Notes under the pieces: generated by a model
Database searches by the model: none
The model's input: the letters and a program-made list of their open reading frames with translations, nothing else
Told to the model about the DNA's origin: nothing
Shown here: in pieces, positions 1-64,000 of the stretch
Position numbering within the stretch: position 1 is the stretch's first letter
Layout: each line of letters begins with the position of its first letter
Program-made: the position numbers and the translations under genes
Virus record (IMG/VR): IMGVR_UViG_3300049048_000052
Coordinates: 1 to 64,000 of that record
DNA length: 64,000 bases
Reading direction: 5' to 3' (one strand)

Positions 1-639
1 GAATGGAGCATCACTCGTTGGAGCTGAGGATAGTACTCTCTCGATATTGGGGTTCTGTAGGTTGTTCTTGAAGGTTTGTAAGCTCTTAGGTACATAAGTA
101 ATACCTTCAGCAACACCTTCCCAACGTACAGCAGCAACCCTTCTACCAGGCATAATACCTAGGGAGACAGAGTCAACCTTACAACGCTGCAGTTCATACC
201 TGCCTTGAACCTGAGGGTTCTTGAGACCAGCCTGACCAGTCTGAGCTTGGGTAACAACGTTAGCATTACCGTAGTTAGCAAAGGGAGAGATCTGTCTAGA
301 ACCTAGTCTATACTTTTGGCCTTCGCTCTGAGCATAGTTAGTATCTAGGTCATTAGCATTCGCGTCGAATGCAATCTGAAACCTAGGACCTCGGGTAATC
401 ACCTGGTCCCTGGCAATCCTTCTAAGACCAAAGGTACGCATGACAAAGCTCATATCAACTAAGCCTTGTTCAAGCACCCAGGCAATCTGGATTTCACCGT
501 TTAGATAGATAGGAACTCTTTGTCCTAGTTCCAAGTAGGTTTCCGTAGCATCTCTAATAGAGAGGGTAAGAGACTGGAATCTACCGAAGAAGGCAACGTT
601 ACCCTCAACAGAATCTTGTGCCCATACTTCAAAGTCAAA
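1..639 (-). CDS. Tail tube protein, exon 2 (runs off window start)
   Basis: Not in the ORF track. Open frame of 213 codons, FDFEVWAQDSVEGNVAFFGRFQSLTLSIRDATETYLELGQRVPIYLNGEIQIAWVLEQGLVD.... Joined to exon 1 it gives DPLQG|FDFEVW, the DPxxxFxF start typical of gp19-like tubes. Lies downstream of the sheath gene. Confidence 0.8.
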
Positions 640-877
640 CTAGTTGTTAACGTAGAGGCTCTTTATCCTCTACTTCTCATAGTTTCCTATGAGTCCAGAC
701 TATATCATAGTAACCTAATGGTTACCGCCCCCGCTCGTGCCAACTTATCCTGTTCTAGGTATTGTTGGTAGTCGTTGAACCTTACTCCCATCCCGGAGAG
801 TCTTGGCTGCTGATTGCCATATCTATGTAGACTTAGGGTCCCAGCAGTTCAAGGGCTTTATACAGAGCCTTAACTTA
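640..877 (-). mobile_element. Group I intron (no internal ORF) in tail tube gene
   Basis: Minus strand has P (GAACTGCTGGGA), Q (AATCAGCAGCC), R (GTTCAACGACTA) and S (GATATAGTC) elements in order. Exon 1 ends in U and pairs with the guide GCTCTGTA (U.G at the splice site). The intron ends in G, and its removal restores the frame. Confidence 0.92.
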
Positions 878-937
878 ACCCTGTAGTGGATCGATACCCA
901 CGTTGTTGACCGGAGCCTTATACAGGTCTAAAGCCAT
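878..937 (-). CDS. Tail tube protein, exon 1 (MALDLYKAPVNNVGIDPLQG)
   Basis: ATG at 937 after AAGGAA SD-like sequence; 20 codons, then an in-frame TAA inside the intron. Confidence 0.85.
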
Positions 938-1031
938 TTTAAATGTTCCTTTTAATAAAGTTAACTATTATATACCAGGGGTATTAGGTATTAGTGTAGA
1001 TAGAACTAGACCTATAACTCTAAATCAATAA

Positions 1032-1841
1032 ATGACATATATACAATCTATAACAATAAGGGCATGCCCCTCCTGCAATAGCGAGGATACCGTATTAAAA
1101 GGTAGAACCCCTGATGATAGACAGATCTTTAAATGTAAAGCCTGTGGTAAGAAAACTACTGAGAATAAGAGAGTCAGAGGTAGTAGGGTATTCAATCTAT
1201 CAGAGTTGCTACCCTTACACCTTAAACTTCATACTAACCTGAATAATGGGGAGCTATATAGCTTAGGCGTCTTAATAGCTGATGGGTCTATATCCAAGAC
1301 AGGCCAAATGAGTATAACCCTCCAAGAAAGGGACCAGGATATATTAACTACTATAAGAAAATGTCTGTGTATAGATAACCAGGTTAGGAGTGTGGACTGT
1401 TACTACTCCTATAAAGGAAAGAAGATAACTAAGAGCTATAAGAGATTAACCTGGGCCAATAGATACTCCACTAAATTCTGGGAGTACTTTGGTCTCATAA
1501 ATGGTAAGACTGGTAATGAGCAGTGGTTACCTTATATGAATAACACACACTTTGTTAGAGGCTTTTTAGATGGGGATGGGGGTATGTGTATAAGTAGAGG
1601 GTATATAAGACTATACTTCTCATGCCCCTGCTTAAACTTTATAGGTAAGTTACGTCTATATATAAACGAGCTTATTAAGAATATGGGTAGTATGACCTTC
1701 TCTAAAGGCTGCTATAACCTTCAGTATCATGGTGAGCATGCTTTAAATTTAGCCTCAATCCTTTACAAAGGTAGTGAAGGTATTAGATCAGACCGTAAAT
1801 ATGAAATCTATTATGATTACCTCATAGGTAACTACAAATAA
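1032..1841 (+). CDS. Free-standing LAGLIDADG homing endonuclease with N-terminal Zn ribbon
   Basis: Two LAGLIDADG helices (YSLGVLIADGSI, FVRGFLDGDGGM) plus CPSC..CKAC InsA-like zinc ribbon. Confidence 0.88.
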   Translation: MTYIQSITIRACPSCNSEDTVLKGRTPDDRQIFKCKACGKKTTENKRVRGSRVFNLSELLPLHLKLHTNLNNGELYSLGVLIADGSISKTGQMSITLQERDQDILTTIRKCLCIDNQVRSVDCYYSYKGKKITKSYKRLTWANRYSTKFWEYFGLINGKTGNEQWLPYMNNTHFVRGFLDGDGGMCISRGYIRLYFSCPCLNFIGKLRLYINELIKNMGSMTFSKGCYNLQYHGEHALNLASILYKGSEGIRSDRKYEIYYDYLIGNYK

Positions 1842-1866
1842 AAAAGAGGGTCCATATGGACCCTCT
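1840..1866 (-). terminator. Intrinsic terminator after sheath gene
   Basis: AGAGGGTCC-ATAT-GGACCCTCT followed by a T run on the minus strand. Confidence 0.75.
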
Positions 1867-1888
1867 GTCTGATTAACTTAGTTAAGGA

Positions 1889-4384
1889 CTAGTCCCCGAT
1901 CTGTATACCGCCAGTACTATTACGTACTAGGGTGATATAGATATAATCTGCAGCATATACAGGTAGGAAGCTAATTTGCACATTCAGTCTACCTGCTAGG
2001 TAATCTTCCTGCGTATTGTTAGAACTATCAATAACAGCAGGTAGGTAATTGGCCAGCTGACCGCCTCTAGTTAGAGAGCTTAGATAAGCATTGATAGAGG
2101 TAGCAATCTGAGACCTTAGCAAGGGAGTATTGGTCTCACTCTTATATTGCTGTAGGTTCTGGAATAAGTCCTGACGGATCAGGTCATATATTCTTCTAAT
2201 AGCCACCTTCTCAAAAGCGGTACCTGAGGATAACGTTCTACCGTTAATAAAGTAGAAGCCAGCCTGAGTTTGATCAAGGGCAAGGATTTCTAGTCTTGCA
2301 TCCGTATACAGTTGGAGGCTCGCCTTAGAGTTAAAGCGGGTATCTACTTCAAATATAGACTGGACAGGACCTGCAGTGGTTCTAGCATTGGGACCTACTT
2401 GTACAGGTATAACTGCTAGCTTACCTGCGTATAGACCATCAGGGGCCATACCAAATCTAGTAGCGTTAACCTGACCTGCATAGGTAGACCAACCTGTAAT
2501 CATAACACCTCTCTTAGAGTCAAAGCCAGAGGTTTCTTGTCTAGCTACATTAGGTGACAATCCAGGTCTTGTATTAGTAATAGCAATCCTTAGACCTTCT
2601 AGTTCATGGGACTTATCTGCCTGATTTATAAGTCTCTGCTTGACAGCCCTAGACTTATACTGACCTGCAGCTAGTATGATATGAACTGGATACTCAGCCA
2701 TAGTGTCTATAGCTTTAATGTAATCAGCATCAGTAATATCTGGACCGTCAAATCCATTCTCAAGAGTTATCTCTCTTAGGTAATCAGGGCCGTAGTAGTT
2801 AGGATGTGCTGGATCTGTGGGATCCGTAATAGTGGTGTCAGGAGGCGCTATCCTTTGGGGCGAGCTGTATAGTAACTGAGCATTATAACCATCAGGGTTA
2901 AAGTACTTAGGTACAAATACGCCTCTTATTAGAACTGAAGTAGATAAAGCATTAATGAAACCATTTTCATCAATGGCCCTATCCTCAGCTAAATCTATAA
3001 CATAGTTCTCAGGTAGTTGAGCAGGGTTATACTTATCCCCATTAGTATCCTCAACAGTTAGACTGAAAGAGCTAGCAGTTAAAGGATATACACTAACCTT
3101 TAATGAGTTACCCCAACCTCCTACAGAGGCTGCGGCTAACCTAAGAATAGGTAGACCGTTCATATTATAGAACTCTCTAAAGGCAGTTCTAGGGCCATCC
3201 TCACCACCACTCATAAAAGTAGTGTTAGCGGATGTGAATGAGGTAACCGATAGACCTGAAGAATTAGAGAAACTGAATGTAGCTGTACCAGAGCCTGCGC
3301 CGCTATCAAGGGACTTATTAAGGGTGATAACCCCAGTGCTAGTATTAACAGACTGCACTAAAGTATTACTCTGTAGAACACCACTAATGTTAGTGGTTAC
3401 AATAGCACCTGGGCTAATGTAACCTGCATTACTAGTAGGTGTAACGGTTATAGTGGTAGTAGAATTAGAGTAGTTATAAGAAGCACTAGAGCCCACGGCC
3501 CCATCAGGAACCTGAAGCTCAAAGTAATATGAGAAGTTGTTACCAGCATTACCTACATAGGCTTCCTCAAGATAGAAGCTTATCCCAGTGTCGTCATCCC
3601 TTCTCACAATATCACCAAAGGGTGAATTGCCTGATAGAGTATTCATTAAGGCGGTACTAACTTGGCTAGTGGTAGCGTCCTTAAATATAGGCGTTTGGAA
3701 CAAGAAGCTCTGTACCCTAACGGACCACTCTTGATTTAACACTAAGGCTATATCAGATGTTTGTGTGATAGTACCGAAGATCAAGGATATACCCTGGGAT
3801 ATAGCCTTAGCCACACCCTTATCCGTGGATAAGCCTACACTAATAGAAGTGCTGACCGCAGACCAATCAATATTGGGATCTCCAAAGACATCAGGAATGT
3901 CTAGCAAGCTAATAAACTGATACTTAACAGTAGCAGTAGTAGAGTTTATAGCGGTAACCTTGAAGTAGTATCTACCTGCATCAGTACCAGTATAGCTGCC
4001 TGTGGTAAATATAGGGGTTTTAAGTACTGTACCGTATCTTGGGTAGGCCTGGCCAACATACTTGACATTGGTGGTTAGGTTGTTAGGCTTAGAGGCGACA
4101 CCTGCAAATACAACGGAGCCAAAAGCTTCCTTGGCTAAGCCCATAACTCTGACTATGCCAAAGTCTACTGCACCTTGATCAAAGGCTGCTTGGACTGCCA
4201 TGGATCCCTTAGCTAGATCGCTACCGAATCTATGGGCAAAATCCATAAAGTCGTTTACATAGTTGAATTGGTTAGCGGGCCCCTTAGTGAATTCTCCCAC
4301 CACCCCAATCCTATTCCTAAGTCCGAACCTGATTGGGTTGGTTCCGACATTCTGTTCGTTAAATATGATATCGGGGATTAACAT
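1889..4384 (-). CDS. Tail sheath protein
   Basis: N-terminal GVVGEFTKGP..DF..RFG and C-terminal IRRIYD..NTPLLR..IDSSNNT.ED..GRLNVQI sheath signatures. Confidence 0.93.
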   Translation of the reverse strand: MLIPDIIFNEQNVGTNPIRFGLRNRIGVVGEFTKGPANQFNYVNDFMDFAHRFGSDLAKGSMAVQAAFDQGAVDFGIVRVMGLAKEAFGSVVFAGVASKPNNLTTNVKYVGQAYPRYGTVLKTPIFTTGSYTGTDAGRYYFKVTAINSTTATVKYQFISLLDIPDVFGDPNIDWSAVSTSISVGLSTDKGVAKAISQGISLIFGTITQTSDIALVLNQEWSVRVQSFLFQTPIFKDATTSQVSTALMNTLSGNSPFGDIVRRDDDTGISFYLEEAYVGNAGNNFSYYFELQVPDGAVGSSASYNYSNSTTTITVTPTSNAGYISPGAIVTTNISGVLQSNTLVQSVNTSTGVITLNKSLDSGAGSGTATFSFSNSSGLSVTSFTSANTTFMSGGEDGPRTAFREFYNMNGLPILRLAAASVGGWGNSLKVSVYPLTASSFSLTVEDTNGDKYNPAQLPENYVIDLAEDRAIDENGFINALSTSVLIRGVFVPKYFNPDGYNAQLLYSSPQRIAPPDTTITDPTDPAHPNYYGPDYLREITLENGFDGPDITDADYIKAIDTMAEYPVHIILAAGQYKSRAVKQRLINQADKSHELEGLRIAITNTRPGLSPNVARQETSGFDSKRGVMITGWSTYAGQVNATRFGMAPDGLYAGKLAVIPVQVGPNARTTAGPVQSIFEVDTRFNSKASLQLYTDARLEILALDQTQAGFYFINGRTLSSGTAFEKVAIRRIYDLIRQDLFQNLQQYKSETNTPLLRSQIATSINAYLSSLTRGGQLANYLPAVIDSSNNTQEDYLAGRLNVQISFLPVYAADYIYITLVRNSTGGIQIGD

Positions 4385-4401
4385 TATTTCTCCGTAATTA
4401 C

Positions 4402-5121
4402 TTATTCATTAATGGTCAGGTTGGCTTCTATGTTGGTGACAGGAACATCAAACCTATCCCTCCAACCTCTACTGATATACCCATCTAGCCTTACCAGTAG
4501 CTCAGCCTCGTGGAAGTAGACATTCTTGTCCTTCTCCCATCTACCAGCTTTTAGGTTGGCATATAGGGCCTCAAAGGAGTTGCAGCGTATGGGCATAAAT
4601 CTCTTATAGACAGGATCGCTAACAACTAGTCTTAGTATCTCCAGATACTCGCCTAGTATGTTCACTGATGGATTAATGATTAATGGTACCTCTTTTCTTG
4701 CGTTGGATGTAAGCAAGACTTGTGAGTAATCAAGAGGGGCCTCGGCCCAAGTACTGACAGTTTTACCATCATCTACAGGTACCATAACACTATTATGCTG
4801 TAATCCTATGACTATGTTATAGACAACATGGTCCTCATTACGAGTCTGTCCTATATTGTAAACCTCATACATAGCACTGACCCTATTGGTACCAGGAGCT
4901 AAGGGGGCGCCATCTGAGGAGTAGTATCCAAAGACAGAACATAGAAGACCCTCATCAAAGTAAAGGCCTGGGAATGTCTTATACCTATCTATAAACACTT
5001 GTTCCCCAGTCTCTGGATGGTAGACTGGGGGGTTAATAATAAGAGGGTGGTTAGCTATATAATCAACCAATGCCCTACAGAGATAGGGTATGGACGGAAC
5101 TGGAGGTCCTATGTCTACCAA
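4402..5121 (-). CDS. Probable tail terminator/completion protein
   Basis: Position directly before sheath; size; no motif recognised. Confidence 0.45.
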   Translation of the reverse strand: MVDIGPPVPSIPYLCRALVDYIANHPLIINPPVYHPETGEQVFIDRYKTFPGLYFDEGLLCSVFGYYSSDGAPLAPGTNRVSAMYEVYNIGQTRNEDHVVYNIVIGLQHNSVMVPVDDGKTVSTWAEAPLDYSQVLLTSNARKEVPLIINPSVNILGEYLEILRLVVSDPVYKRFMPIRCNSFEALYANLKAGRWEKDKNVYFHEAELLVRLDGYISRGWRDRFDVPVTNIEANLTINE

Positions 5122-7196
5122 GGGGGTATCCTCCTCTTCTCTATAGTATTAAGGAAGTCCATCTTGTCATAAACATGTTGCAGTCCCGATGACTTCTTAT
5201 GTTTAGTTAAGGAGGCACTACCACTGAACTTAGTTAATAGTTCCTCAGTCTGGTCCGTAGGAGATTGAGTAGTAGTCCTGGCCACCTTAGCATCCACCGA
5301 TACCGATCTGGGCTTATTCTTATAGGGAGTCTTCTCTTCTATGGGGGTGCCAGTGGCTATCTCTAAACCAGCAGGTACTTGGGTAATATCTACTACCACC
5401 CTCACTTCCTCTTTAGTAGTCTGGAATGCGACTATCTCTACAGCATGAGGATAAACAAGGACACCTAAGGTATCACTAGCCTGACTTACTGTATACAAAG
5501 AGTTAAGGAATGCTAAGGCTACGTCCTCAGCAGAGGCATCAACTAGATCTATACTCCAAGGTGCAACCACTGTCGAATTACTAGAGGATACCCTAGCACT
5601 AAGAGTGCCTGTTACAGGTGCTCCTGTAAGTCTAAAGTAGAAGGTGTTAGGGATAGGTATATCCTTCTCCTTAACTGCAGGATCTGTAGTAGATCCTGAG
5701 CCAACCCTACTACCTGTTGTAGTCTTAACAGTACCCTTCTCTACCCCTATGATTAAAGAGTGAGGACCCCTCCTATCTAAGAAGGTATAGTTAGGTAATA
5801 GACCATATAAAATACCATCCACATAATCCTTACTAGTCGGTAGGGACCTATAGTTAATCAAGTCATTATGACTGTTATATAGAACCTTCCATACTGTGTT
5901 ATTAGTGTAGGGATTGGCGCCGCCAGAACTAACCGTATTAGCACAATAATAATCTAGGCCATCATAGGTAACTATAGATTTAGCTGCATAGGAGGTAGCT
6001 GAGCTCCATATACCCTGATAGCTACTACCCGTTGTATTAAATCTGCTATTAGCTATGGCAGTCTTACTAACAGTAAAGAATCTAACTATTATTAGCTCTG
6101 TACTGATAATGGCTGACATCCTCCTAGCATCAAAACGCAGGGAGCATAAGTTGGTCAGCATTCTGAAGCTAGCTACCTTCTTATCGTAGATACCTGTAGG
6201 ATCTGAACTATCAGAATCATACAGCTTCCTCTTAATCATAGAGATAGATGTTAAGCTAGTCGGCTCCACGTTAGGAGAGACTAATACATTAGAGTCATAA
6301 AATGTGACAGCCTCGTTAAGGGCATCTGAGAGGAGCTCTATGATGTCCTCAGCAGTTGAACCATCAGGTATACCGAAGGCTCCCTCAACAGGCTGCAGAA
6401 GCTCACTGGAACCTATCTGTGTGGATATATTAGTGGTGCTACCTGTAACTATAGTGTTAGTGGTGTCTAGTGTATTAGTAGTACTGGTAGTAGCCTTAAA
6501 TCCTCCCTCATCTGCATGGGTAACATAATACCAACAGAGAGCTATCTCACTGGGATCTATATTAAGACTATCTAATAACTTAACGTTAGAGTTAGGGTAT
6601 ACCTCCTCAATCCTAACTATTTGATCAGGAGGATTCAAATTAAAGTATGTAGCTGGTAAGCTAGTGGAGTCTATACCCAAGGATATATATAAGGTGGAGG
6701 CACTAGTACCACCTGCACTCAGTATAGCGGCAGCAGGCGCCTTGGTTTGTGTATATAACTTAGTTATCTCTGCTAAGTCATTAAGTGCTCCCTCTTCTAT
6801 CTGTTTAGCTGAGGTGACATTCTTAATATCATCGTCTAATGGTATAGATCTAATAAGTATAGCTGCGGTGAGTGCTGCCGCCACCCTAGTGATACCTTCA
6901 GAGAAAGGACTATCAGTTGATATCATCAACGTGATAACCCTCTGGTATAGGGCTACTATATCCGTAGGGTTAGTAGGATCTGAAAATAGATATGTGTTAT
7001 CCAGGTTCTTAGCCGCAGAAAGAATCAAGCCTATCCTAGGATAGGCTTGAGTTTGTGCTGTATTTATTATCTGGAGGTCCTTTGATGCTCTTAGTAGAAC
7101 ACTATAGGACCTAACCATATCAATGAAATCAGCCTGCTGCGCCTGGAGGAAGCTCTTAATATCAGGATTACTGCTGAACCCTCCAAAGCTATTCAT
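5115..7196 (-). CDS. Neck/head-tail adaptor-like protein with a carbohydrate-binding-like module
   Basis: N-terminal region resembles Mu gp36-like adaptors (ITRVAAALTAAILI..KQIEEGALNDLAEI). Internal WSSATSYAAKSIVTYDGLDYYC..NP..W resembles CBM5/12. Confidence 0.5.
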   Translation of the reverse strand: MNSFGGFSSNPDIKSFLQAQQADFIDMVRSYSVLLRASKDLQIINTAQTQAYPRIGLILSAAKNLDNTYLFSDPTNPTDIVALYQRVITLMISTDSPFSEGITRVAAALTAAILIRSIPLDDDIKNVTSAKQIEEGALNDLAEITKLYTQTKAPAAAILSAGGTSASTLYISLGIDSTSLPATYFNLNPPDQIVRIEEVYPNSNVKLLDSLNIDPSEIALCWYYVTHADEGGFKATTSTTNTLDTTNTIVTGSTTNISTQIGSSELLQPVEGAFGIPDGSTAEDIIELLSDALNEAVTFYDSNVLVSPNVEPTSLTSISMIKRKLYDSDSSDPTGIYDKKVASFRMLTNLCSLRFDARRMSAIISTELIIVRFFTVSKTAIANSRFNTTGSSYQGIWSSATSYAAKSIVTYDGLDYYCANTVSSGGANPYTNNTVWKVLYNSHNDLINYRSLPTSKDYVDGILYGLLPNYTFLDRRGPHSLIIGVEKGTVKTTTGSRVGSGSTTDPAVKEKDIPIPNTFYFRLTGAPVTGTLSARVSSSNSTVVAPWSIDLVDASAEDVALAFLNSLYTVSQASDTLGVLVYPHAVEIVAFQTTKEEVRVVVDITQVPAGLEIATGTPIEEKTPYKNKPRSVSVDAKVARTTTQSPTDQTEELLTKFSGSASLTKHKKSSGLQHVYDKMDFLNTIEKRRIPPW

Positions 7197-7199
7197 ATC

Positions 7200-7781
7200 T
7201 TAAAACTCCATGATAAGTATGGACTCGATAGTCTCTTCTTTATTGGTGTAATCAATACCGTATTCCTGGGCCAGGTCTTTTATCTTCCTCACAGAAAGAG
7301 CGGATAGTTCCTTGGCTCTCTTGGCTATAGCCTCAATCTTCTCATCAGCTACCTCTTCAAGCTTAACTTCCTCTACAGGCTCATCTGCAGGTAGTGCACG
7401 CTCAAGATCAGTAGCCTCGATCTTATCAGGTATGGATATCTCAACCCTATCAACAAAGGTATTGATAGGAGGATCCTGTGGAGGGACAATAAAGCTGTCC
7501 TCAGGCAGAGAAGTAGGATGTTCAATAACTTCTTCATATTGCTCCCCTACCGGAGTAAAACCATTCTCATCACTTACTTCTTTAAGCAAGGCGAGGCCTA
7601 CTTGGTCCTCATCTATGTAGATGAAATCTCGGTAGGGGAATAAGTTAGATAGTAAGTATTTGAGCTCCTCTCTTTCCTCAGACTTATTAATGTCTAGGTA
7701 GTAATCCTCATGGGCTGTAAGCCATATGTCCTTACTTCTAAACTGAAGTCTGAAAGGTGTTCCAACTTGTATTCTAATCAT
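7200..7781 (-). CDS. Virion-module protein with C-terminal HeH/Rho-N-like motif
   Basis: ELSALSVRKIKDLAQEYGIDYTNKEETIESIL after an acidic linker. Confidence 0.5.
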   Translation of the reverse strand: MIRIQVGTPFRLQFRSKDIWLTAHEDYYLDINKSEEREELKYLLSNLFPYRDFIYIDEDQVGLALLKEVSDENGFTPVGEQYEEVIEHPTSLPEDSFIVPPQDPPINTFVDRVEISIPDKIEATDLERALPADEPVEEVKLEEVADEKIEAIAKRAKELSALSVRKIKDLAQEYGIDYTNKEETIESILIMEF

Positions 7782-7818
7782 AATTCCCCTTGTTTGTGCT
7801 AAAGGTTAGTATAACCTA

Positions 7819-8970
7819 TTAACCACCGATCAGCATATCATAGACATCCGAGACCTTGGTCAGAGCTGAGACAGCACCACCACTTAGGGCAACGTTAACT
7901 CTAACTAGAGCAACTGGATCACCATACAGAGTTAAGGCTGGCTTAGGATTAGGAGACATTGCAGTCCTAGCTATATTGAATGGGTTATCCAAGTAGATAG
8001 GATTGATTCTACCTAGTGCAGAGCTCTGCTCTTTAGCCAGGAACTTATACTGACCCACTTCTCTACCAACATGACCCTCAGGCATAAAGGTTGGGAAGTA
8101 GTACTCGTTGACGGCAACATAGGAAGTACCAGAAGCATTGAAAGGAGCCCCGGTCAGAGGTACAACAACACCATTAAGATCTACTAGAGCATCTTGCTTA
8201 GCGGTGGAGTATCTCTTAGCGGACTGAACCTTCCACAGCTTGCTGTTATAAGCAGTAGCCGCAGCAGACTCTAACATGATCTTCCTTTGAACAGGAATCT
8301 CACCTTGGGTAGCCTTCAACAGGTTAAATGCAGTCTGATCAAAACCAGGCTTAGCCATAACATCAGGTACACCAGAGTTATCTTGGTCATACACTTCAGC
8401 TAGAACAAACTCATAACCAATAGGGGATAGGAGTTTACCAGTGAATCTAGGATCAGATAGCTTCTGGATTTCTTCACTGTAGTAGTTATACACAGTGATA
8501 TCAGAAGTGGTAGCAGTACCCATGAAGATTCTCTTCTGTAGTTCCTGTACACCACCTACGCCAGCAACAGCTGCTTCTACATCAGAAGGTAGGAAGTAGG
8601 ATAGAAGAGCCTCATTGGTGGAGCTCATACCAATCGTATAGTTAACAGGAGGTGTAAGAGCCTCAGCTGCACTTCTGGAAGTGGGTTCTAGATACTTAGG
8701 AACTAGAGATACGATGTAGTCTCTACCGCTTGTTAACAGAGTAACAACAGTAGCAAAATCAAAGGTGTTGGGCTTATGGCTGGTACCGTTGATGGCATAT
8801 TTGGTGCCTTCAATCTCAACGGATCCGCTGGTGCCTAGAGAGAGAACACTACCACTAACAGAGCTGGTAGGCTTGTCCAATAGACCAGCTAATGCATAAG
8901 TCTTAGAACCTACATAATTACCAGGCTTTCTAGCACCTGGTAGAATTTGATGTGAATTAAGTAATCCCAT
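7819..8970 (-). CDS. Probable capsid decoration/cement protein
   Basis: Follows the major capsid gene; biased high-expression codons; no motif recognised. Confidence 0.45.
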   Translation of the reverse strand: MGLLNSHQILPGARKPGNYVGSKTYALAGLLDKPTSSVSGSVLSLGTSGSVEIEGTKYAINGTSHKPNTFDFATVVTLLTSGRDYIVSLVPKYLEPTSRSAAEALTPPVNYTIGMSSTNEALLSYFLPSDVEAAVAGVGGVQELQKRIFMGTATTSDITVYNYYSEEIQKLSDPRFTGKLLSPIGYEFVLAEVYDQDNSGVPDVMAKPGFDQTAFNLLKATQGEIPVQRKIMLESAAATAYNSKLWKVQSAKRYSTAKQDALVDLNGVVVPLTGAPFNASGTSYVAVNEYYFPTFMPEGHVGREVGQYKFLAKEQSSALGRINPIYLDNPFNIARTAMSPNPKPALTLYGDPVALVRVNVALSGGAVSALTKVSDVYDMLIGG

Positions 8971-9157
8971 TATTATTTTCCTTATGGACTAATTGAGGTT
9001 GGTTATCTTCTACTTCAAGTACCCAGACCAACCAACGTAGGATACCCTCATCTACTTCCTGGACCTCATGGTCTCTTTAGTGGGAAGTTATATAAGTAAT
9101 ACTATAAACAGTAAAGTACATAGTAGGATGACCAGCACCCTACTATGTACTCACAGA

Positions 9158-10486
9158 TTAGAATGTGCCGAACTGGATATCACCCAGTACGCCCAGTCTG
9201 GTGTTGATGTCATCAACAGTAGCAACGGTCATATGAGCAACACGGTAAGGATACTTCAGGTAAGGCATACCTGCATTCCCCATCTGCATGTACATACCAG
9301 GAGCCGCAGGGATCTGAGTTTGATCTTGGGTTCTAGTCCATAGACCAGGTGCTCCACCAGATTCTTCAGATACGCAGAACTGCGTTCTACCGATAGGCTC
9401 AGAACCACCATTAACATCAGTGGTAGCAACGAACACGACCTTGTTCTTAGGCCATACTCTCTTATAGATACCATCAACTGGATCTCTGTACATCGTTTCA
9501 ACGGTGTAGATAGGAATACCAGCAAGGGCAATAACGCCATCAGGACCGATACCGATGGCACCAACCATCATACGATCTAGGACATTACCATCAACCATGT
9601 AGCCGCCCCCACCAAGGCCAGCTTCATAGACTTTCTTATCACCAGTAACAGCACCCATCTTAGCAATCAGACCACCCGTTTGTAGTTTGATTTCATTGTT
9701 GGTAGCAATTACTTCTCTAAGTTCAGGGGACATATACATGCCAGTGATCTTAGCTTTGTTGGTCTCTTTAAACCAACGAGCGAACTTCTGTACACAACCT
9801 ACGATATCAGCATCAGGATCCGTCCAGGGAATACCTGCGGTGCTAGGTTGAGGTGTGTTGTAATCAATCAAACCTCTAAACAGGTTAGATTCATTTCTAC
9901 CTCTATAGCCACTGGTAACACCATAATGCCATACGTTATGTGCAGGGATGTTAGCAGCTACTCTTGCGGGAACGCCTGTTCTAGGATCCGTATATTGGAT
10001 ACCACCCAACAGCATCATAGCCCTGAATACGTCCCAGGTAAGATTGTGCTCACGCACCATGCCTTGGGTGATCATAGCGATCTGTTCTTGGGGAGACCAC
10101 TTATCGTTCAGGGTACCTGGTTTCAGTTTGGTGTTGATTTCACCATAGCTAATGAAGGTAGATCTACGAATGTAGAGGGGCTGAACGAAGAAGCTTCTGG
10201 TCGTACCATAGTTGTGACCAAGCACAACGTCAGGCTTACCCATTTCAACCAAGGGAAATATCGTATCTCCGGCTTGGAACTTCTGTTCGATCTTTACAAT
10301 CCTCTCAGAGATTTCTTCATCAGGGAAGAGCTCAGATAGAGGGGTTCTGCCTTCTAGGGGCATGAATGACTTAGCTAGCTCAGTGTAGATAGGCTCACCT
10401 GGGTTAGCATCATTAGATGTGGTTAACCAGGGGCTTACATAGCCACCGAAGTTAGGATTAGGAAGGTCGTTTAATAGTCCTGGCAT
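9158..10486 (-). CDS. Major capsid protein (lambda gpE / Phage_cap_E-like)
   Basis: WDVFRAMMLLGGIQY motif and overall pattern of cap_E capsids; follows protease gene; terminator hairpin AGTACATAGTAGG..CCTACTATGTACT downstream. Confidence 0.85.
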   Translation of the reverse strand: MPGLLNDLPNPNFGGYVSPWLTTSNDANPGEPIYTELAKSFMPLEGRTPLSELFPDEEISERIVKIEQKFQAGDTIFPLVEMGKPDVVLGHNYGTTRSFFVQPLYIRRSTFISYGEINTKLKPGTLNDKWSPQEQIAMITQGMVREHNLTWDVFRAMMLLGGIQYTDPRTGVPARVAANIPAHNVWHYGVTSGYRGRNESNLFRGLIDYNTPQPSTAGIPWTDPDADIVGCVQKFARWFKETNKAKITGMYMSPELREVIATNNEIKLQTGGLIAKMGAVTGDKKVYEAGLGGGGYMVDGNVLDRMMVGAIGIGPDGVIALAGIPIYTVETMYRDPVDGIYKRVWPKNKVVFVATTDVNGGSEPIGRTQFCVSEESGGAPGLWTRTQDQTQIPAAPGMYMQMGNAGMPYLKYPYRVAHMTVATVDDINTRLGVLGDIQFGTF

Positions 10487-10524
10487 ATTTTATATCTCTT
10501 TGTATATTAGTAAATCAGCGAGTC

Positions 10525-11862
10525 TTACTTAACGACTCTCTTTTGAGCTTTCTCAGCATTCCTGCTTATAATCTCTTGGAGACCTGCAGTGACACTGTCA
10601 GTAGCAGCTCTACTGGAGGTCATGCCGAACTGTTGATTATAGGAGATAGCTTCACCCTTAACTAGGTCTACTACTAGATCTGCTAGAGCTTGCACTAGAT
10701 CAACACTGGACTCAGCACCTTCACTATTGGAAAGCTTAATAACAGTGTTAGATAGTTGGGCGGATTCCAGGGCAGTCTTAATCTGACTGAACTTCTGGAT
10801 CTGTACAGGGGCTACACCAGCTTCACTCATAGATCTGAATAAAGCGGTCTCGTTAGCCTTACTTACATTAGTAGAGAAAGCCTGAGCGACTACGTCATGC
10901 TCAGCTATCTTACTCTTTAAGGATTCCAACTCGGCGGTTAGAGTAGCAATAACAGACTGAGCACCCTCTAGCTTCTCTGCATATAGAGACTTTAGGGATT
11001 CAACTTGGTCCATTATAGCTTTCATTACTTCTGTCTGATTTGGTTCATTCATACTGGTTGTGACTGGTGTGGGGGTTTCTATTGCGGGTACCTGAGCGGT
11101 CTCGGCCTGTACAACGGAGGCTACTACTTCAGCTGGTGTTGCAGAGGCTTCAATAGTAGAAGATAGAGCTACCTCTACTTCTTCTACTTGAGGGGCTTCT
11201 GCTTCAACCACCGGAGACTCTACTACCTCTACTGGCTCAACTTCAGCAGGAGCTGCAGCCGTAGGCTCTAAGCCCTCAGTCACAGCATCTTTGTCTTCGT
11301 TTGGCATTTCTTCTAATTCCTGTTTAGGTGTTTCTATTACCGTTGCTGTAGATAAACTAATCACAAAAGGCACAACGTTTTGTGAGCAGTCCTCTACTGC
11401 GGTAGATAGGGCTTGGACTTTCTCACCAAAGGGTATAAAGGGGGCATTGGTAAGGGCTACCCTCAAGAAGGCAGTACCTCTAACCTCTCCTGTATCCTTG
11501 TCTTTGAAGTTACGTACAAATTCTCCACTGGAGTATTCATACTGTCCTTCACTTACCTTATGGTAGGTGTCGTCCTTAACCTCAAAGTCTCCATAAAGGG
11601 TATCACCCTCTACAAAGATATCTTTAGCATTACCTCTTTTACGATGAGAGTCCGTAGACTTGGGATCCTCATCTATATGACCATAAGTGATATAGGGTTC
11701 AAACCCTAACTTATTGTGCCGATGATTGTCAATAATAGTATTAAAGTCTGTGTCCGTAAATGAGACAGTACCATAGTGGTCATGGAACCAGGTACCTTTC
11801 TTAGCTAAGGGCACTCTAACTATATTACCCCCAATTAGCTGGGCACTGTTAGTATTATCCAT
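10525..11862 (-). CDS. Mu-like prohead protease fused to scaffold
   Basis: GTW..GTVSFT..YGH..YEYSSGEF..VALTNAPFI protease core, then Glu/Ala/Pro-rich linker and coiled coil. Confidence 0.85.
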   Translation of the reverse strand: MDNTNSAQLIGGNIVRVPLAKKGTWFHDHYGTVSFTDTDFNTIIDNHRHNKLGFEPYITYGHIDEDPKSTDSHRKRGNAKDIFVEGDTLYGDFEVKDDTYHKVSEGQYEYSSGEFVRNFKDKDTGEVRGTAFLRVALTNAPFIPFGEKVQALSTAVEDCSQNVVPFVISLSTATVIETPKQELEEMPNEDKDAVTEGLEPTAAAPAEVEPVEVVESPVVEAEAPQVEEVEVALSSTIEASATPAEVVASVVQAETAQVPAIETPTPVTTSMNEPNQTEVMKAIMDQVESLKSLYAEKLEGAQSVIATLTAELESLKSKIAEHDVVAQAFSTNVSKANETALFRSMSEAGVAPVQIQKFSQIKTALESAQLSNTVIKLSNSEGAESSVDLVQALADLVVDLVKGEAISYNQQFGMTSSRAATDSVTAGLQEIISRNAEKAQKRVVK

Positions 11863-11865
11863 CTT

Positions 11866-11988
11866 TTAATAGCCGGTTAATCCGTACTTACCAGTATCCT
11901 TATTCTGCATTCTAAGGGGATAGGCTTTCATAGCTTTCTTAGTTGAAGATGCCTTGGGTTTGGCCCTTCTCTTAGACTTTACCTTCAT
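11866..11988 (-). CDS. Small basic protein, 40 aa (MKVKSKRRAKPKASSTKKAMK...)
   Basis: Open frame below the ORF-track size cut-off; stop directly before the protease start. Confidence 0.5.
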   Translation of the reverse strand: MKVKSKRRAKPKASSTKKAMKAYPLRMQNKDTGKYGLTGY

Positions 11989-12117
11989 AGGTGTCTTAGG
12001 ATCTGATATTATTGAGTTCAAAATACAGCTTGCTGAGGCCTATAATGTAGGCTTTTTGCATACCTTTATTAGAGGGGTGGGCTGTATATACTTAGTGTAT
12101 CAGATGAAGGACTTAGC

Positions 12118-12693
12118 ATGATTCCATTAAATATAGGTAGAGACTCTAGAGGCTTACCAACATACCCTACTAGAGAGGGCACTAAACCAGAGGATAGGGC
12201 CAGAATAATAGAGGTTGTAAGACCTGACTTAGCTAGTTGCCTTGATATGGTTGGTATATCCAAGCAGGCTCATTGGAACGTTAAAGGTTATAACTTTATA
12301 GCAATACACAAACTATTTGATGAGATATATGACTATATTGCTGGCACCTCTGATGTATTGGCTGAGAGGATTACTGCATTAGGCGGTACTGCCCAAGGTG
12401 GTGCCCGTTTTGTGGTGGCTAATAGTTATATACCCATGTATCCCGATCAGGCTGTAGGATGCTGTGAACACCTAATGGCTATGGCGGATAGACTGGCTAT
12501 ACTCTCCAATACTATGGCCATGTCCATAGATAAACTAGATCAGATAGGATCAAAGGTTACTAGTAATATATATCAGGATATAGTCCATCAATTGGATAAG
12601 TATCTATGGTTCGTTGAGGCCCATATACAAGCTCCAGAACATAGTGAAGAAAGCTATGAATTGACTGATACTCTAAAATATGACCAGTCGTGA
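12118..12693 (+). CDS. dps: Dps / ferritin-like DNA protection protein
   Basis: KQAHWNVKGYNFIAIHKLFDEI...DVLAERITALGG and DKYLWFVEAH ferroxidase signatures. Confidence 0.93.
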   Translation: MIPLNIGRDSRGLPTYPTREGTKPEDRARIIEVVRPDLASCLDMVGISKQAHWNVKGYNFIAIHKLFDEIYDYIAGTSDVLAERITALGGTAQGGARFVVANSYIPMYPDQAVGCCEHLMAMADRLAILSNTMAMSIDKLDQIGSKVTSNIYQDIVHQLDKYLWFVEAHIQAPEHSEESYELTDTLKYDQS

Positions 12694-12902
12694 ATAAGTC
12701 ACATTCAAGGAAGACATATCCAGCTAATAAAGCTGTACCAGTCGAGGAACTAGAGAAGTATAGGAAAGAGATATTCCGTAGGGATGGGGATACATATATA
12801 AAAACATCTCCTACTCCTGAAATACGTAAATGGATTAAGAAGTTTCATATACGTAAGTCAAGGAGATATTATAGGTATGAAGAAGCCCAAGCTGAATATT
12901 AA
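12690..12902 (+). CDS. Small basic hypothetical protein
   Basis: ORF overlapping the dps stop by 4 nt. Confidence 0.55.
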   Translation: MNKSHSRKTYPANKAVPVEELEKYRKEIFRRDGDTYIKTSPTPEIRKWIKKFHIRKSRRYYRYEEAQAEY

Positions 12903-12910
12903 GAAGCTCT

Positions 12911-13558
12911 ATGATTGAACTTAGTTGTTGTATATGTGGGGCAGCTTATAAAGTTAAACCATACAGAGCTAATAACTCAAAGACCTGTTCCAAGATATGT
13001 AGAGATAAATACCTAGGGCTTATATTTAAGGGTTCTGGTGGGCCCTCCTGGAAGGGAGGTAGTTCTAATCGAACTAAAGAGCATAAACGTTGGTCTGCTG
13101 CAGTAATAGAAAGGGACGGCCGCTGTATAGAATGTGGTGCTAATTCCTTATTACAGGCGCATCATGTAGAACATTTCTCTAAATCTATATCGGCTAGAAC
13201 CGATATTAATAATGGCATAACTGTTTGTGTGAGGTGCCACGCTGATAAACACCCCGAATTACCTCGTGCCTTTGTGTTAAGGGAGGGTGGTAAGTCTATC
13301 AAACTATGCCCTCGGTGTGGAAAGCAGTTTGTAGGTGCAAAGGCTAAACAAGTGTATTGCAGTATCAATTGTAGAAGGGAATCTACAAAGACTGGCCATC
13401 TTATAAGATGTGTTATATGTAATAAAGAAGTCTATAAACAAGCTAGGCACAAAGACTTAGGCAAATGTTGCTCTAGAGTCTGTGCTGGGCAATTAGGTAG
13501 GCTTATCAGATATGGCAAGGAAAAAGAAGGAACTGAACATATCCAAAGCGATCCGTAG
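12911..13558 (+). CDS. HNH endonuclease with CxxC zinc-binding repeats
   Basis: RDGRCIECG..LQAHHVEH..DINNGITVCVRCHADKH, flanked by C..C..CS..C repeats. Confidence 0.85.
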   Translation: MIELSCCICGAAYKVKPYRANNSKTCSKICRDKYLGLIFKGSGGPSWKGGSSNRTKEHKRWSAAVIERDGRCIECGANSLLQAHHVEHFSKSISARTDINNGITVCVRCHADKHPELPRAFVLREGGKSIKLCPRCGKQFVGAKAKQVYCSINCRRESTKTGHLIRCVICNKEVYKQARHKDLGKCCSRVCAGQLGRLIRYGKEKEGTEHIQSDP

Positions 13559-13694
13559 GCCGGGGGCGCTAACTAGAAAGGCTAAGGCTGCTGGTATGTC
13601 TATATCAGAGTATGCCTCTAAACATAGAAAGGATAAAGGGTTGACAGGGCAACAAGCCAGATTCTACTTCACACTTAGAAAGATTAATAAATGA
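13512..13694 (+). CDS. Small very basic protein
   Basis: MARKKKELNISKAIRRPGALTRKAKAAG...; K/R-rich. Confidence 0.6.
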   Translation: MARKKKELNISKAIRRPGALTRKAKAAGMSISEYASKHRKDKGLTGQQARFYFTLRKINK

Positions 13695-13722
13695 CATTAG
13701 GGGCGTAGGCCCCTTTACTTTT

Positions 13723-14136
13723 ATGTATACCTTAGAAGAGTTTTTACTGTTAGATATAGTCAATAGGATAGAGTTGGCTAAGGTTATTAATATAGAGATA
13801 TTGGCTGATGATAAAAGCGAATTATATCTAACCTGGCAAGATAAGCAAGGTAAGGTATATAAGCATGCGATCAAAACTAAGATACTTGGTAATATCGTAC
13901 ATACCTTTGAGACATATGTAGCCACAGAGATGTTAAGACAGGGATATGTTCTAGTACCTATAGAGGGAGGCTTTGAGGTCTATGGAGGTACTGAGATATA
14001 TCAGGTTATGAAAGAAGAATGCACTTGCCCCTATTACATCTACAAGAGGAACAAGTGCATTCACTTGATATTTAAGGATTGGCATATGCAGTATAGACAG
14101 GAGGCCTCTGCATTAAAGAGGAAGTATCACGGCTAA
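13723..14136 (+). CDS. SWIM zinc-finger protein
   Basis: CTCPYYIYKRNKCIHL (CxC-x(n)-CxH). Confidence 0.7.
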   Translation: MYTLEEFLLLDIVNRIELAKVINIEILADDKSELYLTWQDKQGKVYKHAIKTKILGNIVHTFETYVATEMLRQGYVLVPIEGGFEVYGGTEIYQVMKEECTCPYYIYKRNKCIHLIFKDWHMQYRQEASALKRKYHG

Positions 14137-15629
14137 GCAGTCTCTTTAGACTTAGTAGGCCTGGACTTAGACTTAGCTTTAGGGGCAGCACTAACTGGCT
14201 TAGCCGTAGCCGCCTCTTTGATCTTTTTAATATTGGCCTTATCTGCAGCTGTCATTTCCCTTTGAGGTGCAGAGATGATATCTCTATAGTATTGATAATC
14301 TACTTCCTCTTCTAGGTTGAGGCCACCAACTGCTTCTGCTTGGGTTAACACACCTGAGATAGTGGCGACATCAGAGTATCTAAAGGGCTTAGCCGTTATA
14401 GTACCTGAGTCATAAGCTGAGAAGTTATCTCTAGCATCAAAGTTATACTGAATAAGTTGAGCTACGCACTGCTCTAGGAATGAATTGATAACTACCTCAA
14501 AGATAGAGTCAACAAACATATGGAACAGTTCTACTTGTCTTTCAGAGGCGCCCCCAGTACCTAGTCCTTGACTACCATCCTTCATAATGAGGTTGGGTAT
14601 GCTCATACCTCTCATCATATTCTCATCGCACAACTCAATAGCCTGTTGGAATGAGTCAGCGAAGTTATTACCAGTGGTAAGTGCTTCTAGTTTAACCGGG
14701 TGGTCCTTATCTATCTGAGTGAATACAATACCTGTCTCACTCCTCATGTTCTCTAGCTCACGGGCGGCCATCTCGTGTAGAGTGAGATACCTAGTGGTAC
14801 CGTCTAGGTCCTGCATTATCTCATCTGTATTCTGAGGAGGTACTACAGCCCATATAAGAGGCGTACCATATCTATCTAGTGCTATGGCCATCATATCTCT
14901 GAAGGCCTCCTTGAATAGATGATACTTAAGGATGGGAACAAGCACAGAGGTACCGTAAGGGTTATTACCCTCACCACCCAATGAGCAATGGATAACTTTA
15001 GACTTGGGTAGTCTAACCATAGAACCTGTAAAGTTAGGACCTACAGGCCTCTCCTTTGTATAGTAAAGAGGCACAGGTACCCACACACCAGTCAAGTAAT
15101 TGGATGTAGGGATAGCCTCGCCATGGGTTAACCTACCATGTAGATTAAGTTTAAGATCTACTTGACTAGGATGATAACTAATAACGTCCTCTATCCATGT
15201 TTGGTCTATACCATTAGGTCCCTTCTTCTTACCCCATATAATCTCTTGTGTAGAGAAGCCTGACCAGAGACAGTTAACTGTGGCATCATATATCCACTTA
15301 CTAACTCCCTTTAGATTAGCCTGTACAAACTTAGTTATATTCTTATCTGTATGAGAATACTTACCGATCTTAGCTTTAACGGATAGGGCTATCTTACGTA
15401 TCCCATCAAAGATGATAGGCTCGCTGCGTCTAGCATTATCCCAAGCTGCTAACTGATAATAGTGGGGTTTAACTACTGGAGTGAAATATTCACCAGTAGA
15501 GTTATATGCTGTAGCACGTCCCATCTGTCCGAACTCTGCAGGCCTTTTTCTATAGAGGGCTGAGGTTCTTATTGGAGGGGACGTGCTAATGTCTGATGTC
15601 TTTCCCAGGGTTGGGTGTAGGTCTACCAT
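14133..15629 (-). CDS. Portal protein (Mu gp29 / DUF935-like)
   Basis: LPKSKVIH..NPYGTSVL..KYHLFK..MAIALDRYGTP portal signature. Confidence 0.85.
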   Translation of the reverse strand: MVDLHPTLGKTSDISTSPPIRTSALYRKRPAEFGQMGRATAYNSTGEYFTPVVKPHYYQLAAWDNARRSEPIIFDGIRKIALSVKAKIGKYSHTDKNITKFVQANLKGVSKWIYDATVNCLWSGFSTQEIIWGKKKGPNGIDQTWIEDVISYHPSQVDLKLNLHGRLTHGEAIPTSNYLTGVWVPVPLYYTKERPVGPNFTGSMVRLPKSKVIHCSLGGEGNNPYGTSVLVPILKYHLFKEAFRDMMAIALDRYGTPLIWAVVPPQNTDEIMQDLDGTTRYLTLHEMAARELENMRSETGIVFTQIDKDHPVKLEALTTGNNFADSFQQAIELCDENMMRGMSIPNLIMKDGSQGLGTGGASERQVELFHMFVDSIFEVVINSFLEQCVAQLIQYNFDARDNFSAYDSGTITAKPFRYSDVATISGVLTQAEAVGGLNLEEEVDYQYYRDIISAPQREMTAADKANIKKIKEAATAKPVSAAPKAKSKSRPTKSKETA

Positions 15630-15631
15630 TT

Positions 15632-16141
15632 CTAGTACTGTGTGAAGGAAGGTCTAGGTGTACCAGCTAAGAGACTTTGGGCAGGCTTGAGTTCCTCTAT
15701 CTTTCTGTTCATGCCTTCCATGACCTCTTTCTGAGCATCGTTCTGATCCTTAACAAAGGAGTTGATAGCTTGGGTTAGTGCTTCCACCCAAAAGGGGTCC
15801 ATGCTTAAATAGTCCATACCTAAAGGTATATGAGACACATGTGCAGCCCTAACCCAATCGTCTAACCTTGCTTCCTCTCTAAGGTTGGTAGCAACACTCT
15901 CTACCCATTGTCTATATAAAAGAGGAAGATCAGGATCTATAGGTTGTTTAATAAATCTATAGTCAACGAACTCAGTTCTGTTCTCCCAATAGGAGATTAC
16001 ATCTCGGTAATATACAGGAGTGGCAGTCCTACCTTGTAGGAGAAATAAACAACTAGCTAGACACCAGTCCCTTAGTTCTGCACTTGCTTCCCAGATCTCT
16101 TCACTTGTGCAGGCCCGGTAGGTGTTTCTCCCATCATCAGC
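15632..16141 (-). CDS. -1 frameshift extension of tail assembly chaperone (GT-like product)
   Basis: The -1 frame is open from the slippery A AAA AAG (16147-16141) to 15632 and includes ORF 15632-15838. Confidence 0.8.
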   Translation of the reverse strand, partial: ADDGRNTYRACTSEEIWEASAELRDWCLASCLFLLQGRTATPVYYRDVISYWENRTEFVDYRFIKQPIDPDLPLLYRQWVESVATNLREEARLDDWVRAAHVSHIPLGMDYLSMDPFWVEALTQAINSFVKDQNDAQKEVMEGMNRKIEELKPAQSLLAGTPRPSFTQY

Positions 16142-16452
16142 TTTTTTGCTGCTGCCTGTGCGGCTTCCTTAACCTTGTCATCAGGGAAGAAAGCAGACAT
16201 GAAGAACTCAATGAAGTATTGGGTGTCCGTGGTAGACCAATCAGCCATACGCATAATAGGTTCCATTTCCCAATCTCCAGGTACTGGTGCCCCATCAACT
16301 GCGACTAAAGCCTTAGCTGCCATTAGTTCCTCAATAGCATAACCTACTTCTCTTTGTACGGATCTGAATTCTTTAACAGCATTCATTCTATCCATAAAGG
16401 TAGGAGGCTGTACCGCAATGGTTCTACCGGAGGGTAAGGTAACTTCAAACAT
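16072..16452 (-). CDS. Tail assembly chaperone (G-like)
   Basis: Size, acidic-helical pattern (VTLPSG..PPTFMD) and an internal slippery heptamer with an open -1 frame. Confidence 0.75.
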   Translation of the reverse strand: MFEVTLPSGRTIAVQPPTFMDRMNAVKEFRSVQREVGYAIEELMAAKALVAVDGAPVPGDWEMEPIMRMADWSTTDTQYFIEFFMSAFFPDDKVKEAAQAAAKKLMMGETPTGPAQVKRSGKQVQN

Positions 16453-16632
16453 AAATGTTAATCTGTAATGTTCTATATGATTAGTTTAGCCTGTTTGGCT
16501 ATTTATAAGCATAGACGTAAAGTGCTTATGTGAAAAGGGGGTAACTTAGGCATTAATAGTTATTAGCACACAATATAGAATGAAACTATTGTCTTAATGG
16601 TACAAAGAGCAGGATAAGAGGGGAAACCTACT

Positions 16633-19600
16633 TTGTTTTCTGAAGAAGAAGAGAAGCGATCTAGTTTAGAGTTATTGATGGGTAGGCTTAGAGGGGAGGA
16701 ATCATCTGATGATGCCCTAAGTCTAGCGGTAAGGCACCACATCTATTATGGAGGTGGTAGTGATAGCTTCATGGCTAGATACAATAGAATGGCGGATGAG
16801 AACCCCTCAGATGAGCCTAGACTCTTTGGAGATCTAAGCACACTTAGCGGTGAATTTGAACTAGATGAGAACTCTCTGAATCAGAGTATAAGAGAAGTAA
16901 CAGCGTACTCTGCATTCTCATCCTTTGATAAGGATATGCAGAATGTATTAGGTAATGGTGCTAATGCTTTAAAGAGATTACATGGTAGGTTCTACTTTGG
17001 TAGTAAGACCCAGGATGCCACCTTTGCATCTAAGAATGTCTACGACACGATATATCGTCCATTCTCTATAGATGCAGATAAAGAAGGATGGACTATAGCC
17101 CCTGAGAGTCCCTTGCATGGTATGCGGGAACATGTCCTCCAAACTATAGTTGATGCTGATGTTAATAGCGGTAGGGGTAACTTCGTTAATATAAGAAGTG
17201 AACTCAATCGTATGGTCCGGGGTAATCTATCTATTAATAAGAAGAACCTGGCACTTATAGATAAAAATACAGACGAAAGAATAGCAGGTATGATAGGTCA
17301 AAAGACCTATGTTAATAGACCCGGCATAGCGCCCTTCTTATCTATGATTCAGGGTGCTGATACTGAGATTGTTATAGATACTTACCAGTTCCAGAATAAA
17401 GCTATATCAGACTATTTATATAACTGGGTAACTAGAAAGGCCTTAGCAGGTGAGACCCCTAGACTGACGATCAGATTAGCTATGCCTAGGGATAAAGGTG
17501 TTGATAGCGCTACTAGCTATGACATTCTTGGACCTAACCTAATACAAATACTCAAGTTCAAACAATTAAAAGAGCAGTTAAATAATGACTTCCCTGATAG
17601 GGATTGGGATGACCTTATTAAGGTAGAGGTTGAGTCTGATGTACACCACTCTAAAATGTACTTCACTGATAGGGCTGCAGCTATAGGCTCCATCAACCTT
17701 ACTAGTCCTGTAGGATATAATCCTAATCAGGCAGGCTCCAACTATGAAATGATGAGAATATTTCATAGTGTAGCCCCTCAAGCTAGTATGGGGGACCTTA
17801 GGTCTGCTCTTACGGATCTTAAGATAAGACATACCTTAGGACTTAATAAGGAACAGTTAAGAGAAGAGTTCCTTTATAGACAGGTAAAAGATCTTAGGGA
17901 GCAAATGGAGAACCGTGTGAGAGGTTCCTCTATGAACTTCACTAATAGGAGAGGCCAACTAGGAATGGGTGGCGACATCTTTGAGCATCTAGAGAAGACA
18001 GTAGAGATGCTGGATGATCCTAGATTTATTGGTAGTAGATTAGGAGACATAATAGCAGGGGGCACTAAGTCTGATAAGTCTAGGGCTCGGTTTGCTAATA
18101 GGTCTGGTAGACTTGAACTCCATATGATACTAGACCAAGTAATGCTATTGCAGCATGCGGATGGTCTATTCAACACTATGGTGGAAGGTGAATTTGGTAG
18201 GTTCTCAGATGATCAGCTATCTAGGATGGATAGTACTGGAGCTAGGAGGGCAAGATATAAGAGGGTACAAAGTAAAGTATTACGTGCCCTTGCTGATAAT
18301 AGAGCGTTTATTGTAGCTGATGCTAGAAATCTAAGAGAGGGTGTTATAGATCCTCTTATGTTTGGTGCCTATGATGAGAGAACTGGTACTAATAGAGGAC
18401 CCCTAATAGCTAGAGAGGTATGGGAGCAGCACGACTATGACATAGCTAAGCTAGCTAGGAAGGCTACAGGATCAAGTGTTGATGAGAGGGTGTTATCCCT
18501 TAGTAACCAGTTCGGATTCTCTAATGAGACTTCACTCCAAGTACTGGCATTGGCTAGTGGAAATATTAGGGCTGCAGGTGTTCCTAGACAGCACGTTAAA
18601 GCTTATAGCCTGATGGCTAGATTGGATGATAGGAAGGGGGCCCCTAATCTAGTAGCACTAAGCTCCTATATGGGTAGCTCCAACTTGGGTCTATATTCAT
18701 CCCCTATGAGGGGTATTGATGACCTAGGCTCCTCTATGGACTCTGATCATCTTAGCCATGAAATTGGTCTAACTATGATGATGGGTCAGGTTAGATCCAT
18801 GATGGACTTCAATACTACTAGTGAGTATGCACTCAGCAGTAGTCAAGAATATGTTGAGATGCAGAGGTACTTCCTACCTAATTGGAGCTTAGCTATGAGT
18901 CAATTAGGGGTGTCAGCTATAGAGAATAAGAACTTCATGGAGGTCCGTAGCAGGAGTCTATGGGAGGGTAACGTTGATAGTAAATCTCTAGTAGGACTGA
19001 GAGATGGCATCCATAATATGATGCGCTCTATGAAGATAGACGAATCTGTATACAGTATAGGTACTGTAACAGATGGATCTAGCCAAAAGGTTATAGGTCT
19101 AGAACTTAGTTTAGATGCTAGGGCCTTAGCTGGCTTTGGTAAAGGCTTTGAAGGTCTACATGGTGAGAGCCGTAGGATAAGTTATAGATTCACTACCCTT
19201 AAAGGGGCGGGTGCTGATCCTATGGTCTATGCAATAGATCAAGGTAAGATTATTGGCAGATCTTTATTTGTTAATAATAGTGATGTAGAACTACCTATTC
19301 TAGATAGGACTATACAAAGTAAGTCCAGTACAGTACTTAACTCTATAGATAATACTTTAGCCTTCATAGCTACCCTAGCTGCGGAGGTAACACATAGAGC
19401 GCTTATAGATAAACCTCGTAAGACATTTGAATCCTTAGATGGCAAGGCGCAGAGAGTAGCCATAGGAGATTACCTAGCTCGTCTTGCGGGTATTAGAGGC
19501 GGTCAATTAGAGGGTCTTTATAATACTGATGTCCTAACTGATGAACATGCTCTCAAGTTAGCGGAGGAGATTAATAAACGTCTGCTCTATGGTAATGAGA

Positions 19601-22600
19601 GTATGAAGCGTGCAGCAGCATTGGCTGGTATAGATTATTCTCAGCAGGCTAGAGCAAAAGATGTTAATACATTAGTTGCTAGTATACAAAGTCTAGCTAA
19701 GGAAGCTGAAGCTATTGCAGTACACAGGAAATTAGATAAGAGTGGATATCGTAGGGCACAGCTGATAGGTTCAGGTGGTACCTCAATCATAGATCAGATG
19801 ATGTCCATGATTACAGAGAAGGGATATGCTGATCTACTCTTAGACGTAGTTAGTCATACTAATGGTATGGACTATTACAGTTCTATGTCTGCTGATATAG
19901 AAAAGGTTAAGAAAATGCTTATGGAGCCTTTTCTTACTTTTGGTCAGCATAATATATATGGTTCCTCTCAGTCTTACTTTAGATTGGGAGTAAGGGGTGT
20001 GTCTAATGCACCTCAATATAGGGATGCTATAAGTATGGCTAGGGAGGGTAATCCTATGGCCGCCTATGCACTACCTTCCTTAGCACTAACTTATGGACCT
20101 ACTACCAATCTAAGGGCTAATGGGCTTATTAGAAGTATTGCTGATAAGTCATCTATTAACTTTGGAGTGGGAGAGGGCCTAAGCTTCTTTAACACTCCTA
20201 CTCAAGTCGTGGGTGATGTAACCAGTGCTGAGATATTATCGTTCCTCTCTGTAGGTAGTCTTGTAAGAAGAGAGGAAATAGAGAACTATATTAAGTCTGT
20301 AGATCCTAAGGCTAATACTCAGGCTCTACTTAGTAAGGCATTTGGGGATAGTCAGGAGATGTTCTCCTTCACCTTTGATACGGTTAAGAAGGTAGCACAG
20401 GTACCTCAGAGACTTAAGAATGCTGTAGGTGCTAGACCCTTATACGATATAAGTGAGAATGCTCAGAGGGTATTAGAAGATCCTATGAGTGGTGAGGCAG
20501 CTACCTTAGGTAGAGATTATGTATGGAAGCTAAGGGAAGAGCTAAAGCTTCACTTCCGTAGACAGATAAATATAGACCTTGTAACTGATGAGGTAACTAG
20601 AGCAGCCCTTGAGAGGGAGATGGAAAACAAGATAGATGCTCTAGTACAACCTGATATGGATATCGGGGCTTACTTTGGTGGTCAGATAAGAAGGATACTG
20701 TCTCAACCTTTAGCTGAACTCGTTAAGAGGGAGAGAGATGAGATAGAACAGCTCTTAGGTACTGAGGTTAATACTAGTACTATAGGATCTGAATTACTTA
20801 GAGTAAGAATGCTAAGGGCTGATATGTATGGCAGCTCTTATAGAGGTGTTATAGGAGGATCTAGAAGGCATGGTGCCCCAGTGGCCCTCGTACAGCTAAC
20901 AGGCGGTTACTCTGATTACTTCTATGCTAACCCCATGTTTGGGGGGTCCCAAGGTATGAGACAAGGTCTCTTAGAGAGAGCAGAGAAGAGAGTCAAGGCT
21001 TCTATGTTATCTACTGATTGGCAGGAGAAGACAGGTGTTCTTATTCAGCCTGGTTATACTATTAGACTAGATAAGAAGACTGGTACTGCATCAGTATTTG
21101 ATGAGAGGGGTAATTGGGTAAGGGCTATAGATAGCAGGGATCAGATGGATGCTATTGAGAAAGTAGTAGAGAATACTGATATTAATGGCTTACCCTCCTT
21201 TGCCAACGTACAGGCTACATCTAGTAACAGATTGGGTGAGGATAGTGTTGAACTAATATTAAGATTCGAACAACAGAGTCCTGCCTCTGTTGATAAATAT
21301 CAGATGAACTTCGAAGCCACCTATGTAAGAAGTATTAAACCTGGGGGTGGTCGAAGGGTTGAAGGTAACTGGGCCGGTGCGCTGGTTAAGGGCGTAGCTG
21401 TCTTTACTAGACATGATAATGAGTACTCCTTCTTTGGTGGAATACTGGATCAATTGAATCAAATGCCTACCACAACGTTTGGTGGTCAGTTGGACATAAG
21501 GAATGTATTCGGTCTACTTAGCCCTGCTAACCTTAAGTCCTTTGTTTATGGACATGGTGCTGAACTGCTAACTGATAACCGTAAGAGAACTGGCTTGCTT
21601 AATGCCTATAATGATGCTGCGGTTACCAGTGGGAGTGCTGAAGCTGAGAGAGTAAGTAAGAGATTAGCAGCTGCTATACTCTTAGGTTTTGGTACCTCTA
21701 TGATAGAGAGTAGTGCCGAGGCCAATGCTATTAAGCAGAATCTATATAGGGCCGCAGCTCAGGGGGAATTGGGTGAGTACTTCCAAGGTGTGGCAGCAGC
21801 TACGGGACTGCTAGAGTTTAAGGATGAACGTGGTCAGGTTATGGATGCGGCTAGTGTATTTACTAGTGAGGCGTCCTTCAAGGTTGCTCAGACACCTCTA
21901 CTAGCTGCCATTACATCTGAGGATATAATGCAGGCCATTAATGGATCTGGGGGTAGACTGTTTGATAAGTTAAGCACTGCTATTACTAATGCAGCTAAGG
22001 AGGCTGAGGGTACTGGCTATATGGTAGCTGGAGACTTCAGACATCAACAAGCAGGCATATTACTTACAGCGTTAGATATATTTGATCAGCTATCCGTACA
22101 GGTTGATAGGAAGAGAGGACGTAACCTTGTTACTCTGCCTACTGACTTTAATGTTAAGAATGCATCTGTTAGAGCTCAGCTAGCGGCTATAGTAGGTATG
22201 GGCCTTAATGATATGGAGGATGAGACTAAGGTAGAGAATATACTGGGTAGTATGCTTAGTAAGGCACCAGTGTTAAGACTATTCATGGATCTATCTTTCT
22301 CTCACTCTAAGGAACCTGTAAGTACTAAGATGACCGGTAAGCTTGAAATGCAGCACCTCATTAAGCCCCTACAGATGTTAGCGGGTGAGTTTGCTGATAA
22401 TAAGAGCTTGGATAAGATGAGGGTCACCATAGCCAACATGTTCGCTGCTATTAGCCACGGCTCTCTGTATCAATATGTAGCCGCAGGGGACTTACCTAGT
22501 AAGAATACAATTGTAGATATAACTGATCCCTTTGTCAGGACTCCAATGTTCAAACAGAGAATGTTGGGTATATATGGCACAGGGCTACATACGGATAAGT

Positions 22601-25600
22601 TCGAGCAGCTTAGGAAGGAGTACGGACAATATACTGAGGAACTACAAGTCCTCATAAGAGATAAGACAGTATCAGCTGATAGACATGAGGTCAAGGTCAT
22701 AATGACTAAGCTGGCTACTGTACAGGGTCAACTTTTAGAGCTGGCTAGATATTACCAACTGTTTGAGGATAAACCTGCCTCGGTTGGTATATCTAATGCA
22801 GTAGTAGGGGCCATGAATAATCCTAGATTTGGATTCTTTGTGCCCTACATGGAACCTATCATGTCTGAACATGGCGTCATCCTTAAGGTAGATAAGACTA
22901 GAGGTTTCTATAGCTTTATGCCATCTGGAGATGACATAAGACTAATGGGGGCCCAGTTTGGTAATTATATAGACCGTATAGTTCAAGCAACTATAGTGCT
23001 GCAATCAGGCTTTGCTCCTGGAGGACCCCTAGATGATATGTTTACTCGCATGTCTAAGATTAGGGGAAGTACCCATATAGCTATGAGTAATGAAGAATGG
23101 CAGCATCTGGATAGATTCTATAAGACAGCCCTTGAGATGCCTGCCCTATTAGCTGATGCTGCCTCAGGTACTAGGTTACAAAGAGCAACTGGTGCTGCCA
23201 TACCCTTTAGAGGTGGAGTGAGTACCCCTGCGGCCTCTGGTTTAGTACCTCCTGAAATGGTGGTGCTTGCTAGTGAGACATTAGCTAAACATGGCCTTAG
23301 AGTATCTGAGACTAAATGGAGAATGTTAGAGGATACTGATGCAGAGATGTCCAGAACTCATAGCACTCTCCAGAGTCTTGCTTATGAGTCTATGTCTCAG
23401 GCCGATAAGAACATAATAGAGAATAAGAGAAAGTTCCTAACAGGTCAGAGATTCGCATTAACTGAGGGTTTATCTGAACAGGGTACCAAGGGTCTACTAG
23501 ATAGGGCCCTAAAGGAAAGCCGTGAGCTAGCAGAAGACTATAGCAATGCGATGACCTTTACTGACCTGAAAGAAAGACAGAGACATCTAGGTAAGGTCTT
23601 TGGTAGGGCCGATCGTATGGCTAGACGTTTCAGCACTACTGTCTATGATCTGAATAAGAGAGGGGACTCCTTCGCTCAGCTGGCCGCCATCAGTGAGATG
23701 GAAATATGGAAGTCGCAGGCTAGAATATCTAGTCTAGAGGCACAGAACCAGGTAACTCCATTATCAAGTAAGGCTGCTGAAATACTAGATGCTGAAAGGA
23801 ATCAGCTCCGTATGTTTAAGGAGCTACCCTTCTATGTAACCAACTTTACCTTGGGTAGTGCTAACTCTGCCAGGAAAACTATGGAGGTTAGCCACCTAGC
23901 ACTTGAGGGTAAGCTAAGAGGTAATATTGTTAGAAGCATAATGTCTGCTGATATTACTAAGGAGATATTCGAGCTGGATGCAGATCACAGGACAGACTTC
24001 CTTGATTATAAGTTAACTACTCTAATAGATCATCTGGAGACTGCTAATGCTAAGAGGGATAATCCTGGTCCTCATGTGAAAGAAAGTGTTAGAGCTATGA
24101 GGAGTAGCCGTCTAGGAGGTGAGGCGGATTATAATAATCGTTTAGCTAGTAGGCTCGTAGATATTAGGGATAGGGTTAGAAGGGGTGGTACTAAGACGGC
24201 TGATGTCCTGGCTGAGATCAATGCTGCTTATGCTATGTATGACGTAAGTGGCGTATCATCTGCTATAGGCTTCCGTTCTCCTCCCTTTGGTTCTACTGAG
24301 CCCCAATTACAGATACTAGATGTCCTAAGGGATATAGCGGTAGTGAATGAGTATGCCCAAGGTATTGATGGGGGTAGTGGTAGATTAATCCAATACAGTG
24401 GGGCTGATGAGAGAAATGCATCATTGACCCTACTAAGTCCTATATCTATCCTAACTATGAACTTGGGTGACTTTGATGGTGACCCTTATACATTCATATT
24501 CTCTGAGCTACAAGGGTTAGAGCATAAGGTGATGGAGAAGAAGGATAATATTAAGATGCTCCAGTTTAGAAGGTCTAAGTGGAGTAAGGAACTATCACGC
24601 TTAGAACCAGATACCTTGGATTACGAAGATCTGAAGACTAGGGTTGATAATACTGAGAAACAGATCCTAAAGAATGAGGAGGAGATACCAAGGATCAGAT
24701 TAAAGATTAAGGAGATGGATGAACATCTACAAAGAGATATTATAGATAAGGGTGTGGCCCATAAACAGGTCGCGGCCTATATGGGTATCAATGCTAAATA
24801 CTTATTAACTGAGAGTCAGGGTGGTTATCTGGCTGACTCTGATAAATTAGATGCTAATGTCTTGTTCACCTTTATTGAACAGGGTAGAGGTTTGTATCCT
24901 GGTATAGATGATAAATATAAGAGTATCGATACACTCTACAAAGCCTTAGATCGACTCATAGAACCTACCTCCATGAGTGGGCCTATGAACCTTAATATGC
25001 ACCTATCTAGTATAGAAGCCCTAAAGAGTAGGGCCGCTGAGCTAGCTCAGGATATGAGTGATAACAGTGGTGGGGTATACGAACGTATTATCAATAACAA
25101 TGAGGTAGCTAGCGCGGTATTTGCGGAGTTACAGAACTTTGTTAATACTTATGAGGATTCAACCTCAGTTGAGATTGAGGACTACAAGTCAGGCTTAGCA
25201 GATCAGACTGTCAGCATGTACTATAAGATGCTTGGCACTAATGAGTTCCAGAAGATGATGAAGAGGGCTGGGGGAACTCAGATGGAGCTCTCCACGTATG
25301 ACATGCTAACAAAGGTCTTGGGTAAGGCGGGTGGTGATATCCTTGGTAAGACCTATAACTCTATAGTAGGTACTCTATTCGCTGATAGTCCTATGTTGGC
25401 AGTGGGTCATGTACTGACTAGGAGTGATGAGGTTAGCTCTGGGGTTGAGCAATATATAGATAATCTTATAAATACAGGTAAGTTAAGCGGAGATGAATGG
25501 TCTACCGGGGCCGACTTTATAGAGAATATAAAGACTAGTATGTCTAATGCAGAGCAGCTACAGGGATTCATGAAAGATATCCAGCAGCTACTCAGAGATA

Positions 25601-27786
25601 GTATTAAGTTAAAGGGTGGTACTAATATTCTTAGTGCTTTGAGAGATAAGGCTCAACAATATGAGGATCCCAACCTAGACGATGCAGGTAGAACAAGGGT
25701 TCTAAATGACATTGTTAAGGATATAGGTCCAGGACCTGGTCTCAAGTCATTAATGAGGCTTGATAGCTTTGTTAATAATATTAATGGTAGTATCTCTGAC
25801 TTTGAGTTAGCAGATGAGTTTGGAGTGTCCAAACTCGGGGATGAGTACGCATATATAACAGGAACTCTACAGGCAGCTGATCTTATTAATGAATCAGACC
25901 CCACTAAGGCTTATAGGACTAATAAAATGGTAGCCGCCTATAAGACTGTTAGAGATATCCAGCATATGGTTACTGCTTTTAACTTCGAGAGAGGTAGCAG
26001 TAGCAAGCAGTTCATGGATAACTTTATAAGGGTAGAGGAGAGAAGGGGCCAAAAGGATGTAATACTAGATAAGTTTAGAAATAGGAGTAATGCTGAGTTT
26101 GGTGAGTATAGTAGAGCATTAGCATCTTACAACGATGATGATCTTACTCCTAAGCCTAATGATAGCTATGATGATAGATTAACTGCTTTTGAGCAGAAGT
26201 ATGGAGAGTCTGGGCTGCTATTGTTCGCACATATGTATGAACAAAGCAAGGCTGGAACTAGAGGAGTCTTTGGAGAGTTCGGTCAGAACTTACTAGCCTT
26301 TGCACATAAGGATAGTATCAGGAAGACTCTAACTAATGTTATGGAAGGAAGATCAGAGACTATAGCAATGCCTGCCACTATGGATCAGGATATATTCACC
26401 TCTGATATAACCTTAACCCTAATGAACCTGGCCTCTACTAATAAGCTGGATCCTTCAGCCGCAGCCTTATTCTATCAGAGTATGGAAGGTCTCCTTAAGG
26501 TAGGGGGTATAGCATCAGATCCTAAAGATGTGTTGATGAATATCCTATCCTCTACCACTAGGAACAATAATGGTAATGAGGCTGCTACTAAAATAAGTGC
26601 TCAGATAGGGGCTCTTAATATGTTAGAACAAGAGGGCAGTGAGTTTAGACTTACCTTTAGTCAAGGTGGGCAGGAACATACTGCTATCTATAGCAGCCTC
26701 TTGGATTATCTACAGCAGTCCCTTACTGAAACAAGGGCAGGTCTAGAGAGTAAGATGATCCAAAGCTTCGTGAAGACTATTATTAATGATGGAGTATCTA
26801 GTGGTAGAAAGCCTAAGAATGCTAGAGAGTTCGCTACCTATATTCTTAAACCTAAGGGTTCGGATTCAGATACTGAGCCTGATGAGGCTATGATTACTAA
26901 GATAGTTGAGAATATAGAATCTATGTCCGAAGTAGATTCTATATTTAAGGAGAATGTTAGTACTAAACCTGTTCTAGAAGGCAAATATGCTGAGGTAGCC
27001 CGTAAGAGTATTAGTCGTATGGCTAGTGAGGATAAAGCCAATACTATGGACCTAATACTACCGGCATTCTTAAGTATTATGGGTCAAGCCATTGCTAGTG
27101 GATCTGTTGAACCTGAGGCTTTTCAAGATGTTGTTGGTTCTACGTTAGTGGCCGCAGCATACAGTAGACCTAACTTTGGTTCTAGGACTGCTACTGGTTT
27201 TATGGCTAATGTAGGTATAGGAAGTGCATTCAAATTCAGGATGGCAATTAATGAGGCGGGTGGGGATCCTGGTGAAGGCATAACCAGACTTATAGCTAGA
27301 GAACTAACCTTTAACGCAATAAGCGCTTGGGCTGCACCTAAGCTCACTAACCTAATGACTCAAAAGCTATTCGGAGCTAGACCTCAAACCCTAGATAGGG
27401 ATTACCATGAGGGTAGTAGGAACGTAGCAGGTATGATGAGTGGTGCAGTACTATCAGCCGCACTAGGAGTACTAGGAGGTAACGTAGCCTCTGGTGTTGT
27501 AGGAATGATGAGCACTGTACCTACTGCTAATCTAGTGGATACTGCGCTTGATTATATAGCAGTTAAAGCCAGAGCTATAGGAGCTCAAACGTTCCTAGAG
27601 GAATCTGATGCTATTAATATATTTAATGAGGAAGATGGAGAGTCTGTAGATGCAATATACTCAGATGAACCTATATCTTTCTATGGATCTAATCCTCAAT
27701 CCTTAGCAGAGGCTGTATATACGGATAACACTATGGATACTATTGTGGTGGAGCCCGTCAATTTGTTTGAGGATTATGATTCTTAG
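16633..27786 (+). CDS. Giant 3717-aa protein: tandem PLD domains plus two-barrel RNA polymerase centre (candidate virion RNAP)
   Basis: H339xK341xxxxD346..GSIN and H654xK656..GSSN PLD motifs; FRSPP about 65 aa before MNLGDFDGDP (D2613-D2617, nt 24469-24483); TTG start with GAGGGG SD. Confidence 0.75.
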   Translation: MFSEEEEKRSSLELLMGRLRGEESSDDALSLAVRHHIYYGGGSDSFMARYNRMADENPSDEPRLFGDLSTLSGEFELDENSLNQSIREVTAYSAFSSFDKDMQNVLGNGANALKRLHGRFYFGSKTQDATFASKNVYDTIYRPFSIDADKEGWTIAPESPLHGMREHVLQTIVDADVNSGRGNFVNIRSELNRMVRGNLSINKKNLALIDKNTDERIAGMIGQKTYVNRPGIAPFLSMIQGADTEIVIDTYQFQNKAISDYLYNWVTRKALAGETPRLTIRLAMPRDKGVDSATSYDILGPNLIQILKFKQLKEQLNNDFPDRDWDDLIKVEVESDVHHSKMYFTDRAAAIGSINLTSPVGYNPNQAGSNYEMMRIFHSVAPQASMGDLRSALTDLKIRHTLGLNKEQLREEFLYRQVKDLREQMENRVRGSSMNFTNRRGQLGMGGDIFEHLEKTVEMLDDPRFIGSRLGDIIAGGTKSDKSRARFANRSGRLELHMILDQVMLLQHADGLFNTMVEGEFGRFSDDQLSRMDSTGARRARYKRVQSKVLRALADNRAFIVADARNLREGVIDPLMFGAYDERTGTNRGPLIAREVWEQHDYDIAKLARKATGSSVDERVLSLSNQFGFSNETSLQVLALASGNIRAAGVPRQHVKAYSLMARLDDRKGAPNLVALSSYMGSSNLGLYSSPMRGIDDLGSSMDSDHLSHEIGLTMMMGQVRSMMDFNTTSEYALSSSQEYVEMQRYFLPNWSLAMSQLGVSAIENKNFMEVRSRSLWEGNVDSKSLVGLRDGIHNMMRSMKIDESVYSIGTVTDGSSQKVIGLELSLDARALAGFGKGFEGLHGESRRISYRFTTLKGAGADPMVYAIDQGKIIGRSLFVNNSDVELPILDRTIQSKSSTVLNSIDNTLAFIATLAAEVTHRALIDKPRKTFESLDGKAQRVAIGDYLARLAGIRGGQLEGLYNTDVLTDEHALKLAEEINKRLLYGNESMKRAAALAGIDYSQQARAKDVNTLVASIQSLAKEAEAIAVHRKLDKSGYRRAQLIGSGGTSIIDQMMSMITEKGYADLLLDVVSHTNGMDYYSSMSADIEKVKKMLMEPFLTFGQHNIYGSSQSYFRLGVRGVSNAPQYRDAISMAREGNPMAAYALPSLALTYGPTTNLRANGLIRSIADKSSINFGVGEGLSFFNTPTQVVGDVTSAEILSFLSVGSLVRREEIENYIKSVDPKANTQALLSKAFGDSQEMFSFTFDTVKKVAQVPQRLKNAVGARPLYDISENAQRVLEDPMSGEAATLGRDYVWKLREELKLHFRRQINIDLVTDEVTRAALEREMENKIDALVQPDMDIGAYFGGQIRRILSQPLAELVKRERDEIEQLLGTEVNTSTIGSELLRVRMLRADMYGSSYRGVIGGSRRHGAPVALVQLTGGYSDYFYANPMFGGSQGMRQGLLERAEKRVKASMLSTDWQEKTGVLIQPGYTIRLDKKTGTASVFDERGNWVRAIDSRDQMDAIEKVVENTDINGLPSFANVQATSSNRLGEDSVELILRFEQQSPASVDKYQMNFEATYVRSIKPGGGRRVEGNWAGALVKGVAVFTRHDNEYSFFGGILDQLNQMPTTTFGGQLDIRNVFGLLSPANLKSFVYGHGAELLTDNRKRTGLLNAYNDAAVTSGSAEAERVSKRLAAAILLGFGTSMIESSAEANAIKQNLYRAAAQGELGEYFQGVAAATGLLEFKDERGQVMDAASVFTSEASFKVAQTPLLAAITSEDIMQAINGSGGRLFDKLSTAITNAAKEAEGTGYMVAGDFRHQQAGILLTALDIFDQLSVQVDRKRGRNLVTLPTDFNVKNASVRAQLAAIVGMGLNDMEDETKVENILGSMLSKAPVLRLFMDLSFSHSKEPVSTKMTGKLEMQHLIKPLQMLAGEFADNKSLDKMRVTIANMFAAISHGSLYQYVAAGDLPSKNTIVDITDPFVRTPMFKQRMLGIYGTGLHTDKFEQLRKEYGQYTEELQVLIRDKTVSADRHEVKVIMTKLATVQGQLLELARYYQLFEDKPASVGISNAVVGAMNNPRFGFFVPYMEPIMSEHGVILKVDKTRGFYSFMPSGDDIRLMGAQFGNYIDRIVQATIVLQSGFAPGGPLDDMFTRMSKIRGSTHIAMSNEEWQHLDRFYKTALEMPALLADAASGTRLQRATGAAIPFRGGVSTPAASGLVPPEMVVLASETLAKHGLRVSETKWRMLEDTDAEMSRTHSTLQSLAYESMSQADKNIIENKRKFLTGQRFALTEGLSEQGTKGLLDRALKESRELAEDYSNAMTFTDLKERQRHLGKVFGRADRMARRFSTTVYDLNKRGDSFAQLAAISEMEIWKSQARISSLEAQNQVTPLSSKAAEILDAERNQLRMFKELPFYVTNFTLGSANSARKTMEVSHLALEGKLRGNIVRSIMSADITKEIFELDADHRTDFLDYKLTTLIDHLETANAKRDNPGPHVKESVRAMRSSRLGGEADYNNRLASRLVDIRDRVRRGGTKTADVLAEINAAYAMYDVSGVSSAIGFRSPPFGSTEPQLQILDVLRDIAVVNEYAQGIDGGSGRLIQYSGADERNASLTLLSPISILTMNLGDFDGDPYTFIFSELQGLEHKVMEKKDNIKMLQFRRSKWSKELSRLEPDTLDYEDLKTRVDNTEKQILKNEEEIPRIRLKIKEMDEHLQRDIIDKGVAHKQVAAYMGINAKYLLTESQGGYLADSDKLDANVLFTFIEQGRGLYPGIDDKYKSIDTLYKALDRLIEPTSMSGPMNLNMHLSSIEALKSRAAELAQDMSDNSGGVYERIINNNEVASAVFAELQNFVNTYEDSTSVEIEDYKSGLADQTVSMYYKMLGTNEFQKMMKRAGGTQMELSTYDMLTKVLGKAGGDILGKTYNSIVGTLFADSPMLAVGHVLTRSDEVSSGVEQYIDNLINTGKLSGDEWSTGADFIENIKTSMSNAEQLQGFMKDIQQLLRDSIKLKGGTNILSALRDKAQQYEDPNLDDAGRTRVLNDIVKDIGPGPGLKSLMRLDSFVNNINGSISDFELADEFGVSKLGDEYAYITGTLQAADLINESDPTKAYRTNKMVAAYKTVRDIQHMVTAFNFERGSSSKQFMDNFIRVEERRGQKDVILDKFRNRSNAEFGEYSRALASYNDDDLTPKPNDSYDDRLTAFEQKYGESGLLLFAHMYEQSKAGTRGVFGEFGQNLLAFAHKDSIRKTLTNVMEGRSETIAMPATMDQDIFTSDITLTLMNLASTNKLDPSAAALFYQSMEGLLKVGGIASDPKDVLMNILSSTTRNNNGNEAATKISAQIGALNMLEQEGSEFRLTFSQGGQEHTAIYSSLLDYLQQSLTETRAGLESKMIQSFVKTIINDGVSSGRKPKNAREFATYILKPKGSDSDTEPDEAMITKIVENIESMSEVDSIFKENVSTKPVLEGKYAEVARKSISRMASEDKANTMDLILPAFLSIMGQAIASGSVEPEAFQDVVGSTLVAAAYSRPNFGSRTATGFMANVGIGSAFKFRMAINEAGGDPGEGITRLIARELTFNAISAWAAPKLTNLMTQKLFGARPQTLDRDYHEGSRNVAGMMSGAVLSAALGVLGGNVASGVVGMMSTVPTANLVDTALDYIAVKARAIGAQTFLEESDAINIFNEEDGESVDAIYSDEPISFYGSNPQSLAEAVYTDNTMDTIVVEPVNLFEDYDS

Positions 27787-28082
27787 AGCTTTAACTTAGT
27801 CAATAAAGTCTTTATCATCTTGAGGGGTACTATATTAAGACTGGCTACTATAGTAGAAGGATAACCCGGTACCGTGTTTGAGCTTAATTCAAGTAGCTTA
27901 CCTTCCTTGTCATATAGAGAGAATCTGCATTCTACTGTACTCCCTATAGTCTCTTGGGGGAGTTCAAAGTCCTTGAACTCTAGAGGCTCGTTTGCCTTAA
28001 CTAATTGTGCAAACAGTATAGTAGGTAAAATGGTAACTTCGTAGATTAGAATGTAATCTTCTAAGGGATTGGGCCTACTCAT
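27783..28082 (-). CDS. Hypothetical protein
   Basis: Overlapping-operon ORF. Confidence 0.55.
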   Translation of the reverse strand: MSRPNPLEDYILIYEVTILPTILFAQLVKANEPLEFKDFELPQETIGSTVECRFSLYDKEGKLLELSSNTVPGYPSTIVASLNIVPLKMIKTLLTKLKL

Positions 28083-28350
28083 ATATTGACTGACTATCCT
28101 TGTATGTAAAAGAGAATGAGGTTATACCTTTCTGTAATAGTATAGAGGATATTATCGAGGCTATGTCCAAAACATCATGCCAGTCCTCATACTCTATGAG
28201 TAGAACAAAGTACTCCTCATAGTTCTCTTTTACCTCTACTGCTATGTAGGTATCTATATTATTTAGTACCTCTTCTAAAGCAATGGGTAGATCACCAGTA
28301 GACTGAATGTCCTCTACTGTGATATAGGCTTTATCAAATAAATTACTCAT
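28075..28350 (-). CDS. Hypothetical acidic protein
   Basis: Overlapping-operon ORF. Confidence 0.55.
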   Translation of the reverse strand: MSNLFDKAYITVEDIQSTGDLPIALEEVLNNIDTYIAVEVKENYEEYFVLLIEYEDWHDVLDIASIISSILLQKGITSFSFTYKDSQSIYE

Positions 28351-28373
28351 TGTGTATTCGTTTGGTTGTTGTG

Positions 28374-28637
28374 TTATTTGGTGTACCCAATCTTCTTTAG
28401 AATGGAACCTATTAATAATTGTAGTACATATAAGTTAGCGGCCCAGTTATAGCCCACGCCTTTCCTAGTTCTACGTATAAGGGATGTGCGAAAGGTTCTA
28501 AGGTGTATAGATTCCTCTAGATAGAAGAGATCTATAAGGAATTGTATTGTCTCCCTAGGGGTCATTCCTAGTTCACTGGATATACTATCTAGTTTGTCCT
28601 TATATGTATCGGTAAGTGAGATTCTTGTTCTATACAT
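28374..28637 (-). CDS. Possible ribbon-helix-helix (CopG-like) DNA-binding protein
   Basis: RTRISLTDTYKDKLDSISSELGMTPRETIQFLI pattern. Confidence 0.5.
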   Translation of the reverse strand: MYRTRISLTDTYKDKLDSISSELGMTPRETIQFLIDLFYLEESIHLRTFRTSLIRRTRKGVGYNWAANLYVLQLLIGSILKKIGYTK

Positions 28638-28639
28638 AT

Positions 28640-29734
28640 TTATGTGAGGGAGAAGTTTTGACCTTCCCTACCATTATAGTTTTCCATGTACTTAGGAGGT
28701 ACTCCTGTATTCCAGAAGTTGGACATGAGACCTGATTGACCTGGAGGTAACCATAGGGCACTCCCTGTTACCGTAGCAGGATGAACTAATATCTCAGGCT
28801 CTTGATCCATTTCTGCAGGTTGCACTACCCTAGAGACTTCCTTACCAAAGAATTCTACCTTTGCATTGGTAGGGGCAGTAGAAGTAGGTCCGGGCCAGGT
28901 GATTTGTAGGTAGGGCTTATGTAGAGTTATTAGGCCACTAACAGGAACCCCATTAGTGTCAGTTGGGGAGGACTTCATTAGTATGGTAAATGGGTGATCA
29001 GATGTCACCTGGGCCGCTACCGCTTTACCGCCAAATACTTGTATGGAATAGGGCACAGGTAAATTACCCCATTGTTTACATGTAATAGTAAGGGTGTCAT
29101 TAGCAGGGTTACGATTGAAACCTCCAGGAGGTGGTGGACCCGGTGGATCAGCCTCTGGTGTAACTACAGTACTTCCTACTTGAAACCCAGGAGGTCTACC
29201 TGTAGTAAGAGGATCAATACCAGGATCCACGGCTGGCATAGCTATAGGGCAACTAGGATTAGTAGAACGTAATCCGCTAACTTGAAGGATATCATAAGGC
29301 CTGTCCCATCTGACCTCCCCTATCTTCTCACCTGTAAATGAGATGGCTAAGTAGAAACGATTACGGCTATACTCCCACTTGCGGAAGTAGTCATGCGTCT
29401 CAGTATTACTAGAGTAGAACTCATGTTCAGTAAACTTAGTCAGCAGTTGGTAATAATTCGTACCAGCATACTCCTCTTCAAACCTACCTAGATCAACTAG
29501 ATCTAAACGATCGTCATCGTTATTGGTAAACTCAAGGGATGAGAATGTACGTGCATAAGGCGTACCGTCCTGTAGGGCTAATTGGCTGGATACTTCCCAG
29601 TCTGACTTTAGCTGTCCTACATGCACATTAAAGGCGGCCCTGGTCATAGTACTGGGACCACTAGAACTAAAGGAAGGCATCCCAGGTAAACTGGGTTCGT
29701 CTACCTGGGGTAAGCTGAATTTATCTAAGGTCAT
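28640..29734 (-). CDS. Probable baseplate-associated protein
   Basis: Follows PAAR gene; Pro-rich linker and beta-rich C-terminus. Confidence 0.4.
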   Translation of the reverse strand: MTLDKFSLPQVDEPSLPGMPSFSSSGPSTMTRAAFNVHVGQLKSDWEVSSQLALQDGTPYARTFSSLEFTNNDDDRLDLVDLGRFEEEYAGTNYYQLLTKFTEHEFYSSNTETHDYFRKWEYSRNRFYLAISFTGEKIGEVRWDRPYDILQVSGLRSTNPSCPIAMPAVDPGIDPLTTGRPPGFQVGSTVVTPEADPPGPPPPGGFNRNPANDTLTITCKQWGNLPVPYSIQVFGGKAVAAQVTSDHPFTILMKSSPTDTNGVPVSGLITLHKPYLQITWPGPTSTAPTNAKVEFFGKEVSRVVQPAEMDQEPEILVHPATVTGSALWLPPGQSGLMSNFWNTGVPPKYMENYNGREGQNFSLT

Positions 29735-29736
29735 GA

Positions 29737-30006
29737 TTAATCATCTATAAATGTATCTTTTGAGGATGTCATTATCTTACCGCATACCACCTTATCCTTC
29801 CGACGTACTATTGGTCTGCTATCACAGAACCTCCTCTTACTCCCAGTTATAATGGGGCCTGGTACAGTCTTATCTAGAAGACGTGCTAGACCCCTGCTGT
29901 TAACAAAGGTAGTACGAGAGGCAGTGAGCACGGGACCTGATGGTACAAGGGGCTCACATATAGATTGCACCTTATCTAAGAGACGTACAGCACCTAAACC
30001 GAACAT
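29737..30006 (-). CDS. PAAR-repeat tail spike tip protein
   Basis: Three repeats AVRLLD / LARLLD / IVRRKD with GPVLTAS..VN, GPIITGS..CD, GKIMTSS..ID. Confidence 0.8.
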   Translation of the reverse strand: MFGLGAVRLLDKVQSICEPLVPSGPVLTASRTTFVNSRGLARLLDKTVPGPIITGSKRRFCDSRPIVRRKDKVVCGKIMTSSKDTFIDD

Positions 30007-30332
30007 GACTGATCTCCTCTAAGTATAGAGTCAGCCTGCTCCTGCATACTGAGTTGGTCTAGATATTGATCAAGGGTGCCCTCTTGTTTATGGAGGGTAC
30101 AGTCCTCGATGAAAGAAGGATCACAGTTATCAAAGGTAAGAGAACTGTCCATTACTAGGTTACGTGCAGCCTTTATATGGATGTCCCCATTAGCCATTAA
30201 TGAGATGCTGGAGCCCCCTGCCTTTAAGGTAAAGGATAGTTCTTCTGTCCCATCCACTAATATCATCCTCTCTATATGAATAAGCTTGCTTAATATAGTT
30301 AGTAAGTCTAACTGCTGTTGATCTTCTTTCAT
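29994..30332 (-). CDS. Spike/gp5 C-terminal-like beta protein
   Basis: LSFTLKAGGSSISLMANGDIHIKAA resembles VgrG/gp5 beta-helix strands; adjacent to PAAR. Confidence 0.55.
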   Translation of the reverse strand: MKEDQQQLDLLTILSKLIHIERMILVDGTEELSFTLKAGGSSISLMANGDIHIKAARNLVMDSSLTFDNCDPSFIEDCTLHKQEGTLDQYLDQLSMQEQADSILRGDQSCSV

Positions 30333-30376
30333 ATGTACGCTTAATCCCTTTGATGAATGCTTTCCTCTTGTCCATA

Positions 30377-30826
30377 CTAGCCTATGTTGACTATATCTCT
30401 ATGTAAATCGGTTAAGGTCTTATAAGAAGATATGGAGGCTCCCTTGAGGGTAAGACTAGACACACTAGGACTACTGTCGGCGCTAATGGTAAAGCTCTGG
30501 GTCATATTATGTAGCTTGATGACTACATACTTGTTATCCAGGGTTCCAATAAGGAAAGGCTTCTGGTGAGACTCAGGAACTACTAGGGAACCCTGATGAG
30601 GTCCAGGTCCCTTGTTGATAAGACCGTTGGTAAGGATGATAGTGAAGTCCTTAAGATCAAGGATATCTAATACTGAATCATAAGTACTATCCTCATGCTT
30701 AATTAGTAGTGAGGATATAGGTGCATCCCCTTCAAACTGAAAGGAGACAAGCGATATGGGATCCATGTAGAAATGGGGATTCAACATGGGAAATACAGAT
30801 AGGCTTAGGTCAAATGTTTGAGTCAT
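30377..30826 (-). CDS. Hypothetical protein (baseplate module)
   Basis: First ORF of the minus-strand operon. Confidence 0.55.
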   Translation of the reverse strand: MTQTFDLSLSVFPMLNPHFYMDPISLVSFQFEGDAPISSLLIKHEDSTYDSVLDILDLKDFTIILTNGLINKGPGPHQGSLVVPESHQKPFLIGTLDNKYVVIKLHNMTQSFTISADSSPSVSSLTLKGASISSYKTLTDLHRDIVNIG

Positions 30827-31241
30827 AAGATTAAGTGTCTTATATAAAAGGTTTATACTTATTAGATAATATGGATAGAGGGGTATATGTTGGGCCCTTC
30901 TAGCTTCATATTACTGTAAAAATTATATGGTATTTTTATAGATCGTTATTGAGAGGTTTTCTCTATTGGTATAGCCAATAGGGATATAAGGTTTAGCTCT
31001 TGTTTATCTAGGGTAAGTCTTATGTATACCTGAGCTTCTAAAAAGGGGAATTTTTGTTAGGATTCTCTTAGGTATTATGTGGGGGTAGGTACTCCCCCCT
31101 GGGGGGTCGGCCTGATTCATTTATTAGGATAGAGGAATTCGATGGATTCCTTGTATATCCTGATTAATGATTGGGTCAGCATATGAGTAATGGGTCCTCA
31201 CGGGCCCTTTACTTGTAGTGTAACCCTAGGAGGGTACGAAC

Positions 31242-31661
31242 ATGAAGCGTTACCAAGTGACACAAGCACAACTACTCAACCAAGTCTCCCAAGACCTGGC
31301 TGACTGGTGTTGGCTTGAGCCTGGTGCCGACTACCACCAAGGTGAGATCGTCTGGCTGCCAGACACTCACCCTCTGGTAGGTACTGTGGGTAGCTGTCTC
31401 ACTGAAGTTGCTGACCGGGAGCCTGTCTCCTGTGACAGCTTCAGTGACAAGGTGTTCTACTTCGGCATGACCGGAGTAGCACTGGCAGTGGCTGTGCTTG
31501 GTGGTGTAGTTGTACTACACGGCTTGCTCTCCTCTGTACCTACTAACGTAGGGCAGAGCCTGGGCAAGCGTAGCCACTTCTACGCCTCCTTCGTTGACGG
31601 TCAACCAGCCTGTGAGCTGCTTGATCTCAACGGGGATAATATCCCTGACATCTGCGACTAG
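31242..31661 (+). CDS. Membrane protein with C-terminal DxDGD-type calcium-binding loop
   Basis: Hydrophobic GVALAVAVLGGVVVLHGLL segment; DLNGDNIPDICD terminus. Confidence 0.55.
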   Translation: MKRYQVTQAQLLNQVSQDLADWCWLEPGADYHQGEIVWLPDTHPLVGTVGSCLTEVADREPVSCDSFSDKVFYFGMTGVALAVAVLGGVVVLHGLLSSVPTNVGQSLGKRSHFYASFVDGQPACELLDLNGDNIPDICD

Positions 31662-31721
31662 TAGGTGTCATAAGAAAAGGCCTATATGGCCCTTTTCTTA
31701 TGTTTATAGAGGAATACTCTC

Positions 31722-31877
31722 ATGGCTACTCACATCCGTTTCTGCCTGTACGCATTGGTGATTGTGTATAGTACACCTGTGGCTCTGGTCCGTGTGTACT
31801 ATACACACACCTGCTTGGTACAGGTCCAAGTACAAGAATACATCTGCCAAGAGGTAGATGAAGATATGCCTTATTAA
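31722..31877 (+). CDS. Small hydrophobic protein, 51 aa
   Basis: MATHIRFCLYALVIVYSTPVALVRV... with GAGGA SD, between two modules. Confidence 0.55.
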   Translation: MATHIRFCLYALVIVYSTPVALVRVYYTHTCLVQVQVQEYICQEVDEDMPY

Positions 31878-31946
31878 CCCCTCCTAGGACAAAGGGCTCT
31901 CCACAGGGCCCTTTTCTTGTACCTTTTGTCCTAGGAGGGCAAGAAT

Positions 31947-32162
31947 ATGTTTAAGTTTCCTGGTAAGTCTGATAAGTCTTCTCAGTTCAAAGAGGACATG
32001 GTCAAGGTGACCATGGCTGCCGAATTGGCCAACTTAGAGGGGCAGGCAGGGGAGGATTACCTCTTGTTCTGTACTCCAGAGCCTGAGGTTACCTCCGCTG
32101 ATCACCTGCTTGATGCAGGTGCTCCGCCTGCTAAACCTACCGGGTGGAATCCCATAGTCTAG
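31947..32162 (+). CDS. Hypothetical early protein
   Basis: AGGAGG SD, module-flanked. Confidence 0.65.
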   Translation: MFKFPGKSDKSSQFKEDMVKVTMAAELANLEGQAGEDYLLFCTPEPEVTSADHLLDAGAPPAKPTGWNPIV

Positions 32163-32225
32163 GTTAAGTAACAAAAGGGTCAGCAATGGCCCTTTTGTTA
32201 TCTTTAGTCCTAGGAGGACATCACA

Positions 32226-32504
32226 ATGGGTTACATTATCTCTTTGTTCCTTGGTGCTCTGTTGGGTGGTGGGTCTGCTGCTAGCGTTCTCATCATCCGT
32301 CATCGTGCTTCTATGGAACGTATGGGTCTTATGGTAGCGGATACCCGTGCTCAGCTCCGCGCTGAGATCAAATACCGGGGTCTCCTGGTAGAAGAGTCTC
32401 GACACTATAAGCAGTTGGAATACCTTGTGGATAAGCATCTAAATGATGCTGACTCCACTAAGGAGGACCTACATGATGCTTATCGTGAGCGTCTGGGTCT
32501 CTAA
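32226..32504 (+). CDS. N-terminally anchored coiled-coil protein
   Basis: MGYIISLFLGALLGGG.. hydrophobic start, similar to the start of 33057. Confidence 0.65.
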   Translation: MGYIISLFLGALLGGGSAASVLIIRHRASMERMGLMVADTRAQLRAEIKYRGLLVEESRHYKQLEYLVDKHLNDADSTKEDLHDAYRERLGL

Positions 32505-32654
32505 TTAAACTAAAAGGGCCTTCATTGGCCCTTTCTTTATCTTAAATAGCAACAATAAGGGGCTTGTTCCCTTTGAGCTATTCCCTAGGAACATTAACAC
32601 AAAGATAGGCCTAATGGCCTTTTTCTTAGTTGTTAGTCCTAGGAGGACACAGTT

Positions 32655-32993
32655 ATGCCTACGACCTACCTGACCGTAGCTCGCCTTTGCTCTTGGTATC
32701 ATCTCGCCTACCTCCTTGAGGAGCGGGAACAGATCAAGAGTGAGATTGATACAATCAATGGACTCTATAAGAGTCTACATTGTGTTAATGCCCGTAAGGC
32801 GGGTAAGCGATATCAGAGGGAAGTACACCATACTCTGCGCATTGTGGATCGTAAGATCCGCCGTGAGTTAGAAGAATTGGAGTGCTTCTTACTCCACGGT
32901 CGGCTACCAGCACCGCCACCAAAAGGTGTGAATGTGCTGGGTGCTATGAGATTATATATGGATCAGTGTGTAAGCACCTCCGTTAATCCATAG
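32655..32993 (+). CDS. Hypothetical early protein
   Basis: SD, module-flanked. Confidence 0.65.
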   Translation: MPTTYLTVARLCSWYHLAYLLEEREQIKSEIDTINGLYKSLHCVNARKAGKRYQREVHHTLRIVDRKIRRELEELECFLLHGRLPAPPPKGVNVLGAMRLYMDQCVSTSVNP

Positions 32994-33056
32994 TAGATAA
33001 CAAGAGAGGGCCTTCATCGGCCCTTTTCTTGTTCTATAGCCTAGGAGGCTAAGTAT

Positions 33057-33440
33057 ATGATCGGCTACATCATCTCCGCTCTATTGTCCGCTGGCACGGT
33101 GTTAGGGGTAACCCTAACAGTAATCCAGGCTAAGGATGATAAGATTGAGCAGCTACAAAGCATGCTCAATCATGAGGTAAAGATGAAAACCCTAGCTGAC
33201 CAGTTTGCTGAGGTTTGTCTCGATGGTCGAGATCAGGCCCAGCAATGCTCTGATAAGTACTGGGAAGATCTTCAGAGAGCTAACACTCTCCTGAAGAAGT
33301 ACCAGGAGCTTAACGGTGCTAATGGTCGGTTAGAGTCAGCCCTAAGAGAGCGTATTGCTCTCTTGGAGGAACAGCTAGAAACACTAAAGAGTATTCATGA
33401 ATTGGATACTCTCCATGTGAGAAGGCTGGACCTGAACTAA
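33057..33440 (+). CDS. N-terminally anchored coiled-coil protein
   Basis: MIGYIISALLSAG.. TM segment then heptads. Confidence 0.65.
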   Translation: MIGYIISALLSAGTVLGVTLTVIQAKDDKIEQLQSMLNHEVKMKTLADQFAEVCLDGRDQAQQCSDKYWEDLQRANTLLKKYQELNGANGRLESALRERIALLEEQLETLKSIHELDTLHVRRLDLN

Positions 33441-33541
33441 CACAATAAAAGGATTGTTGAGGTGGATCGCTACAGGCTATTCCACTCTCTACAGGAATAG
33501 GACCTCAATGGTCCTTTTATTGTTCTATTGGAGATACTCCT

Positions 33542-33733
33542 ATGTCTATTATTCACCATCCGCCGACTAACACTTTCTTTCTACATGCAAATGGACAGCT
33601 AACTCCACTAACATATCAGGATCTAATCCTGCTCTGTGTTATGTATGGGGTTAGTTGGATTCGGTTGCTCTCTATATATAAGTTGGCAGATGGATTAACT
33701 AATACTAGGTTGCGGTCCAAATACGGACTGTAA
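33542..33733 (+). CDS. Hypothetical early protein
   Basis: GGAG SD, module-flanked. Confidence 0.55.
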   Translation: MSIIHHPPTNTFFLHANGQLTPLTYQDLILLCVMYGVSWIRLLSIYKLADGLTNTRLRSKYGL

Positions 33734-33786
33734 TCTAGATGAGGGCCTAAGGGCCCTCTTATTAGTTGTTAGTCCTAGGAGGACCT

Positions 33787-34086
33787 ATGCAATATAAGAT
33801 CGCCAACATCGACCTGTTCCGCTCCATGACCTCTTGGATGTGCCTGCAGCATCCTTGGGATGGTGGTGAACTGGTGGAGCTGACTGGAGACGAGTTTGAT
33901 CTACTGGTCTACTCTCTAGATCTCACATGGGGTCTAAAAGAGGAGGATGATACCTTCGCTATCTTCCTGGAGGAGATAGATGAGATGATTGCATCTCAAG
34001 AGAAGTATCGCTCTTGTCCTAAGATGCGTGACCATATCCCAGAGCCTATCGACTGGGATGACCTGGATAGCTTGTTAGACTTCTAG
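33787..34086 (+). CDS. Acidic hypothetical early protein
   Basis: ATG after AGGAGG; ends DWDDLDSLLDF. Confidence 0.65.
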   Translation: MQYKIANIDLFRSMTSWMCLQHPWDGGELVELTGDEFDLLVYSLDLTWGLKEEDDTFAIFLEEIDEMIASQEKYRSCPKMRDHIPEPIDWDDLDSLLDF

Positions 34087-34147
34087 GTAGACTAATAATA
34101 GGGCTAGCAATGGCCCTATTATTAGTTGTTAACCCTAGGAGGGTAGT

Positions 34148-34321
34148 ATGGATTACGTTATGATCTGTGATGCTAACGGCATGGTAGATTCTATCCCGGA
34201 TGATGAGACACTTGATAAGACAGTTGATGCCTTGATCAACCCTCTCGAATGGGGTGAGGAGTCTGCCATTAACCGCAACACCATTGCGGCATACCCTCTA
34301 GTTATCAATACTGCTAACTAG
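34148..34321 (+). CDS. Small acidic protein, 57 aa (MDYVMICDANG...)
   Basis: Below the ORF-track cut-off; AGGAGG SD, module-flanked. Confidence 0.6.
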   Translation: MDYVMICDANGMVDSIPDDETLDKTVDALINPLEWGEESAINRNTIAAYPLVINTAN

Positions 34322-34382
34322 GATAAGACATAAGGAGGGCTTTGGCCCTTTTTATGTTCTATTGTCCTAGGAGGACTTCGAT

Positions 34383-34829
34383 ATGTCTACCAAACTCGCT
34401 AAGCTTTACAATGTACAAGCCAAGCTGATGGAGGAACTCAATGAGCTGCAAGGCTTCTTGGGTTGCTTCCATAGCGTGGCTATGCTGCGTAGGCTAGATG
34501 AGCGTGAGGATCTTCTTATAAGTCTGCTCAGGTTAGTCGAGGATAATATCCAGACTGAACTGAACATATTAGATAATATAGATAACCTTGCGGGTATCGG
34601 TGGCAAGGGCGGTAGGATCCACTTCTACGTTAAAGCAGAGGTGGATACTAACGTTGGTGAGATTGAGTATGATGGAGGATTCTTCGGAGACCTCTCTCAG
34701 GATCGTACTCAGTGGTCCCGCTCTAAGCAGGCTAGGCTTCATGGAGGACACAAGTGCCTCAAGAAGTGGAAGCGCTCAGGGCGCTATGCTCGCCGTATGA
34801 CTAACCGTATTGACAAGTACGCCTGTTAG
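34383..34829 (+). CDS. Hypothetical early protein
   Basis: SD, module-flanked. Confidence 0.65.
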   Translation: MSTKLAKLYNVQAKLMEELNELQGFLGCFHSVAMLRRLDEREDLLISLLRLVEDNIQTELNILDNIDNLAGIGGKGGRIHFYVKAEVDTNVGEIEYDGGFFGDLSQDRTQWSRSKQARLHGGHKCLKKWKRSGRYARRMTNRIDKYAC

Positions 34830-34943
34830 TCAACACTAATAAAAGGGTTGTAGTGATCACCACTACAGACTAAGTCCAATTCACCTCAGGACTAGGGCCA
34901 ACTATGGCCCTTTTATTAGTTTACAGTCTAGGAGAGTACTAGT

Positions 34944-35201
34944 ATGCATTGCGATATCCGGAGCTACCAGCAATTACTTTGGGAGAAATCCTATTGTCAT
35001 CGTAAGGCACTGCTATTTTTAAACCTCTGGCACTTTAGGCGTTATGAGGAGGATAGAATAGCGGCAATGAATTACTGCATAATGTGGGGTGAGACACTTT
35101 CTCATATGCAGGAGAAGGGTATGTTAGTAGAACCAACTGACATTGCGATTGATAGTTATAGTATCGATTGCCTGCTCCAATATTGGAGGGAGGAGCAATA
35201 A
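34944..35201 (+). CDS. Hypothetical early protein
   Basis: Module-flanked. Confidence 0.55.
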   Translation: MHCDIRSYQQLLWEKSYCHRKALLFLNLWHFRRYEEDRIAAMNYCIMWGETLSHMQEKGMLVEPTDIAIDSYSIDCLLQYWREEQ

Positions 35202-35281
35202 CTTAATAAAAGGGCTCTATCAGGGGCCCTTTTATTAAGGAGATAGCCCAATACACTACATTCAATGGGCTCAATCATGCC

Positions 35282-35899
35282 ATGTCTATTTCTACTTCTT
35301 TGACTATCAAAGGTGCAGTTGTCGTGGGTAGCGGTGCCCAAGCAGTAACCTTCCTACATCCTAAGACAGGATACCTAGTTAAGGTAGCTAGACCAATTGA
35401 GTGGATGGAGGATCAAGACATCCTAAGGGAGGCCTTACTACAGCTATTAGCCTCTGTAGATGGTATAGCACCTAAGGTATATACTTGGAACAATGATGCC
35501 TTAGAGATAGAGATGGAGTATGTACCCTATAAGTTCATTGAGACAGTGGACAGCTACCTGGCTAATGATAACTGGGGTGCCGTACGCTCTCTATATTATT
35601 GGGCAGGTGTACAACTAGGTAAACTCCATAAGTTGGGGCTAGTCCACCTAGATAGCCATCCTAAGAACTGGATGGTCAACGAGGAAGGTATGCCTATTCT
35701 CATTGACTATGGGTTTGCCCAGGAGACAGATGATGCAACTCTGAGGGTTGTAGATTACACTACCTGTCTCTATGGGGATACCACCAGAGGTAAAGCCTAT
35801 GTAGGTCTACTAGGTATAGTTAATGATTTGGACCAAGAGGATAAGGATGACCTAGAGCAATGTTTTGCTAAGGGTTACCTCTTAGGTAAGGAGGGTTAA
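35282..35899 (+). CDS. Protein kinase-like (Bud32/RIO-type minimal kinase)
   Basis: VGSGAQA Gly loop, VKV lysine, EMEYV hinge, HLDSHPKN catalytic loop, IDYG. Confidence 0.88.
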   Translation: MSISTSLTIKGAVVVGSGAQAVTFLHPKTGYLVKVARPIEWMEDQDILREALLQLLASVDGIAPKVYTWNNDALEIEMEYVPYKFIETVDSYLANDNWGAVRSLYYWAGVQLGKLHKLGLVHLDSHPKNWMVNEEGMPILIDYGFAQETDDATLRVVDYTTCLYGDTTRGKAYVGLLGIVNDLDQEDKDDLEQCFAKGYLLGKEG

Positions 35900-35988
35900 T
35901 GTAAGGGCCTTTGCATGTTACCGTAGGACACATGCTTAATGCCTGACCCTTTTATAATTAATCGTATATATACGAATGGAATGACCAT

Positions 35989-36168
35989 ATGAAGATAAGC
36001 AGACAGGTGTTGGCCTTCCTTAGGATCATTGAGGATCTAAGAGCTAAGGGTATGCCCAGCGAGACTCTAATCGGATATTGCCAACATAAACTGGATAATG
36101 GTGCCCTAACTGAATTAGAGGTAGCTGAGATAAAAGCAAAGATGAGGATGTTAAAAGTAGAGGCCTAA
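35989..36168 (+). CDS. Small hypothetical protein, 59 aa
   Basis: Open frame MKISRQVLAFLRIIEDLRAKG... ending in the next module hairpin. Confidence 0.45.
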   Translation: MKISRQVLAFLRIIEDLRAKGMPSETLIGYCQHKLDNGALTELEVAEIKAKMRMLKVEA

Positions 36169-36226
36169 GGGCCCTTTTCTTATCCTAGATGCAAACAATC
36201 ATCAGTTCTAGGGTAGGAGATGCACT

Positions 36227-37471
36227 ATGAAGACCCTCAAGCAAGCACTGCTCAATGTACTAAGCAATGGTGTTAGCACTCAACAGTGGCAGGCATTGGA
36301 GGACAGGGGTATGAAAGGTTACCAAGAATTTGACAATATCCAGGCCTTGTCTGATAAGGTATCGATCAAGCAGGTAGCAGACATGGTCAAGTTGATAGCC
36401 CAGTCCATTGCCCTAACTTACCTCGTTGAAGGTAAGGGACGTAACATAGTTATCCTGGGTAGAGATCTATGGCCAGTGTACCCACTCTTAAAGAAGAATC
36501 CTTATTGCAGAAATAAGGTGCAGTACTTCTTATTCTCCAGACTACAATTGGGGGATAAGGGTACTCGGGAGCAATGGCTTAAAGAGGTGCCCCCAAACTC
36601 CATTGTGATTGATACAGGGTATGCTGGCAGCATATTCAAGGCTATCAAAGAGTTTGATCCCACTATTGAAGGATGGCTTGTATCTAGTAGGTCCTCTGAG
36701 TTCAAACAAATTAATCTCTTCAAGGCTACGTTGGGTCACCAAGAGATAGTAGAGATTATTGAGAGGGCACCTAAGATCATTGGCCGCTGTGTGGCTATAG
36801 ATCAGGATGGTAAGGCTCGTTGTCCTCAGGATACTAGAGACAACGATGAAAATGGACAATTCTCTGTTAGAGAGGCAGCCCTATGGAATAGAGGGTTAAT
36901 GCTTCACTTAGGACTTGATGCTCGTTGGGGTACATTCAGTGGTATTGTGCCTGAGGATCGGGTGCCTAATAAGTTACATAGCCACTACCTTAAGGTTAGA
37001 TATCTAAGATCTAAGCTTACAGACGTTAATACTAGCCGGGCTCCATTCAGAGCTAAGCTAGATAAGAAATGGCTTGAGCAGTTCATCAGAGCATACCTTG
37101 TACCCTTAGGTATTAAGGACTGTAAGCTAGATGACAAAGCCCAAGCCTCCGTGGGTTATTACAGCTTCGTTGGTAATAATGGAGATGTATTCGACCTAGA
37201 CCTTTGCCCGATAGTAGGTTCCTGGCGACTAATGAAAGGGGGCCATACCACTATATTGAGGTGGAATGAGTTCGATGGTCTAGTGGTGAGGACTCGCCGC
37301 TTTGAAAGTAAGGGGTTCGCCAAAGCATGTGAAATGTTTGGATCCTTAGCTCAGTACACAAAGGAGCTCTACTATAATCCTGACTCCGCAGATGTATACG
37401 ATGATTATGGTCCATATGATGACACCTATGATTATAGTGAGGACTCGGGTGGTGGTAATCTAGAGTTCTAA
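36227..37471 (+). CDS. PRTase-like fold protein
   Basis: ILGRDLWP and IVIDTGYAGSI motifs resemble PRPP-binding-loop proteins. Confidence 0.45.
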   Translation: MKTLKQALLNVLSNGVSTQQWQALEDRGMKGYQEFDNIQALSDKVSIKQVADMVKLIAQSIALTYLVEGKGRNIVILGRDLWPVYPLLKKNPYCRNKVQYFLFSRLQLGDKGTREQWLKEVPPNSIVIDTGYAGSIFKAIKEFDPTIEGWLVSSRSSEFKQINLFKATLGHQEIVEIIERAPKIIGRCVAIDQDGKARCPQDTRDNDENGQFSVREAALWNRGLMLHLGLDARWGTFSGIVPEDRVPNKLHSHYLKVRYLRSKLTDVNTSRAPFRAKLDKKWLEQFIRAYLVPLGIKDCKLDDKAQASVGYYSFVGNNGDVFDLDLCPIVGSWRLMKGGHTTILRWNEFDGLVVRTRRFESKGFAKACEMFGSLAQYTKELYYNPDSADVYDDYGPYDDTYDYSEDSGGGNLEF

Positions 37472-37551
37472 GATGTGGTTAAGAGGGCCCAGTCGGGCCC
37501 TTTTCTTATCCTAGGTAATAATCTATCTGTCCTAGGTTAGGAGATACACTC

Positions 37552-38001
37552 ATGTCCGTATACTATATCATCAACCAAGACAACTCTATCGTTCTGTCTG
37601 TAGGCGACGATGCTCGTTGCGGTGCAATCTACGACCAACAACAAGCAGAAGAGATTGCTGAAGGTTGCTATGATTGGGAAGTTATCTCTTTCCCTGCCTC
37701 ACCTATTCAGGTAACAGAACGGAAGTGGAAGGTTAATATTGTCCTACAGTTTGTAGGCGGTACTGACCGCAAAGAGTTCTTTGTGATGGGTACTTCTGCT
37801 CTAACTGTAGCCGAGCAGTTCAAAACTATTATCTTGAGCCGCTACCATGATTACATCTGGGCTGAGCAAGCACGTACTGCTAAGCCCTACCTTATTGGGG
37901 ATACACATGCACATTTCGAATTGGATTCCAATCGTAAGACCATTACAGTCAATGAGTATAGGGAGCCAGAGTTTAAGTCTGTGCGTGATATCAACTTCTA
38001 G
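37552..38001 (+). CDS. Hypothetical early protein
   Basis: GGAGATACACT leader. Confidence 0.65.
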   Translation: MSVYYIINQDNSIVLSVGDDARCGAIYDQQQAEEIAEGCYDWEVISFPASPIQVTERKWKVNIVLQFVGGTDRKEFFVMGTSALTVAEQFKTIILSRYHDYIWAEQARTAKPYLIGDTHAHFELDSNRKTITVNEYREPEFKSVRDINF

Positions 38002-38083
38002 ATTTGAATGAGTAGATGAGGGCCAGATATCTGGCCCTTTTCTTGTCCTAACACTTACTTTACCTAGGACAAGGAGATACACT

Positions 38084-39277
38084 ATGTCTATTTGTCAGTC
38101 TTGCGTATTCTACTTCAATCAAGACAACCATGGAGTGAAAACAATGTTATGTTCAGGTGGTTTGACTCTAGGAGTAGACAGTTGCTCTGGCTACGATGAG
38201 GGGGAGCCTAATATTCAGGACTCTTACCTTAACAAAGAAGTGATGGCTACTCTCGTGAACCCTGAGCCATCTATCCCAATAAGAGTAGTATCGATATCTG
38301 AGTCTCAAGCTTATGAGCGCCTGCTCTTTAGTTATAATGAGAATGGTTATGAGTGGACACCTATAGATGTCTACAATAACCGCATCGTCATTATTACCAA
38401 CTGTGGTGCCTATGCATGGTACTACCGTAGAGGGGTGGATAATGTATGGACCTTCCAGAGTTATGATGGAGGGGACACATTTGATGCCGTAGGTGATACA
38501 CCTCTACTAGCCTATCTCAGATATGACGGCTTCTGGGACTTTGAGCATGTCAGCTTAGAAAGAGAAACCAATGCCATTGCTATCAGCAGTGAGTTTGCTA
38601 TTGTAGGGTCTCCAGTAGGTTATTTCATTGGGCACCTAGTATTACAAGAGAACCTTACGACCCGTATCTGGGGTCTCATGCCTAAGTGCTTCAGGACTGA
38701 AGATGATGCGTATCGATATCTCCTGGATGACGCGAACAATATTACTGTCAGCAAGATCGAACTGGGCAACTCCTGTGACTCAGACCTGGGTCACTGGGTT
38801 AGAGATCTCCAGTCAATGGAAGATATGGATGATGTAACCATATATCCTATGGGTGATCTATTGGTCGTAGCCAAATGCTTTGCGCCTGATATGGACTGGC
38901 ATGTCATGACTAAGGCCTTTCAGATCGTGTGGAGTATCTCTAACTTCTTCGAGGAGGGATACTACCTCAGCCTGGAGGAGGTAGTGACCATGTACAAACA
39001 AGAGTCCCTACTTATACCTTGTCCATCTGTAGATTGTCCAGAGTATATGAAGGAGTTAGGGACTCTGTTCCCTAACCTTGAGTTTACATTCGAGGATGTA
39101 ACTGGGGATGGTCAGATCTATGCTACTTACAGCACAGATGAGACTATATTCTCTATTACTTCTCATGAACCAGGGATGTACTATGCCAGATTACATACTC
39201 CTGACGGTAATGAGGATCTTGAGAGTGATAGTCTGACAACTATTGCTGAGCACTACCTTGCTTACTTTCTGAGTTAG
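38084..39277 (+). CDS. Acidic hypothetical protein with N-terminal Cys cluster
   Basis: MSICQSCVFY..C..C; GGAGATACACT leader. Confidence 0.65.
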   Translation: MSICQSCVFYFNQDNHGVKTMLCSGGLTLGVDSCSGYDEGEPNIQDSYLNKEVMATLVNPEPSIPIRVVSISESQAYERLLFSYNENGYEWTPIDVYNNRIVIITNCGAYAWYYRRGVDNVWTFQSYDGGDTFDAVGDTPLLAYLRYDGFWDFEHVSLERETNAIAISSEFAIVGSPVGYFIGHLVLQENLTTRIWGLMPKCFRTEDDAYRYLLDDANNITVSKIELGNSCDSDLGHWVRDLQSMEDMDDVTIYPMGDLLVVAKCFAPDMDWHVMTKAFQIVWSISNFFEEGYYLSLEEVVTMYKQESLLIPCPSVDCPEYMKELGTLFPNLEFTFEDVTGDGQIYATYSTDETIFSITSHEPGMYYARLHTPDGNEDLESDSLTTIAEHYLAYFLS

Positions 39278-39570
39278 CAAGGTGTCCTTAGTTAATCCCT
39301 GAGAACACAGGGCTAATGCCAACAGGGGGCCTTCGGGCCCTCTTATTATGTAATGAATATATACTTGCCCTTCTATTGAGTCATGGGGCTAATGGGGAGA
39401 TACATTCTCCCCTTCTTATTCTTATCTAAGTTATATATCTGTCCTTTGACTAGGGACATTATAGGGAGCACAACTCCCTTCCTTATTTTAATTGTTGTAT
39501 CTCCGTACGGCTCATAGGGCCCTTTTATTATCCTAGGCACTATTTCTAATCCTAGGTTAGGAGATACACT

Positions 39571-40122
39571 ATGTCTAACTGCATCAACTGTGTTCATTTC
39601 ATTGAGCGGGCTACTTCAACTGGTAATGTCTTAAGGATGTGTAGGGTTAATGCCACCTTACATGATATTAACTGCACTAAAAAGGTTACAGGACCAGTGA
39701 AACCCATAAAGGGCCCAAGTCAGAAAGCGCTAGCAGCTACTGTATTGGAGTCTCTTCTGGGTTGGAAGGGAAGTAGCCTAGCTGCCAATCCTGCATCTAC
39801 GGACTCTAAAGTTAAAAGTAGTAGTGAGGCTAGAGTCCTGGCTAAGAAGCAGTACTATGCTAGTAAGGCTATGACTTTTAATACCTTTGATAGTCTAGGC
39901 ACCTTTACCAAACTTCTAAAACCTATCTTCCGAAGTCTAGGTGGTGATTGGCAATGTGGCTGCAGCAAGGATGGTACTGGCTACTACGCTAGGGCTGGTA
40001 ATATAATCATCTCCTATACTATAGCTAGTTATCAACCATGGCTCTACCTAGTGGAGGGGAGCGGTATCGCTGAGTCTTTTGAGACTTTTATACAACTCAA
40101 GCAGCGTGTATTGGGTTACTAG
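39571..40122 (+). CDS. Hypothetical protein with N-terminal Cys cluster
   Basis: MSNCINCVHF..C..C, same pattern as 38084. Confidence 0.65.
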   Translation: MSNCINCVHFIERATSTGNVLRMCRVNATLHDINCTKKVTGPVKPIKGPSQKALAATVLESLLGWKGSSLAANPASTDSKVKSSSEARVLAKKQYYASKAMTFNTFDSLGTFTKLLKPIFRSLGGDWQCGCSKDGTGYYARAGNIIISYTIASYQPWLYLVEGSGIAESFETFIQLKQRVLGY

Positions 40123-40246
40123 TCCCTAAGTTGTAAGTGGGGCCCGAGAAGGCCCCACTTACAACTACTGTATCTCCTGGCCCATTGGCCCTTTTATTAT
40201 CCTAGGTAACACTTTACCTATCCTAGGTTAATGGAGATACACTATC

Positions 40247-40966
40247 ATGGCTAACAACTCTACCTCTTCCTCTATCGTTCGCGCATTCTCTGCTAAGTTG
40301 AACATCTGCCAACGTCGTGCTACGGGTGCTAAGGGCGGTAACCTGGGTACTGTTACCAAGGGCTACATCCGTACCTCTCCTGTTTCCACCTGGATTCAAT
40401 GGTCTCCTATGGAGGGCAACCTGTTCCTGGGTGAGCAAGAGGTAACCCCTCAGCAACTGCATGAACTGTTCCGTTTCCCTAATGGGGTACAGCTGATTTT
40501 CAAGCTTGATCTGAAGAATGTGACGCTCATGCAGGACGGGGCTGTTATCATGCCGCTTGGTTCTGATATTGAGGACCAGAAGGCCAATATGATTGATATG
40601 TTGGATGATACTAGCGTGCAGTCTATTACTGTGCGTTGGACATCTAAGCTTATCTTCAGCCGTAAGCAAGAGGCTTACATCGGGAGTGCTGGTGATCTCC
40701 GCTTGCCTCAGGTAGTTTACATTGAGCAGGCTACTATTGAGCTCAACTCTGAACGTGTAGAGATTGGAGGGGATGCTGTAGAGCATGTGGAACTCATTGA
40801 AGCTATCGCTGCCCTGCAATCTAAGAAGCCTACTCGTAAGGGTTTGGCACGTGTGCAGGAGCGTATGGTGAACATGGATCCAGGAGTTATTACTCCCTCT
40901 AACGTGAGCAGCTTTGCTGAAGGCATGCCTTCCGAATCCCCAGAGGACATCATGAATATGATGTAA
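40247..40966 (+). CDS. Hypothetical protein, paralogue A upstream of RNAP
   Basis: AKLNICQR..G.KGG..WIQW shared with 41030; ends EDIMNMM. Confidence 0.75.
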   Translation: MANNSTSSSIVRAFSAKLNICQRRATGAKGGNLGTVTKGYIRTSPVSTWIQWSPMEGNLFLGEQEVTPQQLHELFRFPNGVQLIFKLDLKNVTLMQDGAVIMPLGSDIEDQKANMIDMLDDTSVQSITVRWTSKLIFSRKQEAYIGSAGDLRLPQVVYIEQATIELNSERVEIGGDAVEHVELIEAIAALQSKKPTRKGLARVQERMVNMDPGVITPSNVSSFAEGMPSESPEDIMNMM

Positions 40967-41029
40967 TCCTTACTTAATAAAAGGGCCATATGGCCCTTTT
41001 ATTGTCCCGTACCTAGTTATTCAACGGGA

Positions 41030-41743
41030 TTGGAGATTCAAATGTACATTGCAACACTCAATATCTGTCAGCGTGGTAAATGGGGATTGAAGGGCGGCAA
41101 GCGTGCCGTCATCACTAATGGTGCCATTATGCGTGGTGAGCCTCGTTGGTGGATTCAGTTCATTCCCACTGATGGCTTCATCTATAAGGATGAGTATCTA
41201 ATCAGTCCTGTAACTGATTGGATGCATACGCTATTAGCTGATGATGAGCTGAGTCTTATGTTCCGGGTTGGTGCCGATAGCGCTGACTTTATTACCCCTG
41301 ATGGTAAGAAGCATATGCTATATAGTCGTGAGGACCAAGAGAACTTCATGCTTGAGGTTCTTGAGGATCCTAGCATCACGGCGATGCGTATCGAGTGGAA
41401 CTGTAAGCTGTTGTTCAATAGCAATACAGACATTACCACTAATGGTCATGAATCCATGGTGGCCGAGATCTGTGAGGCTACTGTATATCTTCTTGAGGCC
41501 ACTCGCTTTGAGAATGATAAGACTGAGGTAGCACCTGAGGAACTGGATGATGCGACTAAGCCATTCTTAGTTCCTAAGGGTGAATCCAAGGGTCTGTCTG
41601 GGGTACAGAATAATCTCAGTCGTGCTAAGCGTAAACGCGCCGAGAGAAAAGAGAGACACCGGGCAGTTAAGGCTGGTACGGTACTGGACGATGATATTGC
41701 TAGTGTAGCTGAGGCTGCAGAGAGCATCATCGATATGATGTAA
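41030..41743 (+). CDS. Hypothetical protein, paralogue B upstream of RNAP
   Basis: ATLNICQR..GLKGG..WIQF; ends ESIIDMM. Confidence 0.75.
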   Translation: MEIQMYIATLNICQRGKWGLKGGKRAVITNGAIMRGEPRWWIQFIPTDGFIYKDEYLISPVTDWMHTLLADDELSLMFRVGADSADFITPDGKKHMLYSREDQENFMLEVLEDPSITAMRIEWNCKLLFNSNTDITTNGHESMVAEICEATVYLLEATRFENDKTEVAPEELDDATKPFLVPKGESKGLSGVQNNLSRAKRKRAERKERHRAVKAGTVLDDDIASVAEAAESIIDMM

Positions 41744-41818
41744 TACCTATATACAAAATAGGACAATAAGGGGGCCATCGGCCCTTTTATTGTACACTCC
41801 CTTTATTGGAGAACCACT

Positions 41819-44800
41819 ATGTCTGCTATTGACTTCTCTCGTTTGACCGTGCCCGCTACTGCTAGCCAGGAACAGATCAGTGACCTGATCGATTGTCTGG
41901 GTGAGTTAGGTTACCAGGTGGTACCTGGACCTGACTTTAGAGTGGATGCGTCTGATGTCTTTATGCCCTTTAAGGGTGTGGAGACGGATGACGTAGCCTT
42001 GCTGGCTTACGCTCTAAGTACAGTGCTCAGCGGTCTCGGTATTGGTCTGCCTGAAACGGCAGCTGATGAATACGAGGCTGCCGCTGATGTTGATGGCCTG
42101 GTCCAGTATGTCCGGGCTATGTTCGATAACCCTAGTCAAGAGGAAACAATGGAAGAAGTCATTGAAGTTCAGGATCCAACTCCCTCCGTTAAGGTTGTTG
42201 GTTCTACTAAGGAAAACTTGCTCCCTCCAATTGTGTGGGAGAATCGCCCCATCGCTGAGATGAATGATATCATCTGTCGCTCTATGGGCACCAACTGGGA
42301 TAAACCTCTACCTTCTTGGGTACGCCTTGCTACTGCCTTTACGCATATTGGCCGTACTATTCTACCTACTGAATGGTTAGAAGGGGGCCGTATCGACCGC
42401 AGTCATAACTATGTCCGTACTGATGGCCGTTCCATTCTGAAGGCTATGTACAAGTTGGGTGTACCTCTCGTTGGTACCTCTACCAAGGTTAAGTTCTCTG
42501 AAGGTCAACCCATTGAGACTGTGGAACCCTGCCGTTTCAATGTTACCTTCACCACTCGGGATAACACCTACTTCGTTATCCCTGAGATTGAATCTGTTGT
42601 GGATGAAATGCCTCCACTCTTTGATGCAGAGCGTATGTCTCATGGCATGGTTAATTATGTCCATGAGGTAGTAAGTGCACTGGATGATGAGACCCTCCTG
42701 CAATTCTGGGCTAAGTTCATTCCTAACTCTAGTCTCAATGGTCGTGAGCTCACCTTCAGCCCTAGCGGTGTCTCTCAATACACCAATGTAATTGTTCGCT
42801 TGCCTGAGGCTGAGGACGAGCTGATTAGTGTTAGTACTGGTCGCACTCGCTATGTCAATCCTGTAATGGATGTTAGTGGTATTGTTGTATCTGGCCGCAC
42901 CATCCTGACCATGATGCTCATGAGTCTCGTAAATGAGGCCGAGTATTTGATTACTCAATCACGTGTAGATGGATACCTGAACCTGCTCTCTAATATGTGG
43001 GTACCCGCTGAGAATTATGGGGCCTTCAAGAAGAGTGGTGAGGCCATCCATAAAATCTACAACAATAGGGAGCTCCCAGTGGGCATGTATTGCACTCTGG
43101 GTATCCGTTATCCCTTCATTCACTTAGTGAATGTTAGTGCTGCCGCTAATAACGGTATCACTTCCTCTCGTCATATGGTAGAGGAATTCATCAAGAAGGG
43201 TATTGCTGCACTGCCTCACAAATATGGCACCTTTGGCAAGGCTGTCGTATTTGGTGCAGGGGTAAACGCCATGGGTATGGCGATCGCCCGTAATGAATAT
43301 GGCAACTATGTTGTCAATAACCTGGAGACTGATGAAGCATGGCAGCGCATGATCATGCGTACTGTCCTGGATGCATCTAAGCCTTCCAAGTTCTTCAACC
43401 GTCCCTGGACGTTCTTTGGTTCTGTCTTTGCTGATGGTACTGAGGACTTCCCGCTTGAGAAGTCTAAGCTCCATATGATGACCTATCATCCTGTGGATAA
43501 GGAAGGTACCGAGTTTATCAATGAGGCGGTCTATGTTCGCGGTGTGCGTCGTAAGATCTGTTATACCAATAGCCTCCTGACTCATGGCTCTGGTGTTGCT
43601 TCTGTTAACCCCAGCCGCCAAGCCATCCGTTATTCCGTTGGTAAGTCTGAGGCTGATATGATTAATGATTACAGCATCCCTCCTACATTCCGTAAGGTAT
43701 TTGAGAAGGATGCTGAGACTCGTAATGGGGCAGGTATGAACTCTGACTGGCTGCAGATTGTAGCTGAGAAGCTTCAAGAGAAGGCTGATCGTATTGTCGA
43801 TGAGGCCAAGGCCACCGGTAAGGTATTTCATGATGGGGATGTCGTAATGACTCTCTTTGCTGATCTGCCTGATTATAAGCGTGATCTGGTTGTGGTTACT
43901 GCACCTAACCAGGATATCTATCTGGAACGTGCTGAAGTAGTACGTGTGGCAACTACTAATGCTGTACGTGTGCGCTTCTTTACTCGCTTTGAGGGTGAGG
44001 ATTATATCCTTAAGCTGCGGGGTCCCGGTGTTAAGTTCACTACTCAGTTGGATGATATCACTTTCCTGAGTGGTTTCAGTGATTGGGATCTGTTCCTCAA
44101 CATGGAGTGCACTAAGGGCGAACTCGCTCAACTGTACATGTATGCTGAGGCCGTCGGTGAATGTATCTACTATCCTGATACCGGTTTATTGGAGCATGTT
44201 GCTACTGGTAAGGTAGAAGATTTGAAGGATGTTGGCGCTCCTTTCTACAAGTGGGTTGCAGACAATACCGCTAAGGAGGTTATTGAGCGTAAGGTATCCA
44301 AGGAGTACTTGGAATACATTGCCGAATGCCATCCTGGTCTGGTTGCCTTTACTGAGGACGATGTTACCAATAAGTCTGATATTGTTGTCAAGGCTGATCT
44401 GGGTCATGACTATCTTGTCCATGAGACCATCCAATGTCTTGTGGGTGATATGCTCTTCATGGTGGAGATCTCCACTCCTCGTGAGAATACTAGCCCTGCT
44501 GGTCTTACTCTGGAGCAGCTTGCCCTACTCGAGGGTGTCTATGCTGACTTGGCACTGGCATTCATTCACCTGTCTAAGGAGTTCCACTCCGGTATCCAAG
44601 GTATGGCTAAGCTGATCTTGGGTAAGTTGCCCTCTCAGGATCAAGTACCCTACCTTAACCTCATTGAGGCTGGGGATGTAGTAAACCGCGTCTCCCGGAC
44701 CGATAAGGGTATCCTCATGGGACGTCGCCTGATGCAGGCGCTTAAGAAGGAGTTTCCTAAGGGCTTTGTGCTCTTCAGCACTGACAGCTTTGGAGTCTAC

Positions 44801-46660
44801 TATGACTTTGATTCCATGTCCCGCTTTATGGCATTCTCTGGTGAGAGTGGTGCCTCTGGGGCTGCTGCTGATATCTCTCAGCTCTTTCATCAACTGGGTA
44901 TGCCTGCTGATAAGCGTTCTGCTCGTTACTGGCCTGCATCTATCCATGCACTTAACGTCAGTGCTCAGAATCTGATCACCGCTTGGGTTACCCAGATGGG
45001 TGGTGAGGAAGGTAAGGGCAGCAAGGTGCTCTCCCGTTTAGGCCGTACTGCTAAGATTGGCAGCAACCTGAAAGTTAAGACTGTCCATGTTATGGGGGGT
45101 GTTAGCGAAGGTAAGTTCATCACTCGTCCTGCTTATATGCAGGGACTTCCTGTGATGGGCTTGAATCCTAATTGTGCCAGTGTTAAGCGTCTGGGTATTA
45201 AGGCGGGTGATGTAGTCATGGCGGGTCGTACTCCTATGGGCTTCCCTGTCTTCTGCTATGCAGACGTACATCCTTGCTATGCTATTGCACATGGTTACCT
45301 CTTGGCTAACGTCTGGGCCTGGTGTAACGAGGGTGACGGTGATGGTGATCCTATGGCTATCTTCAATGTGACTGGTATCATTACTGAGGATAATCAGTGG
45401 CGTTACAATCGTAAGATTGAGCTGCGTGAGCTGAGCATCAAGGCGGCTGAGTCTGGTGACTTTACCAAGGCTAAGTCTTTAAGCACTCAAGCTGAATCTA
45501 TCAAGGCTCTGCCTCTGCCTACCTATGAGAAGATGGCTGCCCTGAATAAGGGTTATCTCTCTCTCGGTGGTTATGCTGCTATCTATGGTAGCCCTCGTAA
45601 GCATCCCTTTGCTGAGTTCTGTTCTCCTGCTGATAAGTGGTCTAAGAAGCTGCTTAATCTGGATGTGGATAAGATGATGCCTGGGCATTATCCTGCTGAC
45701 GAGAAGGCAATGAAGAAGGCTACTCGTAAGTCTCTGATCACTGATATCCCTGTGATGGACTATCTCAATGCCAATGATGCAGTAGCTAATCACTATCGTA
45801 TCAATGTTGGTATTGGCTACGGGGTTGCCTCTGCTCTGGCATTCCTGTTGGCGGATCGTCGTCGTAAGGCTATCATTGAAGCCAGTAAGAAGGCTATTGC
45901 TGAGGGCCATGATGTAGAGATCTACAATGGCGGTATGCAGCTGTATATTAATAGCGATGAGGCTGATAACTTCATCCGTCTTCAACTGGCTAAGAATGAG
46001 GAGCTGGTTAACCTTACCCGTGGTACGGTATTGGCCTGGCGTATGCTGTATGAAGGCTATGGTCTGGCTGGTGTCTCTGATGAGGCAACCATGGCATTCC
46101 GTATCCTCGATGTAGCGGCTCGTTCTAATGACCGGCGTATTGCTGTAGTTACTGTGGATGGTCAACCGCGCGTTGAGTATCCTAACTTCAAGCCTGAAGC
46201 AGGTACTGTGGCTACTCAGCCTGTGCTGAAGAATGGGGCTGCCTATCTAACTAGCTTCATCTTTGAGAAGTCTCCTGAGCTCCGTCATTCTATGCTCGGT
46301 GGGGTGAATGAGCTTATTCGTGCTCGCTCTCTGACGGTAGCCATCCGCGACATGGAACGTGGTCGTGAGCCTCGTACTATGCGCCATACCACCTTTTCTG
46401 ATGTGGTAATTGCAGGTGCGTCACGTCGTCTGGGTCAGGGTCAGTTTGGTGTGCAAGAGCAGACCGACTTCTCTGATGAGGGGGACAATGAAGCACACTC
46501 CATGTTTGAGCTGTTGGAAGGTATCCGTTGTGCTAATGGTGGTGCTTATCCCGTTCATAGCAACGTGGTTAAGTACTATCTGAGTATTGGTGCCTCCATC
46601 ATGTACAGCATGGAGATGCACGCTAAGACCAAGCGTGCTGAGATGAATCAGGGCTACTAA
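41819..46660 (+). CDS. Single-subunit two-barrel RNA polymerase (YonO/crAss-like, non-virion)
   Basis: GRTP (R1137), then CNEGDGDGDPMAIF (D1173-D1177) matching beta' RxP..NADFDGDQMAVH; K732..K739 in LKLRGPGVKF resembles the beta lysine pair. Confidence 0.85.
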   Translation: MSAIDFSRLTVPATASQEQISDLIDCLGELGYQVVPGPDFRVDASDVFMPFKGVETDDVALLAYALSTVLSGLGIGLPETAADEYEAAADVDGLVQYVRAMFDNPSQEETMEEVIEVQDPTPSVKVVGSTKENLLPPIVWENRPIAEMNDIICRSMGTNWDKPLPSWVRLATAFTHIGRTILPTEWLEGGRIDRSHNYVRTDGRSILKAMYKLGVPLVGTSTKVKFSEGQPIETVEPCRFNVTFTTRDNTYFVIPEIESVVDEMPPLFDAERMSHGMVNYVHEVVSALDDETLLQFWAKFIPNSSLNGRELTFSPSGVSQYTNVIVRLPEAEDELISVSTGRTRYVNPVMDVSGIVVSGRTILTMMLMSLVNEAEYLITQSRVDGYLNLLSNMWVPAENYGAFKKSGEAIHKIYNNRELPVGMYCTLGIRYPFIHLVNVSAAANNGITSSRHMVEEFIKKGIAALPHKYGTFGKAVVFGAGVNAMGMAIARNEYGNYVVNNLETDEAWQRMIMRTVLDASKPSKFFNRPWTFFGSVFADGTEDFPLEKSKLHMMTYHPVDKEGTEFINEAVYVRGVRRKICYTNSLLTHGSGVASVNPSRQAIRYSVGKSEADMINDYSIPPTFRKVFEKDAETRNGAGMNSDWLQIVAEKLQEKADRIVDEAKATGKVFHDGDVVMTLFADLPDYKRDLVVVTAPNQDIYLERAEVVRVATTNAVRVRFFTRFEGEDYILKLRGPGVKFTTQLDDITFLSGFSDWDLFLNMECTKGELAQLYMYAEAVGECIYYPDTGLLEHVATGKVEDLKDVGAPFYKWVADNTAKEVIERKVSKEYLEYIAECHPGLVAFTEDDVTNKSDIVVKADLGHDYLVHETIQCLVGDMLFMVEISTPRENTSPAGLTLEQLALLEGVYADLALAFIHLSKEFHSGIQGMAKLILGKLPSQDQVPYLNLIEAGDVVNRVSRTDKGILMGRRLMQALKKEFPKGFVLFSTDSFGVYYDFDSMSRFMAFSGESGASGAAADISQLFHQLGMPADKRSARYWPASIHALNVSAQNLITAWVTQMGGEEGKGSKVLSRLGRTAKIGSNLKVKTVHVMGGVSEGKFITRPAYMQGLPVMGLNPNCASVKRLGIKAGDVVMAGRTPMGFPVFCYADVHPCYAIAHGYLLANVWAWCNEGDGDGDPMAIFNVTGIITEDNQWRYNRKIELRELSIKAAESGDFTKAKSLSTQAESIKALPLPTYEKMAALNKGYLSLGGYAAIYGSPRKHPFAEFCSPADKWSKKLLNLDVDKMMPGHYPADEKAMKKATRKSLITDIPVMDYLNANDAVANHYRINVGIGYGVASALAFLLADRRRKAIIEASKKAIAEGHDVEIYNGGMQLYINSDEADNFIRLQLAKNEELVNLTRGTVLAWRMLYEGYGLAGVSDEATMAFRILDVAARSNDRRIAVVTVDGQPRVEYPNFKPEAGTVATQPVLKNGAAYLTSFIFEKSPELRHSMLGGVNELIRARSLTVAIRDMERGREPRTMRHTTFSDVVIAGASRRLGQGQFGVQEQTDFSDEGDNEAHSMFELLEGIRCANGGAYPVHSNVVKYYLSIGASIMYSMEMHAKTKRAEMNQGY

Positions 46661-46704
46661 TCTGATCTAGTAAGGGGGCCTACGGGCCCTTTTACTAGTG
46701 TTTG

Positions 46705-46881
46705 ATAGGGCAGCGAAAGCCATATAACATGAAGGAGCGGTAATCCTCTAGTGAGTGTCGGTTAAAGGTTATAGAACCGAAGGAGCGGTCCCGTAAGGGA
46801 TGCAGCGAAAGGTGACTAGGCTGAAGGAGCGGCTTACTATGATTATGCAGCGAAAGTGTTATAGGTGAAGGAGCGCCTATT
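46705..46881 (+). ncRNA. Candidate structured RNA with tandem bipartite motif GCAGCGAAAG..TGAAGGAGCG
   Basis: Motif A at 46710, 46802, 46847; motif B at 46730, 46779, 46822, 46866; GTAA tetraloop hairpin; ends can pair. Confidence 0.55.
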
Positions 46882-47014
46882 ATTCATTACTCCCTATCTT
46901 TTTGGCCAGCCGGTTTGATATGGTGTTATGGATTATCTTGTACTATCTACTTTCACCTACTTAGATGACTATCTAGGTCTATCCACTTTGACTAAGTAGG
47001 ATTGTAGGGGGTTT

Positions 47015-47299
47015 ATGCCTGAAGATAACTCACTTCTTAACCAGTGTGGCGTAGAATGGCGTTCATTCGTTATTGGATGCTATGCTAGCGATTCCTATGT
47101 TCTTGATATCTGTCTCTATCCTATAGGGGACATTATGATGATCCAGATTGATTATGACTTAGGTCTTATCTGGATAGTAATGGAGTCACCAACCACTTTT
47201 GTGTGGAAGGAGGTGGTGTATCAGGAGGATATAAGAGGGACATCCCCTTTGGTAGCCTATGAGCACTATCTAGAGTACAGATCTACTCTCACTAGATAA
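47015..47299 (+). CDS. Hypothetical protein
   Basis: ORF with GGGG SD-like sequence. Confidence 0.5.
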   Translation: MPEDNSLLNQCGVEWRSFVIGCYASDSYVLDICLYPIGDIMMIQIDYDLGLIWIVMESPTTFVWKEVVYQEDIRGTSPLVAYEHYLEYRSTLTR

Positions 47300-47429
47300 G
47301 TGAATCTCACACCTGGTTATCTGTTTATAGATGCCAGACTGGGAGATTCAGCTATCTCCTCAGCGTGGGTGGGGTCCAAACCCCTCACCTGTTCATGTTC
47401 CGATAACATTGTTTAGGACATTAATTACC

Positions 47430-48272
47430 ATGACTCAAGCACAAGAAAAGGCACCTACCTCTGCTAATGCGGCCCAAGAGGTCATTGGCATGTACGAAAA
47501 GATGATCGGTGAGATTAAGGATAAGCCTGAGGTGAAAGATCGGGGCATTATCATCTTAGAGCGCAACGTGTCGTCTCAAAGTCGCCTCTCCAACAGTGGC
47601 TCCGCTGCTCAGCGGAGCTTCATTTATCAGGCGGGTATGAACCGTCCTGGGGTAACCCCTGAAGATCAACGTCCCCAGATTATTGGGACGTGTATGGGCA
47701 ACAGCAAGTTGTATTTGTCCACTATGGATAAAGATTTCAACTTGGGCGATGACGTCGTTGAAGTAGATGAACTGCGGCCCCTATCTGTTTCTGTGGACCT
47801 GGCCCCTGAGCAGGCCGATAAGCTCAACGAGTATGTCGAAGAGCATAAAGGTGCTCGGGCCCTGCGCATCATCATGCACGTGAGCATGTATGCACGGATG
47901 GTAAGACTAACGCGGCAGCAACTGAGCATGTTCCTGTCTCAGTATGCACCCGATAGTGAGGCCTTCAAGAAGGCCAAGGGTGAGTTGGAAAACTTGGTGG
48001 TAAGTATCCCTGATGCTTATATTATCGACATCGAGCCAGCGCGGGGTTTCTCAGATACCTCCTTTGCTGGAGTCAGCAAAGCGGATATGCTGAAGCAAGC
48101 CCGTTCCTCTTGGGCAACTGGTCTGAATGCCTCTCGTGAGCGGACTAAGATCTTCGCCCAACAACAGAACGAAATGGCGCTGGCTCAGGGTAGCGATACC
48201 GACCAGGACAACCTGGGCACTGATGGTACCCCTGCTGTGCAGTCAGTTGAAGATGTTGCTAACATGATGTAA
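47430..48272 (+). CDS. Possible SSB/OB-fold-like protein with acidic tail
   Basis: Likely start at ATG 47430; high-expression codons; tail DTDQDNLG..VEDVANMM. Confidence 0.5.
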   Translation: MTQAQEKAPTSANAAQEVIGMYEKMIGEIKDKPEVKDRGIIILERNVSSQSRLSNSGSAAQRSFIYQAGMNRPGVTPEDQRPQIIGTCMGNSKLYLSTMDKDFNLGDDVVEVDELRPLSVSVDLAPEQADKLNEYVEEHKGARALRIIMHVSMYARMVRLTRQQLSMFLSQYAPDSEAFKKAKGELENLVVSIPDAYIIDIEPARGFSDTSFAGVSKADMLKQARSSWATGLNASRERTKIFAQQQNEMALAQGSDTDQDNLGTDGTPAVQSVEDVANMM

Positions 48273-48285
48273 TGGTCTGTTAGCT

Positions 48286-48807
48286 TTGAGGGCTCCTTTG
48301 GGGGCCCTCCCTCTCTTCATATTGATTGTATTAACAAGCAGGATCGCTATCATGTCTAATGGTTGGGGTAAATTGTTGAGTCTATCCACTGAACTGAAGG
48401 CTATAGAGCTAGACAGGAGGATAGTACTGTTCGGGGCCTACTTTGTTGCCATCCTTAAGGATGGAGGTAGAACAAAGGAGGAGGCTATGGAAGTTCTGGC
48501 TAAGTTCATGGTTGTAGCCAGAAGGGACGGTTTTATCAAGACAGTTCATAGATCTGTCGCCTATGAGATGGGCATCCTATATTTAACTTTAGATCACCCT
48601 CTATGGGAGGATCCTATTTGTAAAAAGGCTATGCGGATGTGCGCCCTGTTCATGTTGGACGGGAAGACAGCTATCCAACTACCTGAACTAGTATTGGTTC
48701 GGGCTCAGACTATAGCCAAGCAGAAGTATATGACCCGACTATGGGCACTCCTGCCGATTGTTGAACATCCCGTCTCATCTGAGAATGTTTTGACTGTGGA
48801 TGAATAG
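48286..48807 (+). CDS. Hypothetical protein (start may be 48352)
   Basis: ORF track; AGGA before ATG 48352. Confidence 0.55.
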   Translation: MRAPLGALPLFILIVLTSRIAIMSNGWGKLLSLSTELKAIELDRRIVLFGAYFVAILKDGGRTKEEAMEVLAKFMVVARRDGFIKTVHRSVAYEMGILYLTLDHPLWEDPICKKAMRMCALFMLDGKTAIQLPELVLVRAQTIAKQKYMTRLWALLPIVEHPVSSENVLTVDE

Positions 48808-48809
48808 AT

Positions 48810-49262
48810 TTGAATCTCCAGGGCTCAGCGGACATTAGATCTGTGGGAGCCCTTTCATATTTGTATAATAGCCCTGTCTCTGTTAAGGCAGGGCTATTCA
48901 TTTCATTATATTTGATCGTTATGTTAAATCTGATTGATAAACTCCAAGAGATTGATACCACCCAGGATAGGATGGATATCTTAAGGAGAGGTGCATTCTG
49001 GGTCCATTGGGCCAATAGTCTTAGTCTTGGTGAAACCGAGATAGTCACTATGATCATCGAGGGAGCGCAGGAAGAGGGTGTGGATATCCACAGGTACCTT
49101 ATTGAACATCCTGAACTCATTGATGAACAGAGGGACTCCTTCCTTATTAATGGAACACCAGGGATGGTGCCCATGCATGAGGTAGAGAAGATTGCTATAG
49201 AACACTTCGTAGTGAAGAGTCTATACAGAAGGTATCTTGATTACTTATATAGTAAAAGTTAG
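48810..49262 (+). CDS. Hypothetical protein (true start probably downstream)
   Basis: The 5' part overlaps a hairpin. Confidence 0.5.
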   Translation: MNLQGSADIRSVGALSYLYNSPVSVKAGLFISLYLIVMLNLIDKLQEIDTTQDRMDILRRGAFWVHWANSLSLGETEIVTMIIEGAQEEGVDIHRYLIEHPELIDEQRDSFLINGTPGMVPMHEVEKIAIEHFVVKSLYRRYLDYLYSKS

Positions 49263-49317
49263 AGATAATGGGGACCCTATGGTCCCCTATTCCATCTTCG
49301 TTAACCTAGGAGGGTTT

Positions 49318-50211
49318 ATGCCAAGATCCAAGAGCAGTGTTCAAAAAGCTAGCAGATCTAAAGTTGCCACAGAGAAGCACAATATTCTCTTTGGTAAGCC
49401 GCATAAGTATAAGCCGATATTCGTGGGTTTGGAGCGTAGGCTTATCAATGGCGTGGAATGTATGGTGGGATATCATGAGTCTGCTACTGGTAGACTTGTG
49501 TTGAACTACTGGGCAGTACATGCGGATCGAGGTATGAGGATGGAGCCTGGTTGGATTCCCTTACCTAATAAGGATGCCCGATGGTCTGACTTGAAGTATG
49601 AAGGGCGTACAAGGGTGCTACTGCAGATTGAACAATGGAAGACTGAGGGTGTGATAGAACCAGAAGAATGGTCTGATGGTCAATCTACAGTAGTCAGACG
49701 TGAGAAGGATGCCAGCGATAGAATTACCATCTGGGATCCCGCTGTTATGGTAGCTCTAGATAGTAGAGATCTATTGAATGAGTTCATCAAAAGCTGCAGC
49801 ATGTGTACCCTGGTAGAGGGAGCATATCTTATCTTTGCCGATTGGATGACTCAGAAGCAATTGAAAGAGTTTGATCTTAGAAGGATGTCCTGGCTGAAGG
49901 ATAACATGGACGGGATCAAAGAGGGCGTCTTTAGGTTTGCAGAGCAGTGTGCCTCTTATGTGGCAGAGGAAGGATATGGGGATAAGATCGTAGCCTCAGT
50001 AAGGGATACCTTTGCTGAGTACTTCCTTAGTCAACTGGAGACTTATCACTTACCTTATATTGAACCAAGTCTTGAAGAAGAAGGGTTCAATCAGGATGTG
50101 AAGAGTATCCTGCAAACTAAAGGACTGGATTACTTTGCTAGGTACTATCCAACCACTCTACACTTAGGCCCAGATATGACTCATATAGATTGTTCATCTA
50201 TGTACAAGTAG
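49318..50211 (+). CDS. Hypothetical protein
   Basis: ATG after CCTAGGAGGG. Confidence 0.65.
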   Translation: MPRSKSSVQKASRSKVATEKHNILFGKPHKYKPIFVGLERRLINGVECMVGYHESATGRLVLNYWAVHADRGMRMEPGWIPLPNKDARWSDLKYEGRTRVLLQIEQWKTEGVIEPEEWSDGQSTVVRREKDASDRITIWDPAVMVALDSRDLLNEFIKSCSMCTLVEGAYLIFADWMTQKQLKEFDLRRMSWLKDNMDGIKEGVFRFAEQCASYVAEEGYGDKIVASVRDTFAEYFLSQLETYHLPYIEPSLEEEGFNQDVKSILQTKGLDYFARYYPTTLHLGPDMTHIDCSSMYK

Positions 50212-50257
50212 TATCTCCCAACCGTCCCTTCTATTAATGGAGGGCGGCCTGAGGGAT

Positions 50258-50460
50258 ACAAGGGGAATGAATACTCTACGGAGGAAGTACCCTATATCCA
50301 CTGCTGGTAGACCAGGTATAGTCTACAAGGGATAAGGTGCGTATGGCACTAGCTATTATGTATAGCACTCTACGGAGGGTGCCGTAGGTAAGGTCCTGAT
50401 TCCCGCCAACTAACCATTGATACCTATGCTAGGTGGTTAGGGTAATGAGCATAGGAAAGG
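50258..50460 (+). ncRNA. Candidate structured RNA with H-type pseudoknot upstream of tRNA-like gene
   Basis: Two cTACGg tetraloop hairpins; 8-bp stems 50409-16/50432-39 and 50422-29/50447-54 cross. Confidence 0.55.
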
Positions 50461-50462
50461 TA

Positions 50463-50548
50463 GCAACCACGGTCCAAACGGTAGGGACACTTAGGGAGGT
50501 ACTATGTACTGACTCTAGGAGATCTGGGTTCGATTCCCAGTGGTTGCA
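50463..50548 (+). tRNA. tRNA-like gene with 20-nt expanded anticodon loop
   Basis: GCAACCA/TGGTTGC acceptor, GTCC/GGAC D stem, CTGGG-TTCGATT-CCCAG T arm; anticodon not assignable. Confidence 0.7.
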
Positions 50549-50569
50549 TTATTAAACCTAGGAGGGTTT

Positions 50570-50791
50570 ATGACATATCAGTTCAAGGATGTTCATGGTG
50601 GGGACATTGCACGTATTGGGTGCTTCAAGGGTTTGAAGCAGGTTGGTTACTACCGTCAGACTGTACTAGGTGATAAACCTTGGGTCGCAGTGTTGTACGG
50701 TCCCATAAGTAACCAATTCTCAGATAGTCAGGACTTCCTTACTGAGGAGGAAGCTCAGAATTGGTTGAAGGAACGGTCTAAGTATTACTAG
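50570..50791 (+). CDS. Hypothetical protein
   Basis: ATG after CCTAGGAGGG. Confidence 0.6.
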   Translation: MTYQFKDVHGGDIARIGCFKGLKQVGYYRQTVLGDKPWVAVLYGPISNQFSDSQDFLTEEEAQNWLKERSKYY

Positions 50792-50857
50792 GAGAGGGTA
50801 GATATTAGTTAGTATCTCCCAACTCTCCCTCTCTTAGTAGAGGGGAGCCTGGGGTAT

Positions 50858-50929
50858 ACAGGATTAGTTCAGTGTTAGCAGAACATCCCCTCTAAAGGGA
50901 CAAGATAGGTTCAATTCCTATGTTCTGTT
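50858..50929 (+). tRNA. tRNA with CUA (amber) anticodon, atypical
   Basis: TCCC-CTCTAAA-GGGA anticodon arm (4 bp), ATAGG-TTCAATT-CCTAT T arm; D loop lacks GG. Confidence 0.65.
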
Positions 50930-50940
50930 ATACCCTACTC

Positions 50941-51009
50941 ACAGACCTAACTCAAGTGGAAGAGTACCCACATTGTCGGGTAGTATGGGTTCGAATCCCA
51001 TGGTCTATA
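50941..51009 (+). tRNA. Degenerate tRNA-like gene
   Basis: ACTC/GAGT D arm and ATGGG-TTCGAAT-CCCAT T arm intact; anticodon arm irregular. Confidence 0.6.
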
Positions 51010-51042
51010 ATTGTCCACTTAAATTGATTAAAGGAGTCTGTC

Positions 51043-51501
51043 ATGGTTACTACTCAAGAATTAGAGGCCGCAGGAGTGCAGGTTCACACTGCAGAGGCTA
51101 AAGTCCTCAATACCTGCCCTCATAATATCAACATCTTCCCTGAAGATGCCTTCATTAACCTGAAGCAGATCAACCCAACAACCTGGGTGGCCGATGGGGT
51201 TAAGGAAGAAGCACCGCTGTTGGCTTTCTATCCTTCAAGTGGTTCCAGTCTGCGCATTGGAGTAGAGTCCAAACCTATCGGCTCCATTGCTGGTGTTCCC
51301 TGTTACCGGGCAGTATATGGTGAGCTCTCTGGTCTCCCTGAGGAAGAGTATGACGTGATTATCACATCTCTTCCTGCGGTCAGCAATGCTAAGCTCAAGG
51401 GTCTGGCGATCGCTGAGAAGCTATGCTCACCTCATCAAGTGGTGCGTCTCTCAACTGATACCAGTGTCATCCTCGGCTGTACTGGGTTACAGTTCCAGTA
51501 A
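51043..51501 (+). CDS. Conserved-looking phage protein (NTCPHNINI..GLP..VR..ILGCTGL)
   Basis: AGGAG SD; the pattern recalls a widespread uncharacterised phage family. Confidence 0.65.
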   Translation: MVTTQELEAAGVQVHTAEAKVLNTCPHNINIFPEDAFINLKQINPTTWVADGVKEEAPLLAFYPSSGSSLRIGVESKPIGSIAGVPCYRAVYGELSGLPEEEYDVIITSLPAVSNAKLKGLAIAEKLCSPHQVVRLSTDTSVILGCTGLQFQ

Positions 51502-51519
51502 TTAGCCCTTAAGTGGGTA

Positions 51520-51591
51520 GCAGATATAGCTCAAAGGTAGAGCATATGGACGTTTGTTCATAAGATGTAGGTTCGACCCCTACTATCTGCT
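51520..51591 (+). tRNA. tRNA-like gene with 8-nt anticodon loop (Asn GTT-derived?)
   Basis: GCAGATA/TATCTGC acceptor, GCTC-AAAGGTA-GAGC D arm, loop ACGTTTGT, GTAGG-TTCGACC-CCTAC T arm. Confidence 0.7.
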
Positions 51592-51623
51592 TTGTTAAAC
51601 ATATTGATTGAAGGGAGTCCGTT

Positions 51624-51941
51624 ATGAAGGTTGATTGTTTACCTGGGTTCACATTAAGGGATGCTGTAGCTGGAGAGGATCAGTCCTTTAGCGTAGAGCA
51701 AGCTATGAAGGTGCTACATCCTCGTATATTTGAGCTATTGGTACAGAGTGTAGAACACACAAGGAAGAGGGCCCTGGAGAATGAGGTGAACTGGGCAGGC
51801 CTAAGCCCGTATGTGAGAGTGGAGATGCTTAAGGGTTTCCTTGCCTCACGTATCTCTGTCCTATTAGATATGGGAGTGGATCCTAGTGGGGCCCTGCCTA
51901 TCATCTGCTTCGTTGTGGCCTGGGTTGAGGATGTGGAGTAA
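51624..51941 (+). CDS. Hypothetical protein
   Basis: GGGAG SD. Confidence 0.6.
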   Translation: MKVDCLPGFTLRDAVAGEDQSFSVEQAMKVLHPRIFELLVQSVEHTRKRALENEVNWAGLSPYVRVEMLKGFLASRISVLLDMGVDPSGALPIICFVVAWVEDVE

Positions 51942-51979
51942 TCCACCTATTGTTAATAGCTATATACAAGGAGATGACC

Positions 51980-52222
51980 ATGAACCTAGAAGCACGATAT
52001 CCACAACACTGCCCTCATGATGGGGCAGTGATTGATCCTGATGGATCAAAATGTTATCAGGGTGAGGAGATCTGGGATATCTTCCCAGCTGATAATCCTA
52101 TGGCTGACTCATTGTACCAAGCGTCCTCCGCCTGGTGTGTAAGGAATAATGTGGCCATGCTGGTGGCTGATGATTATTCAAGTCCTGAGGACTATGGGTA
52201 TCCTGATTCTGACCTTCGTTGA
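51980..52222 (+). CDS. Hypothetical acidic protein
   Basis: AGGAG SD. Confidence 0.6.
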   Translation: MNLEARYPQHCPHDGAVIDPDGSKCYQGEEIWDIFPADNPMADSLYQASSAWCVRNNVAMLVADDYSSPEDYGYPDSDLR

Positions 52223-52230
52223 GGTATAGT

Positions 52231-52422
52231 ATGCCAACGTTTGAGGAATTCAAAGCAATGGTGAGGGCCCACTTGAAACAGGAGGGTCTATGGTCTGAGG
52301 ATATGGAGGCTGGCTTCAGTGAAGATAGTCAGGATGTAGGCTACCGGTGCTACCAACTAAGGTGGGGTAATATCAATTTGGCCTATAACCAAGTCTCCGA
52401 TAAGATAGACTTTGTGGAGTAG
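52231..52422 (+). CDS. Small acidic protein, paralogue 1
   Basis: FEEFKAMVR..EGLWSEDME..FSE shared with 52425. Confidence 0.65.
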   Translation: MPTFEEFKAMVRAHLKQEGLWSEDMEAGFSEDSQDVGYRCYQLRWGNINLAYNQVSDKIDFVE

Positions 52423-52424
52423 CC

Positions 52425-52631
52425 ATGCTTAGCTACGAGGACTTTCAGTCTATTGTCCGTCAGGATATGATGGACCAGGGTAGATGGAGTGAGGATCTAG
52501 AGTCTTGTTTCAGCGATCTCAGTGATATGGTAGGGCATCCATCCTATCAGTTCTATGCGCCCAATGTAGCATCAGCTATGTATGGGTATGACCGAGGTAT
52601 ATGGTTGTATGGTGAACCTGGAGGAGATTGA
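52425..52631 (+). CDS. Small acidic protein, paralogue 2
   Basis: YEDFQSIVR..QGRWSEDLE..FSD. Confidence 0.65.
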   Translation: MLSYEDFQSIVRQDMMDQGRWSEDLESCFSDLSDMVGHPSYQFYAPNVASAMYGYDRGIWLYGEPGGD

Positions 52632-52996
52632 TTATGCGTTTGTTCCTTTGTTTAGTGTTGGGTGCCCTGTGTGCTCCTATGTTACCTGTTGCACCTACAT
52701 TAGCCGGTGCCTTCCCCTGTGAGACTAACAAGACCCTAAAGCAGTTCAACTATGTGTGGGTGGGTCTGGGTACTAGTAAATGGGAGAGGGTAGAGGCTGC
52801 GGTGATGAAGGCCTTTGATAGACGCTTCCCTGATGCCACTAACCGACCCAGTGTGGCCTACTGTTCTCGTACAGTAGACGGACTAGCATTCTATAACTTT
52901 GCCAGTGCAGCAGAGCGAGTAGAATGGGAGTCCATTGCTCATCGGGCTGCTAATAGTGTTGAGCAGGGTACACCTGTTCTCAACATTCGTCATTAG
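52628..52996 (+). CDS. Secreted/signal-peptide protein
   Basis: MRLFLCLVLGALCAPMLPVAPTLA signal-like N-terminus. Confidence 0.6.
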   Translation: MIMRLFLCLVLGALCAPMLPVAPTLAGAFPCETNKTLKQFNYVWVGLGTSKWERVEAAVMKAFDRRFPDATNRPSVAYCSRTVDGLAFYNFASAAERVEWESIAHRAANSVEQGTPVLNIRH

Positions 52997-53053
52997 TTTG
53001 GGGGGAGGCCCCTTGGTCTCCTTATTCATATTAGATATACATAGGGGAAACTA

Positions 53054-53350
53054 ATGGAAAGTCCAGCAAGTATTACTGTCTCTGCCTCCTGGCTCTTCAG
53101 GAGCAAAGCTGTCAGCATGTGGAGTACTGACTTCGAAGAGACTGCTGAGTATGTCATGCTTAGCTCTAGTAAGGGGGTATTCCAGTTACTCAAAGATGGT
53201 AAGATCTGCGATGTAGAAGAAGTATTCAATAGCCGTCCTGGAACTGCCCTGTATAAGGGTAGTGTCTATAAGATTAAGTCTGGGTACTTCTTTGTTGGAG
53301 TTGCAGAGGGGGAGGGTATTGAGACCCCTGTTCTATTGATTGTGGAGTAA
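53054..53350 (+). CDS. Hypothetical protein
   Basis: ORF with GGGG SD-like sequence. Confidence 0.55.
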   Translation: MESPASITVSASWLFRSKAVSMWSTDFEETAEYVMLSSSKGVFQLLKDGKICDVEEVFNSRPGTALYKGSVYKIKSGYFFVGVAEGEGIETPVLLIVE

Positions 53351-53357
53351 TCCACGG

Positions 53358-53432
53358 GCCCACCATGCATATATGGATAATGCACTACCTCTGAACAAGG
53401 TAGGTTTTCAGGTTCGAATCCTGAGGTGGGCA
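53358..53432 (+). tRNA. tRNA-Phe(GAA)-like, atypical (C37, 6-bp anticodon stem)
   Basis: GCCCACC/GGTGGGC acceptor, CTACCT-CTGAACA-AGGTAG, TCAGG-TTCGAAT-CCTGA. Confidence 0.75.
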
Positions 53433-53980
53433 TAGACTGATAGGGAGGAACGGGCCTTGAGCCAACGTATTCCTATTAGTTGAGGGTGGTAAGGACCCTA
53501 CGATGGTTCTTATTGCTCAAGCCTAGGTCGTAGTGACGTACTTCCTAGCTAGGCCCAGTAAAGTTTGCTAGGTTTGATAAATGGGTCGAAGTACAAACCT
53601 AACTGCAGGGATATGCCGCCCTGTTAGTCTTTGACGGGGGAAACCCGCATTGAGTAGTACAACCAAGTAGGGAGCACCACCCCCTAGGAGGAATAGGCAA
53701 GGTATACGTCTGCTCATATCTATTGTGGTGATAGGTATGGGCGCATGGTCCCTACGTTAAGGGGTACCACTCTCTTGATGAAGAGACGTTTCCTAGTTCG
53801 TAAACTAGGTGGTGGAGTGCCTTCCGTGGGGACGCTGTTCTCATTGGCTAGTGCCCCTCAGGTCTACTATGGGAAACCATAGGGTAGCTATAACCTTGAC
53901 GATACTCGAAAGAGTTGGGGCAGGGCTATGGACTTATTAGCTACAAGTACAGAGGGGAAGGGGTCATAGCCTTCCCCTAT
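53433..53980 (+). ncRNA. Candidate large structured ncRNA (about 550 nt) downstream of tRNA
   Basis: ORF-free, GC-richer; about a dozen hairpins including GAAA-capped stems and a terminal AGGGGAAGG/CCTTCCCCT stem. Confidence 0.65.
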
Positions 53981-54110
53981 AATTAAAACTTATAAATAAT
54001 TAGAAAGTCTTTGTCTTGACCCTATAGGAAAAAGTTGCCTTTATCTCTTAAATGAGGTAAATCATAGGTAACTATACCTAATAAATGAGCTCCATCAATA
54101 AGTAGAGCTT

Positions 54111-54467
54111 ATGGATATGAAGGATAGAGACAATGATAGGGTGAGTCAGGAATGGGCCACAAGGTTAGTACTATTGAGAGATGGTATTAGTATTAGGCCC
54201 ATAGATGTATTAACCGGACCCAATAGGGAATGGAATCCTGCTGTATGGAGAGCACTGGAGAATAGGATAGATGGTAGTGGTGTGGTCCTAATGGACTGTG
54301 TCGTATCGTTTATGGATGCCTGGTGTGAGAAGTATAGTGAGGATGAGGTGGCTAACCTAAGAGCTATGGGGACTGTGATGACCCCTACTTTAGGTGAAGG
54401 ATGGTATGAGTGCCAACTATGGTGCCATCTCATCTTGAAGGCGGGTGATGTATTTAAGTTCCTATAG
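54111..54467 (+). CDS. Hypothetical protein
   Basis: ORF track. Confidence 0.55.
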   Translation: MDMKDRDNDRVSQEWATRLVLLRDGISIRPIDVLTGPNREWNPAVWRALENRIDGSGVVLMDCVVSFMDAWCEKYSEDEVANLRAMGTVMTPTLGEGWYECQLWCHLILKAGDVFKFL

Positions 54468-54597
54468 ATAGAGAGGGATTGGTTGAGATAGTGTATCTTA
54501 TTTAGGATGATGGGGTGTATCCCTCCACTTCATCATCCTAATTCTTCTTTAAATTGAACTTTACCCTTTTAACCTATTGATTGATGGAGAAGTACGT

Positions 54598-54855
54598 ATG
54601 AGCAGTAAGACTCAGAGTGCAAAACTAGACGCTAGTAACTATGAGCTAGTAATGAACTCTTGGGTGCCAGGGCAGCCTGCCACTCGTGTATGGAAGGGAC
54701 CCGATGGTACTGAGGTAGAGATTCAGCAACAACTGAATCAGGTCCAGGTGAAAGTTAATGGTAATAAACTCAGTATCCCTACTCGTGTGACGACTGAGTT
54801 ACCAGAGCTTATGAGATCTTACAAAGCAGCATTTGAGAATGCCCTGGGGGATTAA
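54598..54855 (+). CDS. Hypothetical protein
   Basis: ATG after GGAG. Confidence 0.55.
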   Translation: MSSKTQSAKLDASNYELVMNSWVPGQPATRVWKGPDGTEVEIQQQLNQVQVKVNGNKLSIPTRVTTELPELMRSYKAAFENALGD

Positions 54856-54941
54856 TGGTGGTAGCAAGACCAGTTCTAAGGGGGCGGCCCCCTGATCATA
54901 CTCCTGAGCCCCCTCGTATTTTACAGGGGTTCAGTAGAGAT

Positions 54942-55451
54942 ATGAACCTATTTACTAGTATCTTCATTGATGCTGGTAATATGTTTCATGCTCAGCAGAA
55001 GCAGGGATGGTTCTTCGATCCTAAGAAGATCATTAAGTACGCTGTACCTGACGAACATTATCTAGTGAATGCTTGGTGGCATACTGCCATTAAGGATGAA
55101 CAGGATAACATTCTGTTCAGGGATGCTTTAACCTCCATGGGTTATAGTGTTATGACTAGACCCCTTAAGGAGTACTATGACCCTCGTCGTGGTATCACTA
55201 CCCAACACGGCAATTGCGATGTGGATATCGTAATTGATATGGTGAATACATGGGGGCAATATCAACATGCGGTGGTCTTTACAGGTGATGGTGACTTCCT
55301 TTATGCATTTGAGCAGATGCATGAGAGGAACATAAAGGTAACGGTGGTAGGTGCAGAGGGTATGATATCTAGGGACCTACGGAGTGTGCCCTGGATTAAC
55401 ATTGTATACCTGGACCAAATAAAGGAGCATATTATCAAGATTCGGTACTAA
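54942..55451 (+). CDS. NYN-domain (LabA/DUF88-like) protein
   Basis: IFIDAGNM, CDVDIVIDM, VVFTGDGDF, VTVVGAEGMISRDLR motifs; WFFDP..LKEYYD is typical of cyanobacterial LabA-family proteins. Confidence 0.88.
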   Translation: MNLFTSIFIDAGNMFHAQQKQGWFFDPKKIIKYAVPDEHYLVNAWWHTAIKDEQDNILFRDALTSMGYSVMTRPLKEYYDPRRGITTQHGNCDVDIVIDMVNTWGQYQHAVVFTGDGDFLYAFEQMHERNIKVTVVGAEGMISRDLRSVPWINIVYLDQIKEHIIKIRY

Positions 55452-55659
55452 GGCTGGAGGGGGTAGTTACCCCCTTCATACTTGTTGTCTACTTAATTGA
55501 ATAACCATGGTGGTAGGTAAACCACCTAAGAGAAAGCTTCCTGGGGGTCTCTGCCTCATTAGTGGTGATCATAGTCACCATAAGCTCTTAGCCGGTGTGT
55601 TGAGAGGTTAACAGAGGGCAACTCAAACAAACCCTAGTCAATTAAAAGAGGACAAGACA

Positions 55660-56289
55660 ATGACGAACCAAATGCCTGCACAACAAGCTGTACAGAACGT
55701 TGGCTACACCAACGAGTTCGATAGCCTGGACAACTATGCCCCCGGTCAGATCTTCCGTGTGGATGCCTATCTGATTGATACCAAAGGTGATGCTGCGAGC
55801 AACAGTATCCTGCGGATGTATCCTGTGGCTCCCTCGCACATCGATCCCCGGTTGGTCCTGTCCGTTGTGCCTATCTACATCACCTGCACCGTTGAAGAAT
55901 GGCGTCAACGCAATAACTATGAGGACGGGGATACTATCTCCCTCTTCGTACGTAAGGGCACCATCAATGCCCGTGTTGACCTGGCTTCTCCTGCTGCCGT
56001 CCAGAAGGAAATGAAGCGTCTGGGTTACACCGACGTCAATCAGTTCCCCTACTACCCCGTGCGTATCAAACCTCAGAATGAGGAGACCAAAGGCATGACC
56101 GAGGAAGAACTGAAGGTCCGTGCTTACACTGCGGTGAACGGTAACACTGTTCGTACTGCTCAGCGGCAGGGTCTGAAGGGTGAACAACTGGTGGCTGCGG
56201 TGGCTCAGCGGGATACTGTGGCTGCCCAAGAGAAGGGTGTCAAGGCTGCACTGCTTGGTGTGATGAACCTCGCTAAGTCGATGTTCTAA
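55660..56289 (+). CDS. Highly expressed hypothetical protein, possibly OB-fold
   Basis: Extreme host-like codon bias; beta-rich core; GAGGA SD. Confidence 0.7.
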   Translation: MTNQMPAQQAVQNVGYTNEFDSLDNYAPGQIFRVDAYLIDTKGDAASNSILRMYPVAPSHIDPRLVLSVVPIYITCTVEEWRQRNNYEDGDTISLFVRKGTINARVDLASPAAVQKEMKRLGYTDVNQFPYYPVRIKPQNEETKGMTEEELKVRAYTAVNGNTVRTAQRQGLKGEQLVAAVAQRDTVAAQEKGVKAALLGVMNLAKSMF

Positions 56290-56354
56290 CGGTTAGGTAA
56301 ATAGATGGGGGCCCTTCAGCCTCCATCTATTTATTCTAATTAACTGGATTGACA

Positions 56355-56723
56355 ACAATGATTGACGTAAGAAACGTAGAGACCACTGGCACGATTAAAG
56401 AAGAGTATGAGTACTACGTAAGATGTAGACTCTTATTTCCTGTACTCAGGTCAATGGTTGAGGATTGGGAGGCCCTACAGGATGAGATGGTAATCATCAT
56501 GGAGAGCCAGGGTATATATGGATTAATTATAGAAATGAGTAGGCCCACTAGGGCTGAGATCTCCAAACACAGGGAGGTATGTAAGTTATTAGTAAATTAT
56601 ATACAAGCTGGTGACCCTACCTTAGAGGTCCTATTAGATGATGATCTAGTAGAAGAGGCAGAATCATTTGCCTCCACTCTAATGGTAGATCGTTTGGAGA
56701 GACTCCTACAAAAGAACATATAG
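56355..56723 (+). CDS. Hypothetical protein
   Basis: ORF track. Confidence 0.55.
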   Translation, partial: TMIDVRNVETTGTIKEEYEYYVRCRLLFPVLRSMVEDWEALQDEMVIIMESQGIYGLIIEMSRPTRAEISKHREVCKLLVNYIQAGDPTLEVLLDDDLVEEAESFASTLMVDRLERLLQKNI

Positions 56724-56755
56724 TTCAAAACTGCATTGAAGGGAGTTCCTGTACT

Positions 56756-57475
56756 ATGAACGAGATACCATTGGGTACGGATGCTAAGGGGGTGTATTAC
56801 TGGTTAGTTCAGACTAAACAGGGTGTTAAGGTTATGGCTAGAGACCGTAAGGGTAATGTGAAGGGGGCTGAGCATGTGCCCACTGAGTTACTCAGTGGAG
56901 GCTTAAGGCTACAGGATCTAACTACTAGGGCACAAACTCTGTGTGACTCTCTCTATGAGAGTGACGACTTCTATAGCATGGCCAAGGAGGTCCTAAAACT
57001 AGATACAGCAATCCGTGCTGAGCTAGGGTTAGATCGTGCACCTAATATCAGGGATACCTATAAAGCGGCCCTTGAGAAGGTACGAACTGTAGCCATGCAC
57101 CTTCTGGGTATTGCTATCACTAAGGGTATTGCTAATGAGACGGGCTGCGGGGATATGGAGAAGATGCTGAGGTGTCATAAGAGTCTATTGGCACTCACAG
57201 ATAATCTAAAGGGCTTCTCTCCTCCCTTAGACCCAGATTTGATTCAAAAGTATCTGGCATTCTTATCCGGTATTCGGGATAAGATTATCGACTGGGTTGA
57301 CATACCTCTGTCCCCAGATGAGAAAGTACAGATAAGGGAGATACTGAAGCAGTACATCAGACTGGTAGGTGTCCTTGCCCAAAGGAACAATGCGGTGAAT
57401 CAACACCAGGTTGAGTACCGTTGGGTTAAGGAATACATAGAGAACGGTGGGGATATTAACCAGATCCCCTTGTAA
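56756..57475 (+). CDS. Hypothetical helical protein
   Basis: GGGAG SD. Confidence 0.6.
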   Translation: MNEIPLGTDAKGVYYWLVQTKQGVKVMARDRKGNVKGAEHVPTELLSGGLRLQDLTTRAQTLCDSLYESDDFYSMAKEVLKLDTAIRAELGLDRAPNIRDTYKAALEKVRTVAMHLLGIAITKGIANETGCGDMEKMLRCHKSLLALTDNLKGFSPPLDPDLIQKYLAFLSGIRDKIIDWVDIPLSPDEKVQIREILKQYIRLVGVLAQRNNAVNQHQVEYRWVKEYIENGGDINQIPL

Positions 57476-57587
57476 TCAGAATAGTGGAGCTTTAAGGAGC
57501 CCTTGGTATGAGAAGTGATGCTCTTATACCATAAAGTGAGTAGAAGGGTTTAGCATCAACTCTTCTTCTACCTCTTAATGAGGTATA

Positions 57588-57661
57588 GCTATAGTGGTGT
57601 TTGGAGAACACATGGGTCCGAATGTGGACTCAGGAAGCGGGTGCGACTCCCGTCTATGGTT
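57588..57661 (+). tRNA. tRNA-like gene with 7-bp anticodon stem and 6-nt loop
   Basis: GCTATAG/CTATGGT acceptor, TGGGTCC-GAATGT-GGACTCA, GCGGG-TGCGACT-CCCGT. Confidence 0.55.
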
Positions 57662-57751
57662 ATTGACCCAAACGTACCCTCCTAGGACTAAAGGCCAGGG
57701 TCCCTTCGGGGACCTAATATTTATCTGTGGTTTAATTGATTAAGGGAGTTA

Positions 57752-57946
57752 GTGATGGCACTAGATAAGATTGCTGAGGCTGAGAGTCTATTAGCACGGG
57801 CTAATGAATTGCAGGTACATGCTAATGCTTTACCTGATAGAGTGAGAAACCTGAAGGCGCATGCTTTAAAGATTCTAGAGACGGAGTATGTAGCTCTGGG
57901 TTTACAGATTGAAGCTCTGAGAAAGCAGTTGGGTAAGGATGGGTAA
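57752..57946 (+). CDS. Small coiled-coil protein
   Basis: GGGAG SD. Confidence 0.55.
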   Translation: MMALDKIAEAESLLARANELQVHANALPDRVRNLKAHALKILETEYVALGLQIEALRKQLGKDG

Positions 57947-57970
57947 CACCGTTCTAACTGATTGATACAA

Positions 57971-58043
57971 CCAAGGTTGGCCGAGCGGTTGAGGCAGCAA
58001 ACTCATAATTTGCCCTAGGCAGGTTCAACTCCTGCACCTTGGA
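57971..58043 (+). tRNA. tRNA-CAU (Ile2 or Met), canonical
   Basis: CCAAGGT/ACCTTGG, GCAAA-CTCATAA-TTTGC, GCAGG-TTCAACT-CCTGC; no encoded CCA. Confidence 0.92.
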
Positions 58044-58071
58044 TTCATTGATTGTCTAGTAAGGTAGATAA

Positions 58072-58464
58072 ATGGATACGAATGAGTTAAGGGTGGGCCT
58101 CATTGGGGCCCTTAATAGGTTAAATAAGCAGGAACTATATAGAAGGTTAGCTATCTTCTATGGCGTTTTTGTAAGAACAGCAGAGGATATGAGAGGGGCC
58201 TATCTAGCGGTCTCTGAGATTGAGGAGATGGCCTATAGTATCAATGATCCTACCTTAGGAATCATGGTACTAATAGGTATCATGGATGGCACTATGCCCA
58301 TACCAAGCTACATGAAGGATAACAAGGATGCCCTATTAGAGGGTATTGTCTATATCGTATATGGGGACCCTCTATATGAGGCATTAGTCCCTGAGGACGA
58401 CAGAGAGAGAGCCAAGATTAAATCTATGGAGCTCTTCATGGATGACATGAATGCTAAGCTATAG
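58072..58464 (+). CDS. Hypothetical protein
   Basis: ORF track. Confidence 0.6.
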   Translation: MDTNELRVGLIGALNRLNKQELYRRLAIFYGVFVRTAEDMRGAYLAVSEIEEMAYSINDPTLGIMVLIGIMDGTMPIPSYMKDNKDALLEGIVYIVYGDPLYEALVPEDDRERAKIKSMELFMDDMNAKL

Positions 58465-58580
58465 CACATTATACTAAAGTCTTATTTCTTATTTATATAC
58501 ATTGGTTCGATTGGTTGGTTATATATATAGTTAATTAATATACAAACTACTAGTAATGCAGCACTTTAGGGATAAAGGAA

Positions 58581-59153
58581 ATGAAAGGACGCTGGTTACT
58601 GGGCTCGTGTGTCTTACTGGGGTTACTATGGGCTAGTCCTAAACCCCAGGCAAAGACATTGAAGGATTACTGTGGTCCTAAGAATGGGGCCTATCTGGTC
58701 AAGGGTGAAGTACGAGAGGTTAAGGTAGGTAGCAGTAATAGGGCACAGGTTACGGTCGTTAACAAGGATCAGACCAGGTGCCCTATTACTGTGTTCCTGA
58801 GGATAGATGATGTTAAGTTCAGGGTTGGTGATGTAGTCCAATTCCAAGTGGATAAGTCTGGCCTTAACTGGACTAACATAAGGGGCCTCAAGGTTAATCC
58901 TGTAGGTGGTACCGGGCTAGATGGTAAGGATAGCGGTAATTGGCTTACCTCCCGTATGAGTACTAGGGACCTAGTTGATTCCTTGGATCCTGAGTACTAT
59001 ATGGTGGATATGACCTGGGATGCCTATGGCTACCGTTACACCACCTTACTTATACCTAAGGGCATGGCATGGAAGATGGAGAAGGAGGCAGTCTATAAAC
59101 TCTACTTTGGTGGAGATAAGATTGTCACTACTATTGAGAAGGAGGGGAGCTAA
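58581..59153 (+). CDS. Signal-peptide protein with OB-fold-like beta core
   Basis: MKGRWLLGSCVLLGLLWA leader; coupled (TAATG) to the next gene. Confidence 0.6.
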   Translation: MKGRWLLGSCVLLGLLWASPKPQAKTLKDYCGPKNGAYLVKGEVREVKVGSSNRAQVTVVNKDQTRCPITVFLRIDDVKFRVGDVVQFQVDKSGLNWTNIRGLKVNPVGGTGLDGKDSGNWLTSRMSTRDLVDSLDPEYYMVDMTWDAYGYRYTTLLIPKGMAWKMEKEAVYKLYFGGDKIVTTIEKEGS

Positions 59154-60334
59154 TGTTTACTATTGGTTTATTAGTAGGGGCGGCCATGGGTGTTATCCAT
59201 GGTTACTTCCCTACTATTGGTGTTACCTTTACCCTAGTAGGTCTCTACATTGGTACCATGAATCTAGATATGGGTCTAGGTTACCTGGTAGCTGAGAGTA
59301 CAGTCTCTGGTATTGGGAAGGTAATTGGAGAAGGAGTGGGTGGCCTCAATGCTGTCCATAATCCATACTTTGCTAGTAGGGGACTCCAAGGTTCACTAGA
59401 GCAAAGAGTAGAGGGTGCCAAGGATGGTCTCTATCAGTACATGATTAGTAAGGGTGTTGCCGTAATGGGTGGTATCGGGCTTGTCATGTTTGGTCTACCT
59501 TATATGACAGTAAAACCAGGGGAGGCCATTGTGCTCTGCTCAGGTGGTGTAGGAGTACTCCTCATTAGCTGGCTAGTCTTCACGGTTAAGGATAAGCTGG
59601 CCTTCTTTGTAATCGTAGGTAGTACGGTGGGTGCCGCCATTATCACTATTAAGGCTGGTGGTATTGCCCCTATGTATTCCTTATTCACTGCCATCTTTAG
59701 TATTGGTGGCCTCCTAGTAGATAGGAGTAAGACAATAGTAAAGGGTAAGAAGTGGGTTATGGTTACTAAGGAGAAGGAGCCCCTTGATGCTAGTTGGGCT
59801 ATGTTCGCTGGCGCCTGTTCTGCATTCCTCATTGGTATACCCAATACTATTATGCTGAGCCTTAGTGCTACTGATGAAGTAGCTAAGACAGAGAGGACAC
59901 TCTATGTTGAGGGCTGTATTAGTGCGGGGGTAAGTGAGGGTATGGGCCTCGTACTCTTCTTAGTAGCATTTGGTAGTAGAGATGCACTCTCTTCTACTAT
60001 GAGTCTACTAGTGGACGGTCTTGATGTTGGTCAGAGTCTGGTAATTCTGGCTGCCTCATTGATCCTCATGTGGTTCACCTTCATGAACCTAAGTGAGAAA
60101 TGGATATACCATCATCTACTAGGTAAGATGACAGGTGAGAATAAGTGGGTCAAGAGGATAAGCATAGCGGTAAGCTTTGCCACTATGGTCCTCATCAGTG
60201 GTCCCTGGCTTAGCATACTATTGGTAATCATGGGTGTATTCCTACAGAAGGCGGTGATACGTCACTATGTACCTGAGGAGACTATCCTTGCTATGCTCTG
60301 TGTCCTACCCTTCATTCTATTCTGGATGGGGTAA
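59153..60334 (+). CDS. Multi-pass membrane protein (possibly TctA/DUF112-like)
   Basis: Roughly ten hydrophobic segments; GAAMGVIHGYFPTIG and FLIGIP resemble TctA GxxPG loops (weak). Confidence 0.55.
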   Translation: MFTIGLLVGAAMGVIHGYFPTIGVTFTLVGLYIGTMNLDMGLGYLVAESTVSGIGKVIGEGVGGLNAVHNPYFASRGLQGSLEQRVEGAKDGLYQYMISKGVAVMGGIGLVMFGLPYMTVKPGEAIVLCSGGVGVLLISWLVFTVKDKLAFFVIVGSTVGAAIITIKAGGIAPMYSLFTAIFSIGGLLVDRSKTIVKGKKWVMVTKEKEPLDASWAMFAGACSAFLIGIPNTIMLSLSATDEVAKTERTLYVEGCISAGVSEGMGLVLFLVAFGSRDALSSTMSLLVDGLDVGQSLVILAASLILMWFTFMNLSEKWIYHHLLGKMTGENKWVKRISIAVSFATMVLISGPWLSILLVIMGVFLQKAVIRHYVPEETILAMLCVLPFILFWMG

Positions 60335-61100
60335 TTTGGTAGTACATCTGCTCTATCTGGAGACTAACAATAGTAACTTTGGTAGTACATTTGTACAATG
60401 TGGAGACAACTATTTGTTTAACAGGGGGAACCCTGTTTTATTTGAAAGGGGGTTTTAATAGGACAGCATATACTCAGACAGCCCCAGGGATCCCTAGGAT
60501 TCCTTTTATTAGATAGACAGCATACTTTTAAACACATAGGACAGCATACAGTATATAAGGGTATACTTTTGGACCCATACGAAGACAAGGGTTGTACAAA
60601 AGGGGGACCAAGGGGTTTACATTTGTTTACAAAAGGAGTCCTTTTGGCCAATTATTAAGGAAATATTAAATGCTCTGAATTGGCCCTAAAATGAGCTACA
60701 ACGAACGAAGGGTATTCCACGTATGATTCCTCATACATAGGGTATACAAAGGTGTTCCAAGGGCAAACAAGGCCTCCAAACAGGTGACCAAAAAGGAGCC
60801 TTTTGGGGCTCTTTTTTCACATTATAGATATGGACTTCCATTTCTTACACTCTCATATACGAAGGGGAATCCTTATGTATACAGGGGGGGGCATACATAT
60901 ATACGTACCTCTTATAATTAATTAGTAAGTAAGACAGTAGGGCTTAAGCTGAGCAAGGATAATCCTTACCCCATACTTACTAAGGCATGATTAATAATTA
61001 TCTTAACTACTTAATAGGGGCGGCCCTACTATGGATGTTAGCCTCATTATTCGTCATCATCTTTTTATTGATTGGTCTTGACTTATCAAATTAAACAAGG
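60335..61100. repeat. Non-coding region with direct repeats (possible origin or packaging/terminus region)
   Basis: TTTGGTAGTACAT at 60335 and 60378; GACAGCATA at 60462, 60516, 60540; several inverted repeats. Confidence 0.5.
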
Positions 61101-61103
61101 ACT

Positions 61104-61781
61104 GTGAGTTCAATGACTGCATGTATATTGTATGGACGGCAAGTATCTAGAATTATATGTGTACAAGAGATAGAGAGTAGGGCGGCCCGTGAGGGGGTTC
61201 CTGCTTCCTCTTTGCTTCCTCGGTTTGGCAGTATTCACTTCATTGTGAACTACGTACAAATTGGGGGCACCATATATAGTCTAGACAAGTTTAGTGGTGC
61301 GCCTTTAGCCTCCCAACTAAGAGGCGAGAGCATCAGTTCTGAGCGTCTTATCCTAGAGGTATCTACCATTATAGATACGGATAAGGTTACTGTCCGAGGA
61401 CTTAAGTCCTATAATGTTGACACCTGTCCTCTTATTGAGGCGCACCAACATATCAATGGTCTTAACTCTAATGGGACTCTATATGCCCTTACCTTATCTG
61501 AGATGCCTATTCTACGTAGGGGTCATATCAGCAAGGTAGTGAGCCAGGTGAATGATGAAACTAATAAGAGGGAGCGTATCCTTTCTTATTTCATTAAGAC
61601 CATAGCTGATAATGTAAGTGTAGAGGCCATGGATGGGGCCGATGAGTTAGATATCAGCCAAAGTGTTAAAGAAGGTTATATACCTTCTAGGGTGGTGCGC
61701 CTTCTTGCTTCTCCTTTCTCTCGTCTATTAGATGAGGTAACTGGGGAGACAACAAAGTCTATATCTTTAACTTCTAACTAA
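61104..61781 (+). CDS. Hypothetical protein
   Basis: ORF track. Confidence 0.55.
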   Translation: MSSMTACILYGRQVSRIICVQEIESRAAREGVPASSLLPRFGSIHFIVNYVQIGGTIYSLDKFSGAPLASQLRGESISSERLILEVSTIIDTDKVTVRGLKSYNVDTCPLIEAHQHINGLNSNGTLYALTLSEMPILRRGHISKVVSQVNDETNKRERILSYFIKTIADNVSVEAMDGADELDISQSVKEGYIPSRVVRLLASPFSRLLDEVTGETTKSISLTSN

Positions 61782-61842
61782 TTTCATAAGTCAATATTCT
61801 CTATGTAATATGGGGGCGCCCTTGGCCCCCTTGAGGTAATCA

Positions 61843-62193
61843 ATGGACATAATGAGAGCAGTCTCTCAAATGGTTAAAGTAGATGACATAACCAGAGTAA
61901 TGAGACTGAATGGCTACAAGGACTATGAAATAATGCGCTACCTAATAGTAGATAGGGGGCTCCTTAGGGGGTCCTATGGTCTAATAGAGGGTAGCATATA
62001 CCACTACTACCTATCAGATAGGGAGCCTGAATTCATCTACATAGTAAATGAGAAGAACAAGAGTAGCGTTGGTCTACATATACCTACGCTATCTAGAATC
62101 ATGGGTTCCTTATCTGAATTCTATTGCTTAGATTACATGGAATCTTCCATAGAACCACTACTAAAAAGGTGGCAAGCAATGATCAAAAAGTAG
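61843..62193 (+). CDS. Hypothetical protein
   Basis: GAGG SD. Confidence 0.6.
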   Translation: MDIMRAVSQMVKVDDITRVMRLNGYKDYEIMRYLIVDRGLLRGSYGLIEGSIYHYYLSDREPEFIYIVNEKNKSSVGLHIPTLSRIMGSLSEFYCLDYMESSIEPLLKRWQAMIKK

Positions 62194-62243
62194 AATTGCA
62201 GGGTTGGACATTAGGGTTGCATTAAATAGGCACAGAATGACAT

Positions 62244-62534
62244 ATGAAATGGCGGCAGGATAGGGAGGGTGAGTGGAGGGCAGACCTAATGTCTGGTACT
62301 CTAAGTCAGATCCTACAATGTAAATCTATTACCATTAAAGTAAGGAGAAAGTCTCCCTTATTACATGGGACAGCATATTGGGTTGGTCTGTATGCTCATG
62401 AGCTTATATATGGTTATGAGTATATAGATGGCAATGATATGAATGCTAGGGTTACTGCGGTGGACCTTGTTAGACGTTATGTTAAACACTTGCTCACTAG
62501 TGTTGAGCAACTAATATCTGTAGTAGAGGATTAA
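62244..62534 (+). CDS. Hypothetical protein
   Basis: ORF track. Confidence 0.55.
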   Translation: MKWRQDREGEWRADLMSGTLSQILQCKSITIKVRRKSPLLHGTAYWVGLYAHELIYGYEYIDGNDMNARVTAVDLVRRYVKHLLTSVEQLISVVED

Positions 62535-62576
62535 ACAAGGGGCCAATAGGCCCCACTCAAAACAAAGGAGGGAGTT

Positions 62577-63338
62577 ATGAGTGACTTCGGTATAGGGCCA
62601 GCTAGCCTTATAAAGGATGTCGATTGGTGCAAGAATATACTGGCTATGCCAGGGATAGACTTTGATCTATGGGCCAAGTGGAACGGGGCGGAGGCATCAA
62701 TAGATGGCCAAGGTAGAACAGTAACCACTGAGAGTTATATGCCTACTCTAACCGTCAAGACCTCGCCCTTTAGTATTGCCTATGAGGCCCATCCTAACCA
62801 TTACCGGAAGCTGAACGTACTATCTGTGACCAGTGAGGTTATAGGTCTAGTAGATTATCAGCTACAGCCGAGGGGCGGTATTGAGAAAAAGTATAAGAGG
62901 AGTAAAGTTTACTACCTTATCACACCAGCTGGTGTCATTGCTTACTTGTTATGTTTACCAGGCCCTAAGGGAGATACTCTAAGGAGTATGCTTAGCCCTA
63001 AGGGTAATCTTACCTCTGATGAGAGGTGGGAGTTATTGGGTATAAGTGCGGAGCCTCCAGTTGTGAGGACTACGCCTAAGAAAGAGAAGCCGACACAGGC
63101 TAAGGCTGCATTAGTTGAGACCGCACCCCTTAAACCTCACAGTAATCCTATTATCGCAGGGTTAATGGCGGAGAGACAAAGGATCGTTGAGTTGGAAGCA
63201 GGTCTGAATCATCAGGTTGGTTTATTAGAGGACAGACTGACCCTATTAAAGAGTCAGGTTGCCCATGCAGCAGAGAAGAAAGAGGCCTTAGATAATCAAA
63301 TAACTGAGGCACTCATAATGTTGGGTGAGCTTACTTAG
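62577..63338 (+). CDS. Antirepressor/Bro-like DNA-binding protein with C-terminal coiled coil
   Basis: YYLITPAGVIAYLLCLPGPKGDTLR resembles the Bro-N/Ant terminal helix pattern. Confidence 0.45.
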   Translation: MSDFGIGPASLIKDVDWCKNILAMPGIDFDLWAKWNGAEASIDGQGRTVTTESYMPTLTVKTSPFSIAYEAHPNHYRKLNVLSVTSEVIGLVDYQLQPRGGIEKKYKRSKVYYLITPAGVIAYLLCLPGPKGDTLRSMLSPKGNLTSDERWELLGISAEPPVVRTTPKKEKPTQAKAALVETAPLKPHSNPIIAGLMAERQRIVELEAGLNHQVGLLEDRLTLLKSQVAHAAEKKEALDNQITEALIMLGELT

Positions 63339-63532
63339 GTAAGATGGGGTATCCACTACTGGTTACACCCTTAATCTTAGGGATGCCAGGTGTAGTCCTA
63401 GCAGGATCCCCCTTCTTACCTTTATTGCTCTTACGGGGCATGCCCGAGTAACCACCTATGTATGACATGACGACTTATTAATGTAGATATCGTCTACACA
63501 CTAACACACCTAGGAAGGGAAGGAATAGGATC

Positions 63533-64000
63533 ATGAACGCAGTAAGAAATCCTCTGTCAGAGATCATCAAGAATCAACAGAGCTGCATGCAGATGTTGGC
63601 AGCCATTAACTTCACCGCATGGGTGGGGTGGGATGGTAAGAAGGTAGTAACTATGCGGGAGGCAGAGGCGGTCACCAGTGGCACCTACCTCAATGTGTTG
63701 GCAGAAATAAAGATGCCCTCTGTCTACACTAGGAAGACCATTGCCTACTATGCAAATCACTATAAGGAAGTGGGTCTGATCTATGTGAACCTAGAGGTAG
63801 CTAAGCAGGTCTATAATCAGACCAAGCCCAAAGATGCTGAGGCTAGACCGCTTCGGTCTGACCACAACCATTTCATTCTGAGGCCCTCGGCCCTAATAGC
63901 CTTTATGCTATCGGCGCCGGGTAGTAAGGCTGATGCACTCAGAAAGTCCTTGGGTATCGCAGAGAAACTAGAGTCTGCAGATAAGTGGGATATGTTGGGG
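63533..64000 (+). CDS. Paralogue of 62577 (truncated by window end)
   Basis: NHYKEVGLIYV..FILRPSALIAFMLSAPGSKADALR..DKWDMLG aligns with NHYRKLNVLSV..YLITPAGVIAYLLCLPGPKGDTLR..ERWELLG. Confidence 0.7.
   Translation, partial: MNAVRNPLSEIIKNQQSCMQMLAAINFTAWVGWDGKKVVTMREAEAVTSGTYLNVLAEIKMPSVYTRKTIAYYANHYKEVGLIYVNLEVAKQVYNQTKPKDAEARPLRSDHNHFILRPSALIAFMLSAPGSKADALRKSLGIAEKLESADKWDMLG

What the first reader, a model, noticed from the sequence alone, without database searches (positions are those of the whole stretch)
17350..18700. Tandem phospholipase-D (HKD) domains fused to the putative virion RNAP
Seen: HHSKMYFTD..GSINL and QHVKAY..GSSNL, the two halves needed for an intramolecular PLD active site. 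I do not know of a described PLD-RNAP fusion. Inference: a phospholipase for membrane passage during injection, a Nuc-type nuclease (host DNA degradation, or nicking to open the template), or an RNA-processing module.
Basis: partly seen in the sequence, partly recalled or inferred. Interest (0 to 1): 0.8.

Follow-up and report, generated by a model that had tools for sequence, protein, structure and literature searches.

The report
PLD enzyme module in giant phage protein
A 3,717-residue protein of a 252-kb phage related to Microcystis phage Ma-LMM01 carries a real two-lobed, apparently active phospholipase-D-type phosphodiesterase near its N-terminus and, further on, the DFDGD signature of two-barrel RNA polymerases; this combination has not been described, and the enzyme's substrate (DNA or membrane lipid) is still open.

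Summary
ORF 16633-27786 (+) has HxK...GSxN motifs at H339 and H654. In 61 giant homologues (3,300-6,500 aa, about 25-50% identical), H/K/N of both motifs and a Glu after each are invariant. AlphaFold2 gives a confident bilobed model (pLDDT 84, pTM 0.88). All 50 listed Foldseek PDB matches are PLD-superfamily proteins.

The module occurs only in this giant-protein family. Cultured members are Ma-LMM01 gp080 and the MaMV phages, where the protein is annotated as hypothetical. UniProt labels gp080 'PLD phosphodiesterase domain-containing protein'.

The RNA polymerase part is plausible but unproven. GDFDGD and candidates for the other universal two-barrel residues are invariant, but no HMM or fold evidence was obtained.

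'Virion' is inferred from the adjacent portal gene, from middle/late expression of gp080 in Ma-LMM01, and from C-terminal membrane-like segments.

The substrate is not settled. Weak sequence matches go only to DNA-acting PLDs: the poxvirus virion nicking-joining enzyme, PLD3/4 exonucleases, NucT, DrmC and DpdK. The fold matches go to lipid PLDs.

My best guess is a DNA nicking or resecting module that serves the polymerase. A membrane phospholipase is the main rival. I rate it a new variant of a known kind, with moderately high interest.

The parts
16633..27786 (+). Giant ORF of 3,717 aa, homologous to Ma-LMM01 gp080 (PHROG 31006). It carries the PLD module, the DFDGD region and C-terminal membrane-like segments.
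   Evidence: Homology to 60 other giant proteins runs over aa 200-2250, 2550-3050 and 3450-3650.
17299..17787 (+). PLD N-lobe, aa 223-385.
   Evidence: AlphaFold2 strands and helices with pLDDT mostly 87-95. Pfam PLDc_2 matches aa 236-359 at E = 4e-4 when the piece is scanned alone; 20 of 32 homologues match, best 3e-9.
17647..17697 (+). HKD motif 1: H339-S-K341-MYFT-D346-RAAAI-G-S-I-N355.
   Evidence: H339, K341 and N355 are invariant in 61 of 61 homologues. It aligns without gaps to the second HKD motif of the poxvirus virion nicking-joining enzyme and of PLD4.
17740..17748 (+). N370-Y-E372. E372 is the candidate acidic partner of the catalytic His of lobe 1.
   Evidence: E372 is 61/61, G368 is 61/61 and N370 is 55/61. 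The role is inferred from the PLD superfamily.
17788..18090 (+). Helical insertion between the two lobes, aa 386-486.
   Evidence: DSSP on the AlphaFold2 model shows helices at 197-298 of the 571-aa piece. This stretch is the least conserved part of the module.
18091..18819 (+). PLD C-lobe, aa 487-729.
   Evidence: AlphaFold2 pLDDT is 88-97 over the core. Foldseek alignments to two-lobed PLDs span about 580-600 columns.
18592..18684 (+). HKD-like motif 2: H654-V-K656 ... G-S-S-N684. It has no Asp and a variable 15-35-residue insert.
   Evidence: H654, K656 and N684 are 61/61 and S682 is 59/61.
18760..18762 (+). E710, the candidate acidic partner of the catalytic His of lobe 2.
   Evidence: 61/61. 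hhalign of N-lobe against C-lobe places it opposite E372, but that alignment is not significant.
20914..20916 (+). D1428, in the context G-x-Y-S-D. Candidate for the Asp of the beta-like barrel.
   Evidence: 61/61. The assignment is by analogy with Rpb2 D837 as listed in PMC2919709. It is inferred.
21355..21390 (+). R1575 ... L1584-x-K1586-G-V. Candidates for the two basic residues of the beta-like barrel.
   Evidence: R1575, L1584 and K1586 are 61/61. Inferred by analogy.
24274..24285 (+). R2548-S-P-P2551. Candidate for the R-x-P of the beta'-like barrel.
   Evidence: R2548 is 61/61 and P2551 is 56/61. The spacing is R-x-x-P rather than R-x-P.
24466..24483 (+). G2612-D-F-D-G-D2617, the metal-binding signature of two-barrel RNA polymerases.
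   Evidence: D2613, D2615, G2616 and D2617 are 61/61. hhalign places it on NADFDGD of E. coli RpoC, but at E = 0.085.
27052..27108 (+). Hydrophobic, membrane-like segment, aa 3474-3492.
   Evidence: Kyte-Doolittle mean of 1.63 over 19 residues.
27424..27480 (+). Hydrophobic, Gly/Ala-rich membrane-like segment, aa 3598-3616.
   Evidence: Kyte-Doolittle mean of 1.65. It lies in a conserved block at 3450-3650.
14133..15629 (-). Portal gene, divergent neighbour of the giant gene (context only).
   Evidence: PHROG 113 portal, E = 9e-27. A portal gene sits in the same position in two other contigs that carry homologues.

Best explanation
Residues about 223-729 of the giant protein form one bilobed, catalytically intact PLD-superfamily phosphodiesterase. 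Each lobe supplies a His, a Lys, an Asn and a Glu to a single active site, which works through a covalent phospho-histidine intermediate.

The module is a fixed, ancient part of a family of giant phage proteins (Ma-LMM01 gp080-like). These proteins are probably packaged in the head and ejected into the host. They probably also contain a two-barrel RNA polymerase, with a beta-like part around aa 1400-1650 and a beta'-like part around aa 2540-2620.

My committed guess for the substrate is DNA. The module would nick, nick and rejoin, or resect the incoming phage genome next to the polymerase. That would give a sigma-less polymerase a single-stranded or relaxed template.

Shown: the motifs, their conservation, the fold, and the restriction of the module to this protein family. 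Inferred: catalytic activity, DNA as substrate, virion location and polymerase identity.
For: Motifs and invariance:
- H339, K341, N355, E372, H654, K656, N684 and E710 are conserved in 61 of 61 homologues that are otherwise about 25% identical.
- This is the same level of conservation as the GDFDGD motif.

Fold:
- AlphaFold2 gives pLDDT 84 and pTM 0.88.
- All 50 listed Foldseek PDB matches are PLD-superfamily proteins, at probability 0.99-1.00 and E down to 1e-7.
- Pfam PLDc_2 matches 20 of 32 members.

Restriction to the family:
- Only 48 hits were found in 1.84 billion representative proteins. All are giant proteins or fragments of them.
- The N-lobe has no free-standing relatives.

Lean towards DNA:
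- The only PDB sequence matches of the family profile are the poxvirus 'virion nicking-joining enzyme' (E = 0.0017) and the PLD4 and PLD3 5'-3' exonucleases. These align without gaps over a motif that shares the unusual D-x5-G spacing.
- NCBIfam and PADLOC matches are only NucT, DpdK and DrmC. There are none to cardiolipin or phosphatidylserine synthase models.
- The crAss-like virion two-barrel polymerase gp66 transcribes single-stranded or denatured DNA but not double-stranded DNA, so a partner that opens DNA would be useful.
- From my own knowledge: the known hosts of the family are cyanobacteria, whose membranes are mostly glycolipid with little phospholipid.

Virion delivery:
- The portal gene is adjacent, and the same synteny holds in Ma-LMM01 and two other contigs.
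- gp080 is expressed in the middle/late class with structural genes.
- There are C-terminal membrane-like segments.
- One homologue has ADP-ribosyltransferase domains inserted, as in packaged host-modifying enzymes.
Against: - The matches to DNA-acting PLDs are weak (E = 1e-3 to 1e-1) and cover little more than the 24-29-residue HKD motif.
- The best structural matches are lipid-acting PLDs: Streptomyces PLD, human PLD1/2, phosphatidylserine synthase and vaccinia F13. Their TM-scores are only about 0.3, and bilobed lipid enzymes are favoured by a bilobed query.
- One weak N-lobe hit is annotated as cardiolipin synthase.
- The charge of the module is near neutral and gives no sign of DNA binding.
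- The polymerase identity has no HMM or fold support.
- In Ma-LMM01, sigma-70-like promoters were reported for all gene classes, and the authors saw no need for a phage polymerase.
- There are no virion proteomics for this protein.
Confidence: 0.4

Rival explanations
1. The module is a true phospholipase D. It refolds outside the cytoplasm when the N-terminal part of the giant protein leaves the tail. It then hydrolyses host phospholipid locally, producing phosphatidic acid that disturbs the bilayer. This helps the 410-kDa protein and the DNA cross the cytoplasmic membrane, in the way the N-terminal PLA2 of parvovirus VP1 or the N-terminal transglycosylase of T7 gp16 work.
For: - The top Foldseek matches are all bilobed lipid-acting PLDs.
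- The module lies near the N-terminus of a protein that has C-terminal membrane-like segments.
- Strict conservation fits a core entry function.
- One weak N-lobe hit is annotated as cardiolipin synthase.
Against: - No NCBIfam hit to Cls or Pss families, although NucT, DpdK and DrmC do hit.
- PDB sequence matches are only to nucleases.
- From my own knowledge: cyanobacterial membranes are poor in phospholipid.
- I know of no described phage ejection protein that is a phospholipase D, and the literature searches found none.
- TM-scores are only about 0.3.
Confidence: 0.3
2. The module is a general nuclease delivered with the genome. It degrades host DNA or RNA, or defence nucleic acids, as part of host take-over, and works independently of the polymerase part.
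For: - It shows the same weak kinship to Nuc, NucT and the PLD3/4 nucleases.
- The family accepts extra host-modifying domains, such as the ADP-ribosyltransferases in P0013.
Against: - Accessory take-over domains vary between relatives, whereas this module is present and catalytically intact in all 61 homologues at a fixed position.
- In Ma-LMM01 infection, host transcripts hardly change, which argues against early destruction of host DNA.
Confidence: 0.15
3. The module carries out another phosphoryl transfer. Options are removal of a protein-DNA or nucleotide adduct as Tdp1 does, handling of polyphosphate or nucleotides as the PLD-like domains of PPK1 do, or processing of RNA 5' ends.
For: - Motif 2 lacks the Asp, as the HKN motifs of Tdp1 do (my own knowledge).
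- One member has a faint Tyr-DNA phosphodiesterase Pfam hit at E = 0.08.
- Atlas neighbours include clusters with PP_kinase_C.
Against: All of these signals are at noise level, and no context supports them.
Confidence: 0.1
4. The module is a chance motif pair or a degenerate, non-catalytic PLD fold used only as scaffold.
For: - The window protein by itself scores below the Pfam gathering threshold (16-20.7 bits against 27).
- Motif 2 is atypical.
Against: - No shuffle out of 20,000 gave both motifs.
- All catalytic residues are invariant over 61 divergent homologues.
- The PLD fold is predicted with confidence.
Confidence: 0.03

Closest known systems
Poxvirus virion nicking-joining enzyme (vaccinia K4 type, PDB 30ie) and the mammalian PLD3/PLD4 5'-3' exonucleases
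   Same: These are bilobed single-chain PLD enzymes that act on DNA. They are the best, and the only, PDB sequence matches of the family profile. The alignment is ungapped over the HKD motif and shares the D-x5-G spacing. From my own knowledge, the poxvirus enzyme is packaged in a virion that also carries a two-barrel RNA polymerase.
   Different: The similarity is limited to about 25 residues (E = 0.002-0.2). They are separate proteins of about 420-490 aa, not fused to a polymerase. They are not among the top 50 fold matches, although the vaccinia PLD-family protein F13 is.
Streptomyces PLD, human PLD1/PLD2 catalytic domains and phosphatidylserine synthase
   Same: They give the best structural matches: two lobes, one active site, and helical insertions.
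   Different: Identity is 10-14% and TM-score about 0.3. There are no family-level HMM hits. Motif 2 here lacks the Asp and carries a long insert. The context is a phage giant protein.
Nuc / NucT, DISARM DrmC and DpdK (single-HKD, DNA-associated PLD proteins)
   Same: These are the only NCBIfam and PADLOC families hit by the module, in 6-8 of 32 members.
   Different: They are small proteins. From my own knowledge, Nuc forms its active site as a homodimer. Here two diverged lobes sit in one chain. E-values are only 1e-4 to 1e-2.
Giant virion RNA polymerases: crAss-like phi14:2 gp66, Thermus phage P23-45 gp96 (fused to the tape measure protein) and N4 vRNAP
   Same: They are very large phage proteins that are delivered into the host. 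For gp66 and gp96 the DFDxD/DFDGD motif is almost the only sequence signature. The gene lies among structural genes.
   Different: None of them is reported to have a PLD domain. N4 vRNAP is T7-like, not two-barrel. No detectable sequence similarity to any of them was found here. Polymerase activity and packaging are untested for this family.
Ma-LMM01 gp080 and its MaMV homologues (PHROG 31006)
   Same: This is the same protein family: 29% identity over the PLD module, the same synteny, and TM 0.74 to the BFVD model.
   Different: They are annotated only as 'hypothetical protein' in GenBank. UniProt's automatic name mentions the PLD domain. The phage papers state that these genomes encode no RNA polymerase.

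Membership tests
PLD superfamily (HKD phosphodiesterases) | Two HxK...G(S/G)xN motifs per active site | tested here: met
   H339/K341/N355 and H654/K656/N684 are present in the window and invariant in 61 of 61 homologues.
PLD superfamily (HKD phosphodiesterases) | Bilobed alpha/beta PLD fold | tested here: met
   AlphaFold2 gives pLDDT 84 and pTM 0.88. All 50 listed Foldseek PDB matches are PLD-superfamily proteins at probability 0.99-1.00, although TM-scores are about 0.3.
PLD superfamily (HKD phosphodiesterases) | Pfam PLDc/PLDc_2 model above the gathering score | tested here: inconclusive
   The window protein scores 16-20.7 bits against a cut-off of 27. 20 of 32 homologues match PLDc_2, best E = 3.2e-9, and several carry precomputed PF13091.
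PLD superfamily (HKD phosphodiesterases) | Conserved Asp of the HKD motif in both halves | tested here: not met
   Lobe 1 has D346, which is D or E in most homologues. Lobe 2 has no Asp at that position in any homologue. From my own knowledge, some accepted members such as Tdp1 also lack it, so this does not exclude membership.
PLD superfamily (HKD phosphodiesterases) | Phosphodiesterase activity through a phospho-histidine intermediate | not testable with these tools
   This needs biochemistry.
PLD-type nucleases (Nuc/NucT, PLD3/4, poxvirus K4) | Sequence kinship beyond the catalytic motif | tested here: inconclusive
   Only these families are hit, but at E = 1e-4 to 0.2 and over 24-29 residues for the PDB entries.
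Lipid-acting PLDs (PLD1/2, Streptomyces PLD, Cls, Pss) | Family-level sequence model match | tested here: not met
   There are no NCBIfam hits to Cls or Pss models at E <= 0.1 in 32 members. One remote hit is annotated as cardiolipin synthase at E = 8e-3. Fold similarity is present.
Two-barrel RNA polymerases | DxDGD metal-binding motif | tested here: met
   GDFDGD at 2612-2617 is invariant in 61 of 61.
Two-barrel RNA polymerases | The other five universally invariant residues (R-x-P in the beta' barrel; Asp plus two basic residues in the beta barrel; PMC2919709) | tested here: inconclusive
   Invariant candidates exist (R2548..P2551, D1428, R1575, K1586) in the right order and with plausible spacing. 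They were picked by eye from 123 conserved columns. The spacing is R-x-x-P, not R-x-P.
Two-barrel RNA polymerases | Two double-psi beta-barrel folds, or HMM similarity to known polymerases | tested here: inconclusive
   The AlphaFold2 model of aa 2530-3070 has pLDDT below 50 around DFDGD, and its Foldseek result is meaningless. There are no Pfam or PDB HMM hits. hhalign against RpoC gives E = 0.085. An Atlas lead: 22 of the 100 nearest clusters carry PF05183 RdRP, at a score of 0.69.
N4-like (T7-type) virion RNA polymerase | T7-like single-subunit polymerase domain | tested here: not met
   There are no Pfam or PHROG hits to such domains. The only PHROG is 31006, of unknown function.
Virion-packaged, ejected proteins | Presence in purified particles | not testable with these tools
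   Only context is available: the portal gene is adjacent, gp080 is middle/late class, and there are C-terminal hydrophobic segments.

The most novel reading that the evidence does not exclude
The giant protein is a self-sufficient 'enter, open, transcribe' machine. Its C-terminus anchors it in the membrane and its two-barrel polymerase pulls in and transcribes the genome. The built-in PLD module acts as a covalent nicking-joining swivel or a strand-resecting nuclease. It supplies the single-stranded or relaxed template that sigma-less virion polymerases need. This would be a phage counterpart of the poxvirus core, where the RNA polymerase and the K4 nicking-joining enzyme are packaged together, and it would define a new family of virion RNA polymerases in cyanophages that are said to have none.
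Probability: 0.2. Interest if true: 0.85.

Novelty: new variant of a known kind. Interest (0 to 1): 0.62.

Why it matters
If the giant protein is a virion RNA polymerase, then the Ma-LMM01-like cyanophages, which infect bloom-forming Microcystis and are described as fully dependent on host transcription, bring their own enzyme. That would add another lineage of giant two-barrel virion polymerases beside those of the crAss-like phages and P23-45.

The strictly conserved PLD module would be the first enzymatic partner built into such a polymerase. It offers a testable answer to an open question: how do sigma-less virion polymerases, which prefer single-stranded DNA in vitro, gain access to a double-stranded genome during entry?

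If the module is instead a lipase, it would be, as far as I know, the first phospholipase D shown in a phage ejection protein. Either result is new biology, and it is reachable with a cultured system (Ma-LMM01 or MaMV on Microcystis aeruginosa).

Tried and rejected
- **Single-sequence phmmer of aa 190-760 against PDB.** Only noise.
- **hhalign of the N-lobe profile against the C-lobe profile.** The HxK, GSxN and Glu positions line up, but E = 0.14. The internal duplication cannot be shown by sequence.
- **Natural splitting of the two lobes into separate genes.** Contigs L003 and L004 looked like this. Reading all three frames shows single frameshifts, with the homologous sequence continuing in another frame. 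L003 has 2.8x coverage. These are sequencing artefacts or pseudogenes, not real splits. A 1467 + 2186 aa split in the contig of P0038 could not be checked because no DNA was available.
- **Free-standing relatives of the N-lobe.** None were found among 5.8 billion proteins or 1.84 billion representatives.
- **The polymerase by structure.** I cut aa 2530-3070, probably too short on the N-terminal side. The DFDGD region came out unfolded and the Foldseek result was noise.
- **The polymerase by profile.** PDB searches with three sub-alignments returned coiled-coil or random hits, Pfam found nothing, and hhalign against E. coli RpoB and RpoC was not significant.
- **A 'bridge helix'.** My eye matched aa 2897-2913 while hhalign preferred about aa 1440-1460. 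Neither is significant, so I make no claim.
- **Charge and pI of the module.** Uninformative.
- **Identity as tape measure protein.** Unlikely. The gene sits beside the portal gene, and a separate 1,613-aa ORF exists in the tail region.
Full report
**What is in the sequence.** Window 16633-27786 (+) is one uninterrupted ORF of 3,717 codons. It has a TTG start preceded by GAGGGG. JGI's gene caller made the same call on two nearly identical contigs of about 251.8 kb, and the window is the first 64 kb of that contig. 'HHSKMYFTD..GSINL' has H339 at nt 17647, and 'QHVKAY...GSSNL' has H654 at nt 18592. Motif 1 reads HxK(x)4D(x)5GSxN. Motif 2 reads HxK(x)25GSSN, with no Asp. In 20,000 shuffles of the protein, a strict motif 1 turns up in 0.015%, a loose motif 2 in 3.5%, and both together in none.

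**Conservation.** The word-index search returned 37 giant proteins of 3,294-6,490 aa. The exhaustive HMMER scan of 1.84 billion representatives returned only 48 hits, and all of them are giant proteins or fragments of such proteins. The module always lies at about residues 150-870. In an alignment of 61 full-length homologues that are about 25% identical on average, H339, K341, N355, H654, K656 and N684 are invariant. So are E372 and E710, one Glu after each motif. That is the same level of conservation as the GDFDGD motif further down the protein. The N-lobe profile finds no free-standing relative among 5.8 billion proteins.

**Fold.** AlphaFold2 on aa 190-760 with 32 aligned homologues gave pLDDT 84 and pTM 0.88. 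The model has two alpha/beta lobes, about aa 223-385 and 487-729, separated by a helical insertion. All 50 listed Foldseek PDB matches are PLD-superfamily proteins: Streptomyces PLD (E = 1e-7), human PLD1 and PLD2, phosphatidylserine synthase and vaccinia F13. Their probability is 0.99-1.00, but TM-scores are only about 0.3. Against BFVD, the best match is the model of Ma-LMM01 gp080 (TM 0.74). UniProt names that protein 'PLD phosphodiesterase domain-containing protein'. Pfam PLDc_2 is below threshold for the window protein (16-20.7 bits against 27), but it matches 20 of 32 homologues, best at 3e-9. The language-model neighbours are all PLD families.

**The host protein and its genome.** The only phage records with relatives are Microcystis phages Ma-LMM01 (gp080, 3,562 aa, 'hypothetical protein') and the MaMV isolates, plus a 5'-truncated gene in Microcoleus phage My-WqHQDG. 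The neighbours in the window are a tail sheath gene, a major head protein gene and, directly upstream on the other strand, a portal gene. The portal sits in the same place in two other contigs that carry homologues. Homology among the giant proteins runs over aa 200-2250, 2550-3050 and 3450-3650, with variable linkers in between. The C-terminal part has two hydrophobic, Gly/Ala-rich segments. One homologue, P0013, has two ADP-ribosyltransferase domains inserted in the variable linker. That fits a protein delivered into the host. In the Ma-LMM01 infection transcriptome, gp080 belongs to the middle/late cluster along with its structural neighbours, and not to the early genes.

**Is it an RNA polymerase?** GDFDGD at 2612-2617 is invariant. 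A review of two-barrel polymerases lists eight universally invariant residues: R-x-P and DxDxD in one barrel, and an Asp plus two basic residues in the other. Invariant candidates exist here in the right order: D1428, R1575, K1586, and R2548..P2551. Everything else was negative or inconclusive:
- There were no Pfam hits.
- There were no PDB HMM hits with three sub-alignments.
- hhalign placed DFDGD on NADFDGD of E. coli RpoC only at E = 0.085.
- My AlphaFold2 piece, aa 2530-3070, left the DFDGD region unfolded, and its Foldseek search was noise.
- One weak lead: 22 of the 100 nearest Atlas clusters carry the QDE-1-type RdRP family, at a score of 0.69.

The same lack of detectable similarity was reported for the proven virion polymerases of phi14:2 and P23-45. 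I put the polymerase identity at roughly two in three. The phage literature says these genomes encode no RNA polymerase and found sigma-70-like promoters for all gene classes.

**What the PLD module does.** The catalytic residues are as conserved as the putative polymerase site, and the module never occurs on its own. It is therefore a core part of the protein's job rather than an accessory.

Sequence-level signals point only to DNA-acting PLDs:
- The family profile matches the poxvirus 'virion nicking-joining enzyme' (E = 0.0017-0.005), then the PLD4 and PLD3 5'-3' exonucleases. These align without gaps over a motif that shares the short D-x5-G spacing.
- NCBIfam and PADLOC give only NucT, DpdK and DrmC, and nothing for the cardiolipin or phosphatidylserine synthase models.

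These matches are weak and confined to the motif. Fold matches favour lipid-acting PLDs, but a bilobed query favours bilobed targets.

Biology adds two arguments for DNA. First, the crAss-like virion polymerase transcribes single-stranded but not double-stranded DNA, so a nicking or resecting partner would be useful. Second, from my own knowledge, the cyanobacterial hosts have little phospholipid.

I therefore commit to a DNA nicking, nicking-joining or resecting module working beside the polymerase, at confidence 0.4. The rivals are a membrane phospholipase used during ejection (0.3), a general host nuclease (0.15), another phosphoryl transfer (0.1), and a non-catalytic or chance motif pair (0.03).

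**Novelty.** No paper in the library describes a PLD domain in a virion polymerase or ejection protein. The PLD label on gp080 exists only as an automatic UniProt name. The PLD fold and chemistry are known. The architecture and the family are new. I rate the finding a new variant of a known kind.

Noticed in passing
P0013 (6,315 aa homologue), residues about 3640-3730 and 4100-4250: Two ADP-ribosyltransferase domains (PF01129 ART, PF03496 ADPrib_exo_Tox) are inserted in the variable linker between the beta-like and beta'-like parts. This suggests the family acts as a carrier for injected host-modifying enzymes.
   Followed up: partly
window 27052-27108 and 27424-27480 (aa 3474-3492 and 3598-3616): There are two hydrophobic, Gly/Ala-rich membrane-like segments in the conserved C-terminal block of the giant protein. 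They may serve as a membrane anchor after ejection.
   Followed up: partly
window about 24490-24750 (aa about 2620-2705): A long predicted coiled-coil hairpin follows directly after DFDGD (pLDDT 88-96). It dominated the profile searches with coiled-coil noise.
   Followed up: no
L004 5851-6090 and 11551-11680; L003 150-450: The homologous giant genes are called as 2-3 separate genes, with the PLD lobes apparently on different proteins. The homologous reading frame continues in a shifted frame, so these are frameshifts, not natural splits.
   Followed up: yes
contig of P0038 (JGI 3300040801, no DNA available): The giant gene is called as 1,467 aa plus 2,186 aa with a 135-bp gap. The break would fall between the candidate Asp and the candidate basic residues of the beta-like barrel. 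It could be a real split, an intron or an error.
   Followed up: no
window 12118-13558 (+): A DNA-binding protein gene and an HNH endonuclease gene lie on the opposite strand to the surrounding head genes, and local GC drops to 0.396. They look like a mobile insertion between the head genes and the portal gene.
   Followed up: no
window 41819-46660 (+): A second very large ORF of 1,613 aa (PHROG 30979, unknown function). It is a candidate tape measure or fibre protein, and a reason not to read the 3,717-aa protein as the tape measure.
   Followed up: no
window 17578-17832 (-) and 17874-18176 (-): ORFs of 84 and 100 aa lie antisense to the PLD region. Given the strong conservation of the + strand frame, they are most likely spurious.
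   Followed up: no
L006 (OR578706.1, Microcoleus phage My-WqHQDG) 1-7869: This partial genome record begins inside its copy of the giant gene (2,623 codons left). The presence of the PLD module in this second cultured host group could therefore not be checked.
   Followed up: partly
Ma-LMM01 literature (PMC5780444, PMC9927357): The papers state that these phages have no RNA polymerase and rely on host sigma-70-type promoters. The early genes sit in one 5.8-kb block (gp054-gp063), about 7-13 kb from gp080. It would be worth re-examining this if gp080 is a polymerase.
   Followed up: no

What the first reader, a model, noticed from the sequence alone, without database searches (positions are those of the whole stretch)
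26900..27786. Gly/Ala-rich hydrophobic C-terminus suggests tape-measure or ejection function in the same polypeptide
Seen: segments such as VAGMMSGAVLSAALGVLGGNVASGVVG and ILPAFLSIMGQAIASG, plus adjacency to the chaperone gene. Established: P23-45 gp96 fuses an RNAP to the tail tape measure. Inference: one protein may measure the tail, span the membrane and transcribe.
Basis: inference. Interest (0 to 1): 0.6.

Follow-up and report, generated by a model that had tools for sequence, protein, structure and literature searches.

The report
Conserved hydrophobic tail of giant phage protein
The flagged stretch is the conserved, helix-rich C-terminal end of a 3,717-residue protein of a jumbo contractile-tailed phage related to Microcystis phage Ma-LMM01; it looks like an anchoring or ejection module of a head-associated giant protein that also carries an RNA-polymerase-like metal-binding motif, not like a tail tape measure.

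Summary
The two quoted hydrophobic segments are real. They lie at aa 3475-3490 and 3598-3624 of one 3,717-aa ORF (window 16633-27786, +).

In this single sequence their hydrophobicity is modest and no more than shuffles give. What makes them real is conservation. A profile of the last ~300 residues finds 50 cluster representatives among 1.84 billion proteins. In every full-length hit (3,462-5,372 aa) the module sits at the extreme C-terminus, with two uncharged small-residue-rich helices at fixed distances from the end and an acidic final 70 residues.

All full-length members also carry one GD[FYWL]DGD motif, and most carry an N-terminal HKD (PLD-like) motif.

The tape-measure reading is not supported:
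- The gene always lies beside the Mu-type portal gene, outside the sheath/tube/baseplate block.
- No tape-measure family matches it, and no chaperone gene is recognisable next to it.
- The module has a fixed length, worth at most about 45 nm of tail.
- Better candidates exist elsewhere in the genome (1,112 aa and 2,961 aa), though neither is proven.

An ejection or membrane-anchor role is plausible but unproven. RNA polymerase identity rests on the motif only; sequence and fold searches were inconclusive.

The parts
16633..27786 (+). Giant ORF of 3,717 aa (P0001), a member of the Ma-LMM01 gp080 family. The first in-frame start is TTG at 16633. The true start is uncertain; a Met lies at aa 16.
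   Evidence: ORF list and translation. PHROG phrog_31006, E 1.7e-147. tblastn to Ma-LMM01 gp080 and My-WqHQDG.
17644..17703 (+). HKD (phospholipase D superfamily) signature HxKx4Dx6GSxN, at aa 338-357.
   Evidence: Motif read directly. Weak Pfam PLDc_2 match over aa 236-359, E 0.011, below the cut-off. An HxKxxxxD motif is found near the N-terminus in most full-length relatives.
24274..24291 (+). Conserved R-x-x-P-x-G block (aa 2548-2553), 65 residues upstream of the acidic motif. It may correspond to the R-x-P of the beta-prime-like barrel.
   Evidence: R and G are invariant and P nearly invariant in 32-35 relatives.
24466..24483 (+). GDFDGD motif (aa 2612-2617), the candidate Mg-binding catalytic loop.
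   Evidence: D, D, G, D are invariant in all aligned relatives. hhalign to the beta-prime NADFDGD loop gives P 3e-4 and probability 39%.
24508..24741 (+). Long helical hairpin directly after the motif (aa about 2626-2703).
   Evidence: AF2 model residues 715-792, pLDDT about 83-91. This hairpin dominates the fold and profile searches as coiled-coil noise.
27010..27783 (+). Conserved C-terminal module (aa about 3460-3717), all alpha-helical. This is the object of the finding.
   Evidence: The profile finds 50 representatives, always at the C-terminus. AF2 gives an all-helix model with mean pLDDT 66 and pTM 0.38. No PDB fold match.
27052..27108 (+). Hydrophobic helix 1 (aa 3474-3492), with conserved P3477, G3484 and G3490.
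   Evidence: Kyte-Doolittle mean 1.63. Column conservation: P in 43 of 47, G 96%, G 100%.
27421..27507 (+). Hydrophobic helix 2 (aa 3597-3625). It has a small-residue zipper at 3600/3604/3608/3612/3616 and almost no charged residue (two isolated cells in the 48-sequence alignment) in family columns 3597-3616.
   Evidence: Kyte-Doolittle mean 1.73. Gly/Ala/Ser fraction 0.77-0.98 at every fourth position across 48 sequences. 39-residue uncharged run.
27574..27783 (+). Acidic C-terminal tail (last 70 aa, net charge -17), predicted disordered.
   Evidence: Net charge is -8 to -20 in all 48 relatives. pLDDT is below 50 from model residue 317.
14133..15629 (-). Mu-type portal gene. It is transcribed divergently from the giant gene, with two small genes between them.
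   Evidence: Pfam Portal_Mu, E 2.9e-24. The same arrangement is seen in L011, L012 and L013.
27783..30006 (-). Conserved convergent cluster: three small genes (99, 91 and 87 aa), a 364-aa gene and a PAAR gene (29737-30006).
   Evidence: ORFs. PAAR_motif, E 4.9e-16. The same order occurs in distant relatives. No chaperone family match.

Best explanation
Nucleotides 26900-27786 encode the family-defining C-terminal module of a giant multidomain virion protein of a jumbo myophage related to Ma-LMM01.

The domain order is: HKD/PLD-like domain, a long variable region, a core with R-x-x-P-x-G and GDFDGD motifs that is probably a two-barrel nucleotide polymerase, a helical hairpin, and then a module of about 260 aa. 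That module consists of two conserved small-residue-rich hydrophobic helices separated by amphipathic helices, followed by an acidic disordered tail.

Proposed mechanism:
- The protein is assembled into the head near the portal, whose gene is always adjacent.
- It leaves through the tail tube at infection.
- Its C-terminal helices then pack with each other, with partner proteins or with lipid. This holds the enzyme at the entry site on the cytoplasmic membrane, as proposed for the hydrophobic N-terminal domain of N4 gp50.
- It does not set tail length.

Shown here: the sequence features, their conservation, the fixed C-terminal position, the gene context, and the absence of tape-measure family signals.

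Inferred: virion packaging, ejection, membrane association, and polymerase activity.
For: - The module is found only at the extreme C-terminus of giants of 3,462-5,372 aa, or in fragments.
- In 47 of 48 members an uncharged run of 18 or more residues starts 110-136 residues from the end. The tail is acidic in 48 of 48.
- A small-residue pattern recurs every fourth position, and specific Gly and Pro residues are invariant. This points to defined helix packing rather than composition alone.
- Every full-length member carries one GD[FYWL]DGD motif 998-1,355 aa from the C-end. The part N-terminal of that motif varies from 2,173 to 4,173 aa.
- Synteny is kept down to the most distant members: capsid protein, Mu-type portal, two small genes, giant, three small genes, a gene of about 365 aa, PAAR.
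- The sheath, tube and baseplate genes form a separate block.
- There is a precedent for a giant ejected polymerase anchored to the membrane by a hydrophobic terminal domain: N4 gp50 (PMC13434306).
- P23-45 gp96 also has hydrophobic segments about 70-110 aa from its C-end.
Against: - There is no experimental or proteomic evidence that this protein, or Ma-LMM01 gp080, is in virions.
- Hydrophobicity is marginal (Kyte-Doolittle 1.6-1.7; approximate insertion energy +3 to +4.7 kcal/mol). It is not above shuffled controls in the single sequence.
- The AF2 model of the module is of low confidence (pTM 0.38) and has no fold match. The helices could simply be the core of a soluble domain.
- A second giant protein in the same genome (P0004) has far stronger membrane-type segments and could carry the membrane function instead.
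- Polymerase identity is not established. There is no significant profile or fold match. The beta-like invariant Asp and Lys residues were not located.
- Published work on Ma-LMM01 describes sigma-70-like promoters for all gene classes.
Confidence: 0.5

Rival explanations
1. One reading: the C-terminal part is a tail tape measure fused to the polymerase, as in P23-45 gp96. It would lie in the tail lumen, set tail length, and then form the membrane channel.
For: - Fusion of a polymerase to a tape measure has a precedent (PMC10770324).
- No Pfam- or PHROG-labelled tape measure was found anywhere in the tail block of this genome.
- The module is all alpha-helical with Gly/Ala-rich hydrophobic helices.
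- A PAAR spike-tip gene lies in the conserved cluster just downstream.
Against: - The gene lies beside the portal and is separated from the sheath and tube genes by head genes in all relatives.
- No upstream same-strand chaperone pair exists.
- No tape-measure family match and no similarity to gp96.
- The module has a fixed length of about 250-300 aa, worth at most about 45 nm at 0.15 nm per residue. The whole protein would predict about 560 nm, against a 260-nm tail in MaMV-DH01.
- Family length variation is N-terminal of the DFDGD motif, not in the C-terminal part.
- Better-placed (P0003, 1,112 aa, about 167 nm) and better-composed (P0004) candidates exist.
Confidence: 0.1
2. The module is a soluble helical domain whose hydrophobic helices form its buried core or an oligomer interface. 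It would serve capsid targeting, portal docking, or self-inhibition of the enzyme, as the C-terminal domain of N4 gp50 does, without ever entering a membrane.
For: - Insertion energy is marginal, and the hydrophobicity is not above shuffles.
- Specific Gly, Pro and Tyr residues are invariant, which is typical of a defined fold.
- The best-predicted helices are the amphipathic pair between the hydrophobic ones.
- The N4 C-terminal domain regulates the polymerase (PMC13434306 abstract).
- The portal gene is always adjacent.
Against: - The AF2 model is not compact (pTM 0.38) and matches no soluble fold.
- A family-wide stretch of 20 or more residues with almost no charged residue, with a small-residue zipper, is more typical of membrane or channel helices.
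Confidence: 0.3
3. The hydrophobic segments are chance composition in a very long protein and have no specific role.
For: Shuffles of the protein give two or more segments above the same threshold in 81% of trials.
Against: The positions, the lack of charge and the small-residue spacing are kept in 47-48 relatives at about 20-25% identity. The module is detectable as a profile at E down to 1e-120.
Confidence: 0.03

Closest known systems
Microcystis phage Ma-LMM01 gp080 (3,562 aa; PHROG phrog_31006, function unknown) and homologues in MaMV phages and Microcoleus phage My-WqHQDG
   Same: - Same family, E 1.7e-147 to the PHROG.
- Same HKD and GDFDGD motifs.
- The C-terminal module aligns at 27% identity.
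- Same neighbourhood: head genes on one side, small genes on the other.
   Different: - Only about 27-33% identical in the C-terminal 800 aa.
- In Ma-LMM01 the second hydrophobic helix is weaker.
- The host genome here is a 252-kb jumbo phage, against 162 kb for Ma-LMM01.
Thermus phage P23-45 gp96, a virion RNA polymerase fused to the tail tape measure (PMC10770324)
   Same: - A giant single polypeptide with a DFDGD motif.
- No sequence similarity to cellular polymerases beyond that motif.
- Hydrophobic segments, including one about 70-110 aa from the C-end.
   Different: - gp96 is encoded in the tail block of a siphovirus with an 800-nm tail and is annotated as the tape measure, with a metallopeptidase domain.
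- Its polymerase is N-terminal.
- Here the gene is next to the portal of a myovirus, the motif lies in the C-terminal third, and no profile similarity exists.
Coliphage N4 gp50 virion RNA polymerase (PMC13434306)
   Same: - A head-packaged, ejected enzyme of about 3,500 aa.
- Beads-on-a-string domains.
- A hydrophobic terminal domain proposed to anchor it to the inner membrane.
   Different: - N4 gp50 is a T7-like single-subunit polymerase.
- Its hydrophobic domain is N-terminal.
- The phage is a podovirus with separate channel-forming proteins gp51 and gp52.
- No sequence relationship was seen.
crAss-like phage phi14:2 gp66 and Neurospora QDE-1 (single-chain two-barrel polymerases)
   Same: - An acidic DxDxD-type catalytic motif in a large virion protein.
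- 2 of 35 family segments weakly hit Pfam RdRP PF05183, the QDE-1 family, at E 0.12.
   Different: - No significant sequence or fold match was obtained.
- The beta-like barrel invariants were not located.

Membership tests
Tail tape measure protein | Encoded in the tail block, between the tube or chaperone genes and the hub or baseplate genes | tested here: not met
   The gene lies beside the Mu-type portal. The sheath (1889-4384, -), the tube (1-534, -) and the baseplate genes at the contig end form a separate block. Relatives show the same arrangement.
Tail tape measure protein | Preceded by a tail assembly chaperone gene pair on the same strand | tested here: not met
   No same-strand gene lies upstream; the two nearest genes are on the opposite strand. 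No neighbour matches a chaperone family. A frameshift signal was not searched for.
Tail tape measure protein | Match to a tape-measure sequence family | tested here: not met
   Pfam and PHROGs scans of the whole protein give no tape-measure family. The C-terminal profile has no similarity to P23-45 gp96.
Tail tape measure protein | Length proportional to tail length (about 0.15 nm per residue, from established knowledge of lambda gpH) | tested here: inconclusive
   The tail length of this phage is unknown. The module (250-300 aa) would give at most about 45 nm and the whole protein about 560 nm. The MaMV-DH01 tail is 260 nm. The C-terminal part keeps a nearly constant length across the family.
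Tail tape measure protein | Located in the tail tube lumen | not testable with these tools
   This needs cryo-EM or proteomics of tails.
Two-barrel RNA polymerase (eight invariant residues of PMC2919709) | DxDGD triad in the beta-prime-like barrel | tested here: met
   GDFDGD lies at aa 2612-2617. D, D, G, D are invariant in 32-35 relatives.
Two-barrel RNA polymerase (eight invariant residues of PMC2919709) | Invariant Arg and Pro (R-x-P) upstream in the same barrel | tested here: inconclusive
   The window protein has R2548-S-P2550-P2551. In the family R is invariant, but the conserved Pro is at R+3, not R+2.
Two-barrel RNA polymerase (eight invariant residues of PMC2919709) | Beta-like barrel with one invariant Asp and two basic residues about 5-8 apart | tested here: inconclusive
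   A beta-like R-x5-G-N-K pattern occurs in only 5 of 32 members and not in the window protein. Other nearly invariant residues (K2047, R/K2228, D2345) could not be mapped.
Two-barrel RNA polymerase (eight invariant residues of PMC2919709) | Double-psi beta-barrel fold, or a significant profile match | tested here: inconclusive
   The AF2 model has pLDDT below 50 at the motif. Foldseek and VIA find only helical hairpins. Profile against PDB, PF00623 in the genome, and hhalign against gp96 were not significant. hhalign against beta-prime gives 39% and P 3e-4, while the validated gp96 control scores only 4.7%.
Ejected membrane-anchoring virion proteins (N4 gp50 N-terminal domain, T7 gp16 type) | Helices able to span or enter a membrane | tested here: inconclusive
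   Kyte-Doolittle means are 1.63 and 1.73, with uncharged runs of 19 and 39 residues. The approximate insertion energy is +3.0 to +4.7 kcal/mol, against -0.8 for P0004. No dedicated membrane-helix predictor was available.
Ejected membrane-anchoring virion proteins (N4 gp50 N-terminal domain, T7 gp16 type) | Present in the virion and released at infection | not testable with these tools
   No virion proteome of this phage group was found in the papers that could be read.
Ma-LMM01 gp080-like giant proteins (phrog_31006) | Sequence match, shared motifs, shared C-terminal module and shared gene context | tested here: met
   E 1.7e-147; motifs; C-terminal profile; synteny.

The most novel reading that the evidence does not exclude
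Ma-LMM01-like cyanophages and their jumbo relatives are described in the literature as lacking any RNA polymerase. They may nevertheless carry a previously unrecognised lineage of giant virion-borne two-barrel polymerase. It would be fused to a PLD-like domain and to a dedicated C-terminal glycine-zipper membrane anchor, delivered through a contractile tail to transcribe the first genes at the entry site.
Probability: 0.3. Interest if true: 0.75.

Novelty: new variant of a known kind. Interest (0 to 1): 0.5.

Why it matters
The family of Ma-LMM01 gp080 has stood as 'hypothetical' since 2006. Papers on these bloom-controlling cyanophages state that they encode no RNA polymerase and rely on host sigma-70 promoters.

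Suppose the GDFDGD core is an active polymerase and the C-terminal module anchors it at the membrane. This would then be a further, independent example of a giant enzyme injected with the genome, after N4, crAss-like phages and P23-45, and here in contractile-tailed phages. It would change how early transcription in these phages is read.

For the narrower claim the result is mostly corrective. A hydrophobic Gly/Ala-rich end in a giant phage protein is not enough to call a tape measure. Gene context and family-wide length behaviour argue against it here.

Tried and rejected
- **Near-identical DNA in phage records:** none found.
- **Word-based protein search with the C-terminal region:** found only the query itself.
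- **PDB sequence searches:**
  - The single sequence of aa 2000-3000 and the family profile returned only coiled-coil noise.
  - PDB sequence searches with P0002, P0003 and P0004 found nothing useful.
- **Fold searches:**
  - Foldseek on the C-terminal model had a best E of 0.93.
  - Foldseek and VIA-wide on the 1,151-residue core model were dominated by the helical hairpin.
  - The model is too large and too weak at the barrels for a verdict.
- **Other polymerase tests:**
  - PF00623 was not found in the phage genome.
  - hhalign of the family against gp96 aligned the motif only.
  - hhalign against E. coli beta found nothing.
  - The beta-like basic-loop pattern looked promising by eye but holds in only 5 of 32 members.
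- **Protein-atlas look-alikes for P0003 and for the C-terminal module:** scores of 0.85 or less, leads only. The weak Gp5_OB and Phage_base_V lead for P0003 was not pursued.
- **The tape measure of this phage:**
  - It could not be positively identified. P0002 (626 aa) and the 447-aa and 226-aa proteins look unlike tape measures.
  - P0003 fits by position and length.
  - P0004 fits by composition.
- **Original Ma-LMM01 papers (PMC2258655, PMC1392944):** not held. My recollection of a 170-nm Ma-LMM01 tail is therefore unverified and is not used as evidence.

Full report
**What the window is.** The window is the first 64 kb of a single 251,780-bp virus contig. No near-identical phage record exists.

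The proteins identify a contractile-tailed phage distantly related to Microcystis phage Ma-LMM01 (Fukuivirus) and Microcoleus phage My-WqHQDG:
- tail sheath at 1889-4384 (-);
- major capsid protein at 9158-10486 (-);
- Mu-type portal at 14133-15629 (-).

The tube gene runs off the start of the window. The tail and baseplate block continues at the other end of the contig, so the record is permuted.

**The observation.** The finding lies in the last 295 codons of one ORF, 16633-27786 (+), of 3,717 aa. Both quoted peptides are present exactly, at aa 3475-3490 and 3598-3624. They are the only two places in the protein where a 19-residue hydropathy mean exceeds 1.5.

Taken alone this is weak evidence:
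- Shuffles of the protein reach the same level twice or more in 81% of trials.
- Gly is not enriched over the region; Ala and Val are.
- Only the 39-residue uncharged run is unusual, at P about 0.014.
That is marginal for an autonomous membrane helix.

**Conservation shows the feature is real.**
- tblastn and alignment show the same C-terminal layout in Ma-LMM01 gp080 and in My-WqHQDG at 27% identity.
- Three further loci came from viral contigs.
- A profile of the module, searched against 1.84 billion representatives, returned 50 proteins. In every full-length one (3,462-5,372 aa) the match ends at the C-terminus; the short hits are fragments.
- Across 48 aligned modules, an uncharged run of 18 or more residues starts about 110-136 residues from the end in 47. 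Most also have one starting about 215-265 from the end. The last 70 residues carry a net charge of -8 to -20 in all.
- Helix 2 keeps small residues at every fourth position (3600, 3604, 3608, 3612, 3616; Gly/Ala/Ser fraction 0.77-0.98), and almost no charged residue occurs in columns 3597-3616.
- Helix 1 keeps P3477, G3484 (96%) and G3490 (100%), followed by G3502 and Y3510.

This is a defined packing surface, not mere composition. AF2 with this alignment gives an all-helical, non-compact model (mean pLDDT 66, pTM 0.38) with no PDB fold match.

**The rest of the polypeptide.** Every full-length relative has one GD[FYWL]DGD motif, here GDFDGD at aa 2612-2617. It lies 998-1,355 aa from the C-end, while the part before it varies from 2,173 to 4,173 aa. 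An invariant Arg and a nearly invariant Pro (R-x-x-P-x-G) lie 65 residues upstream. Most members have an HKD signature near the N-terminus, here at aa 338-357, with a weak Pfam PLDc_2 match.

**Is it a two-barrel RNA polymerase?** This could not be settled.
- Not significant: the PDB profile search, PF00623 in the genome, hhalign against gp96, and Pfam scans of 35 segments (2 weak RdRP hits at E 0.12).
- The AF2 core model is poor exactly at the motif, and fold searches return only the helical hairpin that follows it.
- The beta-like Asp and Lys invariants defined in PMC2919709 were not located.
- As calibration, hhalign of the family against 81 beta-prime sequences gives probability 39% (P 3e-4) over the catalytic loop. 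The experimentally validated P23-45 gp96 gives only 4.7%. These methods therefore cannot see a known member either.

I put polymerase identity at roughly 0.6.

- In the window, in Ma-LMM01, and in relatives down to E 1e-5, the gene sits between the portal (divergent, with two small genes between) and a convergent cluster. That cluster has three small genes, a gene of about 365 aa and a PAAR gene. All of this is apart from the sheath/tube/baseplate block.
- There is no same-strand upstream gene, and no neighbour matches a chaperone family.
- No tape-measure family matches the protein, and the module has no similarity to gp96.
- At 0.15 nm per residue (established for lambda gpH) the module could span at most about 45 nm and the whole protein about 560 nm. 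MaMV-DH01, which has a homologue of this protein (the sister phage MaMV-CH02 encodes one of 3,560 aa), has a 260-nm tail.

A labelled tape measure was not found anywhere in the genome. Two candidates fit better than this C-terminus:
- P0003 (1,112 aa) lies just upstream of the gp25-like and J-like baseplate genes. Only its C-terminal 140 aa are conserved with Ma-LMM01 gp098.
- P0004 (2,961 aa) lies next to the terminase. It has a staphylococcal-nuclease domain and very hydrophobic Gly/Ala-rich segments.

**Most likely mechanism.** The module is the conserved end-piece of a head-associated, ejected giant enzyme. After passage through the tail tube, its two small-residue-rich helices pack with each other, with partner proteins or with lipid, and hold the enzyme at the entry site.

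The closest functional precedent is N4 gp50. Its hydrophobic N-terminal domain is proposed to anchor the ejected polymerase to the inner membrane (PMC13434306). The acidic tail may serve packaging or portal contact.

The main rival is a soluble helical domain used for capsid targeting or self-inhibition. The marginal hydrophobicity and the low-confidence model leave this open. Packaging, ejection, membrane contact and catalysis are all inferred.

**Novelty.** The family exists in databases only as hypothetical (phrog_31006). Papers on this phage group state that no RNA polymerase is encoded and describe host-type promoters. No paper found links gp080 to a polymerase.

The object is best filed as a new variant of the known kind 'giant virion enzyme delivered with the genome'. 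The specific tape-measure claim is not supported.

Noticed in passing
outside the window: G000:C1:204303-213188 (-), locus L009 4303-13188: A second giant ORF (P0004, 2,961 aa). It has an N-terminal staphylococcal-nuclease domain (Pfam E 9e-14) and very hydrophobic Gly/Ala-rich segments at aa 2521-2556 and 2614-2666 (Kyte-Doolittle 2.1-2.3). It is a homologue of Ma-LMM01 gp120 and lies next to the large terminase gene. It is a stronger candidate than the flagged protein for a membrane-spanning ejection protein or a tape measure.
   Followed up: partly
window 17644-17703 (+): A canonical HKD signature (HxKx4Dx6GSxN) of the phospholipase D superfamily lies in the N-terminal part of the giant protein and is kept in most relatives. 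It could be a nuclease or a lipid-cleaving domain. Both giant proteins of this phage thus start with a nuclease-like domain.
   Followed up: partly
window 24466-24483 (+): An invariant GDFDGD motif in a phage group that the literature describes as lacking any RNA polymerase (MaMV-DH01 paper). Polymerase identity is unproven.
   Followed up: yes
window 28640-30006 (-): A PAAR spike-tip gene (29737-30006, Pfam E 4.9e-16) and a 364-aa gene of unknown function lie in a cluster that is always convergent with the giant gene, even in the most distant relatives. It is unexplained why a tail-tip gene is kept here, away from the baseplate block.
   Followed up: partly
window 1-534 (-) and contig end (L004): The contig is circularly permuted. 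The tube gene runs off the start of the window, and the tail and baseplate genes continue at the far end of the 251,780-bp record. No chaperone pair lies between the tube gene and the next gene.
   Followed up: yes
outside the window: L004 14693-18008 (-): The baseplate block carries three wall- or lipid-degrading activities in a row: a baseplate protein fused to a GDSL lipase, an amidase, and a protein with an N-terminal endolysin-like region (PHROG match) and a C-terminal M23 peptidase domain.
   Followed up: no
window 12118-13558 (+): A Dps/ferritin-like DNA-binding protein gene (12118-12693) and an HNH endonuclease gene (12911-13558) are inserted between the head genes on the opposite strand. 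A ferritin-family gene sits at the same place in relative L011.
   Followed up: no
window 41819-46660 (+): A third large ORF (1,613 aa) is a homologue of Ma-LMM01 gp064 (phrog_30979, function unknown). It has a hydrophobic segment at aa 58-78 (Kyte-Doolittle 1.91).
   Followed up: no
window 16633-16680 (+): The first in-frame start of the giant ORF is TTG at 16633, and a Met codon follows at aa 16. The true start was not determined.
   Followed up: no

What the first reader, a model, noticed from the sequence alone, without database searches (positions are those of the whole stretch)
31192..41800. Early genes arranged as one-gene cassettes separated by a conserved GGGCC/GGCCC hairpin module
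Seen: nearly every gene is bracketed by an A-run-GGGCC-N4-9-GGCCC-T-run hairpin with conserved stem sequence and covarying outer arms. Ordinary terminators do not need stem sequence identity. Established: PeSL cassettes of T4-type phages drive modular shuffling, and N4 vRNAP uses hairpin promoters. Inference: a combined terminator plus vRNAP promoter, processing site, or recombination handle.
Basis: partly seen in the sequence, partly recalled or inferred. Interest (0 to 1): 0.75.

Follow-up and report, generated by a model that had tools for sequence, protein, structure and literature searches.

The report
Hairpin-punctuated gene cassettes in jumbo phage
About twenty small phage genes are each separated by the same hairpin-plus-T-run signal, best read as a transcription stop fused to a conserved restart/leader element; the virus, a 252-kb relative of Microcystis cyanophages, also encodes at least one previously unrecognised RNA polymerase.

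Summary
20 of the 21 gaps between + strand ORFs from 31.2 to 46.7 kb hold an oriented GC-clamp hairpin followed by a conserved T-tract, and a second small hairpin lies at the ribosome site.

The genome is not N4-like. It is a 252-kb myovirus distantly related to Microcystis phage Ma-LMM01.

Where a gap is long, the module splits. A strong hairpin of free sequence stays at the upstream stop codon. A weak hairpin that keeps GGCCC + TTTTNTTA stays 28-48 nt before the next start.

The same 5' element stands before unrelated genes in at least two other related phage lineages, and a third has similar modules. One gene-cassette indel between two relatives has its junction at the hairpin.

My best reading is a PeSL-like composite: a terminator or 3'-end hairpin fused to a sequence-specific restart/leader signal. 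No sigma-70 promoter is present.

The 1613-aa gene that closes the array is a two-barrel RNA polymerase, shown by a confident model, fold matches and catalytic motifs. The 3717-aa protein keeps an NLGDFDGD site in all homologues.

A phage-RNAP promoter role for the 5' element is therefore plausible but unproven, because no RNA data exist.

The parts
31186..31241 (+). Gap 0: hairpin 31186-31214 (dG -15.0), then class A leader with SD hairpin 31223-31235. There is no + strand ORF upstream.
31669..31721 (+). Gap 1: 12-bp A/T-extended hairpin (dG -17.3) and a T-rich leader without CCTAGG.
31888..31946 (+). Gap 2: hairpin (dG -14.8), then class A leader with SD hairpin 31928-31940.
32169..32225 (+). 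Gap 3: 11-bp palindromic hairpin (dG -19.1), then SD hairpin 32207-32219.
32510..32654 (+). Gap 4, split module. The strong hairpin 32510-32538 sits at the stop codon. The weak hairpin 32603-32626 (dG -8.9) is followed by a class A leader with SD hairpin 32636-32648.
33000..33056 (+). Gap 5: hairpin (dG -17.5), then SD hairpin 33038-33050 with stem variant AGCCT/AGGCT.
33445..33541 (+). Gap 6: long hairpin whose arms enclose about 50 nt of non-coding insert (dG -28.6). The inner stem is GGACC/GGTCC.
33738..33786 (+). Gap 7: hairpin (dG -14.4), then SD hairpin 33772-33784. The ATG at 33787 is the likely start.
34091..34147 (+). Gap 8: 14-bp perfect palindrome (dG -22.5), then SD hairpin 34132-34144 with stem variant ACCCT/AGGGT.
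34330..34382 (+). Gap 9: hairpin (dG -12.7), then SD hairpin 34364-34376.
34835..34943 (+). Gap 10: outer A/T arms enclose a non-coding insert plus an inner GGGCC hairpin (dG -33.0).
35202..35281 (+). Gap 11: 14-bp palindrome (dG -23.0) before the kinase-like ORF 35282-35899.
35900..35988 (+). Gap 12: atypical weak structure (z -1.4). The T-tract here runs into TATAAT.
36158..36226 (+). Gap 13, class B. A weak 4-bp hairpin lies over the stop codon. Then come the T-tract and a leader hairpin with boxes 36184-36189 and 36207-36212, which carry a compensatory change. The SD follows.
37480..37551 (+). Gap 14, class B: hairpin (dG -17.4), T-tract, CCTAGG boxes at 37510 and 37531, then SD.
38015..38083 (+). 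Gap 15, class B variant: hairpin (dG -18.8), then a leader stem 38045-38050 with 38065-38070 in a shifted register with compensating bases.
39322..39570 (+). Gap 16, split module. Three hairpins of free sequence lie at 39322, 39390 and 39460. A weak hairpin at 39505-39530 keeps the GGCCC T-tract and is followed by a class B leader (boxes at 39532 and 39551).
40129..40246 (+). Gap 17, split module. A 16-bp hairpin without T-tract (dG -29.8) is followed by the weak hairpin 40175-40198 and a class B leader (boxes at 40201 and 40222).
40972..41041 (+). Gap 18: palindromic hairpin (dG -18.4), then a leader hairpin with class B architecture but a different stem (41005-41010 with 41024-41029), then SD.
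41762..41818 (+). Gap 19: hairpin (dG -20.2), then a leader in which CTCC pairs with the SD GGAG. It lies before the RNAP-like gene.
41819..46660 (+). Last gene of the array: a 1613-aa two-barrel RNA polymerase homologue. The Mg-site motif NEGDGDGDP is at nt 45335-45349.
46667..46698 (+). Last hairpin of the series (dG -21.8), after the RNAP-like gene. The same kind of hairpin follows the homologous gene in L001 and in Ma-LMM01.
16633..27786 (+). 3717-aa ORF (context). The conserved RSPP...NLGDFDGDP site is at nt 24469-24483 (about aa 2613). It is a candidate virion RNAP on motif evidence only.

Best explanation
Each intergenic module is a composite of two signals.

(1) A 3'-end element for the upstream gene. 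It is a GC-clamped hairpin followed at once by a U/T-tract, which is the anatomy of a factor-independent terminator. In the first half of the array an A-tract extends the stem and makes the hairpin symmetric.

(2) A 5' element for the downstream gene. It consists of the sequence GGCCC + TTTTNTTA, a short leader hairpin, and a strong Shine-Dalgarno site. In class A the leader is a 5-bp stem with the SD in and next to an AGG loop. In class B two CCTAGG boxes pair over a 13-24-nt loop.

In tight gaps the two elements share one hairpin. In long gaps they separate.

The module makes each small accessory gene a self-contained unit: transcription or RNA ends at the hairpin, and expression of the next gene restarts from the 5' element. 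The most likely restart is a promoter for a phage-encoded two-barrel RNA polymerase. Less likely is an RNA processing site.

Because 40-nt stretches are repeated at 86-90% identity, the modules also act as linkers for homologous recombination that adds, deletes and shuffles cassettes, as PeSLs do in T4-type phages.

Shown: the anatomy, orientation, non-randomness, covariation, conservation in relatives, and the RNAP nature of the 1613-aa protein.

Inferred: termination, restart, which polymerase acts, early timing, and recombination.
For: Terminator anatomy and placement after stop codons: (35 terminator-like sites against 11.6 expected).

Strand bias.

The T-tract motif gives 30 matches against 1.85 expected.

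Split modules. Stop-proximal hairpins are strong and free in sequence. Start-proximal ones are weak (dG -5 to -9) but keep GGCCC and the T-tract at a fixed distance from the start. This holds in the window and in L001, L006 and L008.

The first module (31186) has no + strand gene upstream to terminate.

An invariant 19-nt block is shared by 14 class B modules from three or more phages whose proteins are 30-53% identical. These modules stand before at least 8 unrelated gene families. A further relative, L154, has similar modules.

Leader hairpins covary:
- Class A pair 4-16 is AU in 5 and GC in 5, paired in 10 of 10. The covariation score is 0.269 against 0.179 for shuffles, reached by 13 of 500.
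- The class B boxes pair 6 of 6 in all 14 copies, with two compensatory changes.
- The same architecture occurs with a different stem at 41005/41024.

There is no sigma-70 promoter signal: 22 sites against 28.7 expected. No sigma or cellular-type RNAP domains are found in the genome.

The 1613-aa protein is a two-barrel RNAP:
- AF2 pLDDT 89.5 and pTM 0.89.
- 49 of the top 50 Foldseek PDB hits are RNAPs, including P23-45 gp96.
- Z 13.3 to RDR2 and Z 10.4 to gp96.
- The K..R..G.K, R.P and NEGDxDGD motifs are conserved.

The giant protein keeps RSPP...NLGDFDGD in all five homologues.

Precedent: in Thermus phage P23-45 a giant virion RNAP transcribes pre-early genes, including the gene for a second RNAP. 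That system has conserved promoter motifs and conserved motifs at terminators (PMC10770324).

Recombination:
- Repeat families of 41-44 nt at 86-90% identity.
- The L006/L008 cassette indel has its junction at the hairpin.
- Mosaic proteins.
Against: No RNA data exist for this phage. Only DNA metagenome runs hold it, so no 5' or 3' end is mapped.

Class A gaps leave only about 33 nt between hairpin and ATG, and no fixed -10-like element is visible there.

The T-tract consensus could be explained by termination alone. GGCCC conservation could in part reflect common descent of the copies.

The pairing of the T-tract with the SD region in class B is not above the composition control: 7.2 of 9 against 6.3 +/- 1.0.

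The RNAP identity of the giant protein is motif-level only. The model had pLDDT 41, and hhalign gave 20.7% probability, E 0.0011, over 30 columns.

Only one clean indel supports recombination, and it lies between genomes that are already diverged.

In crAss-like phage phi14:2, early transcripts made by the virion RNAP showed no common upstream motif.
Confidence: 0.5

Rival explanations
1. The elements are plain intrinsic terminators or attenuators in one or a few long operons driven from upstream of 31.2 kb. Downstream genes are expressed by partial read-through or antitermination. The shared sequence is only the trace of recent duplication and gene conversion, and the leader hairpins merely tune translation.
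For: The anatomy is canonical hairpin plus T-tract, placed right after stop codons. No recognisable promoter lies in the gaps. Class A gaps are too short for a sigma-70 promoter plus leader. Modules share up to 90% identity over 41 nt.
Against: About 20 serial terminators would extinguish expression of the distal genes, including the RNAP gene, unless they are very leaky. Weak start-proximal copies keep GGCCC and the T-tract although a strong hairpin already lies upstream. The block is invariant across phages with 30-53% protein identity. The first module has no gene to terminate.
Confidence: 0.2
2. The modules are RNA punctuation rather than transcription signals. A long early transcript is cut by a host or phage endoribonuclease in the single-stranded U-rich linker between the two hairpins. 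This yields monocistronic mRNAs protected by a 3' hairpin and a 5' hairpin, as T7 early RNAs are made by RNase III and as plastid mRNAs carry 3' inverted repeats.
For: Two adjacent hairpins flank an invariant U-rich linker. The leader hairpins covary, so they act as single strands. Some hairpins lack a T-tract, such as 40129. SD-in-hairpin leaders recur in L001 and L154.
Against: A U-tract directly abutting a GC stem is the hallmark of termination and is not needed for stability hairpins. Stems are mostly 5-14 bp, too short for RNase III. No nuclease was identified. There are no RNA data.
Confidence: 0.15
3. The hairpins are N4-type DNA hairpin promoters, extruded on supercoiled DNA and read by a T7-like virion RNAP.
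For: The stems are short and GC-rich. Class A SD hairpins have a 5-bp stem and 3-nt loop. A giant protein with a polymerase-like motif exists.
Against: The phage is a myovirus of the Ma-LMM01 kind. It has no PF00940 domain and no tblastn similarity to N4-like phages over residues 457-3717. The motif in the giant protein is of the two-barrel class, not the T7 class. Terminator-hairpin loops vary from 3 to 10 nt without conserved bases. There are more than 20 copies rather than a few operon promoters.
Confidence: 0.03
4. The hairpins are sites for a site-specific recombinase, like integron attC sites between promoterless cassettes.
For: The region is an array of single-gene cassettes separated by imperfect palindromes. 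One indel has its junction at a hairpin.
Against: No tyrosine recombinase domain is present in the genome. The oriented T-tracts and the SD leaders are transcription and translation features. There is no attC-like core.
Confidence: 0.02

Closest known systems
PeSL (promoter-early stem-loop) cassettes of T4-type phages (PMC2839356, PMC4122927)
   Same: The order of parts is the same: stem-loop, AT-rich stretch, start signal, SD, ATG. The elements are repeated between ORFans in a plastic region. The stem consensus of the nt-1 group, A3-4 G3-loop-C3 T3-4, is nearly the one seen here. Indels between relatives lie at the elements.
   Different: No sigma-70 -35/-10 promoter is present. Its place is taken by GGCCC + T-tract plus covarying leader hairpins. 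The phage is not T4-type. It appears to have its own RNA polymerase(s). Mini-circles were not tested.
Pre-early transcription unit of Thermus phage P23-45 (PMC10770324)
   Same: Both have a giant protein with DFDGD, a second two-barrel RNAP encoded in the first-expressed block, a strongly conserved motif at each pre-early gene, and terminators that share a sequence motif.
   Different: The P23-45 giant protein is the tape measure of a siphovirus, with its polymerase at the N-terminus. Here the motif lies at about aa 2613 of a myovirus protein of unknown role. The motifs are unrelated in sequence. Nothing here is tested biochemically.
Bidirectional intrinsic terminators of bacteria and phages (established knowledge)
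   Same: GC stem, U-tract, complementary A-tract, and placement after stop codons.
   Different: There is near-identity of the 3' arm and T-tract over more than 20 copies and across phages. Weak copies are retained at a fixed distance from the next start.
N4 virion-RNAP hairpin promoters (established knowledge)
   Same: Short DNA hairpins next to early genes in a phage with a giant protein.
   Different: The polymerase class differs, the loops are variable, and the copy number and placement differ. See the membership test.
Start-associated sequences (SAS/ESAS) of cluster K mycobacteriophages (my own knowledge, not checked here)
   Same: A conserved motif lies just upstream of many start codons, partly with inverted repeats at variable spacing.
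   Different: Those are not fused to terminator hairpins, and the sequences are unrelated.

Membership tests
Intrinsic (factor-independent) terminator | GC-rich stem of 5-14 bp with a 3-10-nt loop | tested here: met
   23 of 26 have dG of -8.6 or stronger; three are 4-bp stems.
Intrinsic (factor-independent) terminator | U/T-tract directly 3' of the stem, co-oriented with the gene | tested here: met
   Consensus TTTTMTTRK. The motif gives 30 matches against 1.85 expected. Strand bias is 21 to 4. Hairpin 40129 lacks the tract.
Intrinsic (factor-independent) terminator | RNA 3' ends at the tract | not testable with these tools
   No RNA runs hold this phage.
PeSL cassette | Repeated stem-loop modules between ORFans in a plastic region | tested here: met
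PeSL cassette | Strong sigma-70-like -35/N17/-10 promoter between stem-loop and SD | tested here: not met
   22 sites against 28.7 expected, with none positioned between a hairpin and the following start. TATCCT in class B lacks a -35 partner and is absent from class A.
PeSL cassette | Gene gain, loss or replacement junctions at the elements in relatives | tested here: inconclusive
   One clean case is the L008 cassette 773-1213, absent from L006, with the junction at the hairpin. The window and L001 differ by a 202-aa gene. The genomes are too diverged and too few.
PeSL cassette | Excised mini-circles | not testable with these tools
   Only assembler contigs of two DNA runs are available, and they show no joints.
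N4-type hairpin promoter | T7-like virion RNAP | tested here: not met
   No PF00940 domain, although the control genomes do not ring either. tblastn of residues 457-3717 of the giant protein hits only Microcystis/Microcoleus phages.
N4-type hairpin promoter | 5-7-bp stem, 3-nt loop with conserved bases, a few copies ahead of operons | tested here: not met
   Loops are 3-10 nt and variable, with more than 20 copies.
Two-barrel RNA polymerase (1613-aa ORF) | Two double-psi beta-barrels with the K-rich and DxDGD motifs, and fold similarity to known members | tested here: met
   Sequence profiles alone find no PDB or Pfam match.
Two-barrel RNA polymerase (3717-aa ORF) | The same features | tested here: inconclusive
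   RSPP...NLGDFDGD is invariant in 5 homologues. The model is unusable, pLDDT 41. hhalign against the other family gave E 0.0011 and probability 20.7%.
Integron attC array | Tyrosine recombinase and an attC core | tested here: not met
   No PF00589 domain in the genome.
T7-type RNase III processing sites | Stems of about 20 bp with an internal loop | tested here: not met
   The longest perfect stem is 16 bp; most are 5-14 bp.

The most novel reading that the evidence does not exclude
The Ma-LMM01-like phages, including the cultured Microcystis phage that was described as relying wholly on host sigma-70 RNAP, carry two single-chain two-barrel RNA polymerases: a giant, probably virion-delivered one and a 1.6-kaa one. 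The GGCCC/T-tract hairpin module is a bifunctional stop-and-start signal read by these enzymes. Each host-takeover gene would then be a portable, self-contained cassette, and the ATTGATTG motif found elsewhere in the genome would be the promoter of the second enzyme.
Probability: 0.3. Interest if true: 0.8.

Novelty: new variant of a known kind. Interest (0 to 1): 0.6.

Why it matters
If the reading holds, it extends the PeSL principle beyond T4-type phages. In that principle, regulatory linkers double as recombination handles for ORFan shuffling. Here it would operate with a non-sigma-70 start signal.

The reading also bears on how Ma-LMM01-type cyanophages run three temporal gene classes without visibly changing host transcription (PMC5780444). 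That question becomes testable, because this lineage encodes at least one, probably two, unrecognised RNA polymerases whose candidate signals are now defined.

The 122 metagenomic clusters related to the 1613-aa enzyme show that this polymerase family is widespread and unannotated.

Tried and rejected
Searches for close relatives that found nothing:
- Megablast of the region against 50,697 phage records: no match.
- Exact module patterns in IMG/VR: no match.
- The 1613-aa protein in IMG/VR: no match.

Looser IMG/VR patterns returned only chance or unrelated hits.

Rfam found no family for the modules or for the inserts.

Read laying: the second soil run holds only identical 151-nt unitigs, so it shows no variants or joints.

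The sigma-70 scan shows no enrichment. I then looked by eye for a fixed -10 element.
- TATCCT is present in 13 of 14 class B copies. It overlaps the T-tract end and box 1, and it has no counterpart in class A.
- I therefore make no promoter claim from it.

U-tract/SD pairing as a selected anti-SD lock is not above the composition control.

No Pfam, NCBIfam or PDB sequence hit was found for either giant protein. The ESM Atlas gave only weak PLD-like leads below the useful score.

AF2 of the giant protein with a 3-sequence alignment failed. Full-length hhalign gave nothing.

The Ma-LMM01 early region (gp054-063) does not have the cassette layout. Only the hairpin after gp064 is shared.

An integron-like reading is rejected because there is no recombinase.

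Full report
**Context**

The window is the first 64 kb of a single 251,780-bp viral contig with 42.5% GC. IMG/VR classes it as linear and CheckV as complete. It was assembled from a soil metagenome and is present at low depth in a second one. No RNA run holds it.

It is not N4-like.
- PHROGs finds a tail sheath, a major head protein and a portal.
- The only relatives in 50,697 phage records are Microcystis phages of the Ma-LMM01 group and a Microcoleus phage, at about 25-31% identity.

**The observation**

The exact GGGCC-N3-9-GGCCC pattern occurs 13 times against 0.37 expected, ten of them in 32.5-41.8 kb. In the whole genome, 19 of 42 + strand terminator-like hairpins fall in 30-42 kb.

I tabulated 26 hairpins.
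- 20 of 21 gaps between the ORFs at 31242...46660 hold a typical one.
- 18 of the 25 with an ORF upstream begin within 13 nt of its stop codon.
- The start-proximal hairpin of every gap ends 18-48 nt before the next start.

Sequence counts confirm the identity of stem and T-tract.
- GGCCCTTT occurs 21 times in 252 kb, 16 of them here. Its complement occurs 4 times.
- The 3' arm plus T-tract motif gives 30 matches against 1.85 expected.

Several copies are perfect 11-16-bp palindromes whose A/T arms differ from copy to copy. The series runs on to 46698.

Each gap also holds a conserved leader.
- Class A (31.2-34.4 kb) has a T-rich 16-18-nt spacer and then a 5-bp stem with an AGG loop that embeds the Shine-Dalgarno site. 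Its two outer pairs covary: AU 5 and GC 5, never unpaired. The score is 0.269 against 0.179 for shuffles and at most 0.15 for slid controls.
- Class B (36.2-40.2 kb) has TTTTMTTAT and then two CCTAGG boxes 19-21 nt apart that pair with each other. Two compensatory changes support the pairing.
- The leader at 40997-41037 has the same architecture with an unrelated stem.

The boxes are therefore arms of a single-strand structure, not protein sites in their own right.

**Relatives**

The only close homologue of the 1613-aa protein (49% identity) lies on a Logan contig, L001. Upstream of three of its genes stands the class B module.

A metagenome scan with the 19 specified bases shared by the window and L001 found four virome contigs with six more modules. 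In the alignment of the 14 modules, the 3' arm, T-tract and first box are invariant or nearly so. The 5' arm varies and is sometimes reduced to 3 bp.

The modules precede at least eight unrelated gene families, and one window protein is a mosaic of domains that are separate genes elsewhere. A third relative, L154 (giant protein 41% identical, GC 37%), also has such modules.

L008 carries a cassette of leader, gene and hairpin that L006 lacks, and the junction is at the hairpin.

**Split modules**

Where a gap is long, there are two kinds of hairpin.
- A strong hairpin of free sequence stays at the stop codon (32510, 39322, 40129, and in L001, L006, L008).
- A weak one (dG -5 to -9) keeps GGCCC and the T-tract at a fixed distance from the next start.

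The first module, at 31186, has no + strand gene upstream. So the hairpin region holds two functions: a structure-dependent 3' element and a sequence-dependent 5' element.

**Which polymerase?**

Sigma-70-type sites are not enriched, at 22 against 28.7 expected. The genome has no Pfam-detectable sigma factor, cellular-type RNAP subunit or T7-type RNAP.

A search for the DxDGD signature found it in both giant ORFs, and it is conserved in all homologues, including Ma-LMM01 gp064 and gp080.

For the 1613-aa protein the evidence is strong.
- A family of 122 metagenomic clusters exists.
- The K..R..G.K, R.P and NEGDxDGD motifs are conserved.
- The model is confident, with pLDDT 89.5.
- Its PDB matches are almost only two-barrel RNAPs, including the virion RNAP of phage P23-45.

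For the 3717-aa protein the evidence stays at motif level.

The P23-45 system is the closest precedent for the whole layout (PMC10770324). The published view that Ma-LMM01 uses host sigma-70 polymerase for all gene classes rests on BPROM predictions (PMC5780444).

**Interpretation**

The anatomy matches PeSL cassettes (PMC2839356, PMC4122927) in everything except the promoter. The promoter's place is taken by a conserved non-sigma-70 element.

I therefore read the module as a terminator or 3'-end hairpin fused to a restart/leader signal. I rate a phage-RNAP promoter as the most likely kind of restart. I give the composite reading 0.5 overall. The sub-claim of a phage-RNAP promoter corresponds to the novel case, which I rate at 0.3. 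Recombination between modules would be the source of cassette turnover.

The rivals that remain open until RNA ends are mapped are terminator-only and RNA processing. The N4-type and integron-type readings fail their defining features.

'Early' timing is inferred from three things: gene content (ORFans), a kinase-like ORF weakly similar to the Ma-LMM01 early protein gp061, and the position of the RNAP gene.

Noticed in passing
window 41819-46660; L001 4450-10119; Ma-LMM01 gp064: The 1613-aa protein is a single-chain two-barrel RNA polymerase with 122 related metagenomic clusters. Its Ma-LMM01 homologue is annotated as hypothetical, and that phage has been described as lacking its own polymerase.
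   Followed up: yes
window 16633-27786 (motif at 24469-24483): The 3717-aa protein keeps FRSPP, then about 50 aa, then SPIS..T.N.GDFDGDPYT in all homologues found (P0125, P0126, Ma-LMM01 gp080). It is a candidate virion RNAP. The structure prediction failed for lack of homologues.
   Followed up: partly
genome 48-203 kb, e.g. window 48321, 51023, 51603, 54576, 57735: A second upstream motif, (T)ATTGATT(G), occurs at 43 intergenic + strand sites. It lies mostly 9-39 nt before start codons and often after a terminator hairpin. It may be a promoter of another class.
   Followed up: partly
window 46710-46880; L001 10180-10350; Ma-LMM01 43271-43551: Directly after the RNAP-like gene lies an array of about four repeats of the form GCAGCGAAAG, 11-14 nt, GAAGGAGCGG. 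L001 shares it, and it matches in position the 42-bp repeats of Ma-LMM01. Its function is unknown.
   Followed up: no
L001 1830-1960; L006 710-800; L008 1245-1335: A conserved non-coding insert of about 130 nt lies between a strong hairpin and the class B leader. It is flanked by direct copies of the GGCCC T-tract. An internal stem covaries (CTCCGC/GCGGAG, CTGCGC/GCGCAG, CCCTGC/GCAGGG). It may be a small RNA cassette. It is absent from the window genome and has no Rfam match.
   Followed up: partly
window 33445-33523 and 34835-34920: Two hairpins whose A/T arms enclose 50-60 nt of extra non-coding sequence with their own small stems. They look like insertions into a module or emptied cassettes.
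   Followed up: no
window 50858-50929, 50941-51009, 51519-51592: ARAGORN calls a tRNA with anticodon CTA, which would read the amber codon, and two tRNA-like genes with odd anticodon loops. About half of the cassette genes (9 of 20) end in TAG.
   Followed up: no
window 38084-39277, 39571-40122; L003, L007, L008: A Cys-rich N-terminal domain (CxxC...C) and other pieces of the 397-aa protein occur as separate genes or in other combinations in relatives. This is domain-level shuffling.
   Followed up: partly
window 35282-35899 and 36227-37471: The first is a small Bud32/RIO-like protein kinase ORF, weakly similar to Ma-LMM01 early gp061. The second is a 414-aa ORF with a sub-threshold Spx/ArsC-like stretch.
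   Followed up: partly
whole genome: Several palindromic hexamers are absent or nearly so: CCCGGG 0 (9.5 expected), GCCGGC 0 (6.7), CTCGAG 1 (8.3). This suggests avoidance of restriction sites. CCTAGG and GGGCCC are not avoided.
   Followed up: no
L056, L057, L125 (IMG/VR contigs, GC about 55%): Unrelated phage contigs repeatedly use the same GTCCT-AGG-AGGAC hairpin at their ribosome sites. The SD-in-hairpin design therefore recurs outside this lineage.
   Followed up: no
L003 1-151 and the ends of L003, L007, L008: The first 151 nt of L003 are a bacterial 23S rRNA fragment, and the contig ends carry an amplification primer. These virome contigs are partly chimeric.
   Followed up: no
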